Shown here piece after piece: positions 1 through 64,000 of a DNA stretch of 64,000 bases. Where the stretch lies: the IMG/VR virus record IMGVR_UViG_3300009130_000010, positions 38,930-102,929 of that record. One strand, written 5' to 3'. The stretch is from a virus. The first letter of the stretch is position 1, and each line of letters starts with the position of its first letter. Both the position numbers and the translations under genes were made by a program. Below the pieces are notes generated by a model. It was not told where the DNA came from and searched no databases. It was given only the letters and a program-made list of their open reading frames with translations.

Positions 1-593
1 TTGTAACCAGTTGTAGTTGAACTAGGTTGCATCTGTGCTGTTTCTGTATGTTGCGGTGCTGTAACTGTTAAGTTTTCAAAGTTAGGAGCAATATCTTTTA
101 ATACATAAACTTCAGGTTGTTTTCCTTTAGCTTCATTAACAACAACTTTTACCACGTTTTGTGGTTCAACCCAAAACCATTCAAAAGTTTCTGGATCTCT
201 AATAAATGTTTGGTCGCCGTACTTGAGTACGTTGCGAAACATTTTAAAAATTCTTTTATTAAAATCGTTTAAGCTAGTCCAATTTTTAAGTTGTTCTGCT
301 AAAACTTTCATTTCAGTTTCAGTTGGTGCTTCTTTAAAATTAAATGTAAATGGTGTTCCGTTTTCTGGGGACTTCATTGTACAAAATTCTGCTAAAATAT
401 CAATTGCTGTATTAACTTCTGAATCCATATCCATAGATTCATATTGAGCATATCTTTCAATTCTATTCGGGTGACCAATATATACTTCGGGAAGTTGACT
501 TTGATAGTTCTTAAAAGCTAGATCTGGGGTCGAGCCTCTAATAGGACTAATTGTTCCTGTATCTACTGTCTTAAAATATTTTTTCCAACTCAT
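1..593 (-). CDS. gp20: Portal protein (T4 gp20-like), 5' part; runs off the window start
   Basis: Not in the ORF track. Manual translation from ATG at 593: MSWKKYFKTVDTGTISPIRGSTPDLAFKNYQSQLPEVYIGHPNRIERYAQYESMDMDSEVNTAIDILAEFCT..., resembling the N-terminus of large T4-like phage portals. SD-like AAGGA and late promoter CTAAATA upstream. Confidence 0.8.
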   Translation of the reverse strand, partial: MSWKKYFKTVDTGTISPIRGSTPDLAFKNYQSQLPEVYIGHPNRIERYAQYESMDMDSEVNTAIDILAEFCTMKSPENGTPFTFNFKEAPTETEMKVLAEQLKNWTSLNDFNKRIFKMFRNVLKYGDQTFIRDPETFEWFWVEPQNVVKVVVNEAKGKQPEVYVLKDIAPNFENLTVTAPQHTETAQMQPSSTTTGY

Positions 594-630
594 AATATTC
601 TGTTCCTTATCCCTTTATATGGGTATATTA

Positions 631-637
631 TATTTAG
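631..637 (-). promoter_or_regulatory. T4-type late promoter (CTAAATA) for portal
   Basis: TATTTAG on + strand, 38 nt upstream of the portal ATG; same TAAATA core recurs before other structural genes. Confidence 0.6.
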
Positions 638-3367
638 TTACGAATAGTTAGCATCTCTTAATTCACGAATACCAAAACCTGTTTTTTGGTTTACATTCAA
701 GATTTTCGATAAAAGATCTATTTGTTCAAATAATGCCGAATTGCTTGTGTTTAATCCTTGTCCAGTTTCACCTGCTAAACGTGAAACCCCATCATTTAAT
801 TGTTGAAGTAAAGCTACAACACTCATATTACCTGATTTTGTAGCTAAATCATGTGACGGTGTAATTGTACCTGCTGTACTTGGTGAAAATAATTCTGCTC
901 CACGCTCACCTACCCAATAAGGAGTATTCATTCCTACTGGTCCACCGTATTTTCTAAATGGAGCAGTAAGGCCGGCCGACATAATCTCATTGTTTATGTT
1001 GTGGCGTATCCACCACAAATCTCTTTTCTTAGGAGACCATCCTTGGAAAGTACCCATAAAATCTGGGTCCATTTGTCCTGGACCACCATAATGCTGTGAC
1101 GCACCAATACCATTGTTGGCAAAGATTTTTGACATCTCATCAATAGTTGGTGTAACAGTTGCTGGAATAGATCCGCCATTCTGCCACATTAAGTCGATTA
1201 AATTCTTGGCAAAATTACTACTTGCTATTCTATATGAAGAACCATCTCCTATACCCATATCATCTCTAGCAGTAGACCATTGTGTTAACATAGACGCTAG
1301 TGCCGATTTATGACCATAGTTAGCAGTACCATCCTTACCATCAAGTTTAGGTGTAACAGTAGATTGAGCTGTTATTTCTTCTACAGCCGCCGCTGTATCA
1401 ACTCTATTTCTCTCTCTAATTTTAGCAACTATACCTAGACCTTCTTTTTTGCTTCTACCAAATCCCATTAATACAGCTCTAGCATCTTCACCAGATAAAC
1501 CTGATATTTCATCTGAGGACATACCTGTTTTATCTCCTAAAGCAGTAACTTGGTCTCTTAATTCTGAAGTACTTGTGCCTCCCATTAAGAAGTCCCATGG
1601 TGCCGCGGCAACTATACTAAACGAACTATAAAAATCTTGAAAGGTTATTAACATCGAAGCTAAAGAATTTTTTATCCCACTAGCAGATGTTTGGAATGAT
1701 GCAATAGTAGTGCCTAAGTCTGATGTTGGTTTTGTAAGGTCAGAAACTGCTGTTTGGATCGAGTTAATATTATCAAAAAACTCTGTTAAATCTTTTCCTA
1801 CTTCTTCACTAAAACCATACTGTTCAGCTAAATTTGCCGCTGTATCTTGTAGCCCTTGAGCTATCTCACCACTTAATTGATCTAGCTTACCTTTAATTTC
1901 TACAAATGTACCACCAATACCTGTTGCTTCTATACCTTCTTTAATACCTTTCCAAGTTTCTTCTTGGTCTTCTACTGCTTCAGTTTGCTTTTTGATAATT
2001 TGATTACCTTGCTCATTAATTTTCTTAAAACCGCCCGTAGCCAACAAGGCTTGAGTGGCAACATCATTAATACCATACAACCCTTGGAATTCTTTAGATC
2101 TATTAATAACTTGTCCTGACAATCCATGCATATTACTAAAGAATTGTTCTTGTGTTATTTGTCCATTAGCAACTTGTTCCGACCATAAACGTATTTGTTC
2201 AGCCGCTTCTGGATTCGCCGCCATGAATTCTTTTACGCCTGGTGTACCTGCCGCAATTTCTGCCGCTAAACTTCTGCCGGCAAAGCCAGCCATCATAATA
2301 TTATCTACAGCACTACCTGGATCAAAGTATGATCTCATTAACGCCATTGCTTCTTTGGCATCTTGTGTCGCGTAACTTAATGCCAATTCGGCATCTGCTC
2401 TTAATTCCATTTGAGCAATTTCTGACGCTAACTGTTTTCTATTTTTACCTGTTAATGTAACTATCTTGCCTAAGTCTGAGATATACTCTCTATACATCTG
2501 ACTTTGTGTAGCATAACTGGCATTATTGAAATCTGTATTTCTTTGTTGTGAAACCATGTAATCTGCTAATAACTCTGCTTGTTCTTCGAACATAATACCC
2601 ATAGCATATAAGTTACCACCAAATTGATTTTTTGTAATGTCAGCTAACTCGACAAAATGTTTTGTACCAGCTCTAACTGTACCACCAAATACAGCAAAGC
2701 CTTTAGCATTTTGTTGAACTAGTTGTGTGAAAGAATTTAAATTTAATCCTAGACCTCTAATATCTGCTGATATTTTAACAACGTCTGAATGATAATTAGC
2801 ACCCTGTTGAGATAAAGCAACAAATCCATCTGTTACATTTTGAGCATAAGCGGCCACGGCCATTAAACCAGCACCAGCTACGGCAGTCGCACCTTTTACA
2901 ACTGTACCCAATGAACCAATAACAGGTACAGCGCCTGCCATACCTTGAGTTAATTCTTCTGCTAATTCTCCTGCTTGGCTTAATCCTGATTGTGCGGCTC
3001 GACCTAATGTTTCAAAACTCATCGGTCCTCGAACAAGTTGGGTAATTACTGATCCAGTACTCTTGGCAATTTTGCCTAATTCTTTACCTATCTTGTTACC
3101 GATTTCTGTAAATGTCTTTGAGGAAGTTTGTTCGATATCGTCAAATGTTTCAACAACTTTGCCTAAATCAACAGAAGCATTTTTCAGATTTTTAGCCGCT
3201 GTATTCATGGACTTTTCAGTTTCTTTTAATTTTGAAGCCCCGCCGACACCTGATCCTCCAGCAGAACCTTGCCTTTTTAACTCCTCAACAAGCTCTTTAA
3301 GAGTTTCTTCGCTCGCGGCATCATTTAATGTTATCTGATCACCATCTATTTGTATTGTTGTTGCCAT
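638..3367 (-). CDS. Tail tape-measure-like protein
   Basis: 909 aa, helical, A/G/S/Q-rich; C-terminal GGPV...YWVGERGAELFSP motif common at tape-measure C-termini; next to a gp26/51-like pair. Confidence 0.7.
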   Translation of the reverse strand: MATTIQIDGDQITLNDAASEETLKELVEELKRQGSAGGSGVGGASKLKETEKSMNTAAKNLKNASVDLGKVVETFDDIEQTSSKTFTEIGNKIGKELGKIAKSTGSVITQLVRGPMSFETLGRAAQSGLSQAGELAEELTQGMAGAVPVIGSLGTVVKGATAVAGAGLMAVAAYAQNVTDGFVALSQQGANYHSDVVKISADIRGLGLNLNSFTQLVQQNAKGFAVFGGTVRAGTKHFVELADITKNQFGGNLYAMGIMFEEQAELLADYMVSQQRNTDFNNASYATQSQMYREYISDLGKIVTLTGKNRKQLASEIAQMELRADAELALSYATQDAKEAMALMRSYFDPGSAVDNIMMAGFAGRSLAAEIAAGTPGVKEFMAANPEAAEQIRLWSEQVANGQITQEQFFSNMHGLSGQVINRSKEFQGLYGINDVATQALLATGGFKKINEQGNQIIKKQTEAVEDQEETWKGIKEGIEATGIGGTFVEIKGKLDQLSGEIAQGLQDTAANLAEQYGFSEEVGKDLTEFFDNINSIQTAVSDLTKPTSDLGTTIASFQTSASGIKNSLASMLITFQDFYSSFSIVAAAPWDFLMGGTSTSELRDQVTALGDKTGMSSDEISGLSGEDARAVLMGFGRSKKEGLGIVAKIRERNRVDTAAAVEEITAQSTVTPKLDGKDGTANYGHKSALASMLTQWSTARDDMGIGDGSSYRIASSNFAKNLIDLMWQNGGSIPATVTPTIDEMSKIFANNGIGASQHYGGPGQMDPDFMGTFQGWSPKKRDLWWIRHNINNEIMSAGLTAPFRKYGGPVGMNTPYWVGERGAELFSPSTAGTITPSHDLATKSGNMSVVALLQQLNDGVSRLAGETGQGLNTSNSALFEQIDLLSKILNVNQKTGFGIRELRDANYS

Positions 3368-3393
3368 ATTCTAAATTCACCATTATATAGTCA

Positions 3394-3401
3394 TATAAAT
3401 A
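3394..3401 (+). promoter_or_regulatory. T4 late promoter TATAAATA for the gp26-like gene
   Basis: Exact T4 late consensus 48 nt upstream of ATG 3449. Confidence 0.7.
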
Positions 3402-3427
3402 CAATGACTAACTACTATTATTAAATG

Positions 3428-3435
3428 TATTTAGC
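3428..3435 (-). promoter_or_regulatory. Late promoter GCTAAATA for the tape-measure-like gene
   Basis: TATTTAGC on + strand, upstream of ATG 3367. Confidence 0.55.
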
Positions 3436-3448
3436 GGAGAAAAAATCG

Positions 3449-4387
3449 ATGGAAAAAGAAAAACAAAGTTTGGCTGAGGTTTTTGCGCCAGCTGACGAAA
3501 AAGGTGAAAAAGCTCCTATTAAACAACCAAATCCACTACAGGCATACTTTCGTAGGCCTTCAATTTATATTAAATTACCAACAGGTGGAAGGTATAATAC
3601 AGTTGAAGAAATAGAAGTACCACCAAATGGTGAAATTCCTGTTTATCCTATGACAGCAAAGGACGAAATCTTAATGAGAACTCCTGATGCTTTAATGAAC
3701 GGTGCTACTACTGTAGACGTTATCCAAAGTTGTGTACCAGCAATTAAAAATGCTTGGAAATTAACTTCTTTAGATGTCGACCTAGTACTTGTTAGTATTC
3801 GAATTGCTAGTTACGGAGAAACTACTGATGTTAAAGGTGTTTGTCCTAAATGTACTGAAGAAACAACATTTGAACTAGACTTACGAACAATTACTGACAG
3901 AGTATCGTCAATAAAATTTCAAGAAGACTTAACTATAGGTGACTTACAAATAAAGTTTGCTCCATTAACTTATGATACAGCTACTAAAGGAGCACTTAAA
4001 AACTTTGAACAGCAACGTATGGTTCAATCTATTAGTAATACAGATGATCCAAATACTTCAGCAGAAGAAAGGCTTGAAAAATTTCAAAGTGCTTTTCTAA
4101 GATTAACAATGTATAATGTTGGAATTTTAGCAGATACTATTAAAAGTGTTACTACACCAACAGACGTTGTTACTGATCGTAATATGATTTCTGAGTTTGT
4201 AGCAAACGCTGATCATAAAACTTTTAATGCTATTAAAGATCATTTAGGAAAAGAAAAACAACAAACAACTATACCACCAATAAAATTCAAGTGTGATGGT
4301 TTTACTGATCTAGAAGGCAAAAAGACAGCGTGTGATGGCGAATGGGAACAACCATTTACAATAGATAATTCAACTTTTTTCGCATAA
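3449..4387 (+). CDS. gp26: Baseplate hub assembly protein / tail chaperone, T4 gp26-like
   Basis: NPLQAYFRRPSIYIKLP, YPMTAKDEI, IRIASYGE, CPKC and a terminal C...C...FF. Start moved from 3425 to 3449 because of SD GGAG. Confidence 0.7.
   Translation: MEKEKQSLAEVFAPADEKGEKAPIKQPNPLQAYFRRPSIYIKLPTGGRYNTVEEIEVPPNGEIPVYPMTAKDEILMRTPDALMNGATTVDVIQSCVPAIKNAWKLTSLDVDLVLVSIRIASYGETTDVKGVCPKCTEETTFELDLRTITDRVSSIKFQEDLTIGDLQIKFAPLTYDTATKGALKNFEQQRMVQSISNTDDPNTSAEERLEKFQSAFLRLTMYNVGILADTIKSVTTPTDVVTDRNMISEFVANADHKTFNAIKDHLGKEKQQTTIPPIKFKCDGFTDLEGKKTACDGEWEQPFTIDNSTFFA
4375..4381 (+). other. Candidate -1 ribosomal frameshift slippery heptamer T TTT TTC
   Basis: ACT TTT TTC GCA TAA at the gp26 end; the -1 frame is open (TTT TTT CGC ATA AGG CTT TTG GCG...) into ORF 4393..4611. 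Confidence 0.65.
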
Positions 4388-4392
4388 GGCTT

Positions 4393-4611
4393 TTGGCGTT
4401 AAGCAATGAAGAGATTGTTAAATTATTAGACGAATTTGACAAGCAGACAAAAGCCCTAGAAAAAGAACTCTTAGAAATAACCTGGTATATGAGGGGTGGG
4501 ATATCCTATTCTGAAGCTACTGGTTTATCTTCTAGTGAGAGAAGACATATTAACGAAATCATTAAACAAAATATTAAAAACGTTAACGAAACGAAACTTC
4601 CCCTATTATAA
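4393..4611 (+). CDS. T4 gp51-like hub assembly protein; probably the C-terminal extension of a frameshift product
   Basis: WYMRGGISYSEA...ERR motif, immediately after gp26-like; only a TTG start with no good SD. Confidence 0.6.
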   Translation: MALSNEEIVKLLDEFDKQTKALEKELLEITWYMRGGISYSEATGLSSSERRHINEIIKQNIKNVNETKLPLL

Positions 4612-4626
4612 CAAAAACGTTCATCG

Positions 4627-4634
4627 AATAAATA
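4627..4634 (+). promoter_or_regulatory. Late promoter AATAAATA
   Basis: TAAATA core 25 nt upstream of ATG 4659, which has SD GAGGAG. Confidence 0.5.
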
Positions 4635-4658
4635 CTACTGAGTGAGGAGTATTATTAC

Positions 4659-5609
4659 ATGAACTTTCTAAAACTAGTTTTGGCCACTTGTATAGTGGCA
4701 ATGTTGTCTATGTCTGCTTTAGCGGATACGTCAAGTACTGGCGCCACTACAAACACACAAACAGCAACAACAGGATCTAACACTACTATATCAGGTGGTT
4801 ATTCAGCTGAATCAACTACTACATATCAAGATGGTTCAACTAATGATACCACAAGTACTACTAATAATACTACTAACAATAACAACAATACTAAAGTTCC
4901 AGTACCTACAGCGAGTGCTCCAAGCATGAGTGCTTACTCCCAAGATATATGTGCTGTTGGAAAATCAGGTGGAATACAAGCACCTGGATTTGGTATATCA
5001 GGTGGTACTACAACACGTGATATGAACTGTGAACGTATGAAGCTTTCTAAACTGTTGAACGATTACGGTATGAAAGTCGCGGCTGTGGCAATACTTTGTC
5101 AAGATCCAAGAGTGTTTGAAGCTATGGAACAAGCAGGAACACCATGTCCGTTTGAAGGTAGAATTGGTTCTGCGGCAATGGAGCAATGGAAAAAGTATGA
5201 CATTGAAAGACCTGATTACGAAAAATATGTTGAAAAAATGGACGAACGTTTAGAAATAGATGAACGTATTATGAAAGAAGAAGGCGTACTTGAAGAAAAC
5301 GAAACATTAAAAACAGACGTTAAAACTATTAGTAAAGAAAACAAACAGTTACAAAAAGATATTGAAGAATTAAAGAAAATGCAAGAAGAATTAATTAAAG
5401 CTCAAAAGGAAGAAGTTAAACGTCTTACAGCTTTAGTTCCTGAGGTTCATGAAGATGAAGAAGTTCCTGTTGAGGAGGAAATTATACTTCCTAAACCTAA
5501 ACCAAATAACATATTTGTTGAAGAAGTAATTATTGAAGATCTTCCACCAATAGAAGATCCAGAAGACATAACATCAAACCCGTTTGAAATTAAAAATATG
5601 GGTAGGTAA
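4659..5609 (+). CDS. Secreted hypothetical protein (signal peptide, T/N-rich linker, 4-Cys domain, coiled coil, acidic tail)
   Basis: N-terminal MNFLKLVLATCIVAMLSMSALA signal peptide; SAPSMSAYSQDIC...NCER...ILCQD...GTPCP domain; strong SD. Confidence 0.75.
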   Translation: MNFLKLVLATCIVAMLSMSALADTSSTGATTNTQTATTGSNTTISGGYSAESTTTYQDGSTNDTTSTTNNTTNNNNNTKVPVPTASAPSMSAYSQDICAVGKSGGIQAPGFGISGGTTTRDMNCERMKLSKLLNDYGMKVAAVAILCQDPRVFEAMEQAGTPCPFEGRIGSAAMEQWKKYDIERPDYEKYVEKMDERLEIDERIMKEEGVLEENETLKTDVKTISKENKQLQKDIEELKKMQEELIKAQKEEVKRLTALVPEVHEDEEVPVEEEIILPKPKPNNIFVEEVIIEDLPPIEDPEDITSNPFEIKNMGR

Positions 5610-5611
5610 AA

Positions 5612-7372
5612 ATGAATAAGTGGCTCCTTGCTCTTATATTTGTTTTAGCATTAGGTTACACAAATGTTAATGCTGAAACAACTACTACATCATCAGTTAG
5701 TTGCGTTGATACAGATAATACACCTGAAGAAGGTGATACAACTACAGTATGTACAACCACTACTGTTACAACTGTAACCACACCAGAGTCAACTACAACT
5801 ACAACAACTACATCAGAAAATCTTACAAGTTCAGGAGACATATTAACTAACTCAACTTTTGGTGGTCCTGGCACCGGATATGATGCTACAGGCTGGACTG
5901 TTGAAACTAATCCTGGCTACCACTCTGGTACTAACGCCTATAATAATGGAGGAAGTACAGTAGGTGGTGTTGTCGCAAGTGGTGACCAAACAGTTATTCA
6001 TCAAACTGTTTCATCAGTTAAGACAGCAACTGGAATGTCAGAAGCAGAATTACAACATGGCTTCCGTTCAACACTATCAGCAAGATTATGGTTTTGGAAT
6101 GTTAAAACTAATACAATAACACTTAAACAAACTATTACAGACAATAGTGGAAATGCTACTGTACAAACAAGAACTCTTACTGATACAGGTTGTGGAAGTA
6201 ATAACTGTGGTGCATGGGAATCTTTTGATGATACTTACATACAAGGTACCAATACAGCAACCGACTTCTCTATTAAAGCAGAAGTAAGCAACGATGTTCA
6301 TGGTGGCAACTGGCATCAATCAGTACACTACGGACCAGATATTGATGATATAGAATTAAATATACAACACAACGAAATTACAACAACTACAACAACTGTT
6401 CCAGCAAGTTCAACTTCTTCAACAGCAACATCAACAGCAACTACAATAGAATACTGTTGGCAAAAAGTTCCATCGACGTGTGCTGGTAATCAACCAGGAT
6501 TAGATGATGTTGAGGAACAAATTACTGATGCTGTTACTAACATTACAACTGAAGATGTAACTGTTATTGATGTTACAAACTTAGATGTTCAAACTATAGA
6601 AATTGTTGACGTTACAATAGACGAAGCAATAACTCAAGAACTATCAATATCAGAACCAGAAACAACATTTGAAGAAGCATTTAATAATATAATAGAAGAA
6701 GCAGGGTTAGAAGAAACATTCAACGACGCATTAGCAGAAGAAGATATAACTGAACAAGAATTTTTTGACGAAGTTGAAGAAGTAATGGAAGAAGAAATGG
6801 CATCTACTACAGAAGTAGAAACCGAAACAGAAGTTGAAACTGAAACTACGGAGACACCAAATGAAGAAACAACAGAAACAGAAGAAATACAAGAGTCCGA
6901 TAGTGATGTTGAAGAGCAAGTGGAAGGAAGTGGAGAGACCGAACTTGCGGAAACAGATGGTGAAGATGCGAATATTGGAGAAGTTACAGTAGAAGATAAA
7001 GTTGCTGACATACAAGCAAAAATTGAAAAAGTTATTGCTAAAGTAGAAGCAAACTTACAACGTGTAGATTTAAAATTAAAAGCAACTGCCTTTATACTTG
7101 CTAAAGCAATGGTCGACCAACAACCAGATATGTCGGAATATACCCAAAAAGAATTTTATAAAACAGTCCAATTACCCGATAATACAGATTGGTATGCTGA
7201 AGCTACAATTTTAGAAACGTATGGTAGATCAATTTACCAAGATATAACATTGGCGGCTTACCAGGCAACAGATCCTGTTGCCCAATATGAACAAAAGATA
7301 AATACTGTAAATAATAATATCAGCGTATTAGAAGCTGAATTGGAGGTAATGAGAAATGAGCTTAATCAATAA
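5612..7372 (+). CDS. Secreted Thr-rich and Glu-rich protein with a possible jelly-roll domain and C-terminal coiled coil
   Basis: Signal peptide ending VNA; poly-Thr tracts; NSTF...GWT...GPDIDDIEL beta-sandwich-like segment; acidic linker. Confidence 0.7.
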   Translation: MNKWLLALIFVLALGYTNVNAETTTTSSVSCVDTDNTPEEGDTTTVCTTTTVTTVTTPESTTTTTTTSENLTSSGDILTNSTFGGPGTGYDATGWTVETNPGYHSGTNAYNNGGSTVGGVVASGDQTVIHQTVSSVKTATGMSEAELQHGFRSTLSARLWFWNVKTNTITLKQTITDNSGNATVQTRTLTDTGCGSNNCGAWESFDDTYIQGTNTATDFSIKAEVSNDVHGGNWHQSVHYGPDIDDIELNIQHNEITTTTTTVPASSTSSTATSTATTIEYCWQKVPSTCAGNQPGLDDVEEQITDAVTNITTEDVTVIDVTNLDVQTIEIVDVTIDEAITQELSISEPETTFEEAFNNIIEEAGLEETFNDALAEEDITEQEFFDEVEEVMEEEMASTTEVETETEVETETTETPNEETTETEEIQESDSDVEEQVEGSGETELAETDGEDANIGEVTVEDKVADIQAKIEKVIAKVEANLQRVDLKLKATAFILAKAMVDQQPDMSEYTQKEFYKTVQLPDNTDWYAEATILETYGRSIYQDITLAAYQATDPVAQYEQKINTVNNNISVLEAELEVMRNELNQ

Positions 7373-7823
7373 ACTTACAACCTACGCATCATTGATTGGA
7401 GTCATCGGTGCCATTGGAGGAGGCTTTTACGCTTGGGGTGAATTCAACACTCGTTTAACAGCTATTGAAAATAAACAATTTGTAGTAAACGAAACTGTTG
7501 ATCTTACACCAACAAATGATAGAATTTCAGCATTGGAAGTAGATCTAATCGATCGAATAAATGCTTTGAAAGAACAAGTAGAGTCAGGTCAAGAAATTGA
7601 TCTTACTGAAATATCAGAAACTATTGTAGAACTAAACCGTTCATTAACAGCAAAAATAAACGAATCTAGCGATAGTATTAAATCTGATTTAAATGCTATG
7701 AAAGAAACATTAACAGAAGTTGATAAAAAAGTTGCTATAGCATTAAAAGAGAATGAGTTACAAGACGAAAAAATAGAATCAAATAGACTTAAAGCAACAA
7801 ACCCGTTAGCTAACTCAAACTAA
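7356..7823 (+). CDS. Membrane-anchored coiled-coil hypothetical protein
   Basis: N-terminal hydrophobic helix LIGVIGAIGGGFYAW followed by heptads; overlaps the upstream gene; SD GGAGGT. Confidence 0.7.
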   Translation: MSLINKLTTYASLIGVIGAIGGGFYAWGEFNTRLTAIENKQFVVNETVDLTPTNDRISALEVDLIDRINALKEQVESGQEIDLTEISETIVELNRSLTAKINESSDSIKSDLNAMKETLTEVDKKVAIALKENELQDEKIESNRLKATNPLANSN

Positions 7824-7881
7824 ATTCCATTATTTAATGGCCGTACACCAAATAACATACTTTAATGTTTAGTACAGTCAT

Positions 7882-7888
7882 CTAAATA
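7882..7888 (+). promoter_or_regulatory. Late promoter CTAAATA
   Basis: 7 nt before ATG 7896; no SD. Confidence 0.5.
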
Positions 7889-7895
7889 ATAACCT

Positions 7896-8084
7896 ATGTA
7901 CACAAGATACAACGTGGTTAACAAGCAAACCAAAGATATTTATTGTACGGTTTTTTCGTTAGAAGAAGCCCAGCAAGTTATTGACATGGAAAAAATAAAC
8001 CATCCTCATTGGGAATTAATCGTAGAAAAAATAGAAGTAAGTCCGGTTAAAAATGGTTTTGGCCGTGATCCTGATTTACATTAA
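7896..8084 (+). CDS. Small hypothetical protein (62 aa)
   Basis: ORF with its own late promoter; ends GFGRDPDLH. Confidence 0.6.
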   Translation: MYTRYNVVNKQTKDIYCTVFSLEEAQQVIDMEKINHPHWELIVEKIEVSPVKNGFGRDPDLH

Positions 8085-8139
8085 GAGCTCTTGAGCGACC
8101 AGTCAGAGTTTCCTGAAACATTAATATACTAGTAGAACT

Positions 8140-8588
8140 TTAACAATATCAGCTTCGCTGATATGTTTTTTCGCTTTCGCTCAAAACACTTATTTGTTAT
8201 AACGAAATTTATTTCGTTTATCATTCAGATATTTTGCCCATACTTCACCCGCTAGGGGCAAAGTATAAGGTAGTTCATCATTCGAGTAACTCACCCATAA
8301 CGTCTAAGAAGATTTAGTATTACTACTAACGGAGGCGGAAACCCGCTAACCCCCTACTTCAGCTTCACATAAGTTTCGGAACATTTATTCACCCAGAACG
8401 TCGAATGTTTAAATGTTGAAGTTGTATCTTTTTCACAGAGCTTCATCTTTTAGCCTTTAAGTATAATGGCCTTCACTTGCTACAACCCAGATCTGAGTAC
8501 AGGTGTCTGTACCCTCAAGGGTATGTTTGTGAGGTAGCTATATAGTTGTTAATGTTTGCCTGAATGTTGCTGTTAATAGTATGTTATC
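8140..8588 (-). ncRNA. Candidate large structured non-coding RNA (alternatively an origin-like DNA element)
   Basis: ~500 bp with no ORF of 60 aa or more in an otherwise gene-dense genome; at least 8 hairpins; GNRA loops (GUAA, GAAA) and G-U wobbles that work only on the minus strand. Confidence 0.55.
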
Positions 8589-9101
8589 TTAGGCACACAA
8601 TGTTTTAACCAAATCTGAATTTCTTGTGAAAAATTCCTCAAAATTTGATATGCGCCAGTTAGAGCCTGTAGTGTTAGACCAGTAGTCTATATAGTTTTTT
8701 GATTTTGAATTGTGCCTAGTTTCTATGGCTATGAATTTGCCTACTTGATTGAATTTCATTATTAATATATTAAAGTCGTCTGGTACTGCTACATCCATTA
8801 GTTGAGATATCCACTCTTCTAACATTGGAATCGGTTCAGGTTGTAATAGTCTGTGAAACGGAAATGCTTTATAAAATTTACATTCCGCATTTAGTTTAGG
8901 AAAACTTTGTCCAGGGACAATGTCTCCTTTGAAGGCTCTTACTTGACCTTCGTGAAGTATTTCCATTCTAGCTTTATTAGACCCGCCCACATAAGCACCG
9001 GAACCAGGAGCTCTTATAAAACTTTCATTGTATAGTCCGGACAAGAATCTTGCGACATCTCGCTCCCAACCTGATCCTTTTGCTTTTTGTGGGCTTGGCA
9101 T
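8589..9101 (-). CDS. Holliday junction resolvase (Hjc-like PD-(D/E)xK nuclease)
   Basis: KAKGSGWERDVA, PGSGA, GDIV, AECK motifs. Confidence 0.8.
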   Translation of the reverse strand: MPSPQKAKGSGWERDVARFLSGLYNESFIRAPGSGAYVGGSNKARMEILHEGQVRAFKGDIVPGQSFPKLNAECKFYKAFPFHRLLQPEPIPMLEEWISQLMDVAVPDDFNILIMKFNQVGKFIAIETRHNSKSKNYIDYWSNTTGSNWRISNFEEFFTRNSDLVKTLCA

Positions 9102-9137
9102 AAATTTAAATTACTTTCTTATAAGAAAGAACTCTAA

Positions 9138-9317
9138 TTACATAGCGTTCTTTTTTTCTTGTATTTCTGCTCTACGAGATTTGCCTAACTTAGATAATTC
9201 ACCTAGTGCCTTACGAGCTCTAGTAGCCGCCGCTTTATTACCTTTGCTATCAAACTTGTCAGATTCGGTCATATAATTATTATATGCCTCAGTTATTTGC
9301 TCATGTAGTGTTGACAT
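9138..9317 (-). CDS. Histone H1-like (Hc1 family) small basic DNA-binding protein, 59 aa
   Basis: Below the ORF-track cutoff. MSTLHEQITEAYNNYMTESDKFDSKGNKAAATRARKALGELSKLGKSRRAEIQEKKNAM; GNKAAxTRARK is the Hc1-family motif; SD AGGAG. Confidence 0.8.
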   Translation of the reverse strand: MSTLHEQITEAYNNYMTESDKFDSKGNKAAATRARKALGELSKLGKSRRAEIQEKKNAM

Positions 9318-9396
9318 TTTTTTCTCCTATTAGCTGTATAATCCAGCTATTGTGTTTTATTTACTGTTTAAGGTACCTAGGACAACGATTTCTGAA

Positions 9397-9987
9397 CTAT
9401 TTCTTCGTTTTCTCCCAAACTACCATGTTATGATACTTTTTTTCACCTTCTGGTGTGGTTATACTATGTACTTTTTCAATACTAACAACTTTTAAATCAG
9501 TCTGTTTTTCCCAACCACCTTCTGTTATCCAATCTTTTGGAGTTATACACATACTACAATATAGTAACCCGTCGTCAGTTAAACTATCAGCTATATGCTT
9601 TGAAGCACTAGCATCAACGTGTCCAAATGTTAGTACGCCAATTGCTGTTAAGCATTTATATTTTTGTGGTAATGGTGCTTTAGTTATATCGTGTATCTTA
9701 GTAGTTCTATAATTACCTGCCACAAATCTATTAAGCATAGGTTGATTTAAATCGTAACCATCAATTAAGTATTTGTGATTTATTAATCCAAGTCCTACTT
9801 GACCGTTTCCACAACCAATGTCTCCTACTTCTGTTCCTTCTAGAAAATTATCTATAATCCAATTAGAAGCAATAGTATGACATACCCATCCTCGTTCATT
9901 TATAACTTCGTCATGATAGTTATCCCAACCATCATACAATTCGCTATTACTTTTTTTATAAATTTCGTCTAACCAATAATCAGTCAT
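9397..9987 (-). CDS. Class I SAM-dependent methyltransferase
   Basis: VGDIGCGNGQVG motif I; IDGYDLNQPML; GVLTFGHV. Confidence 0.85.
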   Translation of the reverse strand: MTDYWLDEIYKKSNSELYDGWDNYHDEVINERGWVCHTIASNWIIDNFLEGTEVGDIGCGNGQVGLGLINHKYLIDGYDLNQPMLNRFVAGNYRTTKIHDITKAPLPQKYKCLTAIGVLTFGHVDASASKHIADSLTDDGLLYCSMCITPKDWITEGGWEKQTDLKVVSIEKVHSITTPEGEKKYHNMVVWEKTKK

Positions 9988-10669
9988 AATATTTTACCAT
10001 GTCATTTAGGTTTTCTCTAGCTGTTCGATATTTGTTAATTATGTTTTTAGTATCTTCGTATCCAATACTCATACCACACAATACAATTTTTTCTTTATAC
10101 TCAGGTAATTCTTGTCTTACTATATCAGCATACTCTCCTAATGACCCCTGTGGACAGGTTGCCAGGCCATGTTCAACAGCTGACAACATAATCGACTGTA
10201 TAAACATACCATAGTCTACATAAGAACCTTTGCCTAATGCTCTGTCAATAAAAAATAATAACATAACAGGAGCATCAAACCCTCTATAATTTTTAGCATA
10301 TAACAAATTTTTACGTTCTGTCATTTCTCTAGTAATACCTAGTTGATTATATAAAGCTAATCCACATTCTTTTCTTCGTTGCTTATACTCTCCAAACCAT
10401 TCAGCATCTTTTTCACTAAACTTATCAAATGGATAATACTCGTAATCCATAACAGGTGTTATACCAGAACTAAATGCTTCTTCTAATTTGTTACATAAAT
10501 TATTTTTTGACGTACCTGTAAGTACAGCTACTTGCCAAGGTTGATGATTATCACCACTTGGTGCTTGTTTGGCTTGCTCTAATATTTTGTTTATAGTATC
10601 AATAGAAACTTCTTTATTTAAAAAAGCTCTTGTTGACTTACGAGTTGCTAAAGCATCACTAACTATCAT
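9980..10669 (-). CDS. Nitroreductase family flavoprotein
   Basis: RKSTRAF, APSGDNHQPW, GLATCPQG, GMSIGY. Confidence 0.9.
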   Translation of the reverse strand: MIVSDALATRKSTRAFLNKEVSIDTINKILEQAKQAPSGDNHQPWQVAVLTGTSKNNLCNKLEEAFSSGITPVMDYEYYPFDKFSEKDAEWFGEYKQRRKECGLALYNQLGITREMTERKNLLYAKNYRGFDAPVMLLFFIDRALGKGSYVDYGMFIQSIMLSAVEHGLATCPQGSLGEYADIVRQELPEYKEKIVLCGMSIGYEDTKNIINKYRTARENLNDMVKYYD

Positions 10670-12081
10670 ACTTCTGAATAATCCTTTACATTAACCTTAG
10701 AAATAATATGAGGAGGAAAACTATTTTTAACAATGGCAGGCAATTTACTTCTTTGAAATTTATTTGGACCAGAAAAATATAAATGTTCAGTTACATGATA
10801 TATATCGTGTGGTCGTTTAGCCTTTTGAGCATTATCAGTAAAGTGTTTAGCTACATCATTAGCATTAGCTGTTCCTGTATATATTAAGTAATGAAGTTCA
10901 TCTTGTTCGCAACTAGCAACATTTTCAACACCAGGAACTTCGAGTGCCAATGCTTCTACTAATCCTGTATAAATTTTTATACCACTTTTCATAAAGATAA
11001 CATCATCAAACACTCTACCAGAATAATACCATGTACCATTTTCATCTCTAAACTTATCACCATCTGTTTGCCAATCTAGTGTTCCGTACTTGTACCAAAG
11101 TACGCCTTCTTTGTCAAGTTTTAACTCCCCGTTATAAAGATGTTTTGTAAATCCATAAAAGTTTTTTATTGGATCACCTGGTCTATAAACAGCAACTGAA
11201 TGGCAATCTGCTTCTGTACTTGCCATCATATTGTAAATTGCTTTAAACTTAAATTTCTTTATAATACTTTTGAGAACTACTTCTGGTGTATGTCCTCCAG
11301 AACATTCCCAGTAATCTATAGGCCAATTGAAATCATCAGGACATTCATCAACTATCTTTTTAATAGCATTAGGATATGATATACAACAATTAGGTTTTGC
11401 TTTTACTATCTCCCCAGGTATATTATCTCCCCAATTTAAAAAATGTATACTACCACCTATTAAGTATATTCTTAACAAGTTATAAGGATTATAAGTAGCA
11501 GTAAATCCTGCTGTACAAAGAATTCTTGGTCGTTTATCTTTTGTAAATTCAGGTGCTATAGCAAATAAATGATTAGTAGATGCCTGTGCTGTACATCCTA
11601 ATAATGTCTGCCCATCTACAATAGCTTCTTCATGATCTTCGTAATCCCAAAAGAAAGGATACATTTCAAAAAACTCTTTAACTGTAGTTCCGCTTGTCAT
11701 ACCTCTATATATTTCTTTAGGATGTAATATAGTAGGTCCTGTTTCAGCTGGATCACTTAACATTGTTATTTTATTAGAACGTATAATACAAGTTGCTTTA
11801 CAACCTTTAATCAATCCTTCACGCTCCATCTTAGATTGTCTAGCGTCAGCCTGTGTAGCTGATCCACCGTTTTTAATACTAGCAAGTATCCATAAGTAAT
11901 CATCTATTGTAACTTGATCTTCTGCTATTACAAAAACAACGTGTGGTCCTATACCATGCTCTTTAAGTCTTTTAATTTTAGCATCTAAATTATCGTGTAA
12001 CTCTCCCCAAGTAATTTGTTCAGTAGAATTACTTAAAAAAATATCATCTTCACTGAGAGGTCCTTGTGTTTGTTTTAACAT
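10666..12081 (-). CDS. Divergent adenylate-forming (ANL / AMP-binding) ligase
   Basis: MTSGTT (A3), YNMMASTE (A5), WQTDGD (A7), GRVFDDVIFMKSGIKIY (A8), PNKFQR (A10 Lys). Confidence 0.7.
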   Translation of the reverse strand: MLKQTQGPLSEDDIFLSNSTEQITWGELHDNLDAKIKRLKEHGIGPHVVFVIAEDQVTIDDYLWILASIKNGGSATQADARQSKMEREGLIKGCKATCIIRSNKITMLSDPAETGPTILHPKEIYRGMTSGTTVKEFFEMYPFFWDYEDHEEAIVDGQTLLGCTAQASTNHLFAIAPEFTKDKRPRILCTAGFTATYNPYNLLRIYLIGGSIHFLNWGDNIPGEIVKAKPNCCISYPNAIKKIVDECPDDFNWPIDYWECSGGHTPEVVLKSIIKKFKFKAIYNMMASTEADCHSVAVYRPGDPIKNFYGFTKHLYNGELKLDKEGVLWYKYGTLDWQTDGDKFRDENGTWYYSGRVFDDVIFMKSGIKIYTGLVEALALEVPGVENVASCEQDELHYLIYTGTANANDVAKHFTDNAQKAKRPHDIYHVTEHLYFSGPNKFQRSKLPAIVKNSFPPHIISKVNVKDYSEV

Positions 12082-12082
12082 A

Positions 12083-12895
12083 TTATTCCTTAAAAATATT
12101 TGTGTAATCTAATGCTACACGCCAAAGTTCTCTACTTTTGTTTACAACAGGTGAACGTCTGTGTATAGTATACAATTGATCCATTAATAATAAATCACCT
12201 TTTTTAAATACAAAATGTTTTTGATAAATTGATCTGTCTAATGTTTTTTTATATTTTTCTTTTACAATATCTACGTTTACTGGCTCACCGTTTTGCCATG
12301 CTTTTTCTAACAATGGTGGTTGCCAATATAAAAACTCTTGCCCATCTACAGGATGTTTATTTACTGCTGGCATACAGTCATCACCGTCGTGATGAATTGG
12401 CATAACGTAATCATCTAAACTTGTATCAACATTTGATTCTTCTTTTGACCCATATATACCATAACTACTAAAATTGTTTAACTGTATATCAATAGAACGC
12501 CAATAGTCTTTTTCTTTTTCAGGTAACTCATTAAAAGCATCTCTATTGTTTAATAAACTAAAAACAGTATCAGGACATTCTCCTACACAATATAAAGCAA
12601 TTAGTATTTCTTTAAACTCACCTAAATGATGTATTGTGCCATTGGCGTGCCATTGTAGTTCTGTTTCTCCAAACAATCCACCTGGCATTACTCTTGCTAT
12701 GTCTGGATTTTCTTTTGGGTTATAATGAAATTGTCCCATTGTATCGTCGTCTGTATTTCCTATACGTCTACAATAGTCAACTAGTTGAGGTTGTGTTAAA
12801 TTTTGTTCATGATGAAATGTATATCCATCTTTTAATACTTGTTGAATTTCTGATTTTAATTCTGAATCTGTATATTCTAATACTTGTACAGTCAT
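12083..12895 (-). CDS. TauD/TfdA-family Fe(II)/2-oxoglutarate dioxygenase
   Basis: ELQWHANG, ALYC, HPVDG, GDLLLMDQLYTIHRR, RELWR; start moved to ATG 12895 (SD AGGGG). Confidence 0.8.
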   Translation of the reverse strand: MTVQVLEYTDSELKSEIQQVLKDGYTFHHEQNLTQPQLVDYCRRIGNTDDDTMGQFHYNPKENPDIARVMPGGLFGETELQWHANGTIHHLGEFKEILIALYCVGECPDTVFSLLNNRDAFNELPEKEKDYWRSIDIQLNNFSSYGIYGSKEESNVDTSLDDYVMPIHHDGDDCMPAVNKHPVDGQEFLYWQPPLLEKAWQNGEPVNVDIVKEKYKKTLDRSIYQKHFVFKKGDLLLMDQLYTIHRRSPVVNKSRELWRVALDYTNIFKE

Positions 12896-12928
12896 TGATA
12901 ACACCCTTTACTATGCTTTAATTACTTA

Positions 12929-13795
12929 TTATTTCTTCCAACGATCATCACGTTTATTGTATGCTTGAACAACTCTATCAATAATAATTGCTAAAGCAAC
13001 TATTGACAATCCACTTATAACACCTAATCCTAAAAATTGATTTCCAACAGCGTTCATAACTTGTGACCCTAACCCTCTAACACCAATCATTGATGCTATT
13101 ACTACCATTGCCAGTGCCATCATTATTGTTTGGTTAATACCACCAAAAATTGTTGCTCTTGCTAACGGTAATTCAACAAGAGCTAAAATATGTTTAGCTC
13201 GTAATCCTAATGCTTCTGCTGTTTCTATTAAATCTTTATTAATTTCTCGAATACCGATATTTGTAAATCTAATTACTGGTGGCATAGCATAAAAACATAT
13301 AGCAATTAAGCCAGGGACTTTGCCAAGTCCAAATAACATTATAACAGGAATTAGATATACAAAACTAGGAATAGTTTGCATGAAATCAAGCATAGGTAAA
13401 ATTATAGATTGTGCTTTATCTTTTTTTGCCATTAGTATTCCGAGAGGAATACCAAATGTAACACAAATAAATGTAGATACAGAAACTATAGCTAAAGTTC
13501 TCATGGTATCATCCCACATACCAACTAAACCTATAGCTATAAAGGCAGTCAATGATCCTAAAATTATTTTCCAGTTTTTAGTAAGAACCCATATTAATAA
13601 TCCTACTACTAATAAGAATACATAATATGGCGTTGCTAATAATAATTTTTCAAACCAAATAAGAAAATAGAGGAGTGGGGAAAGAAAGTCTTGGAAACTT
13701 TCTCCCCACGTACTAGCAAATTCTCTAAACGTACTGTCAATAAATTTCTTAATCGCTACTATGTTACTCTTTTCCAATGATGGAAAATTACTCAT
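12929..13795 (-). CDS. proW: Glycine betaine/proline ABC transporter permease
   Basis: LDFMQTIPSFVYLIP, EAA-like loop ETAEALG, GINQTIMMALAMVVIASMIG; multiple TM helices. Confidence 0.92.
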   Translation of the reverse strand: MSNFPSLEKSNIVAIKKFIDSTFREFASTWGESFQDFLSPLLYFLIWFEKLLLATPYYVFLLVVGLLIWVLTKNWKIILGSLTAFIAIGLVGMWDDTMRTLAIVSVSTFICVTFGIPLGILMAKKDKAQSIILPMLDFMQTIPSFVYLIPVIMLFGLGKVPGLIAICFYAMPPVIRFTNIGIREINKDLIETAEALGLRAKHILALVELPLARATIFGGINQTIMMALAMVVIASMIGVRGLGSQVMNAVGNQFLGLGVISGLSIVALAIIIDRVVQAYNKRDDRWKK

Positions 13796-13800
13796 AGCTA

Positions 13801-14826
13801 TTAATCAAGTGTTACGTTCAAGCCTAGCTTTTCAGCCGCCTCCGGCGTTACCCATTTAGACCAAGTTTCTTTATGTGATTTAAGAAACTCTATAGCAACG
13901 TCAGTTGGTGATGCTTGATTATCATTAGAATATATTAATAAAGTGTTTAATACATCACCTGGCATTTGCCTTTTAGATAGATAAACCATTACATCTGGAT
14001 GAAGACCCGATGTAACTACTGTGGCAATAATTGTTTCTGGATATGCTGATGGCTTTGGTCCAATACATTCATCATCAGGTAATGTTATACACTCCCAATT
14101 TTCTTGTCCAGCGAATTCAGTTTCAAAAGGAAGTTTTGACAATCCTAATTTACCTACTAATAATGTTGGTGACCAGTAATAACCGAAAAAGTTTTCCTTT
14201 TTAGTTACAGCACCAGTCCAAGCGGCATCTAAACCTACACCAGATCCAGGGTTAATAAGTTTCCAGCCTTTTGCCTCCATATCAAATGCTTCGAATAAAT
14301 TTTGATGTTGCATTTGACAAGCCCAGCCGTCAGGACAAATAGCAATTCCGCCTTTTGTCGCATCTTCTGGATGTGGAAATAGTTCTGGATGTTCAAGTAC
14401 CTTTTCAAAAGAAGTTAATTCCGGATGTGCTTCTAACACATAATCAGGAACATAAAATCCTTCACCAGCACCTTCAATAACTCCTATACTTGCTGTAAGT
14501 AATTTACCTTCAGCTACAGCTTCGTCATATCCAGCACCTAAAAATGAAGTCCAAGCTTCACTAAAAATATTAGGTGACTCTGTGGCTAACATTGACGTAA
14601 TAGTAGCTTCAGTTCCACCTGGAACTATTTCTACTTTATGTCCATAGCCTATTTTAAGTATTACAGTATCAATATGAGCCAATATCGTTCCCGATGGCCA
14701 ATTGAGTTCTGCTATTTTAATTTCGTCAGCTTTTGCTTGTGCTGTAAATAACCCGGCTGTTGAAACCATAGATATAAACAGCATACTGACTATAATTAAG
14801 AAACGTTTAATGTGTTTGCTAGTCAT
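13801..14826 (-). CDS. proX: Glycine betaine/proline ABC transporter substrate-binding protein
   Basis: Signal peptide; IAELNWPS, EAW, EGFYVPDY, CPDGWAC, GYYWSPT. Confidence 0.88.
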   Translation of the reverse strand: MTSKHIKRFLIIVSMLFISMVSTAGLFTAQAKADEIKIAELNWPSGTILAHIDTVILKIGYGHKVEIVPGGTEATITSMLATESPNIFSEAWTSFLGAGYDEAVAEGKLLTASIGVIEGAGEGFYVPDYVLEAHPELTSFEKVLEHPELFPHPEDATKGGIAICPDGWACQMQHQNLFEAFDMEAKGWKLINPGSGVGLDAAWTGAVTKKENFFGYYWSPTLLVGKLGLSKLPFETEFAGQENWECITLPDDECIGPKPSAYPETIIATVVTSGLHPDVMVYLSKRQMPGDVLNTLLIYSNDNQASPTDVAIEFLKSHKETWSKWVTPEAAEKLGLNVTLD

Positions 14827-14837
14827 TTCTTTCTCCT

Positions 14838-16601
14838 TTAGTTAACGTTAACGTCATTATTGTAACTGGTAAAACCGTTTTCTTTAGTAACGGTAAGCAC
14901 GTTGTTTACTCTACCAGCAAGTTCATCTCTATGTGAGATAAGCCATATGCTTTTCTTTCTTTCTCTTGATATCTTTTTCAAAACAGCAAGAGAGCTTTCA
15001 ACTCCAGAGGTGTCCATGCCTGAGTCAATCAACTCGTCGATAAACAACAAGTTTATAGGTTGGTATAGATTTTCCCAAACATCGCGGAAAGACCAACTTA
15101 ATGCTAATATCAATCTATTCCTCTCACCTCTGGATAAGTTATCAAAGTCAAGATCGCGACCTAACTCGGTGATCTCAATTGATAAATCATTTTGGAATAT
15201 CACTTTATGTGGTAATCCAATCTTGTCAAGATAGTATGTTAATCGTTTATTTAAGAATGCTAAATTCTGTTCAATAATACGTTTACGAACAAAACTATCT
15301 TTACTTGTTAGTAACTTGTATAAAAATTCTTGGTGTTCTTTTACGTTATTTAACTGTTCTAATACATCAAACGAGATCTCTTGAAGACCAGACTCTTCCA
15401 TTTCAGTTATTTGTTCATTATAGGTATTTTCTTCTGCTTGTTTATTTGTCAATTGATCTTCAAGAGTTGTTAACGTACTTTTATGATTGTGTGCTTCTGT
15501 GGCACTTTCATAAAAAGTTTCTGGTCGTTTACCAATATCAACTCTTAATAAAATTTGTTCAGCAACTCTATTATTTGCATTTTCTAATTCTTTTGTTATA
15601 TCTTTTTGTTCTTTCTGAAGATTTTTTAATTTTTCTTTATAATCTTTTAAATGTTTAATGTCTTGACCACAACTATCACAAGTATGATTTTCAACAAGTT
15701 TTAGACTGTCAGCAATTTTTTCTGATTCTTTAATAAGTCTATCTACTGCTCGTTCACTACTAGCTACCTCGGTCTCTAATAACGATTGTTCGTTTTTAAG
15801 AGTCATAAAATCATTTAATTGCTCATGTTGTTTTAATTCAGCATCAATGTCTACATCACCTAAATCAGCAATCGCTTTTTCTAATTTTTGTACTTGCTCG
15901 TCTTTACTATCTTCCCATAACTTACTTCTACGTTTAAGATTTTCTATTTGTTCTTTAATATGAGCATTTGCTTGTTCAACACCTTGTATTCTATATTCTT
16001 CTTCTTTAGCATCATCTCTATTTTTCTTCATCTGTTCTTTAAGTTTCTCAGATTTTTCACTTAATAAAGTAATACCTAATAGTTGCTCAATAATAGCACG
16101 TTGGTCATTATTTTTAAGTGCTAAAAAAGGTTCCGTGTAAGTGTTCAGTGCCACAACGTGTTTAAACATTTCGTGACCCATTTCAAGTAAACGATTTATT
16201 TCATGTTGTGTTTCTCTACTATCACCTTGAGCATTATCTTCTGCTTCTTGCTCTTGCTCATCAATATAAAATTTTAATAAGTTAGGTCTACGCCCACGTT
16301 CAATTTTATACTTCTTATCATTCTTTTCAAATTCTAAACAAACAAGCATATTCTTGGCGTTTGTTTTATTAATTAAATTGTCAACTCTAATCTTAGTAAG
16401 TGCTTGTCCGTATAAAGCATAACTTAAAGCATTAATGATTGTTGTTTTACCAGTACCATTTCTAGCACCTGTATCATCACCACCTAAGTCTAAGTTCTCT
16501 CCGAGTACAAGTGTTAAATCATCTCTATTGAAATCTATTGCCTGTGTGCTGTTACCCACACTCATAAAGTTCTTGACTGTAATACTGTTTAAGTTAAACA
16601 T
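14838..16601 (-). CDS. gp46: Recombination endonuclease ATPase subunit (Rad50/SbcC-like)
   Basis: KNFMS, Walker A NGTGKT, zinc hook CDSC, LSRGE signature, Walker B LLFIDE, ISH. Confidence 0.95.
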   Translation of the reverse strand: MFNLNSITVKNFMSVGNSTQAIDFNRDDLTLVLGENLDLGGDDTGARNGTGKTTIINALSYALYGQALTKIRVDNLINKTNAKNMLVCLEFEKNDKKYKIERGRRPNLLKFYIDEQEQEAEDNAQGDSRETQHEINRLLEMGHEMFKHVVALNTYTEPFLALKNNDQRAIIEQLLGITLLSEKSEKLKEQMKKNRDDAKEEEYRIQGVEQANAHIKEQIENLKRRSKLWEDSKDEQVQKLEKAIADLGDVDIDAELKQHEQLNDFMTLKNEQSLLETEVASSERAVDRLIKESEKIADSLKLVENHTCDSCGQDIKHLKDYKEKLKNLQKEQKDITKELENANNRVAEQILLRVDIGKRPETFYESATEAHNHKSTLTTLEDQLTNKQAEENTYNEQITEMEESGLQEISFDVLEQLNNVKEHQEFLYKLLTSKDSFVRKRIIEQNLAFLNKRLTYYLDKIGLPHKVIFQNDLSIEITELGRDLDFDNLSRGERNRLILALSWSFRDVWENLYQPINLLFIDELIDSGMDTSGVESSLAVLKKISRERKKSIWLISHRDELAGRVNNVLTVTKENGFTSYNNDVNVN

Positions 16602-17614
16602 TAAAGGTCCCTGTAAATTTCTCTTAAAAGATCTTTATCATAAAAATCACTTTGTACAGCATCAAGTTGACTATAAACAATACTGTCTACTGATTCAAAA
16701 TTAATTTCTACTGTCTCATCAACATTTGTATCTTCTAACTTTTGTTGTATTAAACTTAATTCACGTATAGGATATTGTTCCATAAAATTTTCTCTTATAA
16801 AATTAGCTTCTTCATAACTAATTTCAATATCAAGCATAACTCTAGCATACGTTTTTGGTAACAAATACTCTTCAGGTTTATCTAACAGTTGTCCTAACTT
16901 TAATGTTTTATACTTTGGAGCATCTGGCCATGCTGTATACTTGGGTTCTTTACCCCATTCTAAAGTCATTATACCACGCTCGTCATCCCAAGCATCTGAG
17001 TAATTGTGTGGGAAAGCATTACCAATATATGTAATGTTTCCTCTTGTTTGTCTTTTATGAAAATGTCCACTAAAGGCGTGTTCGACACCACCAAAGTCTT
17101 TGTCATGTAGTTCACCAACATCGGGCATTTGTACCATGGCATTCATATAAAAGTGAGGAAGCTCTAGGTGTCCAAACATATATTTGGCTTTTAATTTTTT
17201 AATACTTTTATGTTCGTCACCTACTAGCCATGGTACGATCGCCACGTCACCATCTACAGTAACGTCGTTGTAAATTTTTATATTTGAATAATTTTTAATC
17301 CAAGCAATTGAATTAAAATCTCGTTTATCACGATAATATTCATCATGATTTCCTGGAATGAAAATCATTTTTTCGAATGCTTTACTTAAAGCATCGATGG
17401 CTTTAATACTATAATTGAGTGTAGCAACATTAATTGCCGCCCTGTGATGGTGCCAATCGCCGAGGAATATACAAGTCTCACAGTCTTGTTCTTTACCTTG
17501 TTCAATAGCCCAATTAACGAAGTCTATACAGTCATCATTAAACAACGATGAATTGGACTTATTACCAAAATGAATGTCTGTAAAGGCTAATGCCTTTTTA
17601 AATAAATTTGCCAT
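16601..17614 (-). CDS. gp47: Recombination endonuclease nuclease subunit (Mre11/SbcD-like)
   Basis: TDIHFG, LGDWHH, GNHD, GHLE, SGHFH metallophosphoesterase motifs. Confidence 0.95.
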   Translation of the reverse strand: MANLFKKALAFTDIHFGNKSNSSLFNDDCIDFVNWAIEQGKEQDCETCIFLGDWHHHRAAINVATLNYSIKAIDALSKAFEKMIFIPGNHDEYYRDKRDFNSIAWIKNYSNIKIYNDVTVDGDVAIVPWLVGDEHKSIKKLKAKYMFGHLELPHFYMNAMVQMPDVGELHDKDFGGVEHAFSGHFHKRQTRGNITYIGNAFPHNYSDAWDDERGIMTLEWGKEPKYTAWPDAPKYKTLKLGQLLDKPEEYLLPKTYARVMLDIEISYEEANFIRENFMEQYPIRELSLIQQKLEDTNVDETVEINFESVDSIVYSQLDAVQSDFYDKDLLREIYRDL

Positions 17615-17634
17615 ATACCAACCTTATTATGACT

Positions 17635-17664
17635 ATTATACATTAACAATAATAGCTTTGTCAA
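17635..17664 (-). promoter_or_regulatory. Sigma70-type promoter for the gp47-gp46-proX-proW unit
   Basis: TTGACA (17659-17664), 18 nt spacer, TATAAT (17635-17640) on the minus strand, ~20 nt upstream of the gp47 ATG. Confidence 0.7.
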
Positions 17665-17698
17665 TCTTTTTCCTAGGAAGAATCCAAAATATTTCCAT

Positions 17699-18568
17699 TT
17701 AGTCACGAACCTTTGGCCAAGCATCTTTTTTGATACTAACCACAGGTCCATTATTCTCACCTGGTTTCATTTTCCCAGATTTAATTTCATTTTCTGTTTG
17801 TCTTGTAAAGCTAGGCATTAAACCTGCTTCTTCAAGAATATCATCTCTAATAATTTGATTACGTTTTTCTAAATTTAAAACTCTTGTAAAACTATTTGTA
17901 ATAGCCGCTGTATAATAAGCAAATGGGTTTTGTGATTTGGATTCGTCGAATTGTAATCCAATTTGACTTAATTGTAATAGTGCTGTACTTCTCATTTCAT
18001 CATTGTAAGTATAGCCACGCCAGTTAGATCTAGTAGCATAACGTTCACATAATTTTATAAACATTTTAGCTAATTCGTTATTAATAGCACCATGCTCTTT
18101 ATTAAAGAATCCATTTTCCATACCACCTTCCCAGTGACTTTTACCAATAATTATTAGCTCACCTTCTTCATTAAAGCGATAATGTTGATATGGTGGAAAG
18201 TTACATCGAACGTGTCGGTCAGCTATTGTTTTTGGGTTTTTCTTTCTACCTGGTTCTTCCGGTATATGCTCAAAAGTCATAATACGGAACACTACATCTG
18301 TTTTAAGAATTTTCTTCCAATCAACAGCAAATTCGGCTTGTTTTACTTTTTGTCCATCTTCGATGGCGGCTGTATAAGCCAATTTTGCTTGTCTATCTGC
18401 CCTATTACGTTTGGCTTCGGCTGTAGTTCTGATGTTTATTCTATCGATTGATGGCAAAATGATATCATATTGACTATCAGTTTCAGGATCAACATATGAA
18501 CTATAACTATTTTTACTATTCGCGATCTCTTTTAAGAGGTCTCTATTATTTAAATATTTTTTTCTCAT
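17699..18568 (-). CDS. gp55: Late-transcription sigma factor, T4 gp55-like
   Basis: YLNNRDLL, NWRGYTYNDEM, FDESKSQNPFAYYT, EKRNQ; start moved to 18568 (SD AAGGA); adjacent to gp47/gp46 as in T4. Confidence 0.85.
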   Translation of the reverse strand: MRKKYLNNRDLLKEIANSKNSYSSYVDPETDSQYDIILPSIDRINIRTTAEAKRNRADRQAKLAYTAAIEDGQKVKQAEFAVDWKKILKTDVVFRIMTFEHIPEEPGRKKNPKTIADRHVRCNFPPYQHYRFNEEGELIIIGKSHWEGGMENGFFNKEHGAINNELAKMFIKLCERYATRSNWRGYTYNDEMRSTALLQLSQIGLQFDESKSQNPFAYYTAAITNSFTRVLNLEKRNQIIRDDILEEAGLMPSFTRQTENEIKSGKMKPGENNGPVVSIKKDAWPKVRD

Positions 18569-18596
18569 AAATGTTTTCCTTTTATTATATACCCAT

Positions 18597-18625
18597 ATAA
18601 TAACACATATAAATACAAAGAGCAA
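18597..18625 (-). promoter_or_regulatory. Putative sigma70 promoter for the gp55-like gene
   Basis: TTGCTC, 17 nt spacer, TGn-TATTAT on the minus strand. Confidence 0.45.
18608..18615 (+). promoter_or_regulatory. T4 late promoter TATAAATA for the baseplate operon
   Basis: Exact consensus 35 nt upstream of ATG 18650. Confidence 0.7.
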
Positions 18626-18649
18626 GACAAAAAAAGGAAATAATTAGTA

Positions 18650-19690
18650 ATGGCAATTCATAACAGGACAAACCCACACGTTGGAGTAAGTCACCCCGAC
18701 AACTACGGAGCATACGTTACTGACGATGCTACTGGCAAAATAACTTGGCGTAATACTGGCCAAGGAGGCGGTCGCGAAGGCGGTCATGCTAACGTACACG
18801 GCGGTGCCGCGAGTTCTGGGTATAAAGAATTTAGAGGAGAAGGCGAAGGTAATTCAAAAACTGATAAAAAACCTATATCATCTAAAAATCTTAATACTCT
18901 TATCACTGATTTCTTTTCCAATTTTAGACAGCAAAATTTACGAAGTACAGTTCCTGCTGGTGCTGAAGTACCAAAAAGAACAAGGGGAAAAATAACAGAT
19001 AACCGAGTAAACGACACACATGAAAGAAGGGTAAAATTATCTCTCCCTGATGGTTTGAGACGTTTTTACAATGCTGACAACGGTGAAGAAGCTGGATTAT
19101 TAAAACCATTAATTGAAAGTAGAGGAATAATTTTTCCTTATACTCCTCAAATTATTATGAATAATACAGCCGTTTATAATTCGCGTTCCCCTGTACATAC
19201 TAATTATCCCTTTCAAATGTATTCTAACTCACAAGTGAGTACAATTAACTTACTAGTACAATTTACAGCTCAAAACGCCGAAGAGGCAAGATATGTTTTA
19301 GCTTGTATAACATTTTTAAGACTAGTAACAAAGAGTTTTAGAAACAATGATCCAGATGCTGGATCACCTCCTCCAGTATTACGATTATCAGGACACGGTA
19401 AAAATTTAATACCAAGGGTACCAGTAGTTGTACAAGACTTTGCTTTAACATTGCCTAACAATGTTGATTATATAACTATTGACGATAATCCATTACATGA
19501 TACTGACAGAAGTTTTGCTTTACGAGCCATGGATAGAGCAGGTAAAGAAATGGCTGTTGACAGGGTTCCAACAGTAACAGATATTTCTGTTACAATGATG
19601 CCTGTATACAGCAGAATGCAACTTGCTGATTATGATGTCCGAGATATAGTTTCAGGAGGATTGTTAGGTAACCCAGAAGGATTCTTATAA
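18650..19690 (+). CDS. Baseplate / tail-tube initiator protein (gp48/gp54-like)
   Basis: GIIFPYTPQI, HTNYP, GSPPPVLRLSGHG, PVVVQDF; first gene of the baseplate operon. Confidence 0.6.
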   Translation: MAIHNRTNPHVGVSHPDNYGAYVTDDATGKITWRNTGQGGGREGGHANVHGGAASSGYKEFRGEGEGNSKTDKKPISSKNLNTLITDFFSNFRQQNLRSTVPAGAEVPKRTRGKITDNRVNDTHERRVKLSLPDGLRRFYNADNGEEAGLLKPLIESRGIIFPYTPQIIMNNTAVYNSRSPVHTNYPFQMYSNSQVSTINLLVQFTAQNAEEARYVLACITFLRLVTKSFRNNDPDAGSPPPVLRLSGHGKNLIPRVPVVVQDFALTLPNNVDYITIDDNPLHDTDRSFALRAMDRAGKEMAVDRVPTVTDISVTMMPVYSRMQLADYDVRDIVSGGLLGNPEGFL

Positions 19691-19989
19691 TGGCTGATTA
19701 CTCACAAACTAGTCCTTATTACTCTACATCACAAATAAAACAAGAACTTCAAGTTTTAAATTATAGAGATATACCACACGAAGCTGATGACTTGTCTTAC
19801 GAGATAACAGCAGAATTTAATAATAGACCCGACCTATTAGCATACGATCTTTATGGAAATGCTAGTTACTGGTGGGTTTTTACAAACAGAAACCCTGATG
19901 TTCTAAAAGATCCAGTATGGGATTTCACAACAGGAAAAGTTATTTTTTTACCAAAGAAAAGTTCTATTAAAGAAGTACTAGGAACATAA
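19690..19989 (+). CDS. gp53: Baseplate wedge protein, gp53-like (LysM-like)
   Basis: RPDLLAYDLYGNASYWWVF...N motif. Confidence 0.8.
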   Translation: MADYSQTSPYYSTSQIKQELQVLNYRDIPHEADDLSYEITAEFNNRPDLLAYDLYGNASYWWVFTNRNPDVLKDPVWDFTTGKVIFLPKKSSIKEVLGT

Positions 19990-19990
19990 A

Positions 19991-22900
19991 ATGGCAGATA
20001 AAGCCTACCTATCATCAAAAGATTACACAGGTCATTATTCTAACATTGATAAACTTAATGCTGGAAGTATGACATTGAGTGCTGTCCAATTTGCTAATCC
20101 TAATATACCTATATACAAAGACGGTGTAACTGGCAAGTATACAGGTAGTCCGACAGCTAATTATCCAAAAGATATTAAAACTTGGTATAATACAAATTCT
20201 GCCAACGATGTTCTTGGTAAAAAATATATAGGACAATGGCCTTATAATGGTAATGGATCACTTACAAAAGCAGGTTATGAAAAATTTAAATCTGAAGTTG
20301 TAATTAATAAACCAGTAGCTGTTGATAGGGCTCTTTACGCCACTGAAAACAGAAAACCTGCTACTTCTAATGTAGTTCATGACATAGCACAACTAGATTC
20401 TGATATTAGAGATTCTCGAATAAAAGCAACAATGCTAATATCACATCGATTGAAGATGACAGAAAAGTTTACCACTTCGGGCTCACCAAATGCATTTAAG
20501 CCAGAAACTACATATATTGAGAAACAATATTATAATGCTTTAAACTTGGCTATTAAAGCCACAGCTTCAATTACTAAAGTAGGTGGTATTGAAAGAATTG
20601 AAAGACAAAAAGATCCTGAGAACAAAGTATTTTCATCTTATAATAAACTAGTATCATCTGTTACTGAAAAAGGTAAGGATGTACCTCCTAAAAATCTTAC
20701 AGCTGAAGAACTTGATAGTTCAGTACCACAGCCTGGAGAAGTAATAGAACATTCAGGACAATCTAACGAGTCAGAGGCAACTTTCGCCGCAAAATTAGAA
20801 GTAGCCAAAAGTGCTATTAATGACTCATCTGAAATAATAAAATCTATGAAGGACGCTAGTACTACAAGCGTCGCTATTACTACAGACGGTTTCCCATTTA
20901 GTGGAAACACAAAACCTACAGTTGTCGAAAGTGAAGTTGTTGATAAAAGTGATCCAAAAAACACTCAAAGTAAAACTGGCAGTACTGTATCAACTATAAA
21001 GAAAGAAAAGATGTTTGACAAATGGAGACAACACCCAGGTGGTACTCCAAGAGATAATATGCTACATTATTTTGCTAGTTATAATACACAATTTGATTTA
21101 TTCTTAATGAACCCAACTGATTATAATCATATTAATCAAAGTATAGCTATTGACAAATGGAACGAACAATTATTTTTTGATTTTACAAAATTACCAGAAA
21201 GATTATTAATAAGTTCTTCCGGTGTTAGAACCGACCATACAAAAAAAGGATCATCTAGTAATAGGTATTTTGCTGATAGAGATTATTTTATTGATAATGT
21301 AGCTGTCGAAAGTTATGTAGCACCAGGTAAAAAAAGTGGCGGTGCCAAATATACCAATTGTAATTTAGAAATATTCGAACCATATGGTTCGACACTATTA
21401 GAAAATTTAATTAGAGCAACAAATGATTCACCAATCGAAGGTGAATCATATATAGATATGCCGTATATGTTAAGAATTAAATTTAACGGGTATGACGAAA
21501 CTGGTGAAAAACTTAATACACGAATACCAACAAAAGCTAACGAATTACCACCAAATATGAGAGGTGAAACTGTTTACAGTCAAAACGATTATGGTGTAAA
21601 ATACTTAATGTTAAAAATTGGTAAATTTAATTTTAAAGTATCAAATGAAGGAACTACTTACCAACTCGAATTTTATAATTATAATTCTTTTGCTCTTGAA
21701 GATTATGGGGGAATGGTTTCTTCCAACCTTCAAGTTAATTCAACAACATTAGGACAATTTTTTGGTTTATATTCTGGAGGAAACTCTGATAATTCCAATC
21801 CAGATATCCATGGTAATGGTATTACAGCATATAGTTACGAAACACAACACTATGATAACCAATTTGGTTATGTTCAAAGTGTTAAAAGCACACCAGCAAA
21901 AAAGATAGCTGGACCTATTCAAGGTGTTGGCGACACTCCACAATACGACACTCAAAGATATTTACAAGGTATACCTGTAAAAAGTTATAGTGATGTTAAT
22001 GAAAAAGGTGAAATATTAAATAGCGATACTGGAGCATGGGTTAAACCAGACGGAATGGGACATAGATATCAAGAAGGGCCACCTTCAGTGCGAGAGAATC
22101 CTGATATTAATTCTTTTAAACCAAAAACACTTGTAAAGAAAGGAACGACCCAGAGAAGTTTTGATGCTATTTTAAATAGCATTGAAGCAGAAAAATGTGT
22201 ACCTGATCCGAAGACTGGCTATCAAGCCCAAGAATATGCTGACACATATAATTTTAAATTTAAAGAAGGTTTGTTTGACCGTACATTTTTAGATAAAAGA
22301 ATAGCAAAACCAGATTCTTTTGATATAAATCATGTACCTGTTTTTAATAATTTAGTTAAAGCGACATCTCCGTACATAGCTAATTGGACTTTTGGAATGC
22401 AAGAAGGATTTGAAACAGCATTTCAAATACCAGCCGGTAAATCGATTATGGAAGTTATTCATGCTGTTATTAGTTCTAGTACATTTATGACTGACCAAGT
22501 TGAAACTGTAACAATGTCAAATGTAGGACGAGGAAATAATATAAAACAAGACATGACAATAGTTGATTGGAAAGATACAAAGGATCAACCTATTATAGCT
22601 TATAAAGTTACACCTATTGTCCATATTGGTAAATGGGATAGGATAAGAAAAACATATCAAAAACATTACACTTACATTATAGCTTTATGTGAATTACAAG
22701 GTGAAACCGAAACTGATATGGGGAAATATGCTGTTACTGATGTTTGTAAGCAATATGATTATATGTACACTGGTACAAACAGAGATGTGTTAGAATTTGA
22801 TTTAAACTTTGACGCCGCTTATTACGAAACTAATGTTATAGGTGGTTGGACATCTAAACTAGCAGGACAAACATCAGCTGAAAAAACTAAAAAAGCAACG

Positions 22901-23815
22901 CTTCAAAGAAATGCTGATGCTTTCGCAAGTGCTTTTGTAACATCAACTAAAAATGTTAGAACAAATCAAACTAGATGGATGCCTGGTAGTGCTAGTGATT
23001 TCCAAGTTGTAAAAGCACAAAATCTTATGACAAGAATATATAATACTGGTGCTGATAGACTAGCAGGCGAATTAACAATAATTGGCGACCCAGATTTTAT
23101 TGTACAAGACGAAGGATTTAATCTTGAAGCTTTTGCTAATCATTATAGTCCAAACGGTAGTATAAGCACACACAAACAACCTATTATTTTAATAAACTTT
23201 TTAACACCAATTGACATTAATTCTAAAACAGGTACTATCTTTAATCCTAACGATTTAGCAAGTGAAGGACCGGCCGGACGGTACGGTACACAAAAACCTT
23301 CAACATCAGTCTTTAGTGGTTTTTATAAAATTATGAATATAACATCTGCGTTTGAAGGCGGTACTTTCCAGCAAGTATTAAGGTTAGTACGAGTACAAAA
23401 CCAAGAATATGATTATCCTGAAGGAAAATTAAGAACAGCAATGGGAGATGGTGCTGTAACTCAAAGCCCATTTAAACACGGCGTAACACATGACAAATCA
23501 TTACTACGACAATTAGATAACACACCTTTAACTGACGACGAAAAAGCCGCCAATAAAATTGCCGCTGAAGAAAGATTAAAAATGCATCAACACAATATCA
23601 AACATGGCTATGATAGGAAAGCTGTTTTAAATTATGGAAAACAAAAACCTAAACTTTCTGACGCTACTACCACAAATGTTAAGTGGACGGAAGGACCAGC
23701 TAGTCAATATAAACGCGAATTACCAATAACTCAAATTCAGTCTAGCAAATCTAATGTAACTGGAGTTCTACCTCCAGGGCTAAAAGATAAATTAAAAAAA
23801 GGTAATCAGTCCTAA
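19991..23815 (+). CDS. Large baseplate hub / tail protein (gp27-like C-terminal region)
   Basis: IFEPYG, PYMLRIKFNGYD, YDYMYTGTNRDVL, LTIIGDP, FSGFYKI...FEGG.F.Q.L; lies between gp53-like and gp5-like genes. Confidence 0.6.
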   Translation: MADKAYLSSKDYTGHYSNIDKLNAGSMTLSAVQFANPNIPIYKDGVTGKYTGSPTANYPKDIKTWYNTNSANDVLGKKYIGQWPYNGNGSLTKAGYEKFKSEVVINKPVAVDRALYATENRKPATSNVVHDIAQLDSDIRDSRIKATMLISHRLKMTEKFTTSGSPNAFKPETTYIEKQYYNALNLAIKATASITKVGGIERIERQKDPENKVFSSYNKLVSSVTEKGKDVPPKNLTAEELDSSVPQPGEVIEHSGQSNESEATFAAKLEVAKSAINDSSEIIKSMKDASTTSVAITTDGFPFSGNTKPTVVESEVVDKSDPKNTQSKTGSTVSTIKKEKMFDKWRQHPGGTPRDNMLHYFASYNTQFDLFLMNPTDYNHINQSIAIDKWNEQLFFDFTKLPERLLISSSGVRTDHTKKGSSSNRYFADRDYFIDNVAVESYVAPGKKSGGAKYTNCNLEIFEPYGSTLLENLIRATNDSPIEGESYIDMPYMLRIKFNGYDETGEKLNTRIPTKANELPPNMRGETVYSQNDYGVKYLMLKIGKFNFKVSNEGTTYQLEFYNYNSFALEDYGGMVSSNLQVNSTTLGQFFGLYSGGNSDNSNPDIHGNGITAYSYETQHYDNQFGYVQSVKSTPAKKIAGPIQGVGDTPQYDTQRYLQGIPVKSYSDVNEKGEILNSDTGAWVKPDGMGHRYQEGPPSVRENPDINSFKPKTLVKKGTTQRSFDAILNSIEAEKCVPDPKTGYQAQEYADTYNFKFKEGLFDRTFLDKRIAKPDSFDINHVPVFNNLVKATSPYIANWTFGMQEGFETAFQIPAGKSIMEVIHAVISSSTFMTDQVETVTMSNVGRGNNIKQDMTIVDWKDTKDQPIIAYKVTPIVHIGKWDRIRKTYQKHYTYIIALCELQGETETDMGKYAVTDVCKQYDYMYTGTNRDVLEFDLNFDAAYYETNVIGGWTSKLAGQTSAEKTKKATLQRNADAFASAFVTSTKNVRTNQTRWMPGSASDFQVVKAQNLMTRIYNTGADRLAGELTIIGDPDFIVQDEGFNLEAFANHYSPNGSISTHKQPIILINFLTPIDINSKTGTIFNPNDLASEGPAGRYGTQKPSTSVFSGFYKIMNITSAFEGGTFQQVLRLVRVQNQEYDYPEGKLRTAMGDGAVTQSPFKHGVTHDKSLLRQLDNTPLTDDEKAANKIAAEERLKMHQHNIKHGYDRKAVLNYGKQKPKLSDATTTNVKWTEGPASQYKRELPITQIQSSKSNVTGVLPPGLKDKLKKGNQS

Positions 23816-25383
23816 TGGCAAAGTATATTTTTAGAACAGATCCTAAAATGGCTGGCTCTAATTATAGAGCAGGAGAATTACCAGCTGGCCCATACATAGC
23901 AGAAGTAATGGCTATTGGCGACCCAACAAAAAATAATAGAGTTGCTGTTTCTATAATAGACCAAGACAATTCTGTTAGTAAAGATGATCCTGCCACATGG
24001 ATTGATGTTACTATTGCTTTACCTCATTATGGTGCTGTACCTCATACGACAGGAAGATCTAGTAGATCAAAAGACGAACACGACGGTGGTACTAGTTATG
24101 GACTAACTATATCAGAACCTGATGTTGGTACAAATTGTCTAGTTACTTTTGCTAACGGTGACAGGTCACAAGGTTACATTATTGCTTTTATTCCAAACCC
24201 ATTTCAAAGTGCTACAACTACAGGCAGAGGTATTGCTGTAGATAAAGAGCTAATAGCATGGACTGACTACGATAAAGAAGAATGGTTTAACAGTGGTAAA
24301 CAATTTCCTATCATAGAGAAAAACCTAAAAGCCGCAGATAAACCAAATTATTCTACTATTACAAAATTAAAATACGGCTTTGATAGACTTATGTCTAGAA
24401 TATTGTATGCTCAAGGATTATTATTTGATACTATTAGAGGTGTAACAAGTACTAGTACTGCCAGACAAGCACCTAAGGGTATGATTGGTATGTCTACACA
24501 AGGACGTAAACTACCAGACCCAGCTGACGATTCAGAGCTATTAGAAAAATATCAAAGTAATCCATACGGATTATCAACAAGTGAATTAGATATAACATCA
24601 AGAAAGCCAGGACATTCTTTTATAATGGATGATGGTGAAGTTAGTGGATCAAATGATTTAATTAGATTACGTTCGGGTACTGGGCATCAAATATTATTAC
24701 ATGATACAAAAGGCTTACTTTATATTGCTAACGCTTCAGGAACATCATGGATTGAAATGTCTAAGAGTGGTAAGATTGATATATTTGCTGGAGACTCGAT
24801 GAGCATTCATACACATGGAGATTTAAATTTAACAGCCGATAGAAATTTTAATTTAACAGTTGGTGAAGATGTTAATATTTCAGCTAGTGGTAAAGTAAAA
24901 TCACAATCTGGTAAAGGTACACATTTAACAGCAGGTGAATCTATAAGAACAAATGCTGGAACTAGTACAACAATTAATAGTGGCACATTTATGGCCAACT
25001 ATGCTGAGACAAATCAAACAATGATTGCTCAAGGAACTACTAACGTTGTAAGTAAAGGTATTCTATCACTTCATGGTACAGCAAATATAGGTATAGAATC
25101 ATTTGGTGGGAATGTGTTAGTTAAAGGTACAGAAATACGATTTAATGATTCTAGTGAAGATCATTGGCCGGATAAACATTCAGCTGATATTCCATTAGAA
25201 GCAACAACATCATCAATAACAGCTAGAATACCTCAACATGAACCATGGGACCAACACGAAGATTTAGATCCTATTGCTTTTACTAAAGCCGAAACAGCGG
25301 CAGGATCAGAACAACAAAGTGTATTCATAGACGGTAGCGGTACAGTACAATATTCAAAAGGTAACAAAACAGGACCGCAATAG
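23815..25383 (+). CDS. gp5: Baseplate central spike, gp5/VgrG-like (OB fold plus beta-helix), no lysozyme domain seen
   Basis: GPYIAEV...DP...RV, PDVGTNCLVTF, GHSFIMDD, IRLRSGTGHQILLHD, SWIEM..SGKIDI, RIPQHEPW. Confidence 0.8.
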   Translation: MAKYIFRTDPKMAGSNYRAGELPAGPYIAEVMAIGDPTKNNRVAVSIIDQDNSVSKDDPATWIDVTIALPHYGAVPHTTGRSSRSKDEHDGGTSYGLTISEPDVGTNCLVTFANGDRSQGYIIAFIPNPFQSATTTGRGIAVDKELIAWTDYDKEEWFNSGKQFPIIEKNLKAADKPNYSTITKLKYGFDRLMSRILYAQGLLFDTIRGVTSTSTARQAPKGMIGMSTQGRKLPDPADDSELLEKYQSNPYGLSTSELDITSRKPGHSFIMDDGEVSGSNDLIRLRSGTGHQILLHDTKGLLYIANASGTSWIEMSKSGKIDIFAGDSMSIHTHGDLNLTADRNFNLTVGEDVNISASGKVKSQSGKGTHLTAGESIRTNAGTSTTINSGTFMANYAETNQTMIAQGTTNVVSKGILSLHGTANIGIESFGGNVLVKGTEIRFNDSSEDHWPDKHSADIPLEATTSSITARIPQHEPWDQHEDLDPIAFTKAETAAGSEQQSVFIDGSGTVQYSKGNKTGPQ

Positions 25384-25392
25384 GAGTATAAT

Positions 25393-26343
25393 ATGTCAGA
25401 AGAAGAAGATTCAAAAAAAGAAGAAGTTAGAGTAGCAGTTCCTAGAACAACAGACGCAGAAGAATGGCCGTCTTATATTATATCTACTCCAACAGAAATT
25501 TATAGACCTATGACTGCTAATGAAACAACTTTTGTTACTAGTACAAGTGTATCATTAATGAGTTCTGCTAACACTAATGACGAAACAGGCATTATTGGAA
25601 ATGGTGATGTTCCACAATTTGGCCACATACCAGAACTAGTTACACCTGGCGAGAGTGGTAGTGTTAGATCAAATAGTAACATGGCTCTTTGGGCTGAAGA
25701 AGTTAAAAAAGAAGAGGAAGAAGAAGGCACAGGTATAACCAAAGCAAAATTTAAAGAAAATGTAACACTTGCTTCAATATCAGGTAAAGTAGCAGACCCT
25801 TCTTTTGCTTCAAGTGATTTAGATAACGTATTAACAGGATATTTAGGACAAGCTAAAGGTGGTGCTTGGAAAGAAAAAGCAACTACTTTAAATCCTTCCG
25901 GAGTTAACGGTGGTGCTAATATTGACAACCTTCATGTATGGTGTAAATTAGATCCTGAAAAGGGATGGCCGTGGTGTGCTAGTTTTGTTAGCTGGGCACT
26001 TGACCAAGCCGGCATAGCATCAATGAGAACTGCTAGTAGTCAAGCATGGCGAGGTTATGGTGTAGAAGTTGGCGTCGGTGATTGGTCTAAAGTGAGATGG
26101 AATGATCTTGTTATTTTTAGTTATGGCGGTGGAACAGGACATATTGGCTTTTATAGAGGATACAATCAACTAACTAGAAGAGTTAATATTTTAGGTGGAA
26201 ACCAAGGCAATGATTTAAACATTAAAAGTTTTGGTATAGGAAAAGTAACATCTATTAAACGTAACTGGATTCCATTTTCAGATGTAGAAACATATATTGA
26301 AAAAGATGCCCCTAAAGGTGGCGGTTATGAGGATACAAGATAA
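25393..26343 (+). CDS. NlpC/P60-like (TIGR02594-type) peptidoglycan hydrolase
   Basis: PWCASFVSW (catalytic Cys), GHIGF (His), ILGGNQ. Confidence 0.8.
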   Translation: MSEEEDSKKEEVRVAVPRTTDAEEWPSYIISTPTEIYRPMTANETTFVTSTSVSLMSSANTNDETGIIGNGDVPQFGHIPELVTPGESGSVRSNSNMALWAEEVKKEEEEEGTGITKAKFKENVTLASISGKVADPSFASSDLDNVLTGYLGQAKGGAWKEKATTLNPSGVNGGANIDNLHVWCKLDPEKGWPWCASFVSWALDQAGIASMRTASSQAWRGYGVEVGVGDWSKVRWNDLVIFSYGGGTGHIGFYRGYNQLTRRVNILGGNQGNDLNIKSFGIGKVTSIKRNWIPFSDVETYIEKDAPKGGGYEDTR

Positions 26344-26651
26344 TGGCCTTAGTAGCAAGAATGGCAGGATCAGGGGATACAGTTTTTACAACTCATCCTA
26401 TTTGTATTGTTCCTGGTGTTATTATGACATTAACAGGAAGTAGTGATGTGTTTGTAGCAGGACACGGAGTTCATAGAAACCTTGATTTAAATACACCACA
26501 TACACATTGTCCACCTGTATATTCTACACCTATAGTAACAAGTAGCCCAACTGTTTTTGCTAATGGAAACGGACTAGCAAGAGTTGGTGATGTTTATTCC
26601 TGTAGTGCCGTTGTCTTAGCGGTAACACAATCTACAGTTTATTCAGGATAA
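26343..26651 (+). CDS. PAAR-like spike tip protein (gp5.4-like)
   Basis: GSSDVFVAG, HTHC, SSPTVFANG..LARVGD..SC. Confidence 0.85.
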   Translation: MALVARMAGSGDTVFTTHPICIVPGVIMTLTGSSDVFVAGHGVHRNLDLNTPHTHCPPVYSTPIVTSSPTVFANGNGLARVGDVYSCSAVVLAVTQSTVYSG

Positions 26652-26653
26652 CT

Positions 26654-26693
26654 TTGTTGTAAAAATACAACAAATGTTGTAAAAATACAACAA
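26654..26693. repeat. Tandem duplication (20-bp period) of the palindromic unit TGTTGTA-AAAA-TACAACA
   Basis: Units at 26655-26672 and 26675-26692 fill the gap between the convergent PAAR and radical SAM genes. Confidence 0.9.
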
Positions 26694-27836
26694 CTATAAT
26701 TCTTCTCTGTTTGTAGAGGCTTCCCAAGCCTTACTATGTAAACCACCCCCACACATTTTCCGACATTCGTAAGTACATAACTTGTGGCTCGGATCCTTCC
26801 ACGTTAAAGGTAAAATACTTTGAAAGTACTCATGATAAAATATTTCTTCTGCTGTATGTTTTTCTAAATTATTCCAACCCACACCATATTCTTTTTCTAA
26901 CTTATTATAGTGTGTCATATCTTCTTGTTTTGTTGCCGCGATATGATTACAGGGCCATAAATTCATTTCACTATCGATATACATCATACGTTGTTCTTTA
27001 AAATCACAAGTTATTTGTGATATGTCTGATGACTCGACAACTTCTCTATAAATTTTAGCACCTTCATCTGTAATGTTTAACTCTTTTGTTGTTTCAGATG
27101 ACCCGTTATTTGCGCCTTTTCTCGCTTTTCTAACATCTGTTTCTATTGTGATTGACTCAGGTGTGTTCATTGCTAACTGTTTAGCATTCTTCTTTTCAAG
27201 TTCAGCATAGTTATATTCAAAATTTCTAGTTGAAACGTGTTTGTCAAATTGCCAAAAACCCATATCTTTTGCTATTTGTTGAGCTTCTTCGACTTGATGT
27301 TTGTTATGTTCAAATACAATCATCTTCCATCTTGCTTTACCGCCAGCATCTATATAGGCTTTAGCATTAGCTATTGTTCGTTCGTGCTTAATACCTATAC
27401 GATATAACTTGTTTGTATCTTCTAAACCGTCTATACTAAATGTTATAACTTTCCGACTACCTTGCTTTTTTTCTGCTTCAGCAAAGGCTTTTCCTACTCT
27501 AGCCCAACTTTCGGGTGTTCTCATACTACCATTTGTTTCTACATCAATAATATAATTTCTTTTTGCTGTATTAATAATGATTTCTTCCCAATCCGGAGTC
27601 ATAGGAGGGTCACCATGACAACCACAAAATACCATACTAACTGGATGTTCTTTAGTAGCAATATGGTCCATATCACTTAAAAATTTATTCCATTGTGGTG
27701 CTAATATATTTTTTTGACGTAACGTAGGCCTTAAAACACTAGTTCCCATGAAATGTCGTGGGCATAATGGACAGGCAACGTTACAATATGTGGATGTTTC
27801 CACCTGAAAAATATCTATTTTCCTAAAATCAAACAT
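26694..27836 (-). CDS. Radical SAM protein with C-terminal SPASM/Twitch-like Cys cluster
   Basis: CNVACPLC (CxxxCxxC), GCHGDP, ETNGS, FSIDG, YR; C-terminal C...WPC...C..EC...C. Confidence 0.9.
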   Translation of the reverse strand: MFDFRKIDIFQVETSTYCNVACPLCPRHFMGTSVLRPTLRQKNILAPQWNKFLSDMDHIATKEHPVSMVFCGCHGDPPMTPDWEEIIINTAKRNYIIDVETNGSMRTPESWARVGKAFAEAEKKQGSRKVITFSIDGLEDTNKLYRIGIKHERTIANAKAYIDAGGKARWKMIVFEHNKHQVEEAQQIAKDMGFWQFDKHVSTRNFEYNYAELEKKNAKQLAMNTPESITIETDVRKARKGANNGSSETTKELNITDEGAKIYREVVESSDISQITCDFKEQRMMYIDSEMNLWPCNHIAATKQEDMTHYNKLEKEYGVGWNNLEKHTAEEIFYHEYFQSILPLTWKDPSHKLCTYECRKMCGGGLHSKAWEASTNREEL

Positions 27837-27863
27837 ATAATTATATACTCACTTAATGATTAC

Positions 27864-27877
27864 GATAAATATTTATA
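27864..27877. promoter_or_regulatory. Overlapping bidirectional late promoters (palindrome ATAAATATTTAT)
   Basis: + strand GATAAATA 27864-27871 before gp25; - strand TATAAATA 27870-27877 before the radical SAM gene. Confidence 0.6.
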
Positions 27878-28278
27878 TGAGTACTTACAGAGGATTTTCA
27901 ACTATTGGCAACGAATTTAAAACAGTTACTACAACTGATTTTGAATTAGCAAAACGTGACCTTATGAATAACTTTAATGTTAGAAAAGGTGAACGGGTGA
28001 TGAGACCAGAGTTTGGATGTGTTATTTGGGATATGTTATTTGAACAACTTACAGAGGCCGCTCATTCTACAATTATTGATAATGTTACAGCAATAGCATT
28101 ATCTGACCCAAGATTGGACGTAGTGAGTGTTTTACCAACAACATACGAGCACGGGATTCAAATATTAATATCATTAAGATATGTACCAACAGACCAAGTT
28201 GAAAGTATGCTGTATACATTTAACCAAGATGCGGCTATAGTTGTAGCCAACGAAGTAGACGAAGATAAAGTACAGTAA
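27877..28278 (+). CDS. gp25: Baseplate wedge subunit gp25-like
   Basis: YRGFST, DLMNNF..RKGERVMRPEFG..IWD.LFE, DPR; start moved to 27877. Confidence 0.88.
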   Translation: MSTYRGFSTIGNEFKTVTTTDFELAKRDLMNNFNVRKGERVMRPEFGCVIWDMLFEQLTEAAHSTIIDNVTAIALSDPRLDVVSVLPTTYEHGIQILISLRYVPTDQVESMLYTFNQDAAIVVANEVDEDKVQ

Positions 28279-28292
28279 TAGGACAAGGACAT

Positions 28293-31200
28293 ATGGCAAA
28301 TAGTACAAGGCAAACAAATTTATTCGTAAGTGAAGATTGGAAGAAAATTTATCAAACTTTTAAAAGTGCTGACTTCCAGAGTTACGATTTTGAAACATTA
28401 AGAACTACAATGATATCATACCTTAGGAAACAGTTTCCTGAGGACTTTAACGACTTTATTGAAAGTTCAGAATATATTGCTCTTATTGACCTAATTGCTT
28501 TCTTTGGCCAAAGTTTAGCATACAGACAAGATTTAAATGCTAGAGAAAACTTTTTAGAAACAGCACAAAGACGAGATTCTATTTTAAGATTAGCACATTT
28601 ATTATCATATCAACCAAAACGAAATATAACTTCCGCTGGATTATTAAAAGTTGTTAGTATTAATACAACAGAAGAAGTGTATGATTCAAATTTAAACAAT
28701 TTAAGTGAGCGTACAATATTTTGGAATGACCCTGTTAATTCTGATTACGAAGAACAGTATAATACAATACTTAATGCGGCACTGGCGTCAGCACAACGTA
28801 TTGGCAAACCAGCATTAGAAAAAACAATTGGTAGTATTAAAACACAACAATACGAACTTTCTCTTATACCAGGCACACAACCTTACTTGCCATTTTCAGC
28901 TACTGTAAATTCAGGTGATATGACTTTTGAATTATGTAACGGAACATTTTCCGGTACAGAATTTATTTACGAAAAAGCACCAATACCTGGATCAACATAT
29001 AACTTACTTTATAGAAGTGACGGTAGAGGTAACGACTCAGCTAACACAGGATTCTTTGCTTATTTTAAACAAGGAACATTAGGCCAATCCGATATTCAAC
29101 TTACTAGTGGATTACCTAATATTACATATGATATTAATGTTGGTAATATTAATAATACTGATGTTTGGTTATTTGAAGTTGATGAAAACGGAAATTTAGG
29201 TTCTCAATGGACGCAAGTTCCGGCGATTGCTGGATCGAATGTTATCTATAATAGTTTAAGCCAATTAAACAGAAAATTATATGCTGTTGAATCAAGAGTA
29301 GGTGATCAAATTAAATTAGTTTTTGGTGATGGCGTATTCGCAGATATTCCAAAAGGAAGATTTAGATGTTATCACAGGTCAAGTAACGGCTCTTCTTATT
29401 CTATAAAAAGTAGCGACATTCAAGATATTTCATTAAGTTTTAACTATGTTAGTAGAACTAATCAGCAAGAAACAATGACTCTAACATTCAGTTTACAACA
29501 AGGTGTTAATACAGCATCTAGTACTGAATCAATGGGCAAAATTAAACAATTGGCCCCACAAGCCTATTATACACAAAACAGAATGATTAATGGTGAAGAC
29601 TACAACATTTATCCATTAACAAAATTTACAAATATTATTAAATCAAAAGCTGTTAATAGAGCATCAAGTGGTATTAGTAGATTCTTAGATGTTAAAGATA
29701 CTACTGGTAAGTTTTCTAGTACAAATATTTTTAGTGATGATGGTGTATTTTATAAAGAATATACAAATAAAAAAGATACATTTAGTTTCTCTAATGACAA
29801 CGAAATTATTAGTGTAATTAAAAATACAATAGAACCAAATATAGCTAGTAAAGAAATGTATCATTTTTATTTAGATAAGTTTGCTTCAAAAGAATTTACA
29901 ACTACAGCTAAATGGGTACAGGTTTCAAAAACATCAAATACAAGCACTGGTTATTTTGTTGACGAAGATGATAATGTGTTACAAATAAGTGATACATCAA
30001 ATCTTAATCAATACTTGGCACTTAACAGTATGATTAAGTTTATTCCTACAGCAGGTTATCACTTTATGAAAAATGGTACACAAATGTTAGGAACAGACAC
30101 AGGACATTTAGGAGCAACAAGCGAAACATGGTCAACGATTACTATTTTAGATAATAACGGTTTAGGTAAAGAAGGAAATGGAAAATCATCTGACGGTGTT
30201 GGTGCTGTAACACTTAATGAATTAATACCAACAGGTGCTATAGTTGAAAGAGTGTTTCCAAAATGGGTTAGTGATTTACCTACGACATTAGAAACAACAA
30301 TTAAAAATAATATTAAAGAATACAAAGACTTTGGTTTAAGATACGATTATTCAACTAGCACATGGTATATTATAACTTCTGACAACCTTTCCGTTGATGC
30401 TGAATATAATGATAATAACACAGGGTCAACATCTAATGCTAAATTAGATGCTAGTTGGTTAGTACAATTTACTACCAATGGCGAAACATACACTACAAGA
30501 AGTAGACAATTAGATTATTACTTCTCAAGTAGAGAAGAAACTAGATTTTATTTTGATAAAGCTGTTAAAATTTATGATAGTGTATCAGGAAAAACAATTA
30601 GAGATAGATGTACAGTATTAAAAATTAACAACAAGCCAAGCGACAATAGTCCTTTAGAAAGAGATTATGCTTTAGATATTGTTGACATGGTTACTGAAAC
30701 TGATGGCTATAAAGATAATACAAAAGTTAAAGTAACATTCGGTGATGCTGATAACGATAGTGTAACAGACAATCCAGAAATGTTTAATAGAATTATTGGC
30801 ACAGATGACCCTAACGGTACAGCGTCTAACAGAAAACTTGTATTCTTTAAAAAGTATTTAGATTATGATAACATTGAACGATACCAACCAATCGCAGATG
30901 ACGTTGTTAACCATGATTATAAAACAGAAGCAGAAGTAGAAGCTGTAAAAGATTTATACCAAAATCAACAAGTATTTTATACTACTAGTGATAAAAAGTT
31001 TTGTAAAATATTTTTAGATAACAATGTTTTATCAAAAACAATTGGTGTTCCAGCCGGAACAGAAATACCTGCTACTTATATTACTGGCAGGGCTCCAAAT
31101 GCATATAAAGTTTATATTGGTCGAAGTGATTTAAAATTCCAATACAAACATAATGCTCCGAATAACAGACGTATTGATCCTAGCCCAAGTAACTTAATCG

Positions 31201-31811
31201 ATATGTATATATTAACACAATCGTATGCTGACTCATATAAATCTTGGTTATTAGATGCTACAGATAGTTACATTAAACCTAATGAACCAACGTCAGAAAC
31301 TTTGAGAAGTTCTTATAGTACAATTGAAACATCAAAAAGTATTTCAGATACTATAATATATCATTCAGCTAAATTTAAACCATTGTTTGGAGCTAAAGCT
31401 GAGAAAAATTTACAAGCAACTTTTAAAGTTGTAAAAAATACAGCCTTAGGCGTAAGTGATAGTGAAATAAAATCAAATGTGATTAATGCTATTAACAATT
31501 ATTTTGTAACAAGCAACTGGGACTTTGGCGATACTTTTTACTTCTCAGAATTAAGTGCTTATCTTCATGGTGTATTAGCACCAGAATTAAATTCAGTTGT
31601 TATTGTTCCTAAAAGTACATCACAAGTATTTGGTAGTTTATTCCAGATCCGTAGTAACTATGACGAAATATTAGTTAGTGGTGCTACAGTTGACGATGTA
31701 GAAATAATCGACAGTATAACAGCAAGTAAGATCCAAGCAGGTGGTTCTATAGCAACATCAGATACAATAACAGACACTACCTCTTCAGCGGTATCGAGCG
31801 GGGGATATTAA
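28293..31811 (+). CDS. gp6: Baseplate wedge subunit gp6-like (extended)
   Basis: SYDFETLR, FNDFIESSE, ENFLETAQRRDS, FGDGVF..IP, QNRMINGEDY, WDFGDTFYFSEL. Confidence 0.88.
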   Translation: MANSTRQTNLFVSEDWKKIYQTFKSADFQSYDFETLRTTMISYLRKQFPEDFNDFIESSEYIALIDLIAFFGQSLAYRQDLNARENFLETAQRRDSILRLAHLLSYQPKRNITSAGLLKVVSINTTEEVYDSNLNNLSERTIFWNDPVNSDYEEQYNTILNAALASAQRIGKPALEKTIGSIKTQQYELSLIPGTQPYLPFSATVNSGDMTFELCNGTFSGTEFIYEKAPIPGSTYNLLYRSDGRGNDSANTGFFAYFKQGTLGQSDIQLTSGLPNITYDINVGNINNTDVWLFEVDENGNLGSQWTQVPAIAGSNVIYNSLSQLNRKLYAVESRVGDQIKLVFGDGVFADIPKGRFRCYHRSSNGSSYSIKSSDIQDISLSFNYVSRTNQQETMTLTFSLQQGVNTASSTESMGKIKQLAPQAYYTQNRMINGEDYNIYPLTKFTNIIKSKAVNRASSGISRFLDVKDTTGKFSSTNIFSDDGVFYKEYTNKKDTFSFSNDNEIISVIKNTIEPNIASKEMYHFYLDKFASKEFTTTAKWVQVSKTSNTSTGYFVDEDDNVLQISDTSNLNQYLALNSMIKFIPTAGYHFMKNGTQMLGTDTGHLGATSETWSTITILDNNGLGKEGNGKSSDGVGAVTLNELIPTGAIVERVFPKWVSDLPTTLETTIKNNIKEYKDFGLRYDYSTSTWYIITSDNLSVDAEYNDNNTGSTSNAKLDASWLVQFTTNGETYTTRSRQLDYYFSSREETRFYFDKAVKIYDSVSGKTIRDRCTVLKINNKPSDNSPLERDYALDIVDMVTETDGYKDNTKVKVTFGDADNDSVTDNPEMFNRIIGTDDPNGTASNRKLVFFKKYLDYDNIERYQPIADDVVNHDYKTEAEVEAVKDLYQNQQVFYTTSDKKFCKIFLDNNVLSKTIGVPAGTEIPATYITGRAPNAYKVYIGRSDLKFQYKHNAPNNRRIDPSPSNLIDMYILTQSYADSYKSWLLDATDSYIKPNEPTSETLRSSYSTIETSKSISDTIIYHSAKFKPLFGAKAEKNLQATFKVVKNTALGVSDSEIKSNVINAINNYFVTSNWDFGDTFYFSELSAYLHGVLAPELNSVVIVPKSTSQVFGSLFQIRSNYDEILVSGATVDDVEIIDSITASKIQAGGSIATSDTITDTTSSAVSSGGY

Positions 31812-31812
31812 A

Positions 31813-32076
31813 ATGAAAGATCAAATAATAATGTTATTGATAGGAATTCTAATCGCTTTAGGTGGTTGGAACCTAACACAAACATTTAGTCTATCAACTA
31901 CTCAAGCAGTAATTGACGACAAGGTTGATAAGTTAGAAAGACTTACTGAGAAGTTATTAGACCAGATGGACGATATGAAAGACATGGATGAAGAAATTGT
32001 TGAACAGCATCAGGACTTATTTGAACAACTTAGAAATAATCCATCAAGTACACCAAGCCCAGGATACAATTACTAA
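31813..32076 (+). CDS. Small single-TM coiled-coil protein
   Basis: IIMLLIGILIALGGW TM helix followed by heptads; closely coupled to gp6 and the giant ORF. Confidence 0.65.
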   Translation: MKDQIIMLLIGILIALGGWNLTQTFSLSTTQAVIDDKVDKLERLTEKLLDQMDDMKDMDEEIVEQHQDLFEQLRNNPSSTPSPGYNY

Positions 32077-35000
32077 TGGCAAAAAGAAACACAAGTTCAT
32101 TTCTACCACAAGCATATCAAACAGAACGTAATAAAAAGTTCTTAAGTGCTACACTAGATCAGTTAATGTCTAGTTCAAATCTTACCCGTATGGACGGGTT
32201 TGTCGGGAGAAAATATGCACCGAGTTTCAAAGTTAAAGACAATTACTTAACAACTACTGGATTAAGAAGAAATTATCATTTAGAACCTGCTATTGTTACT
32301 AAAAAAGATTCTACTATTGATAGCATTGTGGATAGCAATGACGTTGGGTCTGTAGTAACGTACGACGACTTACTTAATAAGTTAAAAGACGAAGGCGTTG
32401 ATATAACAGACCATAGTAAGTTATTTGGACAAGAGTTTTATAATTGGGCAGGATTTATAAACTTTGATACTCTTGTAAACTACGGTAGTTACTATTGGTT
32501 AAAAGATGGCCCAAATAGTGTTTCCATTACAGGCGGCGATATTAAAATGTCAGGCGAATGGAACATTAAGTATAACGACGAACTTAATAGATACAACGTA
32601 ACAGAATTAGAAGGGATTAATCCAACTATATATCTAGCACGTGGTGGTGTATATACTTTTGAAACAGACCAGCTAGAAAATTTTTGGATTCAAACAGATC
32701 CAGGTAGTATTACAGGAACACAAGCAGAAACATCAACAAAAAGTTCTAGAGAAATTTATGGTGTTACAAATAACGGTGGCGCTCAAGGTGATCTAGAACC
32801 AGCTGGTGGTATAACATTTACAGTACCAGACGTTACAGCTCAATCATTTTATGAAAACAATCTTAATTTATTAGCAGATGTAAATCTGTTTAGTGAAGTC
32901 CCGTATAAAGATGTACAAGGACGTAGACTGGCTGACTTAATTGATCAGCACAATGGTATTGACAATCAAAGAATGCTTGTTGGTAAAACTGTTGTATTCA
33001 AACAAAACGAAGACCATAATGTAGATAACGACAACTGGACATTTAAAGCTGATTATAGTAAACATCCGTTTGATAGACTAGGCTTTGCTCAAGAAGATGG
33101 AATGGTTAAACAAGAAGAACGAGTAGGTGTTTGGAAAATAAACGAAGTTGATGGAATTTTAGTTCTTAATAAAATTAATACCGTAACATATGATGACCGA
33201 GCAAAAATTACAGAAGGTACTACTTACGGTGGTAGACAAATATACCGAGCTCAAGAAACAGAATTTGTTACTATTATTCCTGTTCTTACAGCACACCTAG
33301 ATACGTTATACTATCAACATGGTAGTGACAGAACTTCTTATGGTATAATTAAGTTGGTTGATGCTGAAGCTAAAGAAATTAAAACAACAGACTTTTTAGG
33401 AAAATCACAATATACAAGTCCAAATGGTATTGTGTTTACTAATGGTTTAAAGATTACATTTGATTCTACTATTGATATGCCGGCTTATGTTGGTAAAACT
33501 TATTACGTCCAAGGAGTTGGATCTAAAATTTATCTTGTCGACACAGAATTAACAACACCAGAACTAGGAACAGATACTAAAGATTATATTACATTAACAC
33601 GTGGTTCGGTTAATAAAAATGCTTGGAGTCGTAGTAATAGATGGTTTCATAAAGACATTATTACAGCAACAGCAAGTTATAATAAAACAACAGCAATATT
33701 TGACGAAAAAAATAGAGCTGTAAGACCAATTATCGAATTTGAAGCAGGGTTAGATTTATATAACTCTGGAAGCAAAGGCCACGATGGTGTTGATTTAGTA
33801 GACACAGTAGAAACAGATGCGTTATCAAACATAAACGGTGTATCTGGATACTTTGTTGATAGAGTAAGTCTATCAGCAGGTACTAAAGTTATATTCATAA
33901 AAGATAAAGATTCACAAACTAGAAAAACAATTTGGGAAGTTGGTTACGAAGATACCGACGGAGATTCAAGTGCGGAATCATTAGTATTAAAAGACTCAGG
34001 TATTATTGTTAATACTAATGACTCGGTTTACATCAATAAAGGAACAGCAGGCAAAGGAACAACATACCATTGGGATGGTACTAACTGGATTGCCTCTCAA
34101 ACAAAAACTAAAATAAACCAATACCCATTGTTTAACTTATTTGACTCTAAAGGTATCAGTTTTAATAATACAACTACATACCCATCAAGTGATTTTTTAG
34201 GTAACCAATTATTTAAATTTAGTGTTGGATCAGGTTCTAATGATACTGAATTAGGATTTCCATTAAAGTATAGAACGTTTAATAACGTTGGCGATATTTT
34301 ATTTGAAAATGTTTATACTGAAAAGAAATTTAACTATAAAAAATCTACTGGTATTACAAGTTTATCAACAGCAACAGGGTTGGTTAAAGTTACCGATCCA
34401 TATGATAGTGCTATTACTTACAATAATGGCTGGCAAAAAAGTTTACATAATAGTAGACAATACCAACAAGTTGAATATATTGTTTCAGATATAACTCTAA
34501 AAAACTTCGACATTGGTGTAAAAGTTAAAACATCAACTAACGCTGTACCTAATATATTTGTTTACATTAATAATAAACGTACATCTAACTTTACTACATC
34601 AGTTTTAGAAGGTGTGAACATTTGTACAATAAATGATACCATCGCAATAGATGATAGTATTATTATTAGACTTATTAGTGACGCAACTTCTAAACATGGA
34701 TATTATACTATTCCTAAAAATTTAGAAGATAATAGTTACAACGATAAGTTTTCTACAATTACTTTAGGACAATTACAAAATCACGTATCAGCATTAATAG
34801 ATACTAACAAATATTTTACAGGTAAATTACAAGGAAGTAATAACCTAAGGGATCTTGAAAATTCAAAATCAACTGAGGGATTAATTTTACAACATAGTTC
34901 ATCTATGATACTTCCAATGTTGTTAAATCAACCTGGTGATTTAAACTTCACACAAGCTCTAAGATTTTGTGGCCTTGAATATGAAAAATTTAAATCAAAG

Positions 35001-38000
35001 TTTTTAACAGCACTTGAAACATTAGATAACTTAGAATTAACTGATGCTCAAAAAACTGTTGATGCGATAATGGTGTATTTAAATTCAAATAAAAAAACAA
35101 CATTTCCATTTTATACATCAGACATGGTTCCATATGGTGCTGACGCTACAACTACAACATATACAATTACAGATAATAGAGATAAAACATATGAAATAAC
35201 ATCTGTACATGATAATTCTATTCCTAGTAACAGAGCTGTATTAGTATACCTAAATGATGTACAATTATATCATAACATTGATTATACATTTGAAACAACT
35301 AGTGCCAATATTAGAATTATTAAAACTTTAACTATTGGTGATGTTTTAAAATTCATTGATTATACAGATACATTAGGAAATTATGTTCCACCTACGCCAA
35401 CTAAACTTGGATTGTGGAAAAAATACAAACCTGAAATTGTAAATGACACAACTTATTCTGTAGATCAAAATATTATTGTTGGCCACGACGGCAGTAGAAC
35501 AATAGCATACGGAGATACTAGAGATAATATCTTACTTGAACTTGAAAAAAGAATTTATAATAACTGTAAAACAGCATATGATGAAGATGTTTTTAACCTT
35601 GACGAATATACACCAGGGCGTTTTAAAACAACTGATTTTGCTGTAAAAGAAGTTGATGCTGTACTAGAAGACGAATTCTTACGTTGGAGTACAAGGCATA
35701 GAATTCCATATACAGAAAATACAACGTTTAACGCCAATGATTCATTTACTTGGAACTATACAAACTTTGTAGATAAACTGGAAGGAACATTATTACCACA
35801 AGGTTACTGGAAGGGTTTATACAAACATTATTATGATACTGTTGCTCCACATATAAGAGCTTGGGAAATGTTTGGTTGGTCAATAAAACCAAGTTGGTGG
35901 GAAGACCGTTACGGTGTAGGACCATATACATCTGGTAACAAAGTATTATGGGATGACGTAAGAGACGGACGCAGATACACATCAGCTGACGTTGATGATT
36001 ATACTATAAATTTACTTTATGCTAGACCGTCAATTGAACTTATAATGCCAGTAGATGAACATGGTGTTTTAAAACCACCAATTGATTGTATTACTAAAAA
36101 CTCAGAAGACCTATCGCCAAGTCATGCTTGGAAATTTGGAGATGTTGCTCCACCTGAATATGCTTGGAGAAATTCTAGTAGTTTTGCTTTTAGTGTAAAC
36201 CATTTAATGGCACTAATTAAACCATCAGAATATTTTAGCCAGGTCTTTAACAAAAGTCAAATTGTTCGAAACAAATTAACTAAACAACTGGTAATGACTA
36301 CTACTAATCAAAGACAACAACCTAAAGATTTAAAAGTTGATTTACCTACAGCAAGATATGAAGGTTGTTGTAATTTTGTATCTGAATATTTGAGATGGCA
36401 AAATATCGATGTTACAAAACATTTACAAAACGTTTTATCAACATTAGATATTAGACTTGCCCATAAAATGGAAGGATACACAGATCATAATCTTATTAAA
36501 GTATTAGCTGAACAAGTTTCACCGACTAGTACAAGCAATTCAGTTTATGTTCCTGATGAAGATTATAATATTCATTTACATAAAACAGGACCTCTAAGAT
36601 CTATCCCGTACAGTGGTGTAATTGTTCAAGTTGGTACAAGTGGATATACAATATATGGTTACAATTTAAATAATCCAAAGTTTTCTATATGTAACCCTAT
36701 TATGAACGGAAACTATAAAGTTCATGATGTTGATGGAGAGACTATTTACGAATACGATGAATATGAGTCAGAAATAAAAGAAGTACCATACGGTCATACG
36801 TTTAGAACAAAACAAGAAGTTGCTGATTTCTTTTTCTCTTATCAAAAATATTTAACTAGAAATGGTTATGATTTTGATAATAGAATGGAAGACTTTGGTA
36901 CACAAAAAATTGTTGCTAACTGGTTAATGAGTGTTAAAGAATTTATACATTGGTCTAAACAGGGATGGTTAAGCGGTTCAGTTATCGCTATTAGTCCTAG
37001 TGCTAACAGAATTAGATGTGTTACACCGGCTGGTGTAGCCGAAGCTCTGTCAAACAGTCAAGCACAAACAAACGTATTAAATCAAAACTATGAACCTCTT
37101 CGTCCTAGTAGTTACAAAATAAGCAGACAAGATAACGAATTTGAATTATATCCTAATCCGGATATGGGTGGTATTTACTTTGTTAATACTAAACTTGTAG
37201 AATATGAACACGTTTTAGTGTTTAATAATGTAACAAAATTTAATGATGTTATATACCAACCAAGTTTAGGTAACAGACAATATCGACTAAGGCTTGTTGG
37301 TTATAAAACAGGAGGCTGGAACGGAAGTTTAACAGCTGAAGGATTTATTTATAATGATGGTAAAGTTCCAGTATGGGTAGCTAATACTGACTATGTTAGA
37401 GGCGATATTATAAAATTCAAAGATAATCTTTATACAGCAATGGTAAACCATACAAGCTCAGAAGAGTTTATATATGAAAATTGGTCACTAACAGATTCAT
37501 TTAAGATTGGACTATTACCTAACTTTGATACACTAGGTAAAAACTTTGAAAGTTTTTATGATGTTAATACTGTTAACTTAGAAAGTGAAACAGACAAATA
37601 TGGTAAGGGTTCTATCGGTTACCAAAATAGAGAATACTTTAATCAAATTGGACTTGATGATATTAGTCAAGTAAAATTTTATCAAGGTATGCTTCAAGAA
37701 AAAGGAACGCGAAGTGCTGTTGACAAACTTATTAGATCAAACTTTGATCAGTTTAGTAGTGACATTTCTTTTTATGAAGAGTGGGCTATACGACAAGCTG
37801 AGTACGGAGCATCAGATGTAAATTCAAGAATTGAAATACAACTAGATGAAGAAGGATTTAAAGATAACCCTCAAGAAATAAAAGTTGTTCCAACAACTCA
37901 AAGTAAATCAGATCTTAATAGTAAAACAGAATTTACACCTAGCCAATTATATAAAGCACCATCTGACTTAACATATGACTGGGTGCCATTAAGAAAAAGT

Positions 38001-41000
38001 TTTAAAGCAGGGGTTGATAGTAAAGCATTTTACGATGAACTTTTACCTACAGCAGGATATCCAAAATTAACAGACGCTGATGCTACTTTATTTTATAGTG
38101 TAGATGCTAATACGCTAACACCAATGATAGCAAATATGAAAGTTGGATATACAGTATGGGTAGCTGATGACGGTGACAATGATTGGGATATGAAATATCT
38201 CGACACTACAACAACTCAAGTTATTAATTGTGACGGCGGTCAAGACGGTTCTACATATACTTGGACTACAAAAGACACACACTACTTTAAAAAAGAAGAT
38301 ATTGTTGTTATTAAAGATTACAGCACAAAAAGAGATGGTGTATATAGAATTACTGAAGTACCGTCAGTAACTTCTTTTAAAACAGCAGGCGGTGGAGAAG
38401 TAGCAAAAGAAGAAGCTACTGCTCTAGTATTAAAATTTATTAGTAGTAGATTTAAAACTTCTAGCACAATAGAAAGACCAAGACAAGGATGGGATCTTAA
38501 AGATAAACTTTATATTGATGAAGATGAAAATAATCATTGGTATGTATTAAAGAAAAATACTTCTTATACAGCCAACCAGTCAATTAATCCATTATTACCG
38601 CAACTTGATGAGAACTTCGGTGATGCTATATGTTCAGATCCAACCGGCCAATGGGTATTAATTGGACAAAAAAATCTAAACAAGTTTCATGTATACACAC
38701 CACAACCAATAGAATTAAAACAATTTGCGGCCATTACAAGTACAGCTTCAAACGTAGACGAACTAGGAGCAAGTGTAAGTACTGGAGCATTTCTTCCACG
38801 AGAAGGTGGTGCTTTAAAATACGAAAAATGGCATAGAGGGAAAATATGGGTAGCCATTGGAGCACCAAATACAAATAGTGGCAAGGGTGCTATAATGTTT
38901 TACTACAGAGATTTATCAAGTGGTAGCTTTCTACCAGGAACATTAGACCAACCAACAACTTTAGGCTCAAACGCTAAATTTGGTACTAACGTAAAAATGA
39001 GTGCTAATGGTGAATGGTGTGTTGTTTCAGCACCTGGTGACAAAAAAGTGTTTATATATCATTTAGCACACGGTAACGACAATGACGAAACAGCAACTCA
39101 AAGTTTTATAGGTGATGGTAGTACTACACAATGGACTTTAGACACAAATTTTGATGATGCATCAGTAACTGAAGAATTATATATCAGAATTGAAGGCAAT
39201 GATCTTATTGCTGGACGAGATTATACTTATAATCTTGGTACTAGAACAATTACATTTACTACAGCACCAAGCACAGATCATTCTATTAGTGTTACATTTT
39301 TACGTGGTTGGAGTTTAGTAGATGAAAGATCTAGTACTATAGAAGGGTATGGTTCATCAATTGATATCGACTCTCAAGGTAACTATATTGTTATTGGTGA
39401 TCCTAATAGAGATACAGTAGCACCTGACTCTACTACAAACATGGGTAGTATTGATATCTTAGCAAGACATTATGAAGTGTTTATTGGAGATGGCTCTACA
39501 AAAGAATTTACAGTATCAACAGCAGATATTGGCAGGGCAAGTAGTCCTGTTTATATAAACGGTGTAGAGACTCCAAGAATAACTAATAGTACAATTACAT
39601 GGACAAAAGCTGGTAATACAATAACGTTTGTTACAGCACCACAGCCTGGTGAAGATATAACAATCTGGACTGACAACTTTACACCATTACAAACACTTAC
39701 ACCAAGCGATCCTCAAGTAAACGGACAGTTTGCTTTAACGTCTGTTCGTATTGACGAAACAGCACAATCAATTTATGTAGGTGTACCAGAAAAAGATGGC
39801 ATGACAGAAAACTCTGGAATTGTTGAAGTATTTGACAGACAAGATTCAATAGTAGAAAATAAATGTACATTAAAAGCATGGCCTATAGGATCATATACAA
39901 CTGGTCACAGTATGTTTATAAACGGTTATAAAATAACAGCAACAGGAACAACATTACAAAATATTGTTGACGACATTAATAATAAAAACATTCCTGGTAT
40001 TACTGCTTCTGGTAGTAATAACAATCTTACTATTCAAAGTTCAAAAAATGTAAAAGGTTTCATCCATGTTACAGTAGGTGCGAGTGGAACACTTATGAAA
40101 GATTTAAACCTACATCCATTTACATCTAATACTGGAAAAATAATAAAATTAAAAGATGGAAAAACTGGTCACAGGTTCGGTCAAGTACTTGAAGTTACTA
40201 GAGACAATAAACAATTAATTGTTGGTTGCCCAAATGGTAGCACAACAGTAAAAACAAATTTTGATGATGGCACTACATTATTTGATGGGGGCGGATCTAG
40301 ATTTTTAGCAGAAAAATACTTTACAGGTAGTGTTCATGTTTACCAAAAAATAAATGCTGGACATATAGAAGCTGACAGTTTATATGCTAGTGGTTTAGAT
40401 GCTAATGATGGATTTGGTTCAGCTCTTGCTATAACTGAACATAACATTTATGTTGGATCACCATTTGATGATACATCTACTGTATCAAATTCAGGACGTG
40501 TGGTACACTTTACTAAAACAGATGACTTATATAAAGTAGATGAAAAAGAACAAGATTTAGTCGACGTTGAACGTATTAATAAAGCATTCTTGTATAATAC
40601 ACAATCAAATACTATTATGAGTTATTTGGATTACATTGATCCTGTTAAAGGAAAAGTATTAGGTGAAGCTGAACATAACATTGATTACAAAACAACATGG
40701 GACCCCGCGATATACAACTACACAGACGGAACTAAAAAGATTAACAACGGAGATAACCATTGGCAATCTGACAAGGTTGGTAAAATTTGGTGGGATTTAA
40801 GTAAAGTTAAATTCATTAATTACGAACAAGGTGATAACGATTATAAAAAATTATTCTGGGGAGGTGTATTCCCAGGTAGTGACATTAGCATATATCAATG
40901 GGTTGAATCATCTGTTAAACCTGAATCATATACAGCCGGCAATGCCAAATATGGTAATAGTGTTTACGTTGAAATTCAAAGTATAAACAACGTTACAAAA

Positions 41001-44000
41001 CAACTACAAACAAAATATTATTTCTGGGCTAGTGCTATACTTACAGTTCATAGTACTAAAACATCAAGTGTCGCACAAATTAGACAAATGATTGTAGATC
41101 CAATTACTAACGGCACACCATACATTATGTTTTTAGGAAAAGATTCAATAGGCTTAACAAATGTTTCAGGATACTTAGAAGATAAAAATGTTGTAGTAGC
41201 AATTGATTACGATAAAAAACCAAATGATAAGTTATTACATACTGAATGGTCTTTGGTAGAAGAAGGCAATCCAAAAAGTTTTATACCAGAAGAATTGTTT
41301 GAAAAAATTAAAGATAGTTTAGCAGGTGCTGATTCACGAGGTAACAAAGTGCCAGATATTTCTTTAAGTGCTGGTGACAAATACGGTATTAAAATAAGAC
41401 CGAGACAAAGTGTCTTTATGAATAGATATCTTGCGATGCAAGAATATATTACCTATGTTAATGCTGTTATTAAAAAATATAACATAGCAGATACAATTGA
41501 TTTTACTTTATTAAATAGCGAAGAAAAAATACCATCAATTAATTCAGGAACTTGGGACGAAACAGTTGACACAATGATAGAGCTTGGATATATTAAACCA
41601 GCTTTACATTCAACAGGTTATAATATATTAGTAAAAACAGATTCAGACATTGGTGGTAGATGGAGTATTCATACACTACAAGCAGATAAAACTTGGTTGA
41701 GAAGTAGATCTCAAAGTTATGATACTAAACTATTTTGGGCATACTGTGATTGGTATAGCACAGGTTACTCATCAGATACAACCATAGATTACAGATATGA
41801 ATTATTTAATGACATTTATAAAAACACAATAGCAGATAAAAGCATTATTAAAATTAACAATGGTGGTAATTGGGATTTATATATTAAAGACGGAAATGAT
41901 TATACGTTAATAGGACAAAAAGACGGTACTATACAATTCGGTACTGACTTATATGATTATGTTACAAGTAACTTAGGTTTTGATTCTGAAGGTTACGATT
42001 TTAACTTAATGGATACAGAACCACAAATTGAAACTAGAAACATTGTTGAAACAATTAAAAAACAACTACTAGTTGGTGATTTAGCAAATGAACATAATAA
42101 ATTAATGTTTGTTTTATTGAGGTTTGCTTTACAAGAACAACCTTTTGTAGATTGGATTTTTAAAACTAGTTTTGTTAGTGTTAAACACAACTTAAGAGCA
42201 TTAGATCAATTTCCAACATACCAAAGAGACAATCAAGAATTTGTTAAAAATTATATTAACGAAGTAAAACCTTATCACACTAAAATTAGAGAATACGTTT
42301 TAGGTTATAATAAATTAGAAACACACGAAGGTGATACTACTGACTTTGATATTCCTAGTGGATATGATTCTATTACAAAAACATTTAGATCACCAAATGG
42401 TGAAAATAGTCATGATGCTGGAGCATTAACCACAGACTATGCTTATAAAATGTGGAATGAAAATCATAGTTATCAAGTTGATAGTTTATCAATTAGTAAA
42501 TGGGGATATGGTTATGCTACAGCACCAACAATAACAATTGAAGCACCTAAAGATAAGAACGGTACTTTAATTCCGGGCGGTGTGGCGGCTACGGCAAAAT
42601 GTACAATAGTTGACAACCACATTGATGTTGTTACTATGATTAAAAAAGGTAGTGGTTATATTAAAGCACCTGTAGTAACACTTACAGGTGGTAGCCCAAT
42701 GCTAAATGGTATCTTACACGCTAACTTAAAGAACACTGAAATAAGAAAAATTAAAGAAACAATAAAATTTGATAGAACTAGATACAGTTCATCTGTTAAA
42801 GAATGGACAGCTAATACAACATATTCAACTAGTGATATTATTCAACACTTAGGCGAAGCATACACAGTTAATGAAGCATTTACATCAAGCACAGCATTTG
42901 ATAGTGACAAACTGACAATTAAAGCTGATGCTACATTTAATAATGCTATGGATAGAACTATGGCATATTATATTCCTAAAACAGGACAAGATGGAAAAGA
43001 TTTAGGACAAATATTTAAAGGTATAACATATCCTGGTACAAAAGTTCAAGGCCCACTATTTACTAAAGACCCAGGATTAGACAAGGGCGGTTTTGATACT
43101 AGAGAATTTGACAACTATGAAATTGATAAAGACGGTCGTTTTGTTATATCAGCTGATAATATAGATTTAGATTTACAAGGAAAATTTAACGATACACAAT
43201 TAGGACTACGACCAGAAGATATTATTGTTGATGGTAGTAGCAAATTTGTTGATGCTTACAGCTCACACGCCCCGGAAGAATTTGTTCCAGGTAGAGTATT
43301 TGACAGTTTAAATATTAATGTGTTTACATCTCCTAGTAGAGACTCAGACGGTGACGGAGCATTAGGCCCAGCAGTTAGTGTTATCAATTATAAAGGTGAC
43401 GGCAGTAATAAAGTATTTAAATTTGGCACTAACAAACAAACTGATCAAAAAGTTATAGTATGGAGTAAAACTTCTGGTAGAATTAGCTCGTCAGCATATA
43501 CAATAGATTGGAATGATAATGTTGTTAAGTTTACTACAGCACCACTTAAAGATGAAATTATATCAGTAACTAGTTTTGGAACAACTGGTGATAAACTATT
43601 ATTTGATTACGAGTTCCAAGCATCCGGTGGAGAAACAGTTGTAACATTACCTATTCCTTATAGCTTAATTGAAAACAAACAAACATTAGTGTTAGCGAAT
43701 GGCAGTCATTCTACTGGTGGAACATTTGTTGATAAAGGTAGCGACACAGACTGGGACCCCGCTGTATCGTGGCTTACTAAAGATGATCACATTCACTTCT
43801 TTGTGTTTGACGTTCCATCAAGTTCTACAAGAACATTTAGTAAAGTTACTGTTGACGAGTTTACAGTTAACGACAGTACAAGAACATTTACGTTAACAGA
43901 TGGTGCTGATAATGATTTAGCTAGAACAGATAAAGTTATTGTTGAACTTAACGGAAAAAGATTACGCCCACCAGTGTTTACATATTTAACGAATGATAGT

Positions 44001-45068
44001 AGTTCAGCAACATATGACTTAACTACAAGTTCAGATATAGACCATTCTACTTTAGTAAAAGCAAATACTAGAGTTTATATTAATGGCGTACAAACTACAA
44101 ACTATAGTATTGTTGAAGGATCTGATAGTACAATAAAAGCAATTCAATTAGATGAGGCACCAGCGGCAAATTCTAAAATTGATGTAGGTGTTACAACAAA
44201 CGCTGATTATATTTTAACAGATAGTACAACATTAACTATTACAGGTGGAACTTGGACAGGTAGTGATAAAGTTGTTGTTACTACATTTAATAATCATAAT
44301 AATATGAAAATGACTACTGAAACATTTAAAGGTGGAAGTAGTTCAGCTATTACAACAGATATCGGATTTGATATTCGAGGATTTGAATCTGTTAGTTTTG
44401 ACGCCGTTACGGCTAGTGTTGTTAATATAGCAGAATTTAATTTATTTAAAACGCCAACAAACTTATCATATTTGTGGGTAACAAAGAACGGTGTTAAAAT
44501 GATTCCGAACTTTGATTATAAAATTGTCGGCGGCAAGTTAGCATTTGCTGAGTCGCTTCAAGCATCTGACATTACAATAATAACACAATTTACAGAAGAA
44601 ATTATTAAACCAGCAGTTGGATTTAAAATCTTTAAAGATTTACATGATAAAGTACACTATCATAGATTAGCAAATGAAAACACAGCTGAATTGTCCACAG
44701 AACTATTAGCAATACATTCAGAAATCAAAGTTACTGACGCTAGTAGATTACCTACACCAGATCTTAATAAAGCAATTCCTGGTGTTATTTGGATTAATAA
44801 TGAAAGAATAGAATACTTAGAAATTAATTTAACTACTAATACGCTTTCTAGAATAAAACGTGGTACTTTAGGCACAGGGTGCCAATCGACACATACAGCA
44901 GGAAGTTTAGTAGTAGATACAAGTAGTAGACAAGAAATTCCATCAGCTCATACTAAAACATGGTACCAAGTAAGTGGTGGTAACCCTAGTGATGGTAATG
45001 GTTTACAAAATTCAACAACTATACAAGCAGATTTCTTAGTTAAGAAACCTACTTACATAAAGAGCTAA
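32076..45068 (+). CDS. Giant (4330 aa) baseplate wedge / fibre structural protein (gp7-like position)
   Basis: Follows gp6; N-terminal FLPQAYQT..NKKFL..TLDQL; FG-GAP-like propeller repeats; GDGS(T/N) Ig-like repeats; KPYHTKIRE; C-terminal ERIEY...RGTLGT. Confidence 0.7.
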   Translation: MAKRNTSSFLPQAYQTERNKKFLSATLDQLMSSSNLTRMDGFVGRKYAPSFKVKDNYLTTTGLRRNYHLEPAIVTKKDSTIDSIVDSNDVGSVVTYDDLLNKLKDEGVDITDHSKLFGQEFYNWAGFINFDTLVNYGSYYWLKDGPNSVSITGGDIKMSGEWNIKYNDELNRYNVTELEGINPTIYLARGGVYTFETDQLENFWIQTDPGSITGTQAETSTKSSREIYGVTNNGGAQGDLEPAGGITFTVPDVTAQSFYENNLNLLADVNLFSEVPYKDVQGRRLADLIDQHNGIDNQRMLVGKTVVFKQNEDHNVDNDNWTFKADYSKHPFDRLGFAQEDGMVKQEERVGVWKINEVDGILVLNKINTVTYDDRAKITEGTTYGGRQIYRAQETEFVTIIPVLTAHLDTLYYQHGSDRTSYGIIKLVDAEAKEIKTTDFLGKSQYTSPNGIVFTNGLKITFDSTIDMPAYVGKTYYVQGVGSKIYLVDTELTTPELGTDTKDYITLTRGSVNKNAWSRSNRWFHKDIITATASYNKTTAIFDEKNRAVRPIIEFEAGLDLYNSGSKGHDGVDLVDTVETDALSNINGVSGYFVDRVSLSAGTKVIFIKDKDSQTRKTIWEVGYEDTDGDSSAESLVLKDSGIIVNTNDSVYINKGTAGKGTTYHWDGTNWIASQTKTKINQYPLFNLFDSKGISFNNTTTYPSSDFLGNQLFKFSVGSGSNDTELGFPLKYRTFNNVGDILFENVYTEKKFNYKKSTGITSLSTATGLVKVTDPYDSAITYNNGWQKSLHNSRQYQQVEYIVSDITLKNFDIGVKVKTSTNAVPNIFVYINNKRTSNFTTSVLEGVNICTINDTIAIDDSIIIRLISDATSKHGYYTIPKNLEDNSYNDKFSTITLGQLQNHVSALIDTNKYFTGKLQGSNNLRDLENSKSTEGLILQHSSSMILPMLLNQPGDLNFTQALRFCGLEYEKFKSKFLTALETLDNLELTDAQKTVDAIMVYLNSNKKTTFPFYTSDMVPYGADATTTTYTITDNRDKTYEITSVHDNSIPSNRAVLVYLNDVQLYHNIDYTFETTSANIRIIKTLTIGDVLKFIDYTDTLGNYVPPTPTKLGLWKKYKPEIVNDTTYSVDQNIIVGHDGSRTIAYGDTRDNILLELEKRIYNNCKTAYDEDVFNLDEYTPGRFKTTDFAVKEVDAVLEDEFLRWSTRHRIPYTENTTFNANDSFTWNYTNFVDKLEGTLLPQGYWKGLYKHYYDTVAPHIRAWEMFGWSIKPSWWEDRYGVGPYTSGNKVLWDDVRDGRRYTSADVDDYTINLLYARPSIELIMPVDEHGVLKPPIDCITKNSEDLSPSHAWKFGDVAPPEYAWRNSSSFAFSVNHLMALIKPSEYFSQVFNKSQIVRNKLTKQLVMTTTNQRQQPKDLKVDLPTARYEGCCNFVSEYLRWQNIDVTKHLQNVLSTLDIRLAHKMEGYTDHNLIKVLAEQVSPTSTSNSVYVPDEDYNIHLHKTGPLRSIPYSGVIVQVGTSGYTIYGYNLNNPKFSICNPIMNGNYKVHDVDGETIYEYDEYESEIKEVPYGHTFRTKQEVADFFFSYQKYLTRNGYDFDNRMEDFGTQKIVANWLMSVKEFIHWSKQGWLSGSVIAISPSANRIRCVTPAGVAEALSNSQAQTNVLNQNYEPLRPSSYKISRQDNEFELYPNPDMGGIYFVNTKLVEYEHVLVFNNVTKFNDVIYQPSLGNRQYRLRLVGYKTGGWNGSLTAEGFIYNDGKVPVWVANTDYVRGDIIKFKDNLYTAMVNHTSSEEFIYENWSLTDSFKIGLLPNFDTLGKNFESFYDVNTVNLESETDKYGKGSIGYQNREYFNQIGLDDISQVKFYQGMLQEKGTRSAVDKLIRSNFDQFSSDISFYEEWAIRQAEYGASDVNSRIEIQLDEEGFKDNPQEIKVVPTTQSKSDLNSKTEFTPSQLYKAPSDLTYDWVPLRKSFKAGVDSKAFYDELLPTAGYPKLTDADATLFYSVDANTLTPMIANMKVGYTVWVADDGDNDWDMKYLDTTTTQVINCDGGQDGSTYTWTTKDTHYFKKEDIVVIKDYSTKRDGVYRITEVPSVTSFKTAGGGEVAKEEATALVLKFISSRFKTSSTIERPRQGWDLKDKLYIDEDENNHWYVLKKNTSYTANQSINPLLPQLDENFGDAICSDPTGQWVLIGQKNLNKFHVYTPQPIELKQFAAITSTASNVDELGASVSTGAFLPREGGALKYEKWHRGKIWVAIGAPNTNSGKGAIMFYYRDLSSGSFLPGTLDQPTTLGSNAKFGTNVKMSANGEWCVVSAPGDKKVFIYHLAHGNDNDETATQSFIGDGSTTQWTLDTNFDDASVTEELYIRIEGNDLIAGRDYTYNLGTRTITFTTAPSTDHSISVTFLRGWSLVDERSSTIEGYGSSIDIDSQGNYIVIGDPNRDTVAPDSTTNMGSIDILARHYEVFIGDGSTKEFTVSTADIGRASSPVYINGVETPRITNSTITWTKAGNTITFVTAPQPGEDITIWTDNFTPLQTLTPSDPQVNGQFALTSVRIDETAQSIYVGVPEKDGMTENSGIVEVFDRQDSIVENKCTLKAWPIGSYTTGHSMFINGYKITATGTTLQNIVDDINNKNIPGITASGSNNNLTIQSSKNVKGFIHVTVGASGTLMKDLNLHPFTSNTGKIIKLKDGKTGHRFGQVLEVTRDNKQLIVGCPNGSTTVKTNFDDGTTLFDGGGSRFLAEKYFTGSVHVYQKINAGHIEADSLYASGLDANDGFGSALAITEHNIYVGSPFDDTSTVSNSGRVVHFTKTDDLYKVDEKEQDLVDVERINKAFLYNTQSNTIMSYLDYIDPVKGKVLGEAEHNIDYKTTWDPAIYNYTDGTKKINNGDNHWQSDKVGKIWWDLSKVKFINYEQGDNDYKKLFWGGVFPGSDISIYQWVESSVKPESYTAGNAKYGNSVYVEIQSINNVTKQLQTKYYFWASAILTVHSTKTSSVAQIRQMIVDPITNGTPYIMFLGKDSIGLTNVSGYLEDKNVVVAIDYDKKPNDKLLHTEWSLVEEGNPKSFIPEELFEKIKDSLAGADSRGNKVPDISLSAGDKYGIKIRPRQSVFMNRYLAMQEYITYVNAVIKKYNIADTIDFTLLNSEEKIPSINSGTWDETVDTMIELGYIKPALHSTGYNILVKTDSDIGGRWSIHTLQADKTWLRSRSQSYDTKLFWAYCDWYSTGYSSDTTIDYRYELFNDIYKNTIADKSIIKINNGGNWDLYIKDGNDYTLIGQKDGTIQFGTDLYDYVTSNLGFDSEGYDFNLMDTEPQIETRNIVETIKKQLLVGDLANEHNKLMFVLLRFALQEQPFVDWIFKTSFVSVKHNLRALDQFPTYQRDNQEFVKNYINEVKPYHTKIREYVLGYNKLETHEGDTTDFDIPSGYDSITKTFRSPNGENSHDAGALTTDYAYKMWNENHSYQVDSLSISKWGYGYATAPTITIEAPKDKNGTLIPGGVAATAKCTIVDNHIDVVTMIKKGSGYIKAPVVTLTGGSPMLNGILHANLKNTEIRKIKETIKFDRTRYSSSVKEWTANTTYSTSDIIQHLGEAYTVNEAFTSSTAFDSDKLTIKADATFNNAMDRTMAYYIPKTGQDGKDLGQIFKGITYPGTKVQGPLFTKDPGLDKGGFDTREFDNYEIDKDGRFVISADNIDLDLQGKFNDTQLGLRPEDIIVDGSSKFVDAYSSHAPEEFVPGRVFDSLNINVFTSPSRDSDGDGALGPAVSVINYKGDGSNKVFKFGTNKQTDQKVIVWSKTSGRISSSAYTIDWNDNVVKFTTAPLKDEIISVTSFGTTGDKLLFDYEFQASGGETVVTLPIPYSLIENKQTLVLANGSHSTGGTFVDKGSDTDWDPAVSWLTKDDHIHFFVFDVPSSSTRTFSKVTVDEFTVNDSTRTFTLTDGADNDLARTDKVIVELNGKRLRPPVFTYLTNDSSSATYDLTTSSDIDHSTLVKANTRVYINGVQTTNYSIVEGSDSTIKAIQLDEAPAANSKIDVGVTTNADYILTDSTTLTITGGTWTGSDKVVVTTFNNHNNMKMTTETFKGGSSSAITTDIGFDIRGFESVSFDAVTASVVNIAEFNLFKTPTNLSYLWVTKNGVKMIPNFDYKIVGGKLAFAESLQASDITIITQFTEEIIKPAVGFKIFKDLHDKVHYHRLANENTAELSTELLAIHSEIKVTDASRLPTPDLNKAIPGVIWINNERIEYLEINLTTNTLSRIKRGTLGTGCQSTHTAGSLVVDTSSRQEIPSAHTKTWYQVSGGNPSDGNGLQNSTTIQADFLVKKPTYIKS

Positions 45069-45072
45069 ATAT

Positions 45073-45744
45073 ATGAATAAGGTAGAAGAAAAGAATACAA
45101 TGGAAACAGATAAAAAAGAAAAAATCAACGAAAAGCCGGACGAAACTGGTAACGTTAGTGTCGAAGGACATATCAGGATCTTTGATCCTGTGTCTGGTGA
45201 AGAATTTGTCAATAAACGTAACGCTATCCACTATGAGAATATGAGTGAAGCTTTAGCTTTATCTCTTGCTAATAAAACTACCGGATTTGTTCATGAATTA
45301 GCATTAGGTAATGGTGGAACAAGCGTTGACCCAACAGGTGTAATTACATATAAACCAGCTAATAACAGCGGAACTAATAGTAGTTTATATAATCAAACTT
45401 ATTACAAAGTAGTTGATACATTATCAGCTTTAAATAATGATGCTAACCGTAATAAGATAGAAACAACACACGTTGAGGGTACTGTTTACACTGATATTGT
45501 TGTAAGCTGTCTATTAGATTACGGAGAACCAGCAGATCAATCTGCTTTTGATAATACAAATAATTTTGACGGAACGTATGTGTTTGATGAACTAGGACTA
45601 AAAAGTTGGGTTGGAACAGTTAATACAGGAAAATTATTAACTCACGTAGTGTTTCACCCCGTACAAAAGTCATTAAATCGCTTAATTGAGATTGAATATA
45701 CAGTAAGAATTCAAACTTTAACGAATCTGTCTAGCGTGAATTAA
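45073..45744 (+). CDS. Conserved virion / baseplate structural protein
   Basis: GHIRIFDP..GE, NAIHYENMS, LDYGEP, FDELGL, THVVFHPVQKSLNR; late promoter GCTAAATA at 45064-45071; true start may be ATG 45100. Confidence 0.65.
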   Translation: MNKVEEKNTMETDKKEKINEKPDETGNVSVEGHIRIFDPVSGEEFVNKRNAIHYENMSEALALSLANKTTGFVHELALGNGGTSVDPTGVITYKPANNSGTNSSLYNQTYYKVVDTLSALNNDANRNKIETTHVEGTVYTDIVVSCLLDYGEPADQSAFDNTNNFDGTYVFDELGLKSWVGTVNTGKLLTHVVFHPVQKSLNRLIEIEYTVRIQTLTNLSSVN

Positions 45745-45745
45745 C

Positions 45746-45762
45746 GCTAAATATAATAAATA
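45746..45762 (+). promoter_or_regulatory. Tandem late promoter motifs GCTAAATA and AATAAATA
   Basis: Upstream of tail fibre ATG 45781, which has SD GGAG. Confidence 0.55.
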
Positions 45763-45780
45763 ATGTTGTGGAGTACATAA

Positions 45781-47253
45781 ATGGCATATACAGTTAACAA
45801 AACAAGCGGAGCCTTACTAGCTACTGTCAGTGACGGTACTATAGATAATACAACTGATCTAATAATGATCGGTAAAAACTATAGTGGTTACGGCGAATTG
45901 CTGAATGAGAACTTCGTAAAACTACTAGAGAATTTCTCTAACACTTCAGCACCATCGGCGCCTTTAGCTGGCCAGTTATGGTGGGATAGCACAAACAGTT
46001 TACTTAAAGTTTACAATGGTGCTACATTTAAAACAGTTTCAAGTTCTACTGCTTCTGGTTCTACACCATCAAGTGGTGTAACTGGTGACTTGTGGTGGGA
46101 CACTACAAACTCACAATTAAAAGTTTATAACGGAAGTACATGGACACTAATTGGTCCGGCCTTTACACAAGGGTCAGGACAATCTGGTCCAGTAATTACA
46201 ACCGTCGCAGATACAGGAGCAACTGATCACGTTATAGTTAAAATGTATGTTAGTGATACTATTGTTGCTATTATATCTAAAGATTCTACATTTACACCTA
46301 ACTCTGCTATTTCAGGATTTGCTACAATTAAGCAAGGTTACAATGTTAACTCTACACTTGCTTCAGCAAAATTCCATGGAACAGCAACAGATTCAGATTC
46401 ATTAGGTGGTGTAACAGCGGCAGGTTATTTAAGATCAAATGATAACGATACTACAACAGGAACATTAGGTGTTGCTAACGATACTGGTTTTACAGTTGGT
46501 GCTGATGCTGATGCTAAAATTTCAGTTTCAGGATCAGACGTTACTTTAGCAAACCAAACATCAGATGGTGATATTATTATATCAGTTAACGATGGTGGTG
46601 TTGTTAAAACAGCGGCATATTTTGATGGCGCAACAGCAGATTTAATTTTAAGAGCAGACCCAAGTGTGGCATTAGGTGCGGCAACTAAAGGTTATGTTGA
46701 TACTCAATTATCAGCAACAGGAGCCGCGGTATTAAGAGATGGCTCAGCTAGTATGCAAGGCGATTTAGTACCTGATGCTAATAATACAAGAGACTTAGGT
46801 TCTAATGCTTTAAAATGGAATCAAGTATTTGCTACAACATTTGAAGGACAATCAACATCGGCTCAATATGCTGACTTGGCAGAGCGTTTCGCGGCTGACG
46901 ACGTTATTGAACCAGGAACTATTGTTGCTTTAGGCGGCGTAGAAGAAATTACAAAAGTAAATGAAGAATTAAGTGATAAAGTATTTGGTGTTGTTTCAAC
47001 AAGACCAGCATACTTAATGAACTCAAAAGCAGGCGGCAACGCCAGCCACCCTGCTGTAGCAGTTAGCGGAAGAGTGCCAGTAAGGGTTACTGGAACAGTC
47101 ACGAAAGGTGATAGACTTGTAAGTGCTGGGAACGGCATGGCAAGATCCGCATCGACAGGCGAAGCAAATTATTTCAACTGTATAGGTAGAGCACTTCAGG
47201 ATAAAAATACTCCAGAAGTAGGCGAAATTGAAGCATTTGTGATAATTAATTAA
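45781..47253 (+). CDS. Tail fibre protein with C-terminal intramolecular-chaperone / peptidase G2-like domain
   Basis: GKNYSGYGE..NENF..LLENF, GQLWWD repeats, AATKGYVD, AQYADLAE, GVVST.PAYLMN, GRVPVRV..KGDRLV. Confidence 0.8.
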   Translation: MAYTVNKTSGALLATVSDGTIDNTTDLIMIGKNYSGYGELLNENFVKLLENFSNTSAPSAPLAGQLWWDSTNSLLKVYNGATFKTVSSSTASGSTPSSGVTGDLWWDTTNSQLKVYNGSTWTLIGPAFTQGSGQSGPVITTVADTGATDHVIVKMYVSDTIVAIISKDSTFTPNSAISGFATIKQGYNVNSTLASAKFHGTATDSDSLGGVTAAGYLRSNDNDTTTGTLGVANDTGFTVGADADAKISVSGSDVTLANQTSDGDIIISVNDGGVVKTAAYFDGATADLILRADPSVALGAATKGYVDTQLSATGAAVLRDGSASMQGDLVPDANNTRDLGSNALKWNQVFATTFEGQSTSAQYADLAERFAADDVIEPGTIVALGGVEEITKVNEELSDKVFGVVSTRPAYLMNSKAGGNASHPAVAVSGRVPVRVTGTVTKGDRLVSAGNGMARSASTGEANYFNCIGRALQDKNTPEVGEIEAFVIIN

Positions 47254-47285
47254 TATAACGTAAAGGATTAAGGGAAAATTAAAAC

Positions 47286-48221
47286 ATGACATATTCAACA
47301 GGCAACATAATTACTGCCGCTGATTACAATAGTTTTGTTTCTACTGTCAATGGCGCGATAGGAACCGGTTCGGGTTCTAAAGGTTATGGACAAAGTGCAT
47401 TATCTACTGTATCAGCTACAGACCAAATTACTGCGGCACAATGGACAGCATTATTAAATGCTGTTGCTACGGCGGCAACACACCAAGGTACATCAGTTGA
47501 TATACCAGGTGCTAGTGATACTGGTTATCCGGCATCTAGTGATACTATACACGCTTTTGACGGTTCACAAACAATCGGTGGACAAGCGTATTCATATGAT
47601 TTATCAAGTGCTGTTACTGATATAGATACAAACTATCAGAACGTTGACGCAGGTCAGCAAACTACTTTAGGTACTCAGCACACTTCTCAAAGAGGTTCAG
47701 CTTGGGGTGGTGAAGTAGGAAGTGCGGCAATTAATTCAGATGTAACAGTTACATTTGCTGATAATAACGCGGCAAGATACTTTTTTAATACTGGTGGTGA
47801 AATCCATATTACTTTGGATCAACCAACAGCGACTACTACACAATCTCAAAATTGGGAATCTATTTTTGATACTTCCATAGGAACTATTAAAATGGGTTAT
47901 ACTGGAACTACAAGAACTGGTTCAGGCGGAACGCCAAGTACTACTACAGGATTTTACGATTTGTCAACATCATATGCGACTATTTTTGAAGGAACAAACA
48001 TTGGTTCAGGTGCTTATAGTGCCAACGATGTATTAGTTCAAGCAAAAAGCGACGGCGCTGGAGTTATTACTTTTCAAATTACATTAGATGATCAACACGC
48101 TCCAACAAGTCCAAGCACAGTTGACACAGTTGAATCTGGGACTAAAGCAGACATTACGATTAGAAAATCGAGCACATACACGATTGCTACTCCGGCCTTT
48201 GCTACAACAGATTCATTCTAA
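47286..48221 (+). CDS. Virion structural protein (fibre-associated)
   Basis: MTYSTGNIITAADYN, GYGQS, ITAAQW, ARYFFNTGGEI; T/S/G-rich. Confidence 0.65.
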   Translation: MTYSTGNIITAADYNSFVSTVNGAIGTGSGSKGYGQSALSTVSATDQITAAQWTALLNAVATAATHQGTSVDIPGASDTGYPASSDTIHAFDGSQTIGGQAYSYDLSSAVTDIDTNYQNVDAGQQTTLGTQHTSQRGSAWGGEVGSAAINSDVTVTFADNNAARYFFNTGGEIHITLDQPTATTTQSQNWESIFDTSIGTIKMGYTGTTRTGSGGTPSTTTGFYDLSTSYATIFEGTNIGSGAYSANDVLVQAKSDGAGVITFQITLDDQHAPTSPSTVDTVESGTKADITIRKSSTYTIATPAFATTDSF

Positions 48222-48239
48222 AAATAGTCTAAATAATAC

Positions 48240-48268
48240 TTGACACCCTAATCCAAAGACTATATAAT
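48240..48268 (+). promoter_or_regulatory. Consensus sigma70 promoter for the glycan/Suf locus, preceded by late motif CTAAATA at 48229-48235
   Basis: TTGACA (48240-45), 17 nt spacer, TATAAT (48263-68). Confidence 0.85.
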
Positions 48269-48306
48269 ATAGCGAGTATGTGTAAAAAACACTACTCGCT
48301 ATTTTT
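48269..48306 (+). terminator. Intrinsic terminator-like hairpin ending the tail operon
   Basis: ATAGCGAGTA-T-GTG-(TAAAAAA)-CAC-TACTCGCTAT followed by TTTT. Confidence 0.65.
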
Positions 48307-48325
48307 ATATTAGGATAACCGTATC

Positions 48326-48676
48326 ATGACTCAAGAAACAAAAGACTTATTCAAAAAAGCAAATTATCGACAAGTCCAAAATAACCAATTACAATTACTC
48401 AAAGAATTAACTGCCGAAAGGCTTACAATTGGTTATAACGGCGGAATGTTTAATATTGATCCAACTCTACTGAATCTATTAGATTTGCTTGAACGTAAAA
48501 ATTACACTACGGCTGTTATAGACGACCGTAATGACAATCCAATTGAAGTCGAAGTTAAACCTTTTATGACATTAATTTTGGACACTTATGTTCAAGAACA
48601 AAATCGAGCCCTAGCAGAAAAAAGGGAAATAGTTACAGCAAGAAGCGTGGAAGAGATATTAACATATGACGACTAA
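48326..48676 (+). CDS. Hypothetical protein
   Basis: YNGGMFNI, IDDRNDNPI; SD AGGA; first gene of the operon. Confidence 0.7.
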   Translation: MTQETKDLFKKANYRQVQNNQLQLLKELTAERLTIGYNGGMFNIDPTLLNLLDLLERKNYTTAVIDDRNDNPIEVEVKPFMTLILDTYVQEQNRALAEKREIVTARSVEEILTYDD

Positions 48677-49490
48677 AGGCGTATTAATATTTGCTAAAAA
48701 TAACGAACAGTTTAATTACATAAAGCAGGCCGAAGTGGCTGGTGTTATGGCAAAGCATTTCCTTGACGTTCCTATCTCATTAATTACTTTAGAAGAAGAT
48801 TATAAAAATAATACTAGCGATATATGGGACGAAGTAATATATCTAGATGATGTAGAAGTAGTTAATGGGCGTGGTGTTTATGTTAAAGGCAAACGTCAAG
48901 ACATTACATGGTACAATTTAAATAGGTTATTAGCTTACGATTTATCTCCATACGATGAAACAATATTAATCGACGGCGATTATTTAATACAAAATTCAGT
49001 ATTATCTAACGTGTGGGGAAGTGTTGAACCAATGTTAATGAATACTACTAGTAGGTTACCTAGTAAAAAACAAGAACATATTTACGAAAAAGTTATTACA
49101 GATGGCTATCCTAATATACATTGGTTTACTGTATGTTACTTTAGAAAATGTACTGAAGCTGAAAAATGGTTTACACTAGCAAAAGAAATCAAAGAAAACA
49201 ATGACTTTTACAGTACAACATTTAATAGTCCATATACTTTTTATAGAAATGATATAACAGCTTCTATTGCCTCTCATATTATAAATGGGTACTCAGATGG
49301 ATATTTAAAACCATTGCCCACAAGACAAATAAACAGTTATCCTCCAGAAACAATTATAGATATTAACAAAGGAAGTATAACACTTAATACAGGTGATGGA
49401 CCTGTAAGATTAAAAGATACAAACGTACATTTATTAAACAAACTCGAAATAGAAAACAACTACGATAGGTTTATGGAACTTTATGGCTAG
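48666..49490 (+). CDS. GT-A fold glycosyltransferase-like protein
   Basis: KGVLIFA, YDLSPYDETILIDGD (DxD). Confidence 0.65.
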   Translation: MTTKGVLIFAKNNEQFNYIKQAEVAGVMAKHFLDVPISLITLEEDYKNNTSDIWDEVIYLDDVEVVNGRGVYVKGKRQDITWYNLNRLLAYDLSPYDETILIDGDYLIQNSVLSNVWGSVEPMLMNTTSRLPSKKQEHIYEKVITDGYPNIHWFTVCYFRKCTEAEKWFTLAKEIKENNDFYSTTFNSPYTFYRNDITASIASHIINGYSDGYLKPLPTRQINSYPPETIIDINKGSITLNTGDGPVRLKDTNVHLLNKLEIENNYDRFMELYG

Positions 49491-50358
49491 AAAATATAAA
49501 AGACAACGAGGCTTTTTTACTATAGCACAATATAGTGAGAAGTTTGGTGACTATCCTAGAATGGCTTATGCTTTAGCATTAAGTTTAAAAGCAAGTCAAA
49601 AAGAAGCACCATACTTGGCAGTTGGCATGACAGCAGAAGACCAAAAACGTTTACCTGACAATTATAAAGAAGTGTTTGATGAAGTAGTTACTATTCCATG
49701 GACTGACGAAGCATTACCTCATAATTGGAAATTACATAACTGGTGGAAAGCATATCATATGACACCTTACAAAGAAACAATTTGTTTAGATGCTGATATG
49801 ATTTTTACACACGACCATAGTGAATGGTGGAATATATTAGCAAGACGTTTTCCATTACAAATTTGTAATAGTCCTATAACATTTAAAGGACACAAAGCAG
49901 ATGTAAGTTATTACAGTAAACAATTTGCTAGAAATAATTTATATAGAGGGTATGCGGCCTTAACTTATTTTAGACAAAGTAAAGAAGCAAGGAAATTTTT
50001 TAATGTATGCGAAGACATATTTAAAAATTGGGACGACTACAGTTGGGAATATATTAGACATAACAAAGTACGTTGGGCGGCAACAGATGAAGTGTATGGA
50101 CTTGCTATTAGATTATTAGAATGGGAAGATAAAGTTAAACCTATTCCAAGTTTTACTTTTGTACATTTAAAATCAAAATGTCAAGGACTATTAGATTATA
50201 AAGTACAAGACATAGACTGGCCAGAATACTTAATGGATAGTTGGGACGAAGATGGTAGATGTTTTATTAACAATTACTTACAAACAAAACCAGTACATTA
50301 CCACGTTAAGAAATGGTTAACAGATAAACATATTGAACGATTAGAGGAACTAGCATGA
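49483..50358 (+). CDS. GT-A fold (GT8-like) glycosyltransferase-like protein
   Basis: AYALALS, FDEVV, TPYKETICLDAD (DxD), TD, FVHLK, HYH; paralogous to the upstream gene. Confidence 0.65.
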   Translation: MARKYKRQRGFFTIAQYSEKFGDYPRMAYALALSLKASQKEAPYLAVGMTAEDQKRLPDNYKEVFDEVVTIPWTDEALPHNWKLHNWWKAYHMTPYKETICLDADMIFTHDHSEWWNILARRFPLQICNSPITFKGHKADVSYYSKQFARNNLYRGYAALTYFRQSKEARKFFNVCEDIFKNWDDYSWEYIRHNKVRWAATDEVYGLAIRLLEWEDKVKPIPSFTFVHLKSKCQGLLDYKVQDIDWPEYLMDSWDEDGRCFINNYLQTKPVHYHVKKWLTDKHIERLEELA

Positions 50359-50924
50359 AACAAGAAGACGTACAAGCATTATCCGATAATCTATTCAATG
50401 TAAATGTTAAACGTGTTGCTAAAGCTAGTCAGCATAGAGTATATTATAATATCTTTGGTCAAATATTAGCATTAAGTCCTAAGGAAATAGCAGACTATAA
50501 AGAAGAATCATTTATTCGTGTTAGTAGAGATAGATATGTAGAACTAGCTGATACCAATTTAAAATCTTGGATGGTAGATACTAGCCAGGAGCCTCCACAA
50601 TTAATAAATATTAGTACTGATGCTATGTCATCAACCAACCGTGTTCATATAACAAATGAATACAATCCGAAGCGTCTTTTTAAGTTTGATTACAATTTAA
50701 AAACTAGAAAATTAAAATTAGTTTCAAATGGTAATTTACCAGATAAGAAAACAATTTGGGTTACACCAAAAGGTCAATATTCAATTATGCTAGAACGTAT
50801 ATACTTACACTCACTAGGAGAATTTGAATACGATATTAAACCATATCTCGACACAAAAGAAATTTCATTAGTATCTAGATATAATTTAGATATGTTAGTA
50901 AGTTATAGGACAAGCAATGATTAA
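50355..50924 (+). CDS. Hypothetical protein
   Basis: Coupled ORF within the operon (ATGA overlap, SD GAGGA). Confidence 0.65.
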   Translation: MKQEDVQALSDNLFNVNVKRVAKASQHRVYYNIFGQILALSPKEIADYKEESFIRVSRDRYVELADTNLKSWMVDTSQEPPQLINISTDAMSSTNRVHITNEYNPKRLFKFDYNLKTRKLKLVSNGNLPDKKTIWVTPKGQYSIMLERIYLHSLGEFEYDIKPYLDTKEISLVSRYNLDMLVSYRTSND

Positions 50925-51837
50925 TCAATATAAAGTAAGTGACTTTGACGTTGTATACATTTCATATGACGAACCTAATGCTGAAAAACATTGGGCAGAT
51001 TTAAAAAGTAAATGCCCGTGGGCAAAACGTGTACACGGTGTTAAAGGTTTTGATGCGGCTCATAATAAAGCAGGACAAATAAGTGAAACTGATAGAGTGT
51101 TTACTATAGACGGTGATAATATGGTAAGGGCAGATTTTTTTAATGAAGTATTAGAAATAGATGACGAAGCACAAAAGGACTTTGTTTTTAGTTGGTGTGG
51201 TCACAACATAATCAACGGATTAACTTATGGAAACGGTGGCGTTAAACTTTGGCCAAAACACATCATTACTAATATGGAAAGTCACGAGAAGTCAAAAACT
51301 GAACAACACGCCGTAGACTTTTGTTGGATGGTAACTTACTTTCAAATGGCAGATACTATGAGTGATGTCTGTGTTAACGGTAGTACTGAACAGGCATTTA
51401 GAGCTGGCATACGAGAAGGTGTTAAGTTAAGTTTAGATAGAGGTATACTTCCTGACAAATGGGAATACTTAGAAAAGAATCACTATAAAAATTTACATAG
51501 ACTGGCTATATGGTGTAGCGTTGGACTTGATGTAGAATTTGGCGACTGGGCAATACTAGGTGCTAGGATGAGTACTTACATGACAAACGTTGAACGTTGG
51601 GACCATACACAAATTGCTAATTATGATTTCATGCAACCTTTCTGTAAAGAAATGTTAGAAAAATATAAAGATGTTGAAACAAGAAAACTAGCTATTAAAG
51701 AATATGGTGACTTACTTAGAAAAGATTTACAATTTAGAATTGCTGATTTAGATGCTGAATCTAGTAGATGGTTTAAAATGGTTTATGAGAATCCTACTAG
51801 ATATGGAGTTATGTTAACTGAACAAGATATAAAATGA
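50917..51837 (+). CDS. Glycosyltransferase-like protein (GT-A)
   Basis: FDVVYISYDEPNA, RVHGVKG..AH, FTIDGDN (DxD), NGLTYGNGGVKLW, AFRAG.REGVKL. Confidence 0.65.
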   Translation: MINQYKVSDFDVVYISYDEPNAEKHWADLKSKCPWAKRVHGVKGFDAAHNKAGQISETDRVFTIDGDNMVRADFFNEVLEIDDEAQKDFVFSWCGHNIINGLTYGNGGVKLWPKHIITNMESHEKSKTEQHAVDFCWMVTYFQMADTMSDVCVNGSTEQAFRAGIREGVKLSLDRGILPDKWEYLEKNHYKNLHRLAIWCSVGLDVEFGDWAILGARMSTYMTNVERWDHTQIANYDFMQPFCKEMLEKYKDVETRKLAIKEYGDLLRKDLQFRIADLDAESSRWFKMVYENPTRYGVMLTEQDIK

Positions 51838-52325
51838 AAATCTTATGTATAGGAAATGGTGTTAGTTTAAAAGATAATTTACATATTTGTAACTATCCAT
51901 ATGATTTTAAACTAGGAACTAAACGACAGTACAAAAGATTTAAAGATTTAGATTTTATTGCTGTAGCAGATAAGCAACCAGCAGAAGTATTAAGCGAAGA
52001 ATATAAAGGAAAAATTATTACTAAATGGAATACTAAAGAAAACTTTATTATTCCAAAAGAAGCAGACGATGATGACATTACAGGAACATTACAAATGAAA
52101 TATGCTGTTGAGTTAGGCGGAACAATTATTCATACAGTAGGGTTTGACTGTTTAAAAAATCGTATTGAGAAAGACGAAACGTGGGAATGGACAAAACCAG
52201 GCCCATGGGATATGACCAAACAACAACAAAGAAAATGGGATCAGGCATTAATGGACACATGGAAATCAAAAATGAAAGCCATCGAACACAGCAATCTCAA
52301 TATACAATGGAGACATTTCTTATGA
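51834..52325 (+). CDS. MptE / sialyltransferase-like Rossmann protein
   Basis: ILCIGNGVS at the N-terminus, TG..., IHTVGFD near the C-terminus. Confidence 0.45.
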   Translation: MKILCIGNGVSLKDNLHICNYPYDFKLGTKRQYKRFKDLDFIAVADKQPAEVLSEEYKGKIITKWNTKENFIIPKEADDDDITGTLQMKYAVELGGTIIHTVGFDCLKNRIEKDETWEWTKPGPWDMTKQQQRKWDQALMDTWKSKMKAIEHSNLNIQWRHFL

Positions 52326-53044
52326 TAGTAGACGTAACTGAAGTAGAACATTATACAGATAACCTATTTAAATTTAAAACAACAAGACCAGCGACATATA
52401 AATTTAGAGCAGGTGAGTTTGTGATGGTAGGATTAGATAGTGATGATCGTTCTATTCCTAAAAGGCCTTATAGCTTTTGTAATGGTCCTAATGAAGATTA
52501 CTTAGAATTTTATAGTATCAAATTACCAGACGGCCCACTTACAAGTAAATTACAACATATTAAAGAAGGTGATAAATTATTCGTAGGTGACAAAACTACA
52601 GGAACATTAGTAACAGACAACATATGGCCAGGTGGCATACCAAATAGTAACTTATGGCTTATAGCAACCGGAACTGGTATTGCTCCTTTTATGAGTTTAT
52701 TACGTGATCCAGAAATATATGGAATGTTTAATCTAGTAAATGTGTGTTGGACTACACGAACAATAAAAGATCAAGATGCTTATAAATCTATTTTAGAAAC
52801 AATGGATTGTAACTATATTCCTACAGTTACACAAGAAGACTTTCACAGACGTGGACGAATTACAGATTTAATTAAAGAAGGCAAAGCATTTCAAGAAACA
52901 TCACCCGAAAAAGATAAAGTTATGCTATGCGGTAGTATGGATTTTAATATCGAAATGAGAGACTACCTTGAAGAACGTGGTTGGCTAGAAGGTAGCAAAT
53001 CACAAGTTGGTTCATTTGTAGTAGAGAAAGCATTTGTTAAATGA
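52322..53044 (+). CDS. fpr: Ferredoxin/flavodoxin-NADP+ reductase
   Basis: FRAGEFVM, RPYS, GPLTSKL, ATGTGIAPF, GRIT, MLCGS, FVVEKAF; start moved to ATG 52322 (ATGA overlap). Confidence 0.92.
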   Translation: MIVDVTEVEHYTDNLFKFKTTRPATYKFRAGEFVMVGLDSDDRSIPKRPYSFCNGPNEDYLEFYSIKLPDGPLTSKLQHIKEGDKLFVGDKTTGTLVTDNIWPGGIPNSNLWLIATGTGIAPFMSLLRDPEIYGMFNLVNVCWTTRTIKDQDAYKSILETMDCNYIPTVTQEDFHRRGRITDLIKEGKAFQETSPEKDKVMLCGSMDFNIEMRDYLEERGWLEGSKSQVGSFVVEKAFVK

Positions 53045-53481
53045 GAAAAATAAGTCACAGAGGAAATTTAAATGGGCCTAATCCTGAAAGGGAGAACAGT
53101 CCACATTATATTTTTGAGGCACTAGCAGAAGGATTTGATGTTGAAATTGATGTATGGTATCAAAACGGAATGATACAACTAGGGCATGATAAACCTATAT
53201 ATACTGTTAACAAGAAAATGTTAAACATGAATGGCTTATGGTGTCATGCTAAAAATGTTGAAGCATTAGAGTATATGACTAACAACGACATTAATTGTTT
53301 TTGGCATCAAGGAGATGATGTTACGTTAACAAGTAAGGGTTATATATGGACACACTCTGACTACAATACTTACACACCAAAATCAGTAATATGTCATATG
53401 GAGAGACCTAGTATAGAAGAACTAGAAGTATATAAAAATTGTTATGGTTTATGTAGTGATTACATCGGAGTTATAGAATGA
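53041..53481 (+). CDS. Minimal GDPD / PI-PLC-like phosphodiesterase
   Basis: ISHRGN...ENS, DVEIDV, LGHD, WCHAKN, FWHQ.D..TLTS, CSDY. Confidence 0.75.
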
Positions 53482-54923
53482 AAAAAGAAACAGTAAAAAC
53501 AGTTGATAAATTCTCCGAGTATAAGCACGGCTGGTCAACTGATATAGAATCAGATACAATTCCAAAAGGCATAAACGAAGATATTGTTAAAATAATATCT
53601 TCTAAAAAGAATGAACCGCAATGGATGTTAGATTGGCGTCTTAAAGCCTATAGAGCTTGGATTAAAATGGAAGAGCCTAATTGGGCTAACGTTGATTTTC
53701 CTCAAATAGATTATCAAGATTTATATTATTATTCAGCACCTAAGAGTATGGCAGATGGTCCTAAGAGTTTAGATGAAGTAGACCCTAAACTATTAGAAAC
53801 ATACAAAAAATTAGGAATACCATTAGCAGAACAAAAAAAGTTAGCAGGTGTGGCAGTAGATGTTGTATTTGATAGTGTGTCAGTTGCTACAACATTTCAA
53901 GACGAATTAGAAAAAGCAGGAGTAATATTTTGTCCAATATCAGAAGCAATTCAGAAGCACCCAGAATTAGTTAAAAAATACATTGGTTCTGTTATACCAA
54001 TACGTGATCATTTTTATGCGGCGTTAAATTCTGCTGTATTTACAGATGGATCATTTGTGTATATTCCACCAGGTGTAAAATGTCCTATGGAATTATCAAC
54101 ATATTTTAGAATTAATGCTGAAAAAACAGGTCAATTTGAAAGGACATTAATAATTGCTGACAAAGGAAGTTATGTAAGTTATTTAGAAGGATGTACAGCA
54201 CCAATGAGAGATGAGAATCAATTACACGCCGCCAATGTAGAATTAGTTGCTCTTGATGATGCTGAGATAAAATATTCAACAATTCAAAATTGGTACCCAG
54301 GTGACGATCAAGGAAAAGGTGGCGTATATAATTTAGTTACTAAACGAGGAGCCTGCCGAGGACGTAACAGTAAAATAAGTTGGACCCAAGTAGAAACAGG
54401 TTCAGCAGTTACGTGGAAGTATCCTAGTTGTATATTACAAGGAGATAACTCTTCGGGTGAATTTTATTCTGTTGCTGTAACAAACAATTACCAACAAGCA
54501 GATACAGGAACTAAAATGATTCATATGGGTAAGAATACAAAAAGTAGAATAATCTCAAAAGGTATTTCCTGTGGACATTCACAAAACACTTACAGAGGAT
54601 TAGTTAGTATTAAGAAGATGGCCGATAAGGCTCGCAATTATACACAATGCGATTCATTACTTATAGGCGACAAGTGTGGAGCACATACTGTTCCATACAT
54701 AGATAATAATTGTAAGACTTCAGTATCAGAACACGAAGCGTCAGCATCTAAAATTAGTGATGACCAATTATTTTACATAAGACAACGAGGCATACCAGAG
54801 GAACAAGCTGTTAGTTTAATTGTTAATGGGTTTTGTAAAGAAGTATTACAAAAATTACCAATGGAGTTTGCTATGGAGGCACAGCAACTCGTAGGAATTA
54901 GTTTAGAGGGGAGCGTAGGATAA
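53478..54923 (+). CDS. sufB: Fe-S cluster assembly scaffold SufB
   Basis: [79 protein letters not shown]. Confidence 0.97.
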
Positions 54924-55351
54924 TGTCAAATAGATTTCATTTAGCCATACTAGCAGGCGATCTAGAAGTAGCAATAAAATTTTATTGTGATGTGTTAGGT
55001 TGTAAAAGAGGTATGGCAGAATTTAAATACCCCGATGCTTGGGTAGATATTAACTTCTGGGGTAATGAGTTAACACTACACGCATCAGATCCAAAAGATA
55101 AAAATGCTGGCGAACGACATAATGTTGATATGGGTAATGTATCTGTACCTCATTTTGGTGTACACTTAGACAATGATGTATTTCAAAATTTAAAACAGCG
55201 AATAATAGATAACGGAATAGAATTTTTAGATCCTCCCTTCATTAGGTTTGAAGGCGAGAGTAGACAACAAGAAACAATGTTTATCGAAGACCCTAACGGT
55301 AACTGTTTAGAAATTAAAACAATGGCGAATCCAGATGAATTATTTAGATAA
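54923..55351 (+). CDS. VOC / glyoxalase family protein
   Basis: FHLAI, FY..VLG, PHFG, TMFIEDPNGN.LEIK. Confidence 0.88.
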   Translation: MSNRFHLAILAGDLEVAIKFYCDVLGCKRGMAEFKYPDAWVDINFWGNELTLHASDPKDKNAGERHNVDMGNVSVPHFGVHLDNDVFQNLKQRIIDNGIEFLDPPFIRFEGESRQQETMFIEDPNGNCLEIKTMANPDELFR

Positions 55352-55739
55352 AATTACAGAGTATAAAAATAACATTGAAACGTTACGAGCAATTGAAAGT
55401 TTAGAAGTTTACCGATGGTTGATTTCGCTCGGGGCAAAATTAAACTTCGATCCTTTAAGTGAAGAAAAACGTATTGAAGAAAACAGAGTAAGTCGTTGCC
55501 AGTTTGATTTATTTGTTGATTGGGAAGATGGTAAATTTAAAGCATGGAGCAACGCCATGATAGCTGGAGGTTATGCTTACATACTAATAGATATTTTTAA
55601 TTCTCCAGGAGCAGAAAAAATCACAATAGAACAATTTGAAGAAATTAAACTAGACGAATTACTAACAATGAATAGAAAAACTGGATTCTATCAAATGATC
55701 GAGATAATGATAAAAAGGATACCGAATGTTAAAAATTGA
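55335..55739 (+). CDS. sufE: SufE-like sulfur acceptor
   Basis: YRWLISLG.KL, ENRVSRCQ (conserved Cys), SNAMIAGG, LTMNRKTGF. Confidence 0.75.
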   Translation: MNYLDKITEYKNNIETLRAIESLEVYRWLISLGAKLNFDPLSEEKRIEENRVSRCQFDLFVDWEDGKFKAWSNAMIAGGYAYILIDIFNSPGAEKITIEQFEEIKLDELLTMNRKTGFYQMIEIMIKRIPNVKN

Positions 55740-56460
55740 AAACTTAAAAGTATCAATAGATGGTAAAGAAATAATAAAAGACTTAACCCTTAATATTCCA
55801 AAAGGTGAAGTTCATGCTTTAATGGGTCCTAACGGATCAGGTAAAAGTACATTGGCTAATGTGTTAGCTGGGCGAACTGGTTATGATATTGATGGAACAA
55901 TTTCTTATCAAGGAAAAGATTTATTAACTTTACCAATAGAAGAAAGAGCTCAAGAAGGTTTGTTTTTAGCATTTCAATATCCTGTTGAAGTTCCTGGCGT
56001 TAATACAAGTAACTTTTTAAGATCAGCACTAAATCAAACTCGTAGACATAGAAAAGAAGCAGAATTAGACCCTTTAGAATTTGTTGCAAAAATACAACAA
56101 ACAGCAGAAACCCTTAACATTGACAAAACAATACTTAATAGAGAACTAAATGTAGGATTCTCAGGGGGCGAAAAAAAGAAAAATGAAGTATTACAAATGT
56201 CTATCTTAGAACCTACGTTAGCAATTCTAGATGAGACTGATTCTGGTTTAGATATAGACGCTTTAAGAATCGTAGCAGACGGTGTAAATGCTTTAAAAAA
56301 TAAAGATAGATCTTTTTTAATTATTACACATTACCAACGTTTACTAGATTACATTAAACCAGACTTTGTTCATGTTTTAATGGATGGGAAAATAGATAGA
56401 ACAGGATGTGAAGCACTAGCTTTAGAATTAGAAAAGAGTGGTTATGGACATACAAAATAA
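55726..56460 (+). CDS. sufC: Fe-S cluster assembly ATPase SufC
   Basis: MGPNGSGKST, FLAFQYPVEVPGV, GFSGGEKK, LDETDSGLDIDAL, ITHYQRLLDYI.PD.VH. Confidence 0.97.
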   Translation: MLKIENLKVSIDGKEIIKDLTLNIPKGEVHALMGPNGSGKSTLANVLAGRTGYDIDGTISYQGKDLLTLPIEERAQEGLFLAFQYPVEVPGVNTSNFLRSALNQTRRHRKEAELDPLEFVAKIQQTAETLNIDKTILNRELNVGFSGGEKKKNEVLQMSILEPTLAILDETDSGLDIDALRIVADGVNALKNKDRSFLIITHYQRLLDYIKPDFVHVLMDGKIDRTGCEALALELEKSGYGHTK

Positions 56461-57016
56461 TTATAAAAAAGTTATAAACTTAAAAGAAGATTCAGTATTA
56501 AATTATAACTTAAAAGAAGACTCAATTGCGGTTATATTTTTTTATAATTATTCTGGCGTTGCGACAACTGTTAATATAAACTTAGATACAAATTCATCTT
56601 GCGAGTTGTATGGTATATTTAAAAACACAGATGAGAAAACAGATGTTGTTACTAACGTAGTACACAATGGTCATAATTCAAAGTGTAATCAAGACTTTAG
56701 ATTTATAAACAAGAATAGTGTTAGTTCTTTTGAGGGTTTAATTTCTGTTCCTAAAGATATTACTAATTGTGAAAGTCATATGTCTAACAAAAATCTTTTA
56801 TTAGATACTACATCTAAAGCATTCGCAAAACCAGAATTAAACATTTTAAATTCTAATGTTGTTTGTTCACATAGCAGTACAACTGGAGCATTAGATGAAG
56901 AACAATTATTTTATCTTCAAAGCAGAGGAATATCATATGAGGACTCTATTGATATGCTCGTAGAAGCATTTTCCCAAGACATTAAAAATAAAATGGAAGG
57001 AACAATCAAACAATGA
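56444..57016 (+). CDS. sufD: SufD-like protein, short (C-terminal beta-helix only)
   Basis: NKNLLL, AKPELNI, CSHSSTTG.LDEEQLFYLQSRGI, MLVEAF; ~190 aa, roughly half of a typical SufD. Confidence 0.8.
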   Translation: MDIQNNYKKVINLKEDSVLNYNLKEDSIAVIFFYNYSGVATTVNINLDTNSSCELYGIFKNTDEKTDVVTNVVHNGHNSKCNQDFRFINKNSVSSFEGLISVPKDITNCESHMSNKNLLLDTTSKAFAKPELNILNSNVVCSHSSTTGALDEEQLFYLQSRGISYEDSIDMLVEAFSQDIKNKMEGTIKQ

Positions 57017-57744
57017 AAATAGCTGTTTGTGTTAGTGGACAATTACGAGGTCACTGGGAAGAATCTATTAAAACGTGGCCGTTAATGTTTGATAAAGAAT
57101 CCGAGGTTGATTACTTTGTACATACATGGACAAATAAAACGGCCCCTAATGCTATAGCACATAAAAATAAAGACGACGAAGAAAAAAGTATTAGTAAGCA
57201 AGAACTTAACAAACTTAAAAAAATATTAAAGCCTAAAAAAATATTAATAGAAGATCCTATAGAATTTAAAACTGAAAACGAATGGGCAGTATTTGACCCA
57301 AATTATCATAGTCAATTTTACGGTGTTATGATGGCTTGTAATTTAAAACAACAATACGAACATGATTTTGCTTTACAATATGATGTTTGTGTAAGAATGA
57401 GATTCGATAATTACGTTGAAAAAAAATATCATATATCACAAATGAAAATGGGCGAAGCTCATATCATTCATCAAACGTTTGATAAAAATCATAGATATAG
57501 ATGTAGTGATGTTTACTTTGCTACAACAAGTTTTGACTATGACCGTATGTGTGATTTTTATAGTTGTATACCTAGATATAAAAAAGATTGGTTTGTAATT
57601 AACGACGACAAAACATACGGACCTGAACACGTTTTAGCATTTCATATGAAAGCTAATAATATAAAACCTGTACAAACTTATATGCCAATTAAATTAAAAC
57701 GAGAAGAAAAACATTATAGCGGAGGTGCCCATGAGATCACCTAA
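57013..57744 (+). CDS. Putative glycosyltransferase-like protein (KIAVC.SGQ.R family)
   Basis: KIAVCVSGQLR, DYFVHTW, SQFY, YD..VRMRFD, SD, PE. Confidence 0.55.
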   Translation: MKIAVCVSGQLRGHWEESIKTWPLMFDKESEVDYFVHTWTNKTAPNAIAHKNKDDEEKSISKQELNKLKKILKPKKILIEDPIEFKTENEWAVFDPNYHSQFYGVMMACNLKQQYEHDFALQYDVCVRMRFDNYVEKKYHISQMKMGEAHIIHQTFDKNHRYRCSDVYFATTSFDYDRMCDFYSCIPRYKKDWFVINDDKTYGPEHVLAFHMKANNIKPVQTYMPIKLKREEKHYSGGAHEIT

Positions 57745-58456
57745 GGTAGCCATTTGCTGGAGTGGGCAATTACGAACTGGCTTACGAGCTGTTCCGTACT
57801 TGTTAAGATTTTTTGAAAATATAAAAAACATTGATCATTTTTATCATAGTTGGGATAACGATCAGCCAAAAGAAGATTGGGATAAACTTAATGAACTTTT
57901 AGATCCAGTTGAGTCGTTTATTGAAACACCTTGGAAACATAGAGGCTTTGCTGGTAATATGTTACATAGTATACAACAATCTAATTGGCTTAAACGACAA
58001 CATGAACTTAAAAATAAATTTAGATATGACATTGTAATTAAATGTAGATTTGATTTATTAATACCAATACACAAACGTTGGATATACCCTGAAGTAGTTG
58101 ATAGAAGCATATATTATAGCATAGGCAACAACGGACTAGTGCTAACTGATTTTGCTACACACGGCTTTAGTGATTTAATTTATTGGGGTAATAGTCATGC
58201 TATGGATATCATTAGTGACTCTTATAGATATTATAATTGGACATTAATGCCAAAACAATTAACTTGCTTAACTGGTGGTAATGTAGACCCTGAAGACACA
58301 ATGTATTCTCCAGGTACAATAATGTATCAACTAGGACAAAAATATAATTTAAGAATGATACAAATAGAACCACAACTAGGAGAAACACTTTGGCGAACAT
58401 CAGTTGTTGACTTAGATCCATATCTAGACTGGAATGAAATTAGAGAGGCATACTAA
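57731..58456 (+). CDS. Paralog of the upstream KVAIC.SGQLR-family protein
   Basis: KVAICWSGQLR, DHFYHSW, YDIVIKCRFD, FSDLIYWG; ATG 57731 with SD GGAGGT. Confidence 0.55.
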   Translation: MRSPKVAICWSGQLRTGLRAVPYLLRFFENIKNIDHFYHSWDNDQPKEDWDKLNELLDPVESFIETPWKHRGFAGNMLHSIQQSNWLKRQHELKNKFRYDIVIKCRFDLLIPIHKRWIYPEVVDRSIYYSIGNNGLVLTDFATHGFSDLIYWGNSHAMDIISDSYRYYNWTLMPKQLTCLTGGNVDPEDTMYSPGTIMYQLGQKYNLRMIQIEPQLGETLWRTSVVDLDPYLDWNEIREAY

Positions 58457-58899
58457 TGATCATCAGTACTGTTAACTTGTTCTGTTATTATAATATACCG
58501 GGAGCAGATAAAGAAATGTTGTTTGGGTTTAAAAATCATACACACGCTACTAAAGAAACAGATACTAATACAGCATTACATAGTTTTATTGTATACAAAG
58601 ATTGTTATAGAATATTTTATGATCAATGGATTGATAGCGGAGTAGTACAAAAGAAATTTCTAGATAAAGTTGTTGTGCCAGAAATACCAGACTTGCCTGA
58701 TAACTGTAAGCGTTTTTCTTACAATAACATTTATACAGAGGCGGCTACTTACATACAGCAACTTACTGGTACAAGATTTTATCCAAAGTATTTTAATCAT
58801 ACAACATATAAAGAAGGAGATGTGTTGCCAGAACTAAAAGAAAAACTTAGAACAATATTTAAAGAATACAACGACAAACTAGGAATTAAAAATGAGTAA
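58456..58899 (+). CDS. Hypothetical protein
   Basis: Coupled ORF (TAATG overlap). Confidence 0.55.
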   Translation: MIISTVNLFCYYNIPGADKEMLFGFKNHTHATKETDTNTALHSFIVYKDCYRIFYDQWIDSGVVQKKFLDKVVVPEIPDLPDNCKRFSYNNIYTEAATYIQQLTGTRFYPKYFNHTTYKEGDVLPELKEKLRTIFKEYNDKLGIKNE

Positions 58900-59752
58900 G
58901 TTATTAGTAGTAGGTGACAGTTGGTGCTTCGGTAGTGAAATTAGAAACCCTGATTTAAGTGTGGATATTAAAGACTGGGATATACAAAATAACAGTTATC
59001 GCATACCTAGAATTTGGCCTACATTACTTGCTAAAGAATTAGGTACAGGTTTAACTAACTTATCTTACCCGGCGGCAAGTAATGATCGTATATTACGACT
59101 TACTGAAAGTTGGTTGTATGAAAATTATATAAGTCGAAATAGAAGTACTAATGAACTTAAAGTTATAATTGGTTGGACAAGTCCAGAACGTAAAGACTTT
59201 TTCTATACTGACCCCCATAATAAAAGTACACCAAACTGGACAACTATATGGCCACAACAAGCAGGATTTGATTATGTACAACCAGGCATGAATGATTTCT
59301 TTAAACTATATGTAACTTACTTGTGGCATCAACGTGAAGCATTAAATAGGTACGTTCATCAAGTAACAGCAATGGAAAATTTATGTAAGGCACATGACAT
59401 CGAATTGCTGATGTTTCAAGCGTTCTATGACGCAGGCAAAGGCATACACGGAGCAAAAGAAAATATGGATGACTTTATAGATTATAAAAGTCCAGGTTAT
59501 ATAAATGATGAATTTGAGAAAGCAGAGCTTGGAGAAAAACATCCAGGCTGGCATCATCATTACAGTAATGAAATGAATAAGACAATGTGGGAATGCCTAA
59601 ATCAAAAAACATTTATGACAGAAAGTTTCTTTGGTTATATGAAAAAGAAAGGCCTCGATAAAACAATTATAGGACAGCATCCAAATGAATTAGGACATAA
59701 ACTTTGGGCTGAACATATTAAAAAATATATAAAGGATAATTTAAAATGGTAA
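58892..59752 (+). CDS. SGNH/GDSL-like hydrolase or acyltransferase
   Basis: GDSW..G.E, WP, NLS...ASNDRI, IGWT..ER, HPNELGH..WA. Confidence 0.75.
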   Translation: MSKLLVVGDSWCFGSEIRNPDLSVDIKDWDIQNNSYRIPRIWPTLLAKELGTGLTNLSYPAASNDRILRLTESWLYENYISRNRSTNELKVIIGWTSPERKDFFYTDPHNKSTPNWTTIWPQQAGFDYVQPGMNDFFKLYVTYLWHQREALNRYVHQVTAMENLCKAHDIELLMFQAFYDAGKGIHGAKENMDDFIDYKSPGYINDEFEKAELGEKHPGWHHHYSNEMNKTMWECLNQKTFMTESFFGYMKKKGLDKTIIGQHPNELGHKLWAEHIKKYIKDNLKW

Positions 59753-60525
59753 AAAACGATCTCAACATTCATACAGTTTATAATGCTGGCGATAGTTTTG
59801 CTACTGGTGTTGGATTACATGATCCAAAAGTTTCATCATACCCTGTTAAGATAGCAGAAGCATTTGATTCTAAATTAATAAGTTTAGCTAGACCAGGTTG
59901 TTGTAATTTTAGTATTAGTTTAATGATAAAATATTTCGTTGACAACTTTGACGAAGATGCATTTTATATAATATCTACTACTAATGAAGATAGATTACAT
60001 TGGCTTAAACCTGGTATAGTGTATAGTAACGAACAGGAAGTAACAATTCAAGATTTAAATTATGAAGATTATAAAGAAAACTTATTAACTGACTTACCGT
60101 TTAATAGTAACAATATTCTCCAAAGTGAAACTTGTAGCAATATATTATTATTTAAAGAAGGTGGCATACCAACTAACAAAACATTAAAAAGCGAACCAGA
60201 GTCTAGACTTAATACATTGTGTTCATATGTTAAAGAAGTTCATGATAGTAAAATTAAACGATACGAAGATTGTGGCATTTTTGCCACACAATTACATAGA
60301 TTAAATCAACTAACATCAAATTGGGTATTGTTTACAATGTGGCACGAGTTAGAAGAGATGTTTCCTAATAACTTTTTACAAGTAGATTACGGTATTGTTA
60401 GCAAAGAATATCCAGATGATCTAGGCAGTGGACACTTTAATAGAACAGGTCATAGAGTAATAGCAAGAAAATTTGAAGAATGGTATACAAAAAACTATGA
60501 TGTGTCGGATAAATTGTTTAAATAA
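59746..60525 (+). CDS. SGNH/GDSL-like hydrolase or acyltransferase
   Basis: GDSFATG, LARPGCCN, GHFNRTGH..IA. Confidence 0.7.
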   Translation: MVKNDLNIHTVYNAGDSFATGVGLHDPKVSSYPVKIAEAFDSKLISLARPGCCNFSISLMIKYFVDNFDEDAFYIISTTNEDRLHWLKPGIVYSNEQEVTIQDLNYEDYKENLLTDLPFNSNNILQSETCSNILLFKEGGIPTNKTLKSEPESRLNTLCSYVKEVHDSKIKRYEDCGIFATQLHRLNQLTSNWVLFTMWHELEEMFPNNFLQVDYGIVSKEYPDDLGSGHFNRTGHRVIARKFEEWYTKNYDVSDKLFK

Positions 60526-60545
60526 TACAAAGGAGAACATCAACA

Positions 60546-61319
60546 ATGCCAATAAAACTTTTATATACAACAGGCGACAGCTGGACCTATGGCGAAGAAT
60601 TAGGTGATGTAACAGCAGTTGATAACTTGAATCATAAATTTTATAACAGTTGGCCTTGGCACGTTTCACAACATTATAATATTCCACAGCTAATAAATGA
60701 TGCCAGAGGTGGTGGCTCCAATGCTAGGATGTATAGGAGAACAATAGAATTTTTACAATCATACAAAGGTAAATTCTCTGAATTAGCTATTATTGTTGCT
60801 TGGTCAACATACGAGCGTACTGAATTTTCTTTACCAGCAGAAGAGAAATATCATGACGGTGAGAAATTTGTTGAATGGACTGAACGACAATTCTTCCATT
60901 GGCATCACAGTAATGATCCAGAATCTATGGATTTTAGTGGATTCTTGAGTCCAGGACAAAATATGGCATTGAAGTCATTACATAAAAGTTGGACATTACT
61001 ACGAGACCCTTCAGGTGATGCTCCTGCTTTAAAAAACTTAATGTGGTCATTACAAGAAATTTGTAAAACAAATAAAATAAAACTTCATCAATTTTTTGCA
61101 TTAACTAATCCCGAATTTGAAAAAGAGTACAGCGAGTATGAACCAATTTGGGCCGAACAAGTCAAATACTATCAACCTGCTTTTGCTAGTAAAACATTTG
61201 GTGCTGGTGAAGGTATAACTGGATTTGTTTCTAGGGTTGGTATTGGCTCGCACCCAAACGAAAAAGGACATAAAGAAATAGCAAACTTTATAGTAGATAA
61301 GATAGGAGATAAAATATGA
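60546..61319 (+). CDS. SGNH/GDSL-like hydrolase or acyltransferase
   Basis: GDSWTYGEE, SWP, NDA.GGGSN.R..R, WS..ER, HPNEKGH..IA. Confidence 0.75.
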   Translation: MPIKLLYTTGDSWTYGEELGDVTAVDNLNHKFYNSWPWHVSQHYNIPQLINDARGGGSNARMYRRTIEFLQSYKGKFSELAIIVAWSTYERTEFSLPAEEKYHDGEKFVEWTERQFFHWHHSNDPESMDFSGFLSPGQNMALKSLHKSWTLLRDPSGDAPALKNLMWSLQEICKTNKIKLHQFFALTNPEFEKEYSEYEPIWAEQVKYYQPAFASKTFGAGEGITGFVSRVGIGSHPNEKGHKEIANFIVDKIGDKI

Positions 61320-61438
61320 GGTTGTTAAGACGTATAAAGAAGTTCTTTACTGATATCTATTTAAAAATTAAAATGGAAATAGCATACAGAAAGAAACTTA
61401 AAGAAATTAAAAAACGAGATCCGTTTATATACAAATGA
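61316..61438 (+). CDS. Small basic protein, 40 aa
   Basis: Below the ORF-track cutoff. MRLLRRIKKFFTDIYLKIKMEIAYRKKLKEIKKRDPFIYK; SD AGGAG; ATGA overlaps with both neighbours. Confidence 0.7.
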   Translation: MRLLRRIKKFFTDIYLKIKMEIAYRKKLKEIKKRDPFIYK

Positions 61439-62163
61439 AAATAGTAGTAGCAATGGCTGGCCTTGGAACACGTTTTCAAGAAGCAGGACATACATATCCT
61501 AAACCGTTAATCCGTACGGGCAACACAACTATGATTCAAAACGTGTATTATAGTTTAGCCTGGCCTGGTGATTGGTACTTTATAGCATTGAAAGAACACC
61601 TTGATCAATTTAACTTTATGTTACCGTTATTAGAAAGTATGGGAAGTGTTACAGTAATAGATAAACCAACACGTGGTGCGGCTGAAACATTACAACAATG
61701 TAAAGAAATAATGAATAGTAGTGGTCCTTTTATTAGTGTTAATTGTGATCAAGTATTTGAATGGGACACAACAGAACTACAAGAAAAAATGAAAGTAGAA
61801 CCAGATGCTAGTTACATGACAACTTACGATTCACTAGACGAACAAAGACATAGTTTCGCTCTTACAAATGATAATGACATAGACGTTTGGCATTGTTGTG
61901 AAAAAACAAGACTTGGTTATCATTGTAATAATGCTACTACTGGATTCTATCATTTCGCTAATGGCGAAGTATATAATGAAGCAACAACTAAATTATTATC
62001 CAAACCACCCGAGTATGGTGAATATTATGTGTCATCTGTTTATAACGAGTTAATTGCTAAAAAACATATTGTAAAACAATACAAAGTACACGCAAAAACA
62101 TTTTGGCCTGTTGGTACACAACCTGACTGGTTACATTATACACACAGGCATTTTAGACGATGA
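61435..62163 (+). CDS. Sugar-phosphate nucleotidyltransferase (NTP_transferase / RmlA-GlmU-like)
   Basis: MAGLGTRF...YPKPLI, TRGAAET, NCDQ, EK, ATTGFYHF, GEYYVS..YN, VGT..D. Confidence 0.85.
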   Translation: MKIVVAMAGLGTRFQEAGHTYPKPLIRTGNTTMIQNVYYSLAWPGDWYFIALKEHLDQFNFMLPLLESMGSVTVIDKPTRGAAETLQQCKEIMNSSGPFISVNCDQVFEWDTTELQEKMKVEPDASYMTTYDSLDEQRHSFALTNDNDIDVWHCCEKTRLGYHCNNATTGFYHFANGEVYNEATTKLLSKPPEYGEYYVSSVYNELIAKKHIVKQYKVHAKTFWPVGTQPDWLHYTHRHFRR

Positions 62164-62873
62164 TAACTTTATACACTAATGGTGATAGCTGGACACAAGG
62201 AGACGAACTAGGTCTACCATACAAAGAACACGAAACAGAAGCAGAACAATACTATTGGAGTTGGCCTTGGCAGTTACACAAACTACTAGGTACTACAATG
62301 TGTTTTAATGATGCTGTTAAAGGTACAAGTAACAATAGAATATTTCGCAGAACTACAAATTTTATTAGAAATTATAACAAACATTATAACCCAAGAGAAC
62401 TAATAGTTGTTGTATGTTGGACAACATTAGATAGAGATGAGATTCCTATTGATGTAAACGATACTGGTTGGCATATTCCTATACAAATGTATGGCGTTAA
62501 ATTGCCCAACCATAGTGAGATAAGTAAACTTGATGCTACTACAACAGAAGCATTAAATCAAATTCACAAACCTTACACTATGACTCTCCCTGGGATTAAA
62601 GTTAGATCAGAGTTACAATATTCACGTATGTGGAACTTAAAACAAATTTGTGATAGTTTAGGAATAAAATTAATTCAATCTTGGGCTTTAGACATACCGC
62701 AGTTTGACCCAACACATAACGATTTTGTAAAACAATGGATAGATGATATAAAATATCTGCCAGAGATATTCATTAACTATTGTAGGAAAAAGAATTACCC
62801 ACTCGGTCCAGGAGGACATTGTTATAAAGATGGGCATGAAGGTTGGGCAAAGTACATATATGAAAACATTTAA
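62160..62873 (+). CDS. SGNH/GDSL-like hydrolase or acyltransferase
   Basis: NGDSWTQGDE, SWP, NDA..GTSNNRIFR, WT..DR, GGHC...GH..WA. Confidence 0.72.
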   Translation: MITLYTNGDSWTQGDELGLPYKEHETEAEQYYWSWPWQLHKLLGTTMCFNDAVKGTSNNRIFRRTTNFIRNYNKHYNPRELIVVVCWTTLDRDEIPIDVNDTGWHIPIQMYGVKLPNHSEISKLDATTTEALNQIHKPYTMTLPGIKVRSELQYSRMWNLKQICDSLGIKLIQSWALDIPQFDPTHNDFVKQWIDDIKYLPEIFINYCRKKNYPLGPGGHCYKDGHEGWAKYIYENI

Positions 62874-63168
62874 TATTACATACAACAAATGGAAAGACGT
62901 AACTCGTCCTATAGCTTTTTTAAAAGCAGGAGGAACAACATTATACGTTGAAGCATTAATGAATCAAAAAGATCTTGATGTAATTAATGTTGATACTAAA
63001 ATTCATAGTGCTGATCCTACTTGTGAAAATGCTTGTAAAACTTTACACCCAGGTTGTGAATATAATGTTGTTAATAATTTATCTGGCCCGATTGTTATTA
63101 ATGATGATTGGAAAATTGAAACTGAAAAGGATTTATATGAATATAACTTATACGAGGAATACAGATGA
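62860..63168 (+). CDS. Hypothetical protein, possibly a reduced nucleotidyltransferase-like domain
   Basis: RPIAFLKAGGTTL and KIETEKDL loosely resemble NTP-transferase termini; start ATG 62860. Confidence 0.45.
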   Translation: MKTFNITYNKWKDVTRPIAFLKAGGTTLYVEALMNQKDLDVINVDTKIHSADPTCENACKTLHPGCEYNVVNNLSGPIVINDDWKIETEKDLYEYNLYEEYR

Positions 63169-63494
63169 AGATATTTGATTTTAAGAAAATGTTTAAAGGC
63201 TGGTTTGTTGGAGACTTTGAAAATACGGCCATGTCTGCTAATTTTGAAGTAGCATATCATACACATACTAAAGGAGAATTCCACCAAGACCACTTTCATA
63301 AAGAACAGCGTGAAGTAACAATGATTATTGAAGGCGAAATGATTTGTAATGGACAGCATTTGAAAGCAAATGATATTTTTGTTATTGAACCTTATGAAGT
63401 AAGTATCTGTGAATTCTTGACAGACGTTAAAGTAATAGTAGTAAAAAATATTTGTAACACAAGTGACAAATATTCATTTGACATTAAGAATTAA
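63165..63494 (+). CDS. Cupin-fold protein (possible sugar isomerase/epimerase)
   Basis: KGWFVGDF, H.H....E.T....G, DIF.IEP.E, VVK....SDKY. Confidence 0.75.
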   Translation: MKIFDFKKMFKGWFVGDFENTAMSANFEVAYHTHTKGEFHQDHFHKEQREVTMIIEGEMICNGQHLKANDIFVIEPYEVSICEFLTDVKVIVVKNICNTSDKYSFDIKN

Positions 63495-63506
63495 AGAAGG
63501 TATAAT
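63478..63506 (+). promoter_or_regulatory. Consensus sigma70 promoter, probably producing a leaderless mRNA
   Basis: TTGACA (63478-83), 17 nt spacer, TATAAT (63501-06); ATG at 63513. Confidence 0.8.
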
Positions 63507-63512
63507 AACACT

Positions 63513-64000
63513 ATGGAACTATACAGAACAATAGCACCCGACGATCATTTTAGTTGTAATTTCTTTTTAATGAGTCGGACAAATGTTAAAGAAGCCGCAG
63601 AAGCATTGGCAATTGGCCAAAGTATTGGTAATCCTTCTGTTAGAAGCAAATATGAAACACCAGAAATGATGGAAAATCATAGTGCTAAAATTATTGCTGA
63701 CCCAGACGACCTAGCAAATATCAAAGCAGGCGTTGTTGAAATTGCTTGGCCATATAGAAATATTGATTGGTATGCTGATGGTATTGCCCAATTAATGTGT
63801 ACTGTAATGGGTGGACAAATGGACATTGATATTATACAACAATGTCATTGGATTGACATTCATATTAATAGACTTAAAGCAGACTTGTCAGTACCATCAT
63901 ATGGATTAAGTGGCTTTAGAGATCATGTTCAATCATATGGCAAACCATTACTTGGTACTATTGTTAAACCAAAAACTGGACTTACTCCTGAGACATTAAA
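63513..64000 (+). CDS. RuBisCO large-subunit-like protein, 5' part; runs off the window end
   Basis: Not in the ORF track. MELYRT...EAAEALAIGQSIGNP...VEIAWP..NID...LMCTVMGGQMDID...PSYGLSGFR...GKPLLGTIVKPKTGLTPETL; PLLGTIVKPKTGL matches RuBisCO PLLG.TIKPKLGL (Lys175/Lys177 region). Confidence 0.85.
   Translation, partial: MELYRTIAPDDHFSCNFFLMSRTNVKEAAEALAIGQSIGNPSVRSKYETPEMMENHSAKIIADPDDLANIKAGVVEIAWPYRNIDWYADGIAQLMCTVMGGQMDIDIIQQCHWIDIHINRLKADLSVPSYGLSGFRDHVQSYGKPLLGTIVKPKTGLTPETL

Follow-up and report, generated by a model that had tools for sequence, protein, structure and literature searches.

A covarying RNA with two identical boxes in a widespread family from uncultured aquatic T4-like phages

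The minus strand of the viral DNA analysed in this study encodes, from about position 8540 to 8140, a structured non-coding RNA of about 400 nucleotides, which belongs to a widespread family. The entire feature covers positions 8140-8545, with a 5' end near 8540 and a 3' end just past a terminal hairpin near 8140. The analysed stretch, referred to here as the window, comprises 64 kb of a virus record in IMG/VR that is 102,929 bases long and has an estimated completeness of 25%. The family is common in uncultured marine and freshwater phages of the T4 superfamily, a placement derived from Pfam matches on relatives, which include gp46/gp47-like genes and T4 baseplate genes, and DNA nearly identical to the window is found in marine and seawater metagenomes, where 14 DNA runs from 9 studies each contain roughly half of the sampled words or more. 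The window RNA has all parts of the family core: a G-rich hairpin whose loop engages in a pseudoknot, two identical boxes of seven nucleotides flanking a second hairpin, and a module combining G.A pairs with a GNRA-type loop. We assign a probability of about one half to the reading that it acts in trans as an independent RNA and presents two equal sites for recognition by a bivalent reader.

The RNA is located in a gap of 504 nucleotides (8085-8588), the sole stretch of at least 200 nucleotides in the window that is devoid of an open reading frame of 45 or more residues on both strands, and the claim of the first-pass annotation that there is one long stretch of this kind thus holds at this cut-off. 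The gap is enclosed by convergent genes, a 62-residue reading frame on the plus strand (7896-8084) and, as the upstream neighbour of the RNA, a gene on the minus strand (8589-9101) for a nuclease of 170 residues, which belongs to the PDDEXK_15 family (PF24608, E = 6e-20; PHROG 244), carries a RusA-like annotation and is in turn preceded on the same strand by a 59-residue Hc1-like gene. We regard this nuclease as genomic context and not as a shown member of an RNA system. The 62-residue reading frame has no Pfam or PHROG family, but is 56-89% identical in the relatives L002, L004 and L006 and is a genuine small gene. Across the family, the RNA is found where the gp47/gp46 cluster ends, with gp47/gp46-like and auxiliary genes located upstream beyond the nuclease, and it faces mostly convergent genes downstream, among them those of the baseplate hub.

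The comparison of related loci relied on 80 phage contigs that were retrieved with the nuclease protein as query. Five close relatives share the gap with an identity of 78-86% in BLAST and 81-87% in global alignments, which about equals the conservation of the neighbouring coding sequences, and a more distant version of the same gap is found in L033. In the six close sequences, RNAalifold predicts 88 base pairs and detects compensatory changes in 23. From the core of the RNA (window 8165-8459, minus strand) we have built a covariance model of 295 positions and 64 pairs, termed R1, which matches the window at 332.6 bits and was run on contigs selected by a near-invariant G-rich signature. An initial search pattern for this signature, GGGGN{2,5}CGGN{3,6}CCGCCTCYG, was too loose, as among the matches listed 44 of 80 were chance occurrences in GC-rich contigs. 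The model recovered at least 36 full or near-full homologs in the first collection and at least 78 in all, which are contained in IMG/VR phage contigs and score between 25 and 333 bits. All matches fall on one strand, in agreement with the strand indicated by the G-U pairs, and the RNA is single-copy in the records that carry it. A second model of the 5' domain (R2, 169 positions) matches the window at 8397-8549 with 104 bits.

Covariation among related loci had been named in the first-pass annotation as a check on the presence of a structured RNA, and it is observed: in 35 distinct sequences, 86.8% of the cells show standard pairing, compared to 36-44% (about 41%) if the partners are slid by one to three columns, 37 of the 64 pairs of R1 change on both sides, and none of 500 shuffles reaches any of the pairing or covariation measures. 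The folding energy deviates only modestly from that of shuffled sequences, with z-scores of -2.8 for the minus and -2.4 for the plus strand, and it is thus the covariation and not the density of hairpins that carries the case. There is no conserved reading frame in 41 homologs, whose longest frames extend over 32-79 residues on differing strands and at different places. Together, these properties bear out the initial proposal of a structured RNA of about 450 nucleotides on the minus strand, including its coordinates, with a length that we now place at 400-450 nucleotides.

Evidence for expression is confined to a weak hint. A single metatranscriptome library contains a contig of 250 nucleotides, which covers positions 8269-8518 with two mismatches at low depth, and since such contigs provide neither strand nor ends and since DNA might have been carried over, its weight is small. 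In three of the four metatranscriptome runs compared, coverage is limited to genes for the resolvase and Hc1 from related strains. No contig in any of the four bridges gene and RNA, the uncovered parts being uninformative.

Following the RNA in the 5' to 3' direction, the nuclease stop codon is separated from the first helix by a leader (8546-8588) that is A/C-rich and apparently unstructured, as described initially: in a MAFFT alignment of the six close relatives its length varies and no conserved pairing is detected. The leader harbours repeat units of the type AACAGCA / CUUUUAAC, one in the window and about three in L002 (4514-4568) and L005 (4514-4574) with none in L004 and L006, and these A/C-rich units are a small expanding repeat or a slippage-prone spacer. 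The ensuing 5' domain (8479-8538) is closed by an outer helix between GCUAC (8538-8534) and GUAGC (8483-8479), which encloses a short helix (8522-8519 with 8488-8485) and a hairpin at 8514-8495, the latter containing the helix proposed earlier at 8497-8512, for which compensatory changes were found. RNAalifold detects such changes in the domain with 6 and with 26 sequences, and 17 of the 20 predicted pairs covary. The outer helix, which appears as GCAAC/GUUGC, CCAGC/GCUGG or GUAAC/GUUAC in relatives, was read by eye, as it was missed in an alignment of the 5' regions by MAFFT only.

The core begins with a long-range helix between 8453-8445 and 8313-8304, which closes a central multi-helix junction and is 74-79% paired, with changes on both sides in six of its nine pairs. 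The first hairpin within this junction (8418-8444) consists of an outer stem GAAG/CUUC and an inner stem UGUG/UACA, which are paired in 100% and 92% of cases and surround a conserved A-rich loop; six of its eight pairs covary, including every pair of the fully paired helix that had been assigned to 8417-8445 at the outset. Further towards the 3' end resides the family signature, a near-invariant hairpin of the form GGGG..GCGG-GUUU-CCGC-CUCC (8331-8353), which served as the search pattern. In the 35 sequences, five of its eight pairs never vary and its outer stem shows no unpaired cell. The helix at 8335-8346 that was recognised beforehand is thus genuine but invariant, and it is its loop that provides the covariation by forming a pseudoknot between GUUU (8342-8339) and an upstream AAAC (8376-8373). 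This interaction, first exposed by mutual information, is paired in 86.3% of cases compared to 16-51% in slid controls, all four pairs change on both sides, and its covariation score of 0.795 exceeds the 0.24 observed in shuffles, none of which reached so high a value in 500 trials. A competing helix of the original R1 model (8374-8373 with 8357-8356) was dropped, being paired in 72% of cases against 86% for the pseudoknot. The hairpin UUAGUA-GUAA-UACUAA at 8314-8329 was seen in folds and lies outside R1; the helix listed there in the first-pass annotation has counterparts in relatives, which contain a hairpin at the same place with other stems, such as GUAGGAAACUAC, GUUGGAAACAAC and GUCGAAAGAC.

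The 3' half of the core contains the two boxes, both of which read GAAUGAU in the window. Box 1 (8277-8283) follows a conserved ACUC and box 2 (8220-8226) a conserved AUCU, and between them extends a hairpin (8237-8270) with a stem of 10 base pairs (8265-8256 with 8250-8241) and three closing pairs. The stem is paired in 95.7% of cases and seven pairs change on both sides; for the helix previously delineated at 8240-8266, five pairs covary and the G-U pairs fit the minus strand only. Its suggested alternative partner GGGCAAA (8233-8239) is not conserved, since it is replaced by GGAUAAA in L002 and faces an altered strand in L006. Similarly restricted is the hairpin CGAAAU..AUUUCG at 8201-8218, which stood up in the close clade of the window, where it is found in L002, L004 and, in a weaker form, in L005, but not beyond, as it is absent even in L006 and variable in the family.

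Towards the 3' end, a module with the sequence U-GA-GC-GAAA-GC-GA-A is embedded in a covarying helix (8167-8186), which places tandem G.A pairs beside a GNRA-type loop. Its two helices, contained in the element first outlined at 8164-8188, both covary (six of six pairs) with 91% and 97% pairing, and the underlying motif GAGCGNNAGCGA is conserved across homologs. The RNA ends in a hairpin (8146-8164), whose early assignment is sustained by compensatory changes in the clade and by a hairpin of 7-8 base pairs that directly follows the G.A/GNRA module in nearly all homologs. On the plus strand, six T follow the same hairpin (8146-8170), and an intrinsic terminator of the 62-residue gene is predicted here. 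Since these T residues are complementary to the A-rich 3' strand in the G.A/GNRA module, one sequence serves both strands, which is the case in the clade of the window only.

The most distinctive property of the family concerns the relationship between its two boxes, which form direct repeats about 51-58 nucleotides apart on either side of a hairpin of 13 base pairs. Box 1 equals box 2 in all 66 homologs where both were located, compared to an average of 15 and never more than 28 agreements under shuffling, and this identity persists in spite of a variation between RNAs that amounts to eight variants in the first six letters and 12 as heptamers, the words including AGAUGAU, AGAUAAU, GGAUAAU, GGAUGAU, ACAUGAU, GAAUGAU, GCAUGAU and AGAUCAA. 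The constraint between the boxes is thus one of identity and not of complementarity. No consistent complement of seven nucleotides, with G-U pairs allowed, is found in the RNA or within 170 nucleotides upstream and 80 nucleotides downstream, so that a conformational switch operated by an internal anti-box is not sustained; a CAUUCAG in the leader can pair with box 2 in the window but is absent in relatives. Within the 64-kb window there is no excess of the box or of its complement, and in 562 kb of flanking DNA the own box and its complement are not enriched (56 and 38 occurrences) relative to the other variants (70 and 40). The lack of a complementary strand in the RNA, the window or these flanks points to a reader outside.

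Several known elements with related sequences do not account for the boxes. A box C/D or k-turn motif is suggested by CUGA and UGAUGA in the boxes of the window but not in those of most homologs, a hammerhead-like UGAUGAGCG..CGAA is at odds with flanking strands that pair with each other and contains a UGAUGA that is not conserved, and a CsrA site based on GGA would fit the GG variants only. For box 2, a small hairpin UAUC/GAUA can be proposed, which is 81% paired with little covariation, and the boxes may in this case not be fully single-stranded.

The reading that we favour, that of an independent and stable RNA acting in trans, would account for these features in the following manner. The RNA is probably cut from, or constitutes the end of, an early or middle transcript that proceeds from gp47 and gp46 via auxiliary genes to the nuclease, and its twin boxes would serve as unpaired read-out sites, which stay identical if a single bivalent reader must recognise both. 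The simplest putative reader would be a homodimeric RNA-binding protein, analogous to the CsrA dimer gripping two sites of CsrB, although a nucleic acid with two equal sites could take its place, and in either case the specificity of the reader would be expected to differ between phage lineages. The identity of the boxes could equally originate from pairing to a nucleic acid in trans that is located outside the DNA examined. In sponge RNAs of the CsrB/RsmZ type, a homodimeric RNA-binding protein grips two of several identical short sites at once. The resemblance to the RNA described here lies in the repeated identical short sites and extends to the mechanism by analogy only, since the GGA needed by CsrA is present in only about a quarter of the boxes, since there are two sites instead of many, and since these sit within a large rigid fold. 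A further-reaching version, in which the boxes constitute a programmable address on a rigid scaffold that shows a lineage-specific word of seven nucleotides twice to a dimeric or two-site target of host or phage, we consider doubtful. If true, it would define a new class of phage RNA effector, be it a decoy, a sponge or a bivalent guide, whose specificity would be readable and could be re-set from the sequence of the box.

Rare as they are, large and highly structured RNAs with no known job have repeatedly led to new biochemistry such as ribozymes, riboswitches and RNA-only cages. The RNA described here is abundant in uncultured giant T4-like phages of marine and freshwater environments and is conserved like their proteins, and the presence of two sites that are held identical instead of complementary is an unusual evolutionary signal, which offers a testable handle on the partner. 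For annotation, the RNA accounts for a recurrent 'empty' gap of 400-500 nucleotides behind small nuclease genes in such phages.

The location of the RNA raises the question of whether it belongs to the upstream nuclease, as cofactor, guide or regulator within a single cassette. We consider such a relationship improbable, despite the fact that a nuclease gene of some kind precedes the RNA directly and on the same strand in 61 of 70 assessable loci (87%), its end being located about 100-120 nucleotides before the start of R1, and despite the lineage-specific variation of the boxes, which would be expected of a programmable element. The position is occupied by two unrelated folds, GIY-YIG in 50 and PD-(D/E)XK in 11 loci, and by unrelated genes in the remaining nine, which include reading frames of 275-356 residues, some of them without a Pfam match. 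The GIY-YIG proteins are of the SegE family with about 142 residues (PF19835, E = 1e-32), and with 140-180 residues the nucleases of both folds amount to bare catalytic domains. Moreover, most PDDEXK_15 homologs are found without the RNA nearby or anywhere in large records, and the flanks contain no target-like complement of the boxes. The specific tie to the resolvase that had been proposed in the first-pass annotation is therefore not upheld: among the 80 loci retrieved by way of the resolvase, no more than 8 contain the RNA, which is also absent from 16 large resolvase-bearing phage records, including one complete genome of 367 kb, and the upstream gene is not of the PD-(D/E)XK type in 59 of 70 loci. 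The same applies to a tie with Hc1, which adjoins the RNA only in the clade of the window and in L033.

With two nuclease folds and unrelated genes upstream, and with resolvase-bearing phages lacking the RNA, the nuclease looks like a neighbour and not like a partner or cofactor, a label that may underrate the strong association found in 61 of 70 loci. Free-standing homing endonucleases of the seg type in T4 sit beside genes of stable RNAs, as exemplified by segB in the tRNA cluster. By analogy, the upstream nucleases, which are mostly SegE-like GIY-YIG proteins, may be homing-type genes that settled beside a highly conserved sequence, without serving the RNA as cofactors. The likeness is that, in a T4-like genome, a SegE-family GIY-YIG gene adjoins the gene for a conserved RNA, whereas the neighbour in the window is of the PD-(D/E)XK type and carries a resolvase annotation. 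HEARO and the omega-RNAs of IscB and TnpB likewise come to mind, being structured, a few hundred nucleotides long and located next to a nuclease gene. However, the neighbours found here are bare GIY-YIG or PD-(D/E)XK domains of 140-180 residues, which are interchangeable and sometimes absent, HEARO has no Rfam match in the window, and the obligate linkage to one nuclease family by which omega-RNAs are recognised is not observed, given the split of 50, 11 and 9 loci and the 16 resolvase records without RNA.

Equally unlikely in our judgement is a role exclusively in cis, where a structured 3' untranslated region would protect or terminate the upstream early or middle transcript, or insulate it from a convergent late operon, without any function in trans. 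The RNA invariably follows a co-oriented gene, whose stop codon is located about 80-145 nucleotides before the start of R1 and close to the first helix, it ends in a hairpin, a convergent gene faces it in most loci and no promoter of its own is seen between stop codon and first helix, all of which would be expected of such an element. But a terminator or a block to exonucleases would hardly need about 400 nucleotides with a pseudoknot, near-invariant stretches of 25 nucleotides and identical boxes, and the RNA is kept while the upstream gene is swapped.

It also appears quite improbable that the RNA is of the self-assembling 'ornate' type, forming an RNA-only homo-oligomer whose subunit contacts would involve the boxes. 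GOLLD, ROOL and OLE form homo-oligomers as determined by cryo-EM (PMC12286853). With these RNAs, ours shares its size, pseudoknotted complexity, carriage by phages, which is frequent for GOLLD and ROOL, and orphan status, all being large, intricately folded and non-coding with a job that is unknown or poorly known. In contrast, subunit contacts require complementary or palindromic sites whereas the boxes are identical non-palindromic words, there is no match to GOLLD, ROOL or OLE in Rfam or otherwise in sequence and structure, and the RNA described here is smaller (about 400 nucleotides), resides in T4-like lytic phages and contains twin identical boxes.

A transcript acting at a replication origin, as R-loop or primer bordering the gene cluster for recombination and replication, with boxes as iteron-like sites in DNA or RNA, is a very remote prospect: the RNA is located downstream of gp46/gp47 and contains direct repeats, but selection clearly acts on RNA pairing and on one strand, many related large phages do not have it, and the GC skew shows no switch centred at its position. 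Finally, chance hairpins or a decayed gene, which the modest energy scores of similar magnitude on both strands might suggest, are refuted by the covariation, the pseudoknot, the breadth of the family and a conservation equal to that of coding neighbours.

The RNA is without a public description that we could find and is not catalogued in Rfam 15. The designation as undescribed thus holds for Rfam 15 and the searchable literature, which does not extend to the more than 10,000 candidate RNAs of phages catalogued in 2023. An Rfam scan had been named beforehand as a check of novelty, and no family of Rfam 15 matched at gathering thresholds in the whole window or at E <= 10 over 7800-8900, nor at E <= 1 in five homolog loci except for a chance match to a miRNA elsewhere. 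ARAGORN finds no tRNA or tmRNA gene in the window, in line with the initial impression by eye that the RNA resembles neither. A blastn search with the window region and a consensus-like homolog against 50,697 GenBank phage records gave no match and thus no cultured carrier. Among 185,579 species represented by one genome each, the real carriers are three contigs (of 80 pattern matches) in two metagenome-assembled genomes (MAGs) assigned to Legionellales and Haliscomenobacter, which are probably binned phage contigs.

A relationship to a catalogued motif emerges from the comparison with Polynucleobacter-1 (RF01718), first described by Weinberg et al. in 2010 (PMC2864571), beyond which we have found no mention of it in the open literature. 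Using its model of 141 positions with a threshold of 37 bits, no match was detected at E <= 10 in the 102,929-base record of the window. In 36 other records, four of which were searched at E <= 10 and 32 at E <= 1, real matches are found in three, which are the record of L079, one MAG contig and, below the threshold, a second locus in the 302-kb phage record G016; a match of 11 bits in the record of L141 is far from the RNA there and looks like chance. In L079, a distant relative, the motif (4536-4678, 103 bits) ends nine nucleotides before a twin-box core (4687-4946) that matches R1 weakly but over its full length, and it thus occupies the place of the 5' domain of the window. As a search with R2 at E <= 1 gives no match in L079/L282, L283 and L284, the loci that bear RF01718, the 5' domains appear to be interchangeable modules. 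The window RNA is not a member of Polynucleobacter-1 but is related to RNAs that contain this motif. The two have in common that they are orphans found in freshwater or estuarine sequence, and RF01718, with 141 nucleotides, makes up no more than a third of an RNA of this kind. An orphan Rfam motif can thus serve as one exchangeable 5' module within an RNA of far greater size.

The other two of the real matches deserve mention. On contig 184 of the Haliscomenobacter MAG, L283 (1501-1635, minus strand) matches RF01718 at 92 bits, and no twin-box core could be detected behind it. Full twin-box RNAs are present in the same MAG on two contigs of 148 and 183 kb, which are probably binned phage genomes. 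L284 (1501-1902) is the second locus of the 302-kb phage record holding L122, where a match to RF01718 of 35.5 bits is followed 87 nucleotides on by one to R1 of 13 bits. This locus may be a diverged second copy of the twin-box RNA, a normal version of which is found elsewhere in the record.

The surroundings of the RNA show additional recurrent features. The auxiliary enzymes encoded between gp46 and the pair of nuclease and RNA differ by phage, with a radical SAM protein and a short-chain dehydrogenase in L103 (4735-6476, minus strand) and a methyltransferase, a nitroreductase and others in the same interval of the window (9397-12928), and this interval resembles a cargo-gene hot spot. On the other side, a DUF6614 protein of 111-113 residues is a recurrent product of the convergent gene just past the RNA, as found in L095, L097, L098, L124 and L100 (5692-6033, minus strand), where the assignment rests on a match to PF20319 with E = 9e-22.

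Follow-up and report, generated by a model that had tools for sequence, protein, structure and literature searches.

Whether a virus can build Fe-S clusters with machinery of its own, and with which parts, is the question raised by a block of seven overlapping open reading frames (plus strand, 52322-57016) in a 64,000-nt stretch, here called the window, of the viral record IMGVR_UViG_3300009130_000010. The block encodes a reductase, a small protein, SufB, a VOC-fold protein, SufE, SufC and a 190-aa SufD, with the core order sufB-VOC-sufE-sufC-sufD (Table 1), and the Suf gene set proposed in a sequence-only reading of the window was borne out by Pfam and NCBIfam matches. The key residues are intact in every Suf protein, and dN/dS lies between 0.0 and 0.26 in all five genes tested. 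The module resides in a phage, and its genes are intact and kept by purifying selection. Because it carries tightly packed, selection-maintained assembly genes of bacterial type, the virus probably makes Fe-S cofactor itself during infection, and we read the block, with good confidence, as a phage-encoded SUF-type Fe-S assembly module that most likely forms part of one long transcription unit.

Table 1. Positions in the window of the module genes and associated features (bit scores are followed by the reference value).
Feature	Coordinates	Strand	Basis
Radical-SAM enzyme	26694..27836	-	PF04055, 30.4 bits
2Fe-2S ferredoxin, adrenodoxin-type	32962-33327		Cx5CxxC motif
Likely promoter upstream of the Suf-containing gene string	48240..48268	+	Perfect sigma-70 consensus TTGACA-17-TATAAT, 12/12 match
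Gene string, 18 co-directional genes, unbroken	48326..60525	+	17 overlapping junctions (-1 to -20 nt)
Ferredoxin-NADP(+) reductase, bacterial subclass I (Fpr/FPR type), 240 aa	52322..53044	+	PF00175 (NAD_binding_1), PF00970 (FAD_binding_6)
146-aa protein, function unknown	53041..53481	+	phrog_34507, E 5e-29
SufB scaffold subunit, 481 aa	53478..54923	+	NF008773, 902 bits (cut-off 717)
VOC-fold protein (glyoxalase/bleomycin/dioxygenase superfamily), 142 aa	54923..55351	+	PF00903, 34.6 bits (20.6)
SufE sulfur-relay protein, divergent phage type, 134 aa	55335..55739	+	PF02657, 57.7 bits (27)
SufC ABC-type ATPase, 244 aa	55726..56460	+	TIGR01978, 341 bits (cut-off 213)
Miniature SufD, 190 aa (192 aa from GTG 56438)	56444..57016	+	PF01458, profile positions 56-232 only

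The module occupies the middle of the 18-gene string; all of its junctions overlap by 1-17 nt, and no terminator-like site was found on the plus strand within the string. The likely promoter and the operon are consensus matches only, promoter-like sites being in total no more numerous than in shuffled sequences; between 47 and 64 kb the sole other 12/12 sigma-70 match lies at 63478-63506.

SufB aligns residue by residue with E. coli SufB (5AWF_A; 667 bits), and equivalents of Y224, R226, N228, C254, Q285, W287, K303, C405, H433 and E434 are all present. In E. coli numbering, C254 is the persulfide acceptor, C405/E434(/H433) are cluster ligands and Y224/R226/N228 belong to the SufE-docking strand. 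SufC (296 bits against E. coli SufC) contains the Walker A motif (GPNGSGKST), the Q-loop, the signature FSGGEKK, the Walker B motif (ILDETDSGLD) and the H-motif. The phylogeny that had been suggested as a check reveals mosaic origins for SufB and SufC. The SufB of the window branches with genomes that are small (1.2-1.6 Mb) and low in GC (27-32%), at SH-aLRT 93, and its SufC falls within the alphaproteobacterial cluster, placing both copies, as far as the trees indicate, with small, low-GC (SAR11-like) alphaproteobacteria.

The SufD protein is the most reduced component. It comprises the C-terminal half of the β-helix and the C-terminal helices, and lacks about 230 N-terminal residues of a full-length SufD (~420 aa), scoring 137 bits against the TIGR01981 cut-off of 222. 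There is no space for a longer protein, because the upstream sufC overlaps the sufD start; this start is most likely the ATG at 56444, which matches the homologues. The protein aligns to residues 279-400 of E. coli SufD, where C143-S-H145 corresponds to C358-S-H360, and both C143 and H145, the equivalent of the essential H360, are invariant in 16 family members. The AF2 monomer model (pLDDT 89) has the SufB and SufD chains of 5AWF as its top Foldseek matches. In a search of 1.84 billion representatives the best scores were 324 and 310 bits, followed by at most 148 bits for non-fragments, with full-length SufDs at about 113-134 bits. Judged by these scores, mini-SufD (~44 clusters, each of roughly 190 aa) is a discrete phage-only family with no close full-length relative.

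SufE carries an invariant C55 (RCQ) that aligns with the catalytic C51 (GCQ) of E. coli SufE (1MZG/11MP_E) in a profile of nine viral SufEs, although it scores well below the E. coli-type equivalog (NF006792, 28.5 bits vs 160). The VOC protein belongs to its superfamily by the PF00903 match, by the fold of its AF2 model (pLDDT 86; best PDB match 3RRI, uncharacterised) and by invariant His/Glu metal-ligand candidates (H6, E49, H77/H81 and E130); H53, H66 and C27 are invariant as well. Identification as glyoxalase I or FosB was rejected (TIGR00068, 19.8 bits vs 120; NF003152, 21.5 vs 171). Marine metagenomes contain over 1100 clusters of its homologues, and the top ESM Atlas clusters are labelled Viruses. 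In two counts the VOC gene adjoins sufE in 21 and 23, respectively, of 25 viral loci carrying this SufE type, so that by gene order the two constitute a fixed, phage-only pair with VOC upstream. Trios of VOC, SufE and SufA were also found, and such a VOC-SufE(-SufA) cassette probably accounts for many of the ‘sufE’ and ‘sufA’ counts in viromes. To our knowledge, no Fe-S role has been ascribed to the VOC protein. The most distinctive traits of the module, namely the fixed VOC-SufE pair, the phage-specific mini-SufD and the mosaic ancestry of its SufB and SufC, had escaped the sequence-only reading.

The reductase resembles Rhodobacter capsulatus FPR (2BGI; 215 bits) and shows in that alignment the RxYS, GTGIAP and C-terminal VEKAFV motifs of subclass I, while remaining below the E. 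coli Fpr equivalog (NF008178, 103 bits vs a cut-off of 390). Its ATG overlaps the stop codon of the preceding frame (ATGA). The 146-aa frame that separates fpr from sufB had been called ‘GDPD-like’, an identity that found no support: no Pfam or NCBIfam family matches at E <= 0.01, the GDPD domain included, and the label traces to a single GenBank cyanophage record. Its GenBank phage homologues occur only in T4-like cyanophages (35-47% identity), next to genes for a HAD hydrolase, a thymidylyltransferase, a heptose isomerase and a glycosyltransferase, and it is probably part of the surrounding sugar/glycan genes rather than of the Suf set. Since a frame that resembles a sugar-cluster gene lies between fpr and sufB, adjacency in this accessory island does not prove shared function.

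Related phages carry the same parts. A complete 328-kb DTR genome (G001), which has about 50 proteins in common with the record, encodes SufB (82% identity), SufC, a 192-aa mini-SufD (54%) and Fpr (43%), and in addition SufS, an A-type carrier and SufE. In two viral contigs, L112 and L113, the sufB-VOC-sufE-sufC order is identical to that of the window and mini-SufD is 73% identical; Fpr is not adjacent to the suf genes in L112. The sequence-only reading had found no sufS or sufA in the window, and profiles for SufS (Aminotran_5) and SufA (Fe-S_biosyn) detected neither in the whole 102,929-nt record, itself ~25% complete. Its further proposal that the phage borrows the host desulfurase cannot be concluded, because G001 carries SufS, the A-type carrier and SufE; SufS homologues (62-84% identity) are also present in six more related viral contigs. 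The radical-SAM count suggested there gave a single gene in the record, the sole Fe-S client identified to date in the fragment, against 22 matches in G001, 20 of them above the cut-off and six lying among the suf/fpr genes at 68.8-85.8 kb. The module had been called unusual, which holds against GenBank phages and the searchable literature, where no paper describing such a phage module and no description of the VOC partner or mini-SufD was found. In IMG/VR, however, the module recurs on at least a dozen contigs.

Compared with the E. coli SUF system (SufABCDSE; SufBC2D, PDB 5AWF/2ZU0; SufBC2D-SufE, 11MP, PMC13485665), the phage SufB, SufC and SufE keep all residues known to be needed, and the SufD H360 equivalent is also kept. 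By contrast, SufD has 190 rather than ~423 residues, its N-terminal domain and half of the β-helix being gone, SufB is devoid of the N-terminal CxxCxxxC motif, a VOC-fold gene separates sufB from sufE (order B-VOC-E-C-D), and the virus-carried cluster is without sufS and sufA. The sampled alphaproteobacterial sufBCDS operons contain SufB (69-78% identical) and SufC of the same type, but there a full-length SufD (open frames of ~446 aa, 33-37% identical) is followed by sufS, and no VOC, SufE or Fpr match was seen within ~6-10 kb of flank. T4-like phages from marine habitats, whose genomes often abound in radical-SAM genes, are known to carry an A-type carrier, IscU or SufE (PMC5332604, PMC8940887); beyond such single carrier or relay genes, the present module has the scaffold (SufB, SufC and SufD) and a reductase. 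The SUF-like minimal system SMS (SmsB-SmsC; PDB 9H78; PMC12442378) likewise has a pared-down scaffold, whose SufB/D-type subunits are fewer or shorter, and the fold match is significant. However, SmsB is a single full-size SufB-like subunit without SufD, whereas the phage has a separate, shortened SufD, and its SufB falls below the SmsB cut-off (191 bits vs 650).

Assembly artefacts are a real risk for such loci. Among GenBank ‘phages’, a multi-gene suf set occurs only in Microcystis MaAM05/PhiMa05 (MW495066.1), which was filed as a jumbo phage and whose viral nature is disputed in favour of a bacterial fragment (PMC13623518); its SufB is 69% identical to that of the window, but its sufBCDS-iscU genes, which adjoin panB/panC and include a 451-aa SufD, are arranged as a canonical bacterial operon. 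That bacterial suf genes were joined here to phage DNA by the assembler is nevertheless very unlikely, because the record is a genuine myovirus fragment with terminase, capsid, sheath and baseplate genes. Upstream in the contig lies a coherent virion module (TerL, major head protein, protease, sheath, tube and adaptor), the window encodes baseplate gp5/gp6/gp25 and SbcCD, and the source is an uncultured marine giant phage. The module joins its neighbours on both sides by 4-nt overlaps of start and stop codons, G+C is even throughout the region, the gene order is unlike that of the sampled cellular operons, and the phage-specific parts recur on viral contigs and in the complete G001 genome.

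Two other readings accept the genes as viral and differ in their purpose. Mini-SufD and the phage SufC might build no clusters, and instead dock on host SufB/SufC to redirect or block them, or serve as a repurposed ATP motor. That SufD is trimmed to the helices that dock SufC and to the β-helix half at the interface would suit this idea, as would three contigs (L118, L119 and L121) with only sufC and mini-sufD in the fetched flanks. It is quite improbable here, given the adjoining complete SufB with every essential residue, the intact SufC, the SufE with its catalytic Cys, and the invariant His and nearby Cys of mini-SufD, for which a protein that only docks or blocks would have no use. Alternatively, the module could sustain the Fe-S enzymes of the host in respiration, the TCA cycle and nucleotide synthesis once host gene expression has ceased, when iron is limiting or oxidative stress prevails. 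Viral AMGs widely reported as single Fe-S genes (sufA, iscU, sufE, SufB) have been read in this way (PMC8940887; PMC5332604), and VOC-SufE occurs on many viral contigs with no SufBCD nearby. The 103-kb fragment itself, with one radical-SAM gene and neither SufS nor an A-type carrier, also counts against supply of the phage's own enzymes. On the other side, G001 pairs its Suf set with ~20 radical-SAM genes, several interleaved, the L112 cluster includes a B12 radical-SAM gene, and the host should already own sufBCDS, as the sampled alphaproteobacteria do. Host maintenance, which overlaps in part with the preferred reading, is thus a minority possibility, and the earlier proposal that the phage supplies itself with Fe-S clusters and electrons fits the reductase beside the suf genes and the radical-SAM-rich relatives.

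In a phage-encoded assembly module, SufB, two SufC and the 190-aa mini-SufD would form a slimmed SufBC2D-like scaffold. SufE, together with its obligate VOC-fold neighbour, would pass persulfide sulfur from a SufS to SufB C254, the SufS being either the host's or encoded, as in relatives, by the three quarters of the phage genome that the record lacks. In the SufBC2D-SufE structure, SufE touches SufB and SufC and not the SufD N-terminus (PDB 11MP; PMC13485665), and loss of the N-terminal half of SufD therefore need not stop sulfur delivery. The subclass-I reductase would feed NADPH electrons into cluster assembly and/or recipient Fe-S enzymes, probably in concert with the adrenodoxin-type ferredoxin, whose gene lies 19 kb upstream in the contig. 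The clusters would most likely serve Fe-S enzymes of the phage itself, chiefly radical-SAM proteins, and the host may be a small-genome, low-GC marine alphaproteobacterium (SAR11-like).

A bolder and more doubtful proposal is that marine giant phages run their own streamlined SUF with two parts not known from cellular SUF systems, namely a half-size SufD completing the SufB-SufC2 scaffold and a VOC-fold protein that binds metal and partners SufE as a novel factor in Fe-S biogenesis. If this is true, the VOC protein might, for instance, turn out to be the iron donor that has long been looked for, or a gatekeeper of the SufE-to-SufB step. In some phages the VOC protein is fused to BolA (P0300, 76 member sequences).

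The Suf genes of the window belong to an unbroken string of 18 plus-strand genes (48326-60525) that encloses 52322-57016 and in which all 17 junctions overlap, by 1-20 nt each. Family searches (Pfam, NCBIfam) agree with all gene calls of the sequence-only reading in this module except for a 146-aa ORF, ORF146, which had been described as GDPD-like. ORF146 matches neither Pfam nor NCBIfam, and its sole family match is phrog_34507, without assigned function; the earlier label is therefore rejected. Its homologues in GenBank phages are limited to T4-like cyanophages (35-47% identity), in which the neighboring genes encode a HAD hydrolase, a thymidylyltransferase, a heptose isomerase and a glycosyltransferase. 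Due to these neighbors, ORF146 fits the adjoining sugar-type genes and not Suf. For fpr, a GTG start at 52181 was discarded in favor of ATG 52322: in the long form the family match starts only at residue 51, and the ATG overlaps the stop of the upstream ORF. Paralogous gene families follow the Suf block (57013-62873), and the label "glycan locus" is based mainly on the weak or unassigned families found there.

Genes of the Suf module and of the adjoining downstream region (positions in the window)
Feature	Position	Strand	Basis
Ferredoxin-NADP reductase (Fpr), 240 aa	52322-53044	+	family searches
ORF146, without assigned function, 146 aa	53041-53481	+	phrog_34507 only
SufB	53478-54923	+	family searches
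VOC-fold protein, 142 aa	54923-55351	+	family searches
SufE	55335-55739	+	family searches
SufC	55726-56460	+	family searches
Short SufD (mini-SufD)	56444-57016 (alternative GTG start 56438)	+	family searches
phrog_13607 members (two)	57013-57744, 57725-58456		
DUF6071 proteins (three)	58892-59752, 60546-61319, 62160-62873		
Nucleotidyltransferase	61435-62163		

A perfect TTGACA-17-TATAAT sequence lies immediately before the string (48240-48268). The next one (63478-63506) precedes the last ORF of the window, and no terminator-like site was found on the plus strand between the two. The counts of promoter-like and terminator-like sites show no excess over shuffled sequence. For the T4 late-promoter motif TATAAATA, 4 occurrences compare with 14.7 expected, so there is no enrichment, and none falls within the Suf module. 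The genes of the module are probably co-transcribed. Directly 3′ of the consensus promoter, an 8-bp inverted repeat, AGCGAGTA...TACTCGCT, followed by ATTTTTAT, forms a terminator- or attenuator-like hairpin ahead of the first gene of the string (48273-48308). The last ORF (within 63478-63998), truncated by the contig end, shows weak matches to the N-terminal and catalytic domains of the RuBisCO large chain (E about 4e-4 to 6e-4), and may encode a RuBisCO-like protein.

The source contig (an IMG/VR record of 102,929 nt, CheckV completeness about 25%), of which the window covers bases 38930-102929, is a genuine phage sequence. Upstream of the window it encodes TerL, the major head protein, prohead protease, tail sheath, tail tube and head-tail adaptor, while the window itself encodes the baseplate proteins gp5, gp6 and gp25 as well as SbcCD. 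The nearest relatives of the gp6 homologue are in jumbo myoviruses, e.g., Atu_ph07, PA5oct and K64-1, and about 50 proteins of the contig are matched in IMGVR_UViG_3300020477_000990 (hereafter G001), a complete genome of 328 kb bounded by terminal repeats. Contamination is the rival explanation that these features bear on, and it has a precedent: MaAM05/PhiMa05, the one "phage" in GenBank in which several suf genes occur, has been argued to be a bacterial fragment (PMC13623518). Its record (MW495066.1, 267786-273195) ends in a canonical sufB-sufC-sufD-sufS-iscU operon with a 451-aa SufD, located beside panB/panC, which is consistent with the published doubt. By contrast, the present contig carries virion genes, its G+C is uniform across the region, and ATGA-type overlaps tie the Suf module to the neighboring genes on either side. 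After the baseplate genes, a single ORF of 4330 aa (32076-45068) shares 27% identity with an ORF of 3986 aa that occupies the corresponding position in G001, and presumably encodes a giant fiber or structural protein.

Key residues of the Suf proteins are intact. SufB can be aligned with its E. coli counterpart over the full length and retains the SufE-docking strand (Y224, R226, N228), the persulfide acceptor C254, and Q285, W287, K303, C405, H433 and E434, whereas the N-terminal CxxCxxxC motif is absent (residue roles from PMC13485665). SufC contains the full set of ABC motifs. The catalytic cysteine of SufE, aligned to E. coli C51, is invariant across nine viral homologues; a single-sequence phmmer search with SufE against the PDB gave no match, and the alignment was obtained with a profile. 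With 215 bits to Rhodobacter capsulatus FPR, the reductase also displays the RxYS and GTGIAP motifs and the subclass-I C-terminus VEKAFV.

The 190-aa mini-SufD aligns with residues 279-400 of E. coli SufD (C143/H145 correspond to C358/H360). Its AlphaFold model (pLDDT 89) consists of a 12-strand β-helix and two C-terminal helices, and the top Foldseek matches come from 5AWF (its SufB and SufD chains). A length-limited search recovered about 44 clusters of proteins close to 190 aa (46-99% identity), with identity falling to 34% for cellular SufDs. When 1.84 billion representatives were searched with a profile and no restriction on length, two of about 190 aa scored 324 and 310 bits, the remaining non-fragment matches reached at most 148 bits, and full-length SufDs lay at 113-134 bits; no close full-length parent was found among them. 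Where a cellular SufB is 73-76% identical, the genome encodes a full-length SufD (open frames of about ≥446 aa, 33-37% identity). According to the gene contexts read from IMG/VR loci, for this protein and for VOC, mini-SufD is present on twelve contigs in four arrangements: sufB-VOC-sufE-sufC...mini-sufD (the related viral contigs L112 and L113), sufB-mini-sufD, sufC-mini-sufD, and mini-sufD...sufB-sufC-sufS. This natural deletion marks which part of SufD is retained by selection, and thus bears on the function of the N-terminal half. SufE contacts both SufB and SufC (PMC13485665), so the truncation of SufD need not impair sulfur delivery.

The VOC-fold protein and SufE form a conserved pair. 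With VOC as the query, 21 of 25 viral loci carry a SufE of the same type directly downstream; with SufE as the query, VOC is located directly upstream in 23 of 25, and an A-type carrier immediately follows SufE in nine. The two contig sets largely overlap. Neither protein has a tblastn match in 50,697 GenBank phage records. The VOC family comprises >1100 clusters at 90% identity, chiefly from marine metagenomes, and its top ESM Atlas clusters are labeled viral. One cluster of 76 metagenomic members (P0300, 228 aa) fuses VOC to a C-terminal BolA-like domain (PF01722 + PF00903); BolA proteins are a family involved in Fe-S trafficking. The candidate metal ligands of VOC (H6, E49, H77/H81, E130) are invariant, and the closest solved structure, 3RRI, is itself uncharacterized. 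VOC may have a role coupled to SufE, metal (iron) handling being one possibility. The linkage (23/25 loci and the BolA fusion) makes this very abundant, uncharacterized marine family a candidate new Fe-S factor.

SufB and SufC are of mosaic origin. SufB has a match in 205 of 301 sampled Alphaproteobacteria, with 69-78% identity among the 150 matches listed; two of these genomes (G045, G245) are unpublished, and none of the conclusions depend on them. In the SufB tree, the sequences from the window, G001 and marine samples form one clade, which groups (SH-aLRT 93) with the SufBs from genomes of 1.2-1.6 Mb and 27-32% G+C and with very abundant marine clusters. These genome sizes, the G+C content and the abundance in marine metagenomes suggest a SAR11-like host. 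A second viral SufB clade, including L112 (IMGVR_UViG_3300007512_001547), lies outside the alphaproteobacterial cluster. For SufC, the tree places the window and L112 inside this cluster and the G001 copy in a distinct, divergent clade of viral sequences. VOC, SufE, SufC and mini-SufD of the window and L112 are 67-80% identical, yet their SufBs are in different clades. Given such discordance, the idea that a host operon was transferred once and intact was rejected. The examined cellular operons are also different (sufB-sufC-sufD-sufS), with no VOC, SufE or Fpr. Because the trees disagree, the modules are taken to be mosaics built and reshuffled within phages, not as one recent operon capture. 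All Nei-Gojobori dN/dS values among viral copies lie far below 1 (sufB 0.04-0.17; VOC 0.02-0.08; sufE 0-0.09; sufC about 0.25; mini-sufD 0.06-0.26), although high dS and the AT-richness of the genomes make them rough estimates.

The proposal that the phage borrows the desulfurase of its host is not supported. Neither sufS nor sufA is present in the source contig, but this says little, because the contig covers about a quarter of the genome and relatives carry SufS. G001 encodes SufS, an A-type carrier and a canonical SufE in addition to SufB (82% identity to the window), SufC (39%), a 192-aa mini-SufD (54%) and Fpr (43%). Six further viral contigs carry SufS homologues (62-84% identity), two of them together with mini-SufD. 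Given the gene set of the window and the desulfurase and carrier of complete relatives, the cofactor pathway appears to be largely virus-encoded.

In the proposed mechanism, SufB-SufC2-mini-SufD would form the scaffold, SufE together with VOC would pass persulfide from a SufS to C254 of SufB, and Fpr and ferredoxin would provide NADPH-derived electrons. The main recipients of the clusters would be radical-SAM and other Fe-S enzymes of the phage; the other rival explanations are general maintenance of the host and the takeover or repurposing of its own machine. G001 (328,149 nt) has 22 radical-SAM matches, 20 of them above the Pfam cut-off, and six are interspersed with its suf and fpr genes at 68.8-85.8 kb. 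The source contig contains a single radical-SAM gene (26694-27836 of the window). It also encodes an adrenodoxin-type 2Fe-2S ferredoxin (121 aa, Cx5CxxC...C; 32962-33327 of the contig, minus strand), a candidate and natural partner of the reductase.

Single Fe-S auxiliary genes are known from marine phages, some of which have many radical-SAM genes (PMC5332604, PMC8940887), and SufB has been reported as a host-derived gene in freshwater amoC-phages (bioRxiv 10.64898/2026.06.18.733297). In a literature search of incomplete coverage, neither a phage SufBCDE set of several genes nor mini-SufD or the VOC-SufE pair was found described. Whereas the reported phage genes are single carriers or relays, here the scaffold, ATPase, sulfur relay and reductase occur together. 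Should the host be SAR11-like, the module is relevant to how the most abundant bacteria of the ocean use iron and sulfur while infected.

Some further aspects of gene order may be added. The ferredoxin gene adjoins that of the major head protein, 5.6 kb upstream of the window start, and the radical-SAM genes of G001 are clustered at 68.8-85.8 kb and 291-296 kb. In L112 (5055-10010), the stretch between sufC and mini-sufD encodes a TonB-dependent-receptor Plug-domain protein of 557 aa, a B12-binding radical-SAM enzyme and three unassigned proteins; thyX is located upstream, and UDP-glucose dehydrogenase-like and PurF-like genes downstream.

Follow-up and report, generated by a model that had tools for sequence, protein, structure and literature searches.

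The window, a 64,000-nt stretch of viral DNA, ends in the 5' part of what is probably an intact gene for a RuBisCO-like protein (RLP) of about 375 amino acids, encoded by a large marine myovirus. The protein appears to keep the enolisation chemistry of RuBisCO and not its carboxylation chemistry, and its gene travels with those of a sugar-phosphate nucleotidyltransferase (NT), a small cupin and a GDPD-like protein in phages and cells. The RLP would thus be an enolase or isomerase acting on a phosphorylated keto-sugar within a nucleotide-sugar pathway. To this explanation, taken jointly in all its parts, we assign a probability of roughly 0.6.

The RLP gene and its nearest relatives

The open frame extends for 162 codons from its ATG to the last complete codon in the window, whose final base is base 102929 of the 102,929-bp IMG/VR record. 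Because the break coincides exactly with the last base of the record, it is the contig end, not a mutation, that truncates the gene. A sequence-only reading of the same DNA had claimed a frame with RuBisCO-fold motifs here, and all of them (AIGQSIG, VEIAWPYRN, PSYGLSGFR and KPLLGTIVKPKTGL) are found in the translation. The fragment matches Pfam RuBisCO_large_N and RuBisCO_large, both below threshold, and aligns to the N-domain and first barrel strand of RbcL. Decisive for its identification as RuBisCO-like, as judged by homology, was a homologue search that returned 186 longer proteins. The top homologue (P0001, 375 aa) is 98% identical across 100% of the fragment (E 1.6e-102), and a further locus (L125) holds a whole RLP gene that is 97.5% identical to it and has a PRTase gene behind it; the full-length relatives at 97-98% identity are 375 aa long and carry the K-x-D-E metal/carbamate motif. 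As for the carrier, the window also encodes myovirus baseplate and gp46/47 genes.

It is very improbable that the window copy is a dead remnant, ended or broken just past the contig end. Only 162 codons are visible, and no contig of exactly matching DNA running past the end was found, the 38-nt end pattern having given no match in metagenome contigs. Against this, neither a stop nor a frameshift occurs in the 486 nt, and the break falls precisely where the record itself stops. In addition, the nearest retrieved contigs are 80-90% identical to the window in DNA, and the 98% protein identity to whole 375-aa genes that persists despite this divergence indicates purifying selection.

Features of the window around the RLP gene (positions are those of the window)
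Feature	Position	Strand	Remarks
GDPD-like "mini" phosphodiesterase, 146 aa	53041..53481	+	HR..EN..E.D..H motifs; fourth common cassette member
Two tandem proteins of about 243 aa	57013..58456	+	cluster with DUF7796-bearing proteins of related loci; surrounding glycan island
DUF6071 paralogue	58892-59752		Pfam
ORF	59746-60525		no Pfam match
DUF6071 paralogue	60546-61319		Pfam
NT	61435..62163	+	Pfam NTP_transferase; near-obligate RLP partner
DUF6071 protein	62160..62873	+	Pfam
ORF of unknown family, 112 aa	62830..63168	+	between DUF6071 gene and cupin
Cupin, 109 aa, single-domain	63165..63494	+	metal type, H-x-H...E motif; RLP cassette partner
Sigma-70-like TTGACA-17-TATAAT, perfect	63478..63506	+	-35 in last cupin codons
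Shine-Dalgarno-like AAGAAGG	63494..63500	+	12 nt before RLP ATG, inside the promoter spacer; conserved in relatives
RLP, 5' part	63513..63998	+	about 43% of the protein; N-domain and first barrel strand, including KPK motif

Active-site residues and fold

Nineteen RuBisCO sites were scored in 40 clade rows, with alignments to solved RuBisCOs. The resulting pattern hardly varies (G,N,P,G,I,K,K,K,D,E,Q,K/R,D/I/E,H,Y,S,G,G,G). The conserved residues are K175, K177, K201, D203, E204 and H327, which would make up a retained enolisation core, and S379, G381, G403 and G404, a putatively retained P1 phosphate site. Substituted are E60, T65, W66, N123, T173, H294, R295, H298 and K334, among which the sites of CO2 addition and cleavage are replaced in all clade members (E60G, N123G, H294Q, K334Y). 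Two of these, at E60 and N123, are visible in the window's own sequence; they had been described as a Glu-to-Gly change and a GN motif turned GG, correctly so by the alignments to solved RuBisCOs. The replacements of H294 by Q, R295 by K, H298 by D and K334 by Y were read in the 97-98% identical relatives and across the clade.

The KxDE region lies beyond the window. It is found as FIKEDE (K201, D203, E204) in the full-length relatives P0001 and P0002 and in the L125 gene, and is invariant in the clade; the objection that the region might be lacking therefore falls away. With the full set of residues for carboxylation, hydration and cleavage wanting, the RLP is, on residue grounds, not a carboxylase. 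Residues, homologues and fold all bear out the view of it as a phage-encoded, non-carboxylating protein of RuBisCO fold.

The predicted structure of P0001 (pLDDT 90.6) matches Pyrococcus form III RuBisCO (2d69/2cwx) with a TM of 0.90. Through this 98%-identical protein the fold of the RuBisCO large-subunit superfamily is predicted for the window gene, whose own barrel lies past the contig end. The clade comprises the shortest proteins in the superfamily, and N-domain residues that close the RuBisCO site are lost.

That archaeal form III RuBisCOs give the best matches in both sequence and structure, and that K175, K177, K201, D203 and E204 are present, could be taken to favour a genuine RuBisCO that fixes CO2 or consumes RuBP and boosts the carbon metabolism of the infected host. 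This is scarcely credible, however, as E60, N123, H294, R295, H298 and K334 are all replaced clade-wide and the form III model (TIGR03326) gives 130 bits against a cut-off of 497. Moreover, a search of five phage records that carry the RLP, two of which are rated 100% complete, brought up no isomerase of the IF-2B/MtnA type (R15P-isomerase/MtnA); its control gave matches in 9 of 14 reference genomes.

Clade membership and distribution

In a 118-row tree of the superfamily the clade lies on one side of a single branch (SH-aLRT 100). As its label we use four N-domain positions (G35, N40, P41 and G101 in P0001 numbering, written GNPG), which replaced the regular expression Q[KR]SGD, found to be too strict. 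Likeness to characterised RLPs is loose, since the clade falls well short of the cut-off of every NCBIfam RLP or RuBisCO model: besides the form III score given above, the MtnW models yield 125.5 bits against 409 (NF007095) and 109 bits against 513.6 (TIGR03332), and the OiaX model NF042437 yields 106 bits against 700. The closest relatives outside the clade are sub-threshold on form III, MtnW or OiaX models, with no consistent pattern.

Such proteins had been said to be rarely reported in viruses, which understates earlier work: the parts of Jaffe et al. 2019 (PMC6389311) consulted here describe about 80 phage RLPs of this type, with their function left open, and relatives were found in this analysis in 177 viral and at least 559 metagenomic stretches. 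The RLP probably belongs to the phage/Beckwithbacteria "Form IV-like" clade of that paper, the match being by published description, as given in those parts, and not by a shared tree. A Beckwithbacteria locus (L090) is among the cellular relatives, and the cellular carriers include the isolates Nonomuraea rosea and Azospirillum oleiclasticum as well as a complete Pelagibacter genome. A tblastn search with P0001 gave no match, and thus no cultured carrier phage, among 50,697 GenBank phage records.

A promoter-like element before the RLP

The sequence-only reading had the RLP driven by its own consensus promoter. The element itself is real and conserved: the window holds three perfect TTGACA-17-TATAAT sequences against 0.19 expected, a number reached in 0 of 100 shuffles, and both hexamers with their 17-nt spacing are kept upstream of the RLP in 36 loci. 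That it drives the gene is, however, unproven, because the -10 ends just 6 nt before the ATG; a transcript from this element would be leaderless. The only Shine-Dalgarno-like sequence before the RLP is the AAGAAGG within the promoter spacer. Four RNA-library runs gave, over positions 52000-64000, a few exact contigs of 151-168 nt in the NT and DUF6071 genes, and in the RLP region one partial match with a 255-nt unlike tail; such contigs cannot show starts or strands and could stem from DNA carry-over. Runs X1-X4 of the marine source samples contain 93-98% of the words.

Neighbouring genes and the cassette

The window has an RLP-NT-cupin core, with NT and cupin upstream of the RLP on the same strand. 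The RLP had been placed directly after cupin and nucleotidyltransferase genes, which is accurate for the cupin but not for the NT, as the DUF6071 gene, the 112-aa ORF and the cupin intervene in that order. The DUF6071 gene is one of three Pfam-detected paralogues, and an ORF in a position equivalent to that of the 112-aa ORF occurs in six related loci (L004-L009).

The NT has weak NCBIfam matches to sugar-1-P nucleotidylyltransferases and matches the PDB entry 4evw (E 9e-10). A model of a relative's NT likewise finds 4evw (Z 28.9), then RmlA, GlmU and GalU at about Z 24, and by this model the NT would be structurally closest to sugar-1-phosphate nucleotidylyltransferases; when an NT-cupin model was used for structure searches, the match lists were filled by the NT domain. 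The cupin profile matches small Cupin_2, "mannose-6-phosphate isomerase" and KdgF chains in the PDB, and atlas leads point to Cupin_2/MannoseP_isomer clusters. The mini-GDPD matches the GDPD 7e0v (E 3.4e-5) over its N-terminal catalytic motifs. Prediction of an RLP + NT complex gave a score of 0.09 (mark 0.32), which counts neither for nor against such a complex.

Linkage to NTP-transferase, cupin and GDPD genes, which had been put forward as a check, held very strongly over 124 loci from phages and cells. An NT lies no more than 6 kb from the RLP in 117 of them, a mini-GDPD of about 150 aa in 92 and a small cupin of about 107 aa in 73. Among the phage loci alone, 78 of 80 have the NT within 3 kb and 64 of 80 the cupin, which went undetected in the other 16; the NT adjoins the RLP in 38-39 of the 43 cellular loci, among them those of Nonomuraea rosea, Azospirillum oleiclasticum and the complete Pelagibacter genome. 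The cassette is not uniform, because in the window the mini-GDPD is 10 kb upstream of the RLP. Several of these genes are also fused: RLP and NT in a single 667-aa protein (P0123), HAD and NT in two loci (L038, L093), and NT and cupin in five (L024, L030, L050, L058, L076). A 438-aa ORF in L060/L062 was considered as an RLP-NT fusion and rejected, as its NT is in another frame and the two only overlap.

The cellular copies adjoin glycosyltransferases: GT2 in the Nonomuraea locus, GT41 together with PAPS synthesis genes in the Azospirillum locus, and GT17 and GT61 in SAR11 loci. In phages the surroundings of the RLP include GMD, PMM, FkbM methyltransferases and a carbamoyltransferase. A full-text literature search found no paper that joins a RuBisCO-like protein, a cupin and a nucleotidyltransferase, and the RLP-NT-cupin-GDPD cassette is, as far as searched, unpublished.

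A proposed role in nucleotide-sugar synthesis

Because the RLP is almost always beside a sugar-activating enzyme, in phages, bacteria and archaea alike, it probably helps to build an unusual activated sugar. From its residues and neighbours we infer a substrate, a reaction type, an order of steps and a glycan target, as follows. The RLP would bind Mg2+ through a carbamylated lysine and pull a proton from the carbon adjoining a ketone, with one phosphate-binding site kept and every residue for addition of CO2 or water and for product cleavage gone. It would thereby most probably enolise a phosphorylated keto-sugar and return the proton elsewhere, as an epimerase or as an isomerase that shifts the carbonyl. 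A short pathway would include this reaction among its steps; in it the small, isomerase-like cupin, the NT and, in loci that have one, a HAD/PMM-type mutase or phosphatase would convert a common sugar phosphate to an unusual sugar in nucleotide-activated form, to be used by the neighbouring glycosyltransferases, methyltransferases, 4,6-dehydratases and carbamoyltransferases. An earlier suggestion that the sugar is branched gained no support of its own. Of the sequence-only interpretation as a whole, then, the non-carboxylating RLP and the gene linkage stand and the KxDE region is present in the full-length relatives, but the rarity, the branched sugar and the drive from the RLP's own promoter go further than the evidence.

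The order of steps could also be the reverse, with the RLP acting after the NT. The substrate that it enolises, as an epimerase or keto-isomerase, would then be an NDP-keto-sugar such as a GMD-like 4,6-dehydratase makes, with the cupin as another epimerase, of the CapF/RmlC type. The RLP-NT fusion is in keeping with this order, as are the GMD-like dehydratase found near the RLP in 39 of the 124 loci and a weak match of the cupin to Pfam PF14667 (Polysacc_synt_C; E 0.0024, below the cut-off), a family that presumably takes in the C-terminal cupin of CapF; by reasoning, the loss of site-closing N-domain residues in this shortest of clades could make room for a nucleotide. We nevertheless consider it unlikely, since the dehydratase is missing from two thirds of the loci, the P1 site (S379, G381, G403, G404) is kept as in binders of monoesters, and the characterised substrates of RuBisCOs and RLPs are, to our knowledge, all simple phosphate monoesters.

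For the phosphorylated keto-sugar reading, gene linkage alone cannot separate biosynthesis from salvage. Another reading would have the RLP and cupin recycle S-adenosylmethionine by-products (methylthioadenosine/5'-deoxyadenosine) left by the island's many radical SAM enzymes and methyltransferases, modelled on the shunt of Rhodospirillum rubrum, in which an RLP works with a cupin; pairing with a small cupin is reportedly how the RLP is arranged in the MTA-isoprenoid shunt, which Erb and co-workers are said to have described in 2012. Near the RLP the window's lineage does carry three radical SAM genes, a Suf Fe-S module and methyltransferases, and the Nonomuraea island encodes one radical SAM protein and another whose NAD domain is AdoHcyase-like. 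Yet the constant partner, the NT, has no role in such shunts, radical SAM genes are absent from most loci, the MtnW models reach 109-126 bits against cut-offs of 409-514, and the five carrier phage records held no IF-2B/MtnA-type isomerase, all of which makes recycling of this kind improbable.

Tentatively, and at somewhat less than even odds, the clade may be the committed enzyme of an undescribed anabolic route by which a rare sugar is made in nucleotide-activated form for the glycans of surfaces or virions. The RuBisCO-fold enolase/epimerase, the mini-cupin, the half-size GDPD-like protein and the dedicated NT would act together in a route, probably spread by phages, that phages of marine and fresh waters share with SAR11, CPR bacteria, DPANN archaea and a small number of actinomycetes and proteobacteria. 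We know of no RLP with an established job outside salvage and catabolism (methionine salvage, apiose and acid-sugar breakdown). If true, the route would give the RuBisCO fold its first biosynthetic, glycan-building role; a clade tied to a sugar-activating enzyme in glycan loci would extend that fold to biosynthesis, and would name the missing step for an unknown sugar on SAR11, among the most abundant marine cells, and on their viruses. The value of the window itself is limited by the truncation of its gene and by the prior publication of the clade; whole genes can be had from metagenomes, and also from two bacteria in culture, Nonomuraea rosea JCM 17326 and Azospirillum oleiclasticum, and natural RLP-NT fusions could act as ready-made coupled enzymes.

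Comparison with known systems

The Form IV-like RLPs, as described in the parts of PMC6389311 consulted, resemble the present clade in being divergent RLPs from myovirus-like phage contigs of many environments, with key residues partly kept and a position outside the classical RLP groups. The linkage to NT, cupin and GDPD, and the fusions, are findings of the present analysis that those parts of the paper do not mention.

Archaeal form III RuBisCO (Pyrococcus horikoshii 2cwx/2d69, Thermococcus 3a12) provides the best sequence match (E 5.9e-29) and the best structural one, and has the same two-domain architecture, but the RLP is only about 26% identical, shorter by about 50-70 residues and stripped of the carboxylation residues. 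MtnW/YkrW (2,3-diketo-5-methylthiopentyl-1-phosphate enolase; 2oek, 2zvi) is likewise a non-carboxylating protein of RuBisCO fold with Gly at E60, and the carbamylated Lys, Mg2+ and K175-equivalent base by which it enolises a keto-phosphate would, by its residues, be common to the RLP. Unlike MtnW, to which it is about 25% identical, the RLP keeps K177, has Q at H294, and occurs in a context of glycan synthesis and not of methionine salvage; scores below the equivalog cut-off and glycan-gene neighbours argue against its membership of that family.

RLPs of the OiaX family (3-oxo-isoapionate-4-phosphate decarboxylase/transcarboxylase, D-apiose catabolism) act on phosphorylated sugar-derived keto compounds, and the OiaX model is the best-scoring one for some of the closest relatives outside the clade. 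The clade's own low score on that model speaks against an OiaX-type assignment. The residue patterns also differ (ETFN..HRWHK in OiaX, GNPG..QKDHY in the clade), as do the settings, OiaX being found in catabolic operons and the RLP in nucleotide-sugar cassettes.

A last comparison is with the type II PMI/GDP-mannose pyrophosphorylases (AlgA/ManC), in which an NT bears a C-terminal cupin, and which work with PMM and GMD. That known pathway has no RLP, the closest solved relative of the NT is an uncharacterised Vibrio cholerae protein (4evw), and the cupin is without a significant Pfam MannoseP_isomer match, although atlas leads and one PDB chain (E 7.8e-5) bear that name. The RLP loci nevertheless have NT-cupin fusions, a PMM-like HAD and GMD-like dehydratases, and in this their layout resembles the GDP-mannose/6-deoxyhexose route.

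The truncated gene

The gene for a phage RuBisCO-like protein (RLP) that the sequence-only reading had seen at the end of the window is there, and all the motifs quoted from it were found in its translation. From the ATG it stays open for 162 codons and reaches the window's final complete codon. The last base of the window is also the end of the 102,929-bp IMG/VR record (CheckV completeness 25%); the gene was thus cut by assembly, not by mutation. Pfam gave only sub-threshold matches to the fragment (RuBisCO_large_N, 20.5 bits; RuBisCO_large, 20.3 bits), and decisive for its identity were 186 relatives found among longer proteins. The top relative, P0001 (375 aa), is 98% identical across 100% of the fragment (E 1.6e-102), the next listed, P0002, is 91% identical, and a complete 375-aa gene on metagenome contig L125 agrees with the fragment at all but 4 of 162 positions. 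Because the DNA of these close relatives is just 80-90% identical to the window, the near-identity of the proteins points to purifying selection; that the RLP is a dead remnant is very improbable.

Features of the window and of a close relative
Feature	Position	Strand
RLP, 162 codons from ATG	63513-63998	+
TTGACA-17-TATAAT element	63478-63506	
Shine-Dalgarno-like AAGAAGG	63494-63500	
Cupin	63165-63494	
Sugar-phosphate nucleotidyltransferase (NT)	61435-62163	
Perfect TTGACA-16/18-TATAAT site	17635-17664	-
Perfect TTGACA-16/18-TATAAT site	48240-48268	+
Fe-S gene group	52187-57016	
4330-aa ORF	32076-45068	
Baseplate wedge	28293-31811	
Type I phosphoribosyltransferase	L125:1483-2037	

Fold and active site

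An AlphaFold model of P0001 with 23 relatives (pLDDT 90.6) superposes on the form III RuBisCO of Pyrococcus horikoshii at TM 0.90, and the closest solved structures by sequence are 2cwx (E 5.9e-29), then DK-MTP-1-P enolases. Nineteen classical RuBisCO sites were mapped through alignments to solved relatives and a 118-row alignment. Retained are K175, K177, K201, D203, E204, H327, S379, G381, G403 and G404; substituted are E60 (G), T65 (N), W66 (P), N123 (G), T173 (I), H294 (Q), R295 (K or R), H298 (D/I/E) and K334 (Y), and the 19-site pattern is near-invariant across 40 members of a divergent "Form IV-like" clade. The Gly at E60 and the change of GN to GG (N123G), both noted earlier, are seen in the window's own sequence, and the KxDE region, taken beforehand as the decisive test, reads FIKEDE in near-identical whole genes.

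In RuBisCO, the K201 carbamate and Mg2+ act with K175 in enolisation, CO2 addition involves E60, N123 and K334, and hydration and cleavage involve H294. Since the enolisation residues are kept and those of CO2 addition and cleavage replaced, the RLP could plausibly enolise a keto-phosphate and is predicted to be unable to carboxylate; for all its retained residues, that it is a true carboxylase is scarcely credible.

Gene neighbourhood

Neighbourhoods were compared in 80 viral loci by ORF calling and protein clustering, with profile HMMs on six-frame translations. In 78 of the 80 a member of the NT family is found no more than 3 kb from the RLP, and in 64 a member of the cupin family. Bacterial and archaeal genomes contributed 43 loci; the NT adjoins the RLP in 38-39 of these, the carriers including a complete Pelagibacter genome, SAR11 single cells, DPANN and CPR bins, and the cultured Nonomuraea rosea and Azospirillum oleiclasticum. 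Within a 6-kb radius in a pool of 124 loci, the NT occurs in 117, a GDPD-like protein of ~150 aa in 92, the cupin in 73 and a GDP-mannose-4,6-dehydratase (GMD)-like protein in 39. Further neighbours in phage loci are GMD, PMM, FkbM methyltransferases, radical SAM enzymes and a carbamoyltransferase. Fusions tie the parts of the cassette together: RLP with NT in one 667-aa protein (P0123, 45% identical to P0001), NT with cupin (5 loci), and HAD with NT (phage and Pelagibacter loci).

The cellular contexts are glycan-related: RLP-cupin-NT-GT2-dehydrogenase-kinase between integrases in Nonomuraea, RLP-cupin-NT-CysD-CysNC-GT41 in Azospirillum, and GT17, a mini ORF, NT, RLP, NT and, further on, GT61 in SAR11. 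In N. rosea JCM 17326 (contig 69) the cassette forms a compact island flanked by integrase and transposase genes, which suggests that it moves as a mobile unit in this cultured actinomycete. No account of this cassette linkage turned up in the literature searched. The outline reading of a non-carboxylase in a sugar-nucleotide context is borne out by the residue pattern and by the NT, cupin and GDPD linkage.

In a model of an NT-cupin fusion (pLDDT 96.5), the NT part is nearest to 4evw, an uncharacterised Vibrio cholerae NDP-sugar pyrophosphorylase (Z 28.9), followed by RmlA, GlmU and GalU (about Z 24), with alditol-phosphate and CMP-sugar enzymes behind (Z 16-21); by sequence, too, the NT of the window hits 4evw (E 9e-10). 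For the cupin profile the matches are all small metal cupins, among them KdgF and one chain named mannose-6-phosphate isomerase. The GDPD-like protein matches solved GDPDs at E 3.4e-5 and retains the N-terminal catalytic motifs HR, EN, E.D and H.

The order in the window is NT, DUF6071, a 112-aa ORF, cupin and RLP, with a GDPD-like gene 10 kb upstream of the RLP beside a Suf Fe-S module. In the nearest relatives in which the RLP gene is complete, a 184-aa type I phosphoribosyltransferase (PRTase) gene follows, its start overlapping the RLP stop (L125, also loci L126, L002 and L003; 18 of 203 loci), and 3' of it lie a PMM-like HAD, two radical SAM genes, a carbamoyltransferase and a third radical SAM gene. 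The PRTase neighbour is confined to the window's RLP sub-lineage, and this run probably sits just past the window end.

The promoter-like element

The TTGACA-17-TATAAT element is present as described, one of 3 perfect copies in the window (0.19 expected), far more than chance would give, so that the phage probably relies on early promoters of the host sigma-70 type. Element and spacing are kept 5' of the RLP in 36 loci, with varying spacer sequence, and the RLPs of these loci are just ~55% identical. The -35 lies inside the conserved last cupin codons, the -10 ends 6 nt upstream of the RLP ATG, and the sole Shine-Dalgarno-like sequence, AAGAAGG, falls inside the spacer. A transcript from this putative promoter would be a leaderless mRNA; a read-through operon transcript would be translated via AAGAAGG. 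The element is thus real and conserved, but with the -10 and AAGAAGG so placed, the claim that it drives the RLP was too strong.

Proposed function

Beyond residue conservation and gene linkage, we infer a general course, with a probability of about 0.6, in which the RLP would enolise a phosphorylated keto-sugar and reprotonate it to an epimer or carbonyl-shifted isomer. RuBisCO sets a precedent for such epimerisation in its side reaction, in which the enediol is misprotonated to xylulose bisphosphate. In this scheme the cupin would be an isomerase of the aldose-ketose type, an HAD/PMM enzyme, where present, would shift or remove phosphate, and the NT would provide neighbouring transferases with the NDP-sugar. 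That the RLP instead acts after this activation, on the NDP-keto-sugar, is possible and distinctly less probable. Salvage of SAM by-products, like the Rhodospirillum RLP-cupin shunt, is unlikely: the NT is the constant partner of the RLP, and five RLP-carrier phage records, of which two are rated complete, yielded no MtnA-type isomerases.

The carrier phage

Genes of the window include those for gp46/gp47-like nuclease subunits, a gp5-like hub and a gp6-like baseplate wedge; the nearest counterparts of the wedge protein (34-38% identity) come from the jumbo phages Atu_ph07, SCTP-2, Phosso, K64-1 and PA5oct. These wedge relatives, and a completeness of 25% at 103 kb, suggest as the probable carrier a marine jumbo myovirus of about 400 kb. 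Seawater metagenomes from several studies contain near-identical DNA. No RLP relatives were found among 50,697 GenBank phage records searched. Directly after the wedge gene lies a single 4330-aa ORF, presumably a giant structural or fibre protein. Grouped inside the glycan island are an FNR-like reductase, the mini GDPD-like gene, SufB, a SufC-like ATPase and a short SufD; with the three radical SAM genes 3' of the RLP in the nearest relatives, this group suggests that the phage may provide Fe-S cluster assembly of its own.

Relation to known RuBisCO-like proteins

No NCBIfam model of RuBisCO or characterised RLPs comes near its cut-off (form III, 130 bits against 497; MtnW, 109-126 against 409-514; OiaX, 106 against 700). 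Scanning all 1.8 billion representatives revealed a score gap, with full-length clade members at ~150-356 bits and ordinary RuBisCO/RLP proteins, at most 30% identical, below ~125 bits. Outside the clade, that search also returned a TIR domain fused to an RLP (583 aa) and two fusions of an IF-2B (MtnA/R15P-isomerase-like) domain to a full RuBisCO domain (726 and 742 aa). In a maximum-likelihood tree (118 rows), all rows with the signature G-N-P-G (G35, N40, P41 and G101 in P0001), including the window fragment, are set apart from the others by a single branch (SH-aLRT 100). The tree does not settle the sister group, and the nearest non-clade proteins have form III, MtnW or OiaX as best model, with no consistent choice.

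A large, highly divergent "Form IV-like" clade from phage contigs, some of Myoviridae, and from Beckwithbacteria has been published with no function assigned (Jaffe et al. 2019, PMC6389311). The clade of the window's RLP fits that description, so that phage RLPs are not new and their supposed rarity in viruses was overstated; what this copy adds is the conservation of the promoter-like element and a PRTase neighbour specific to its lineage.
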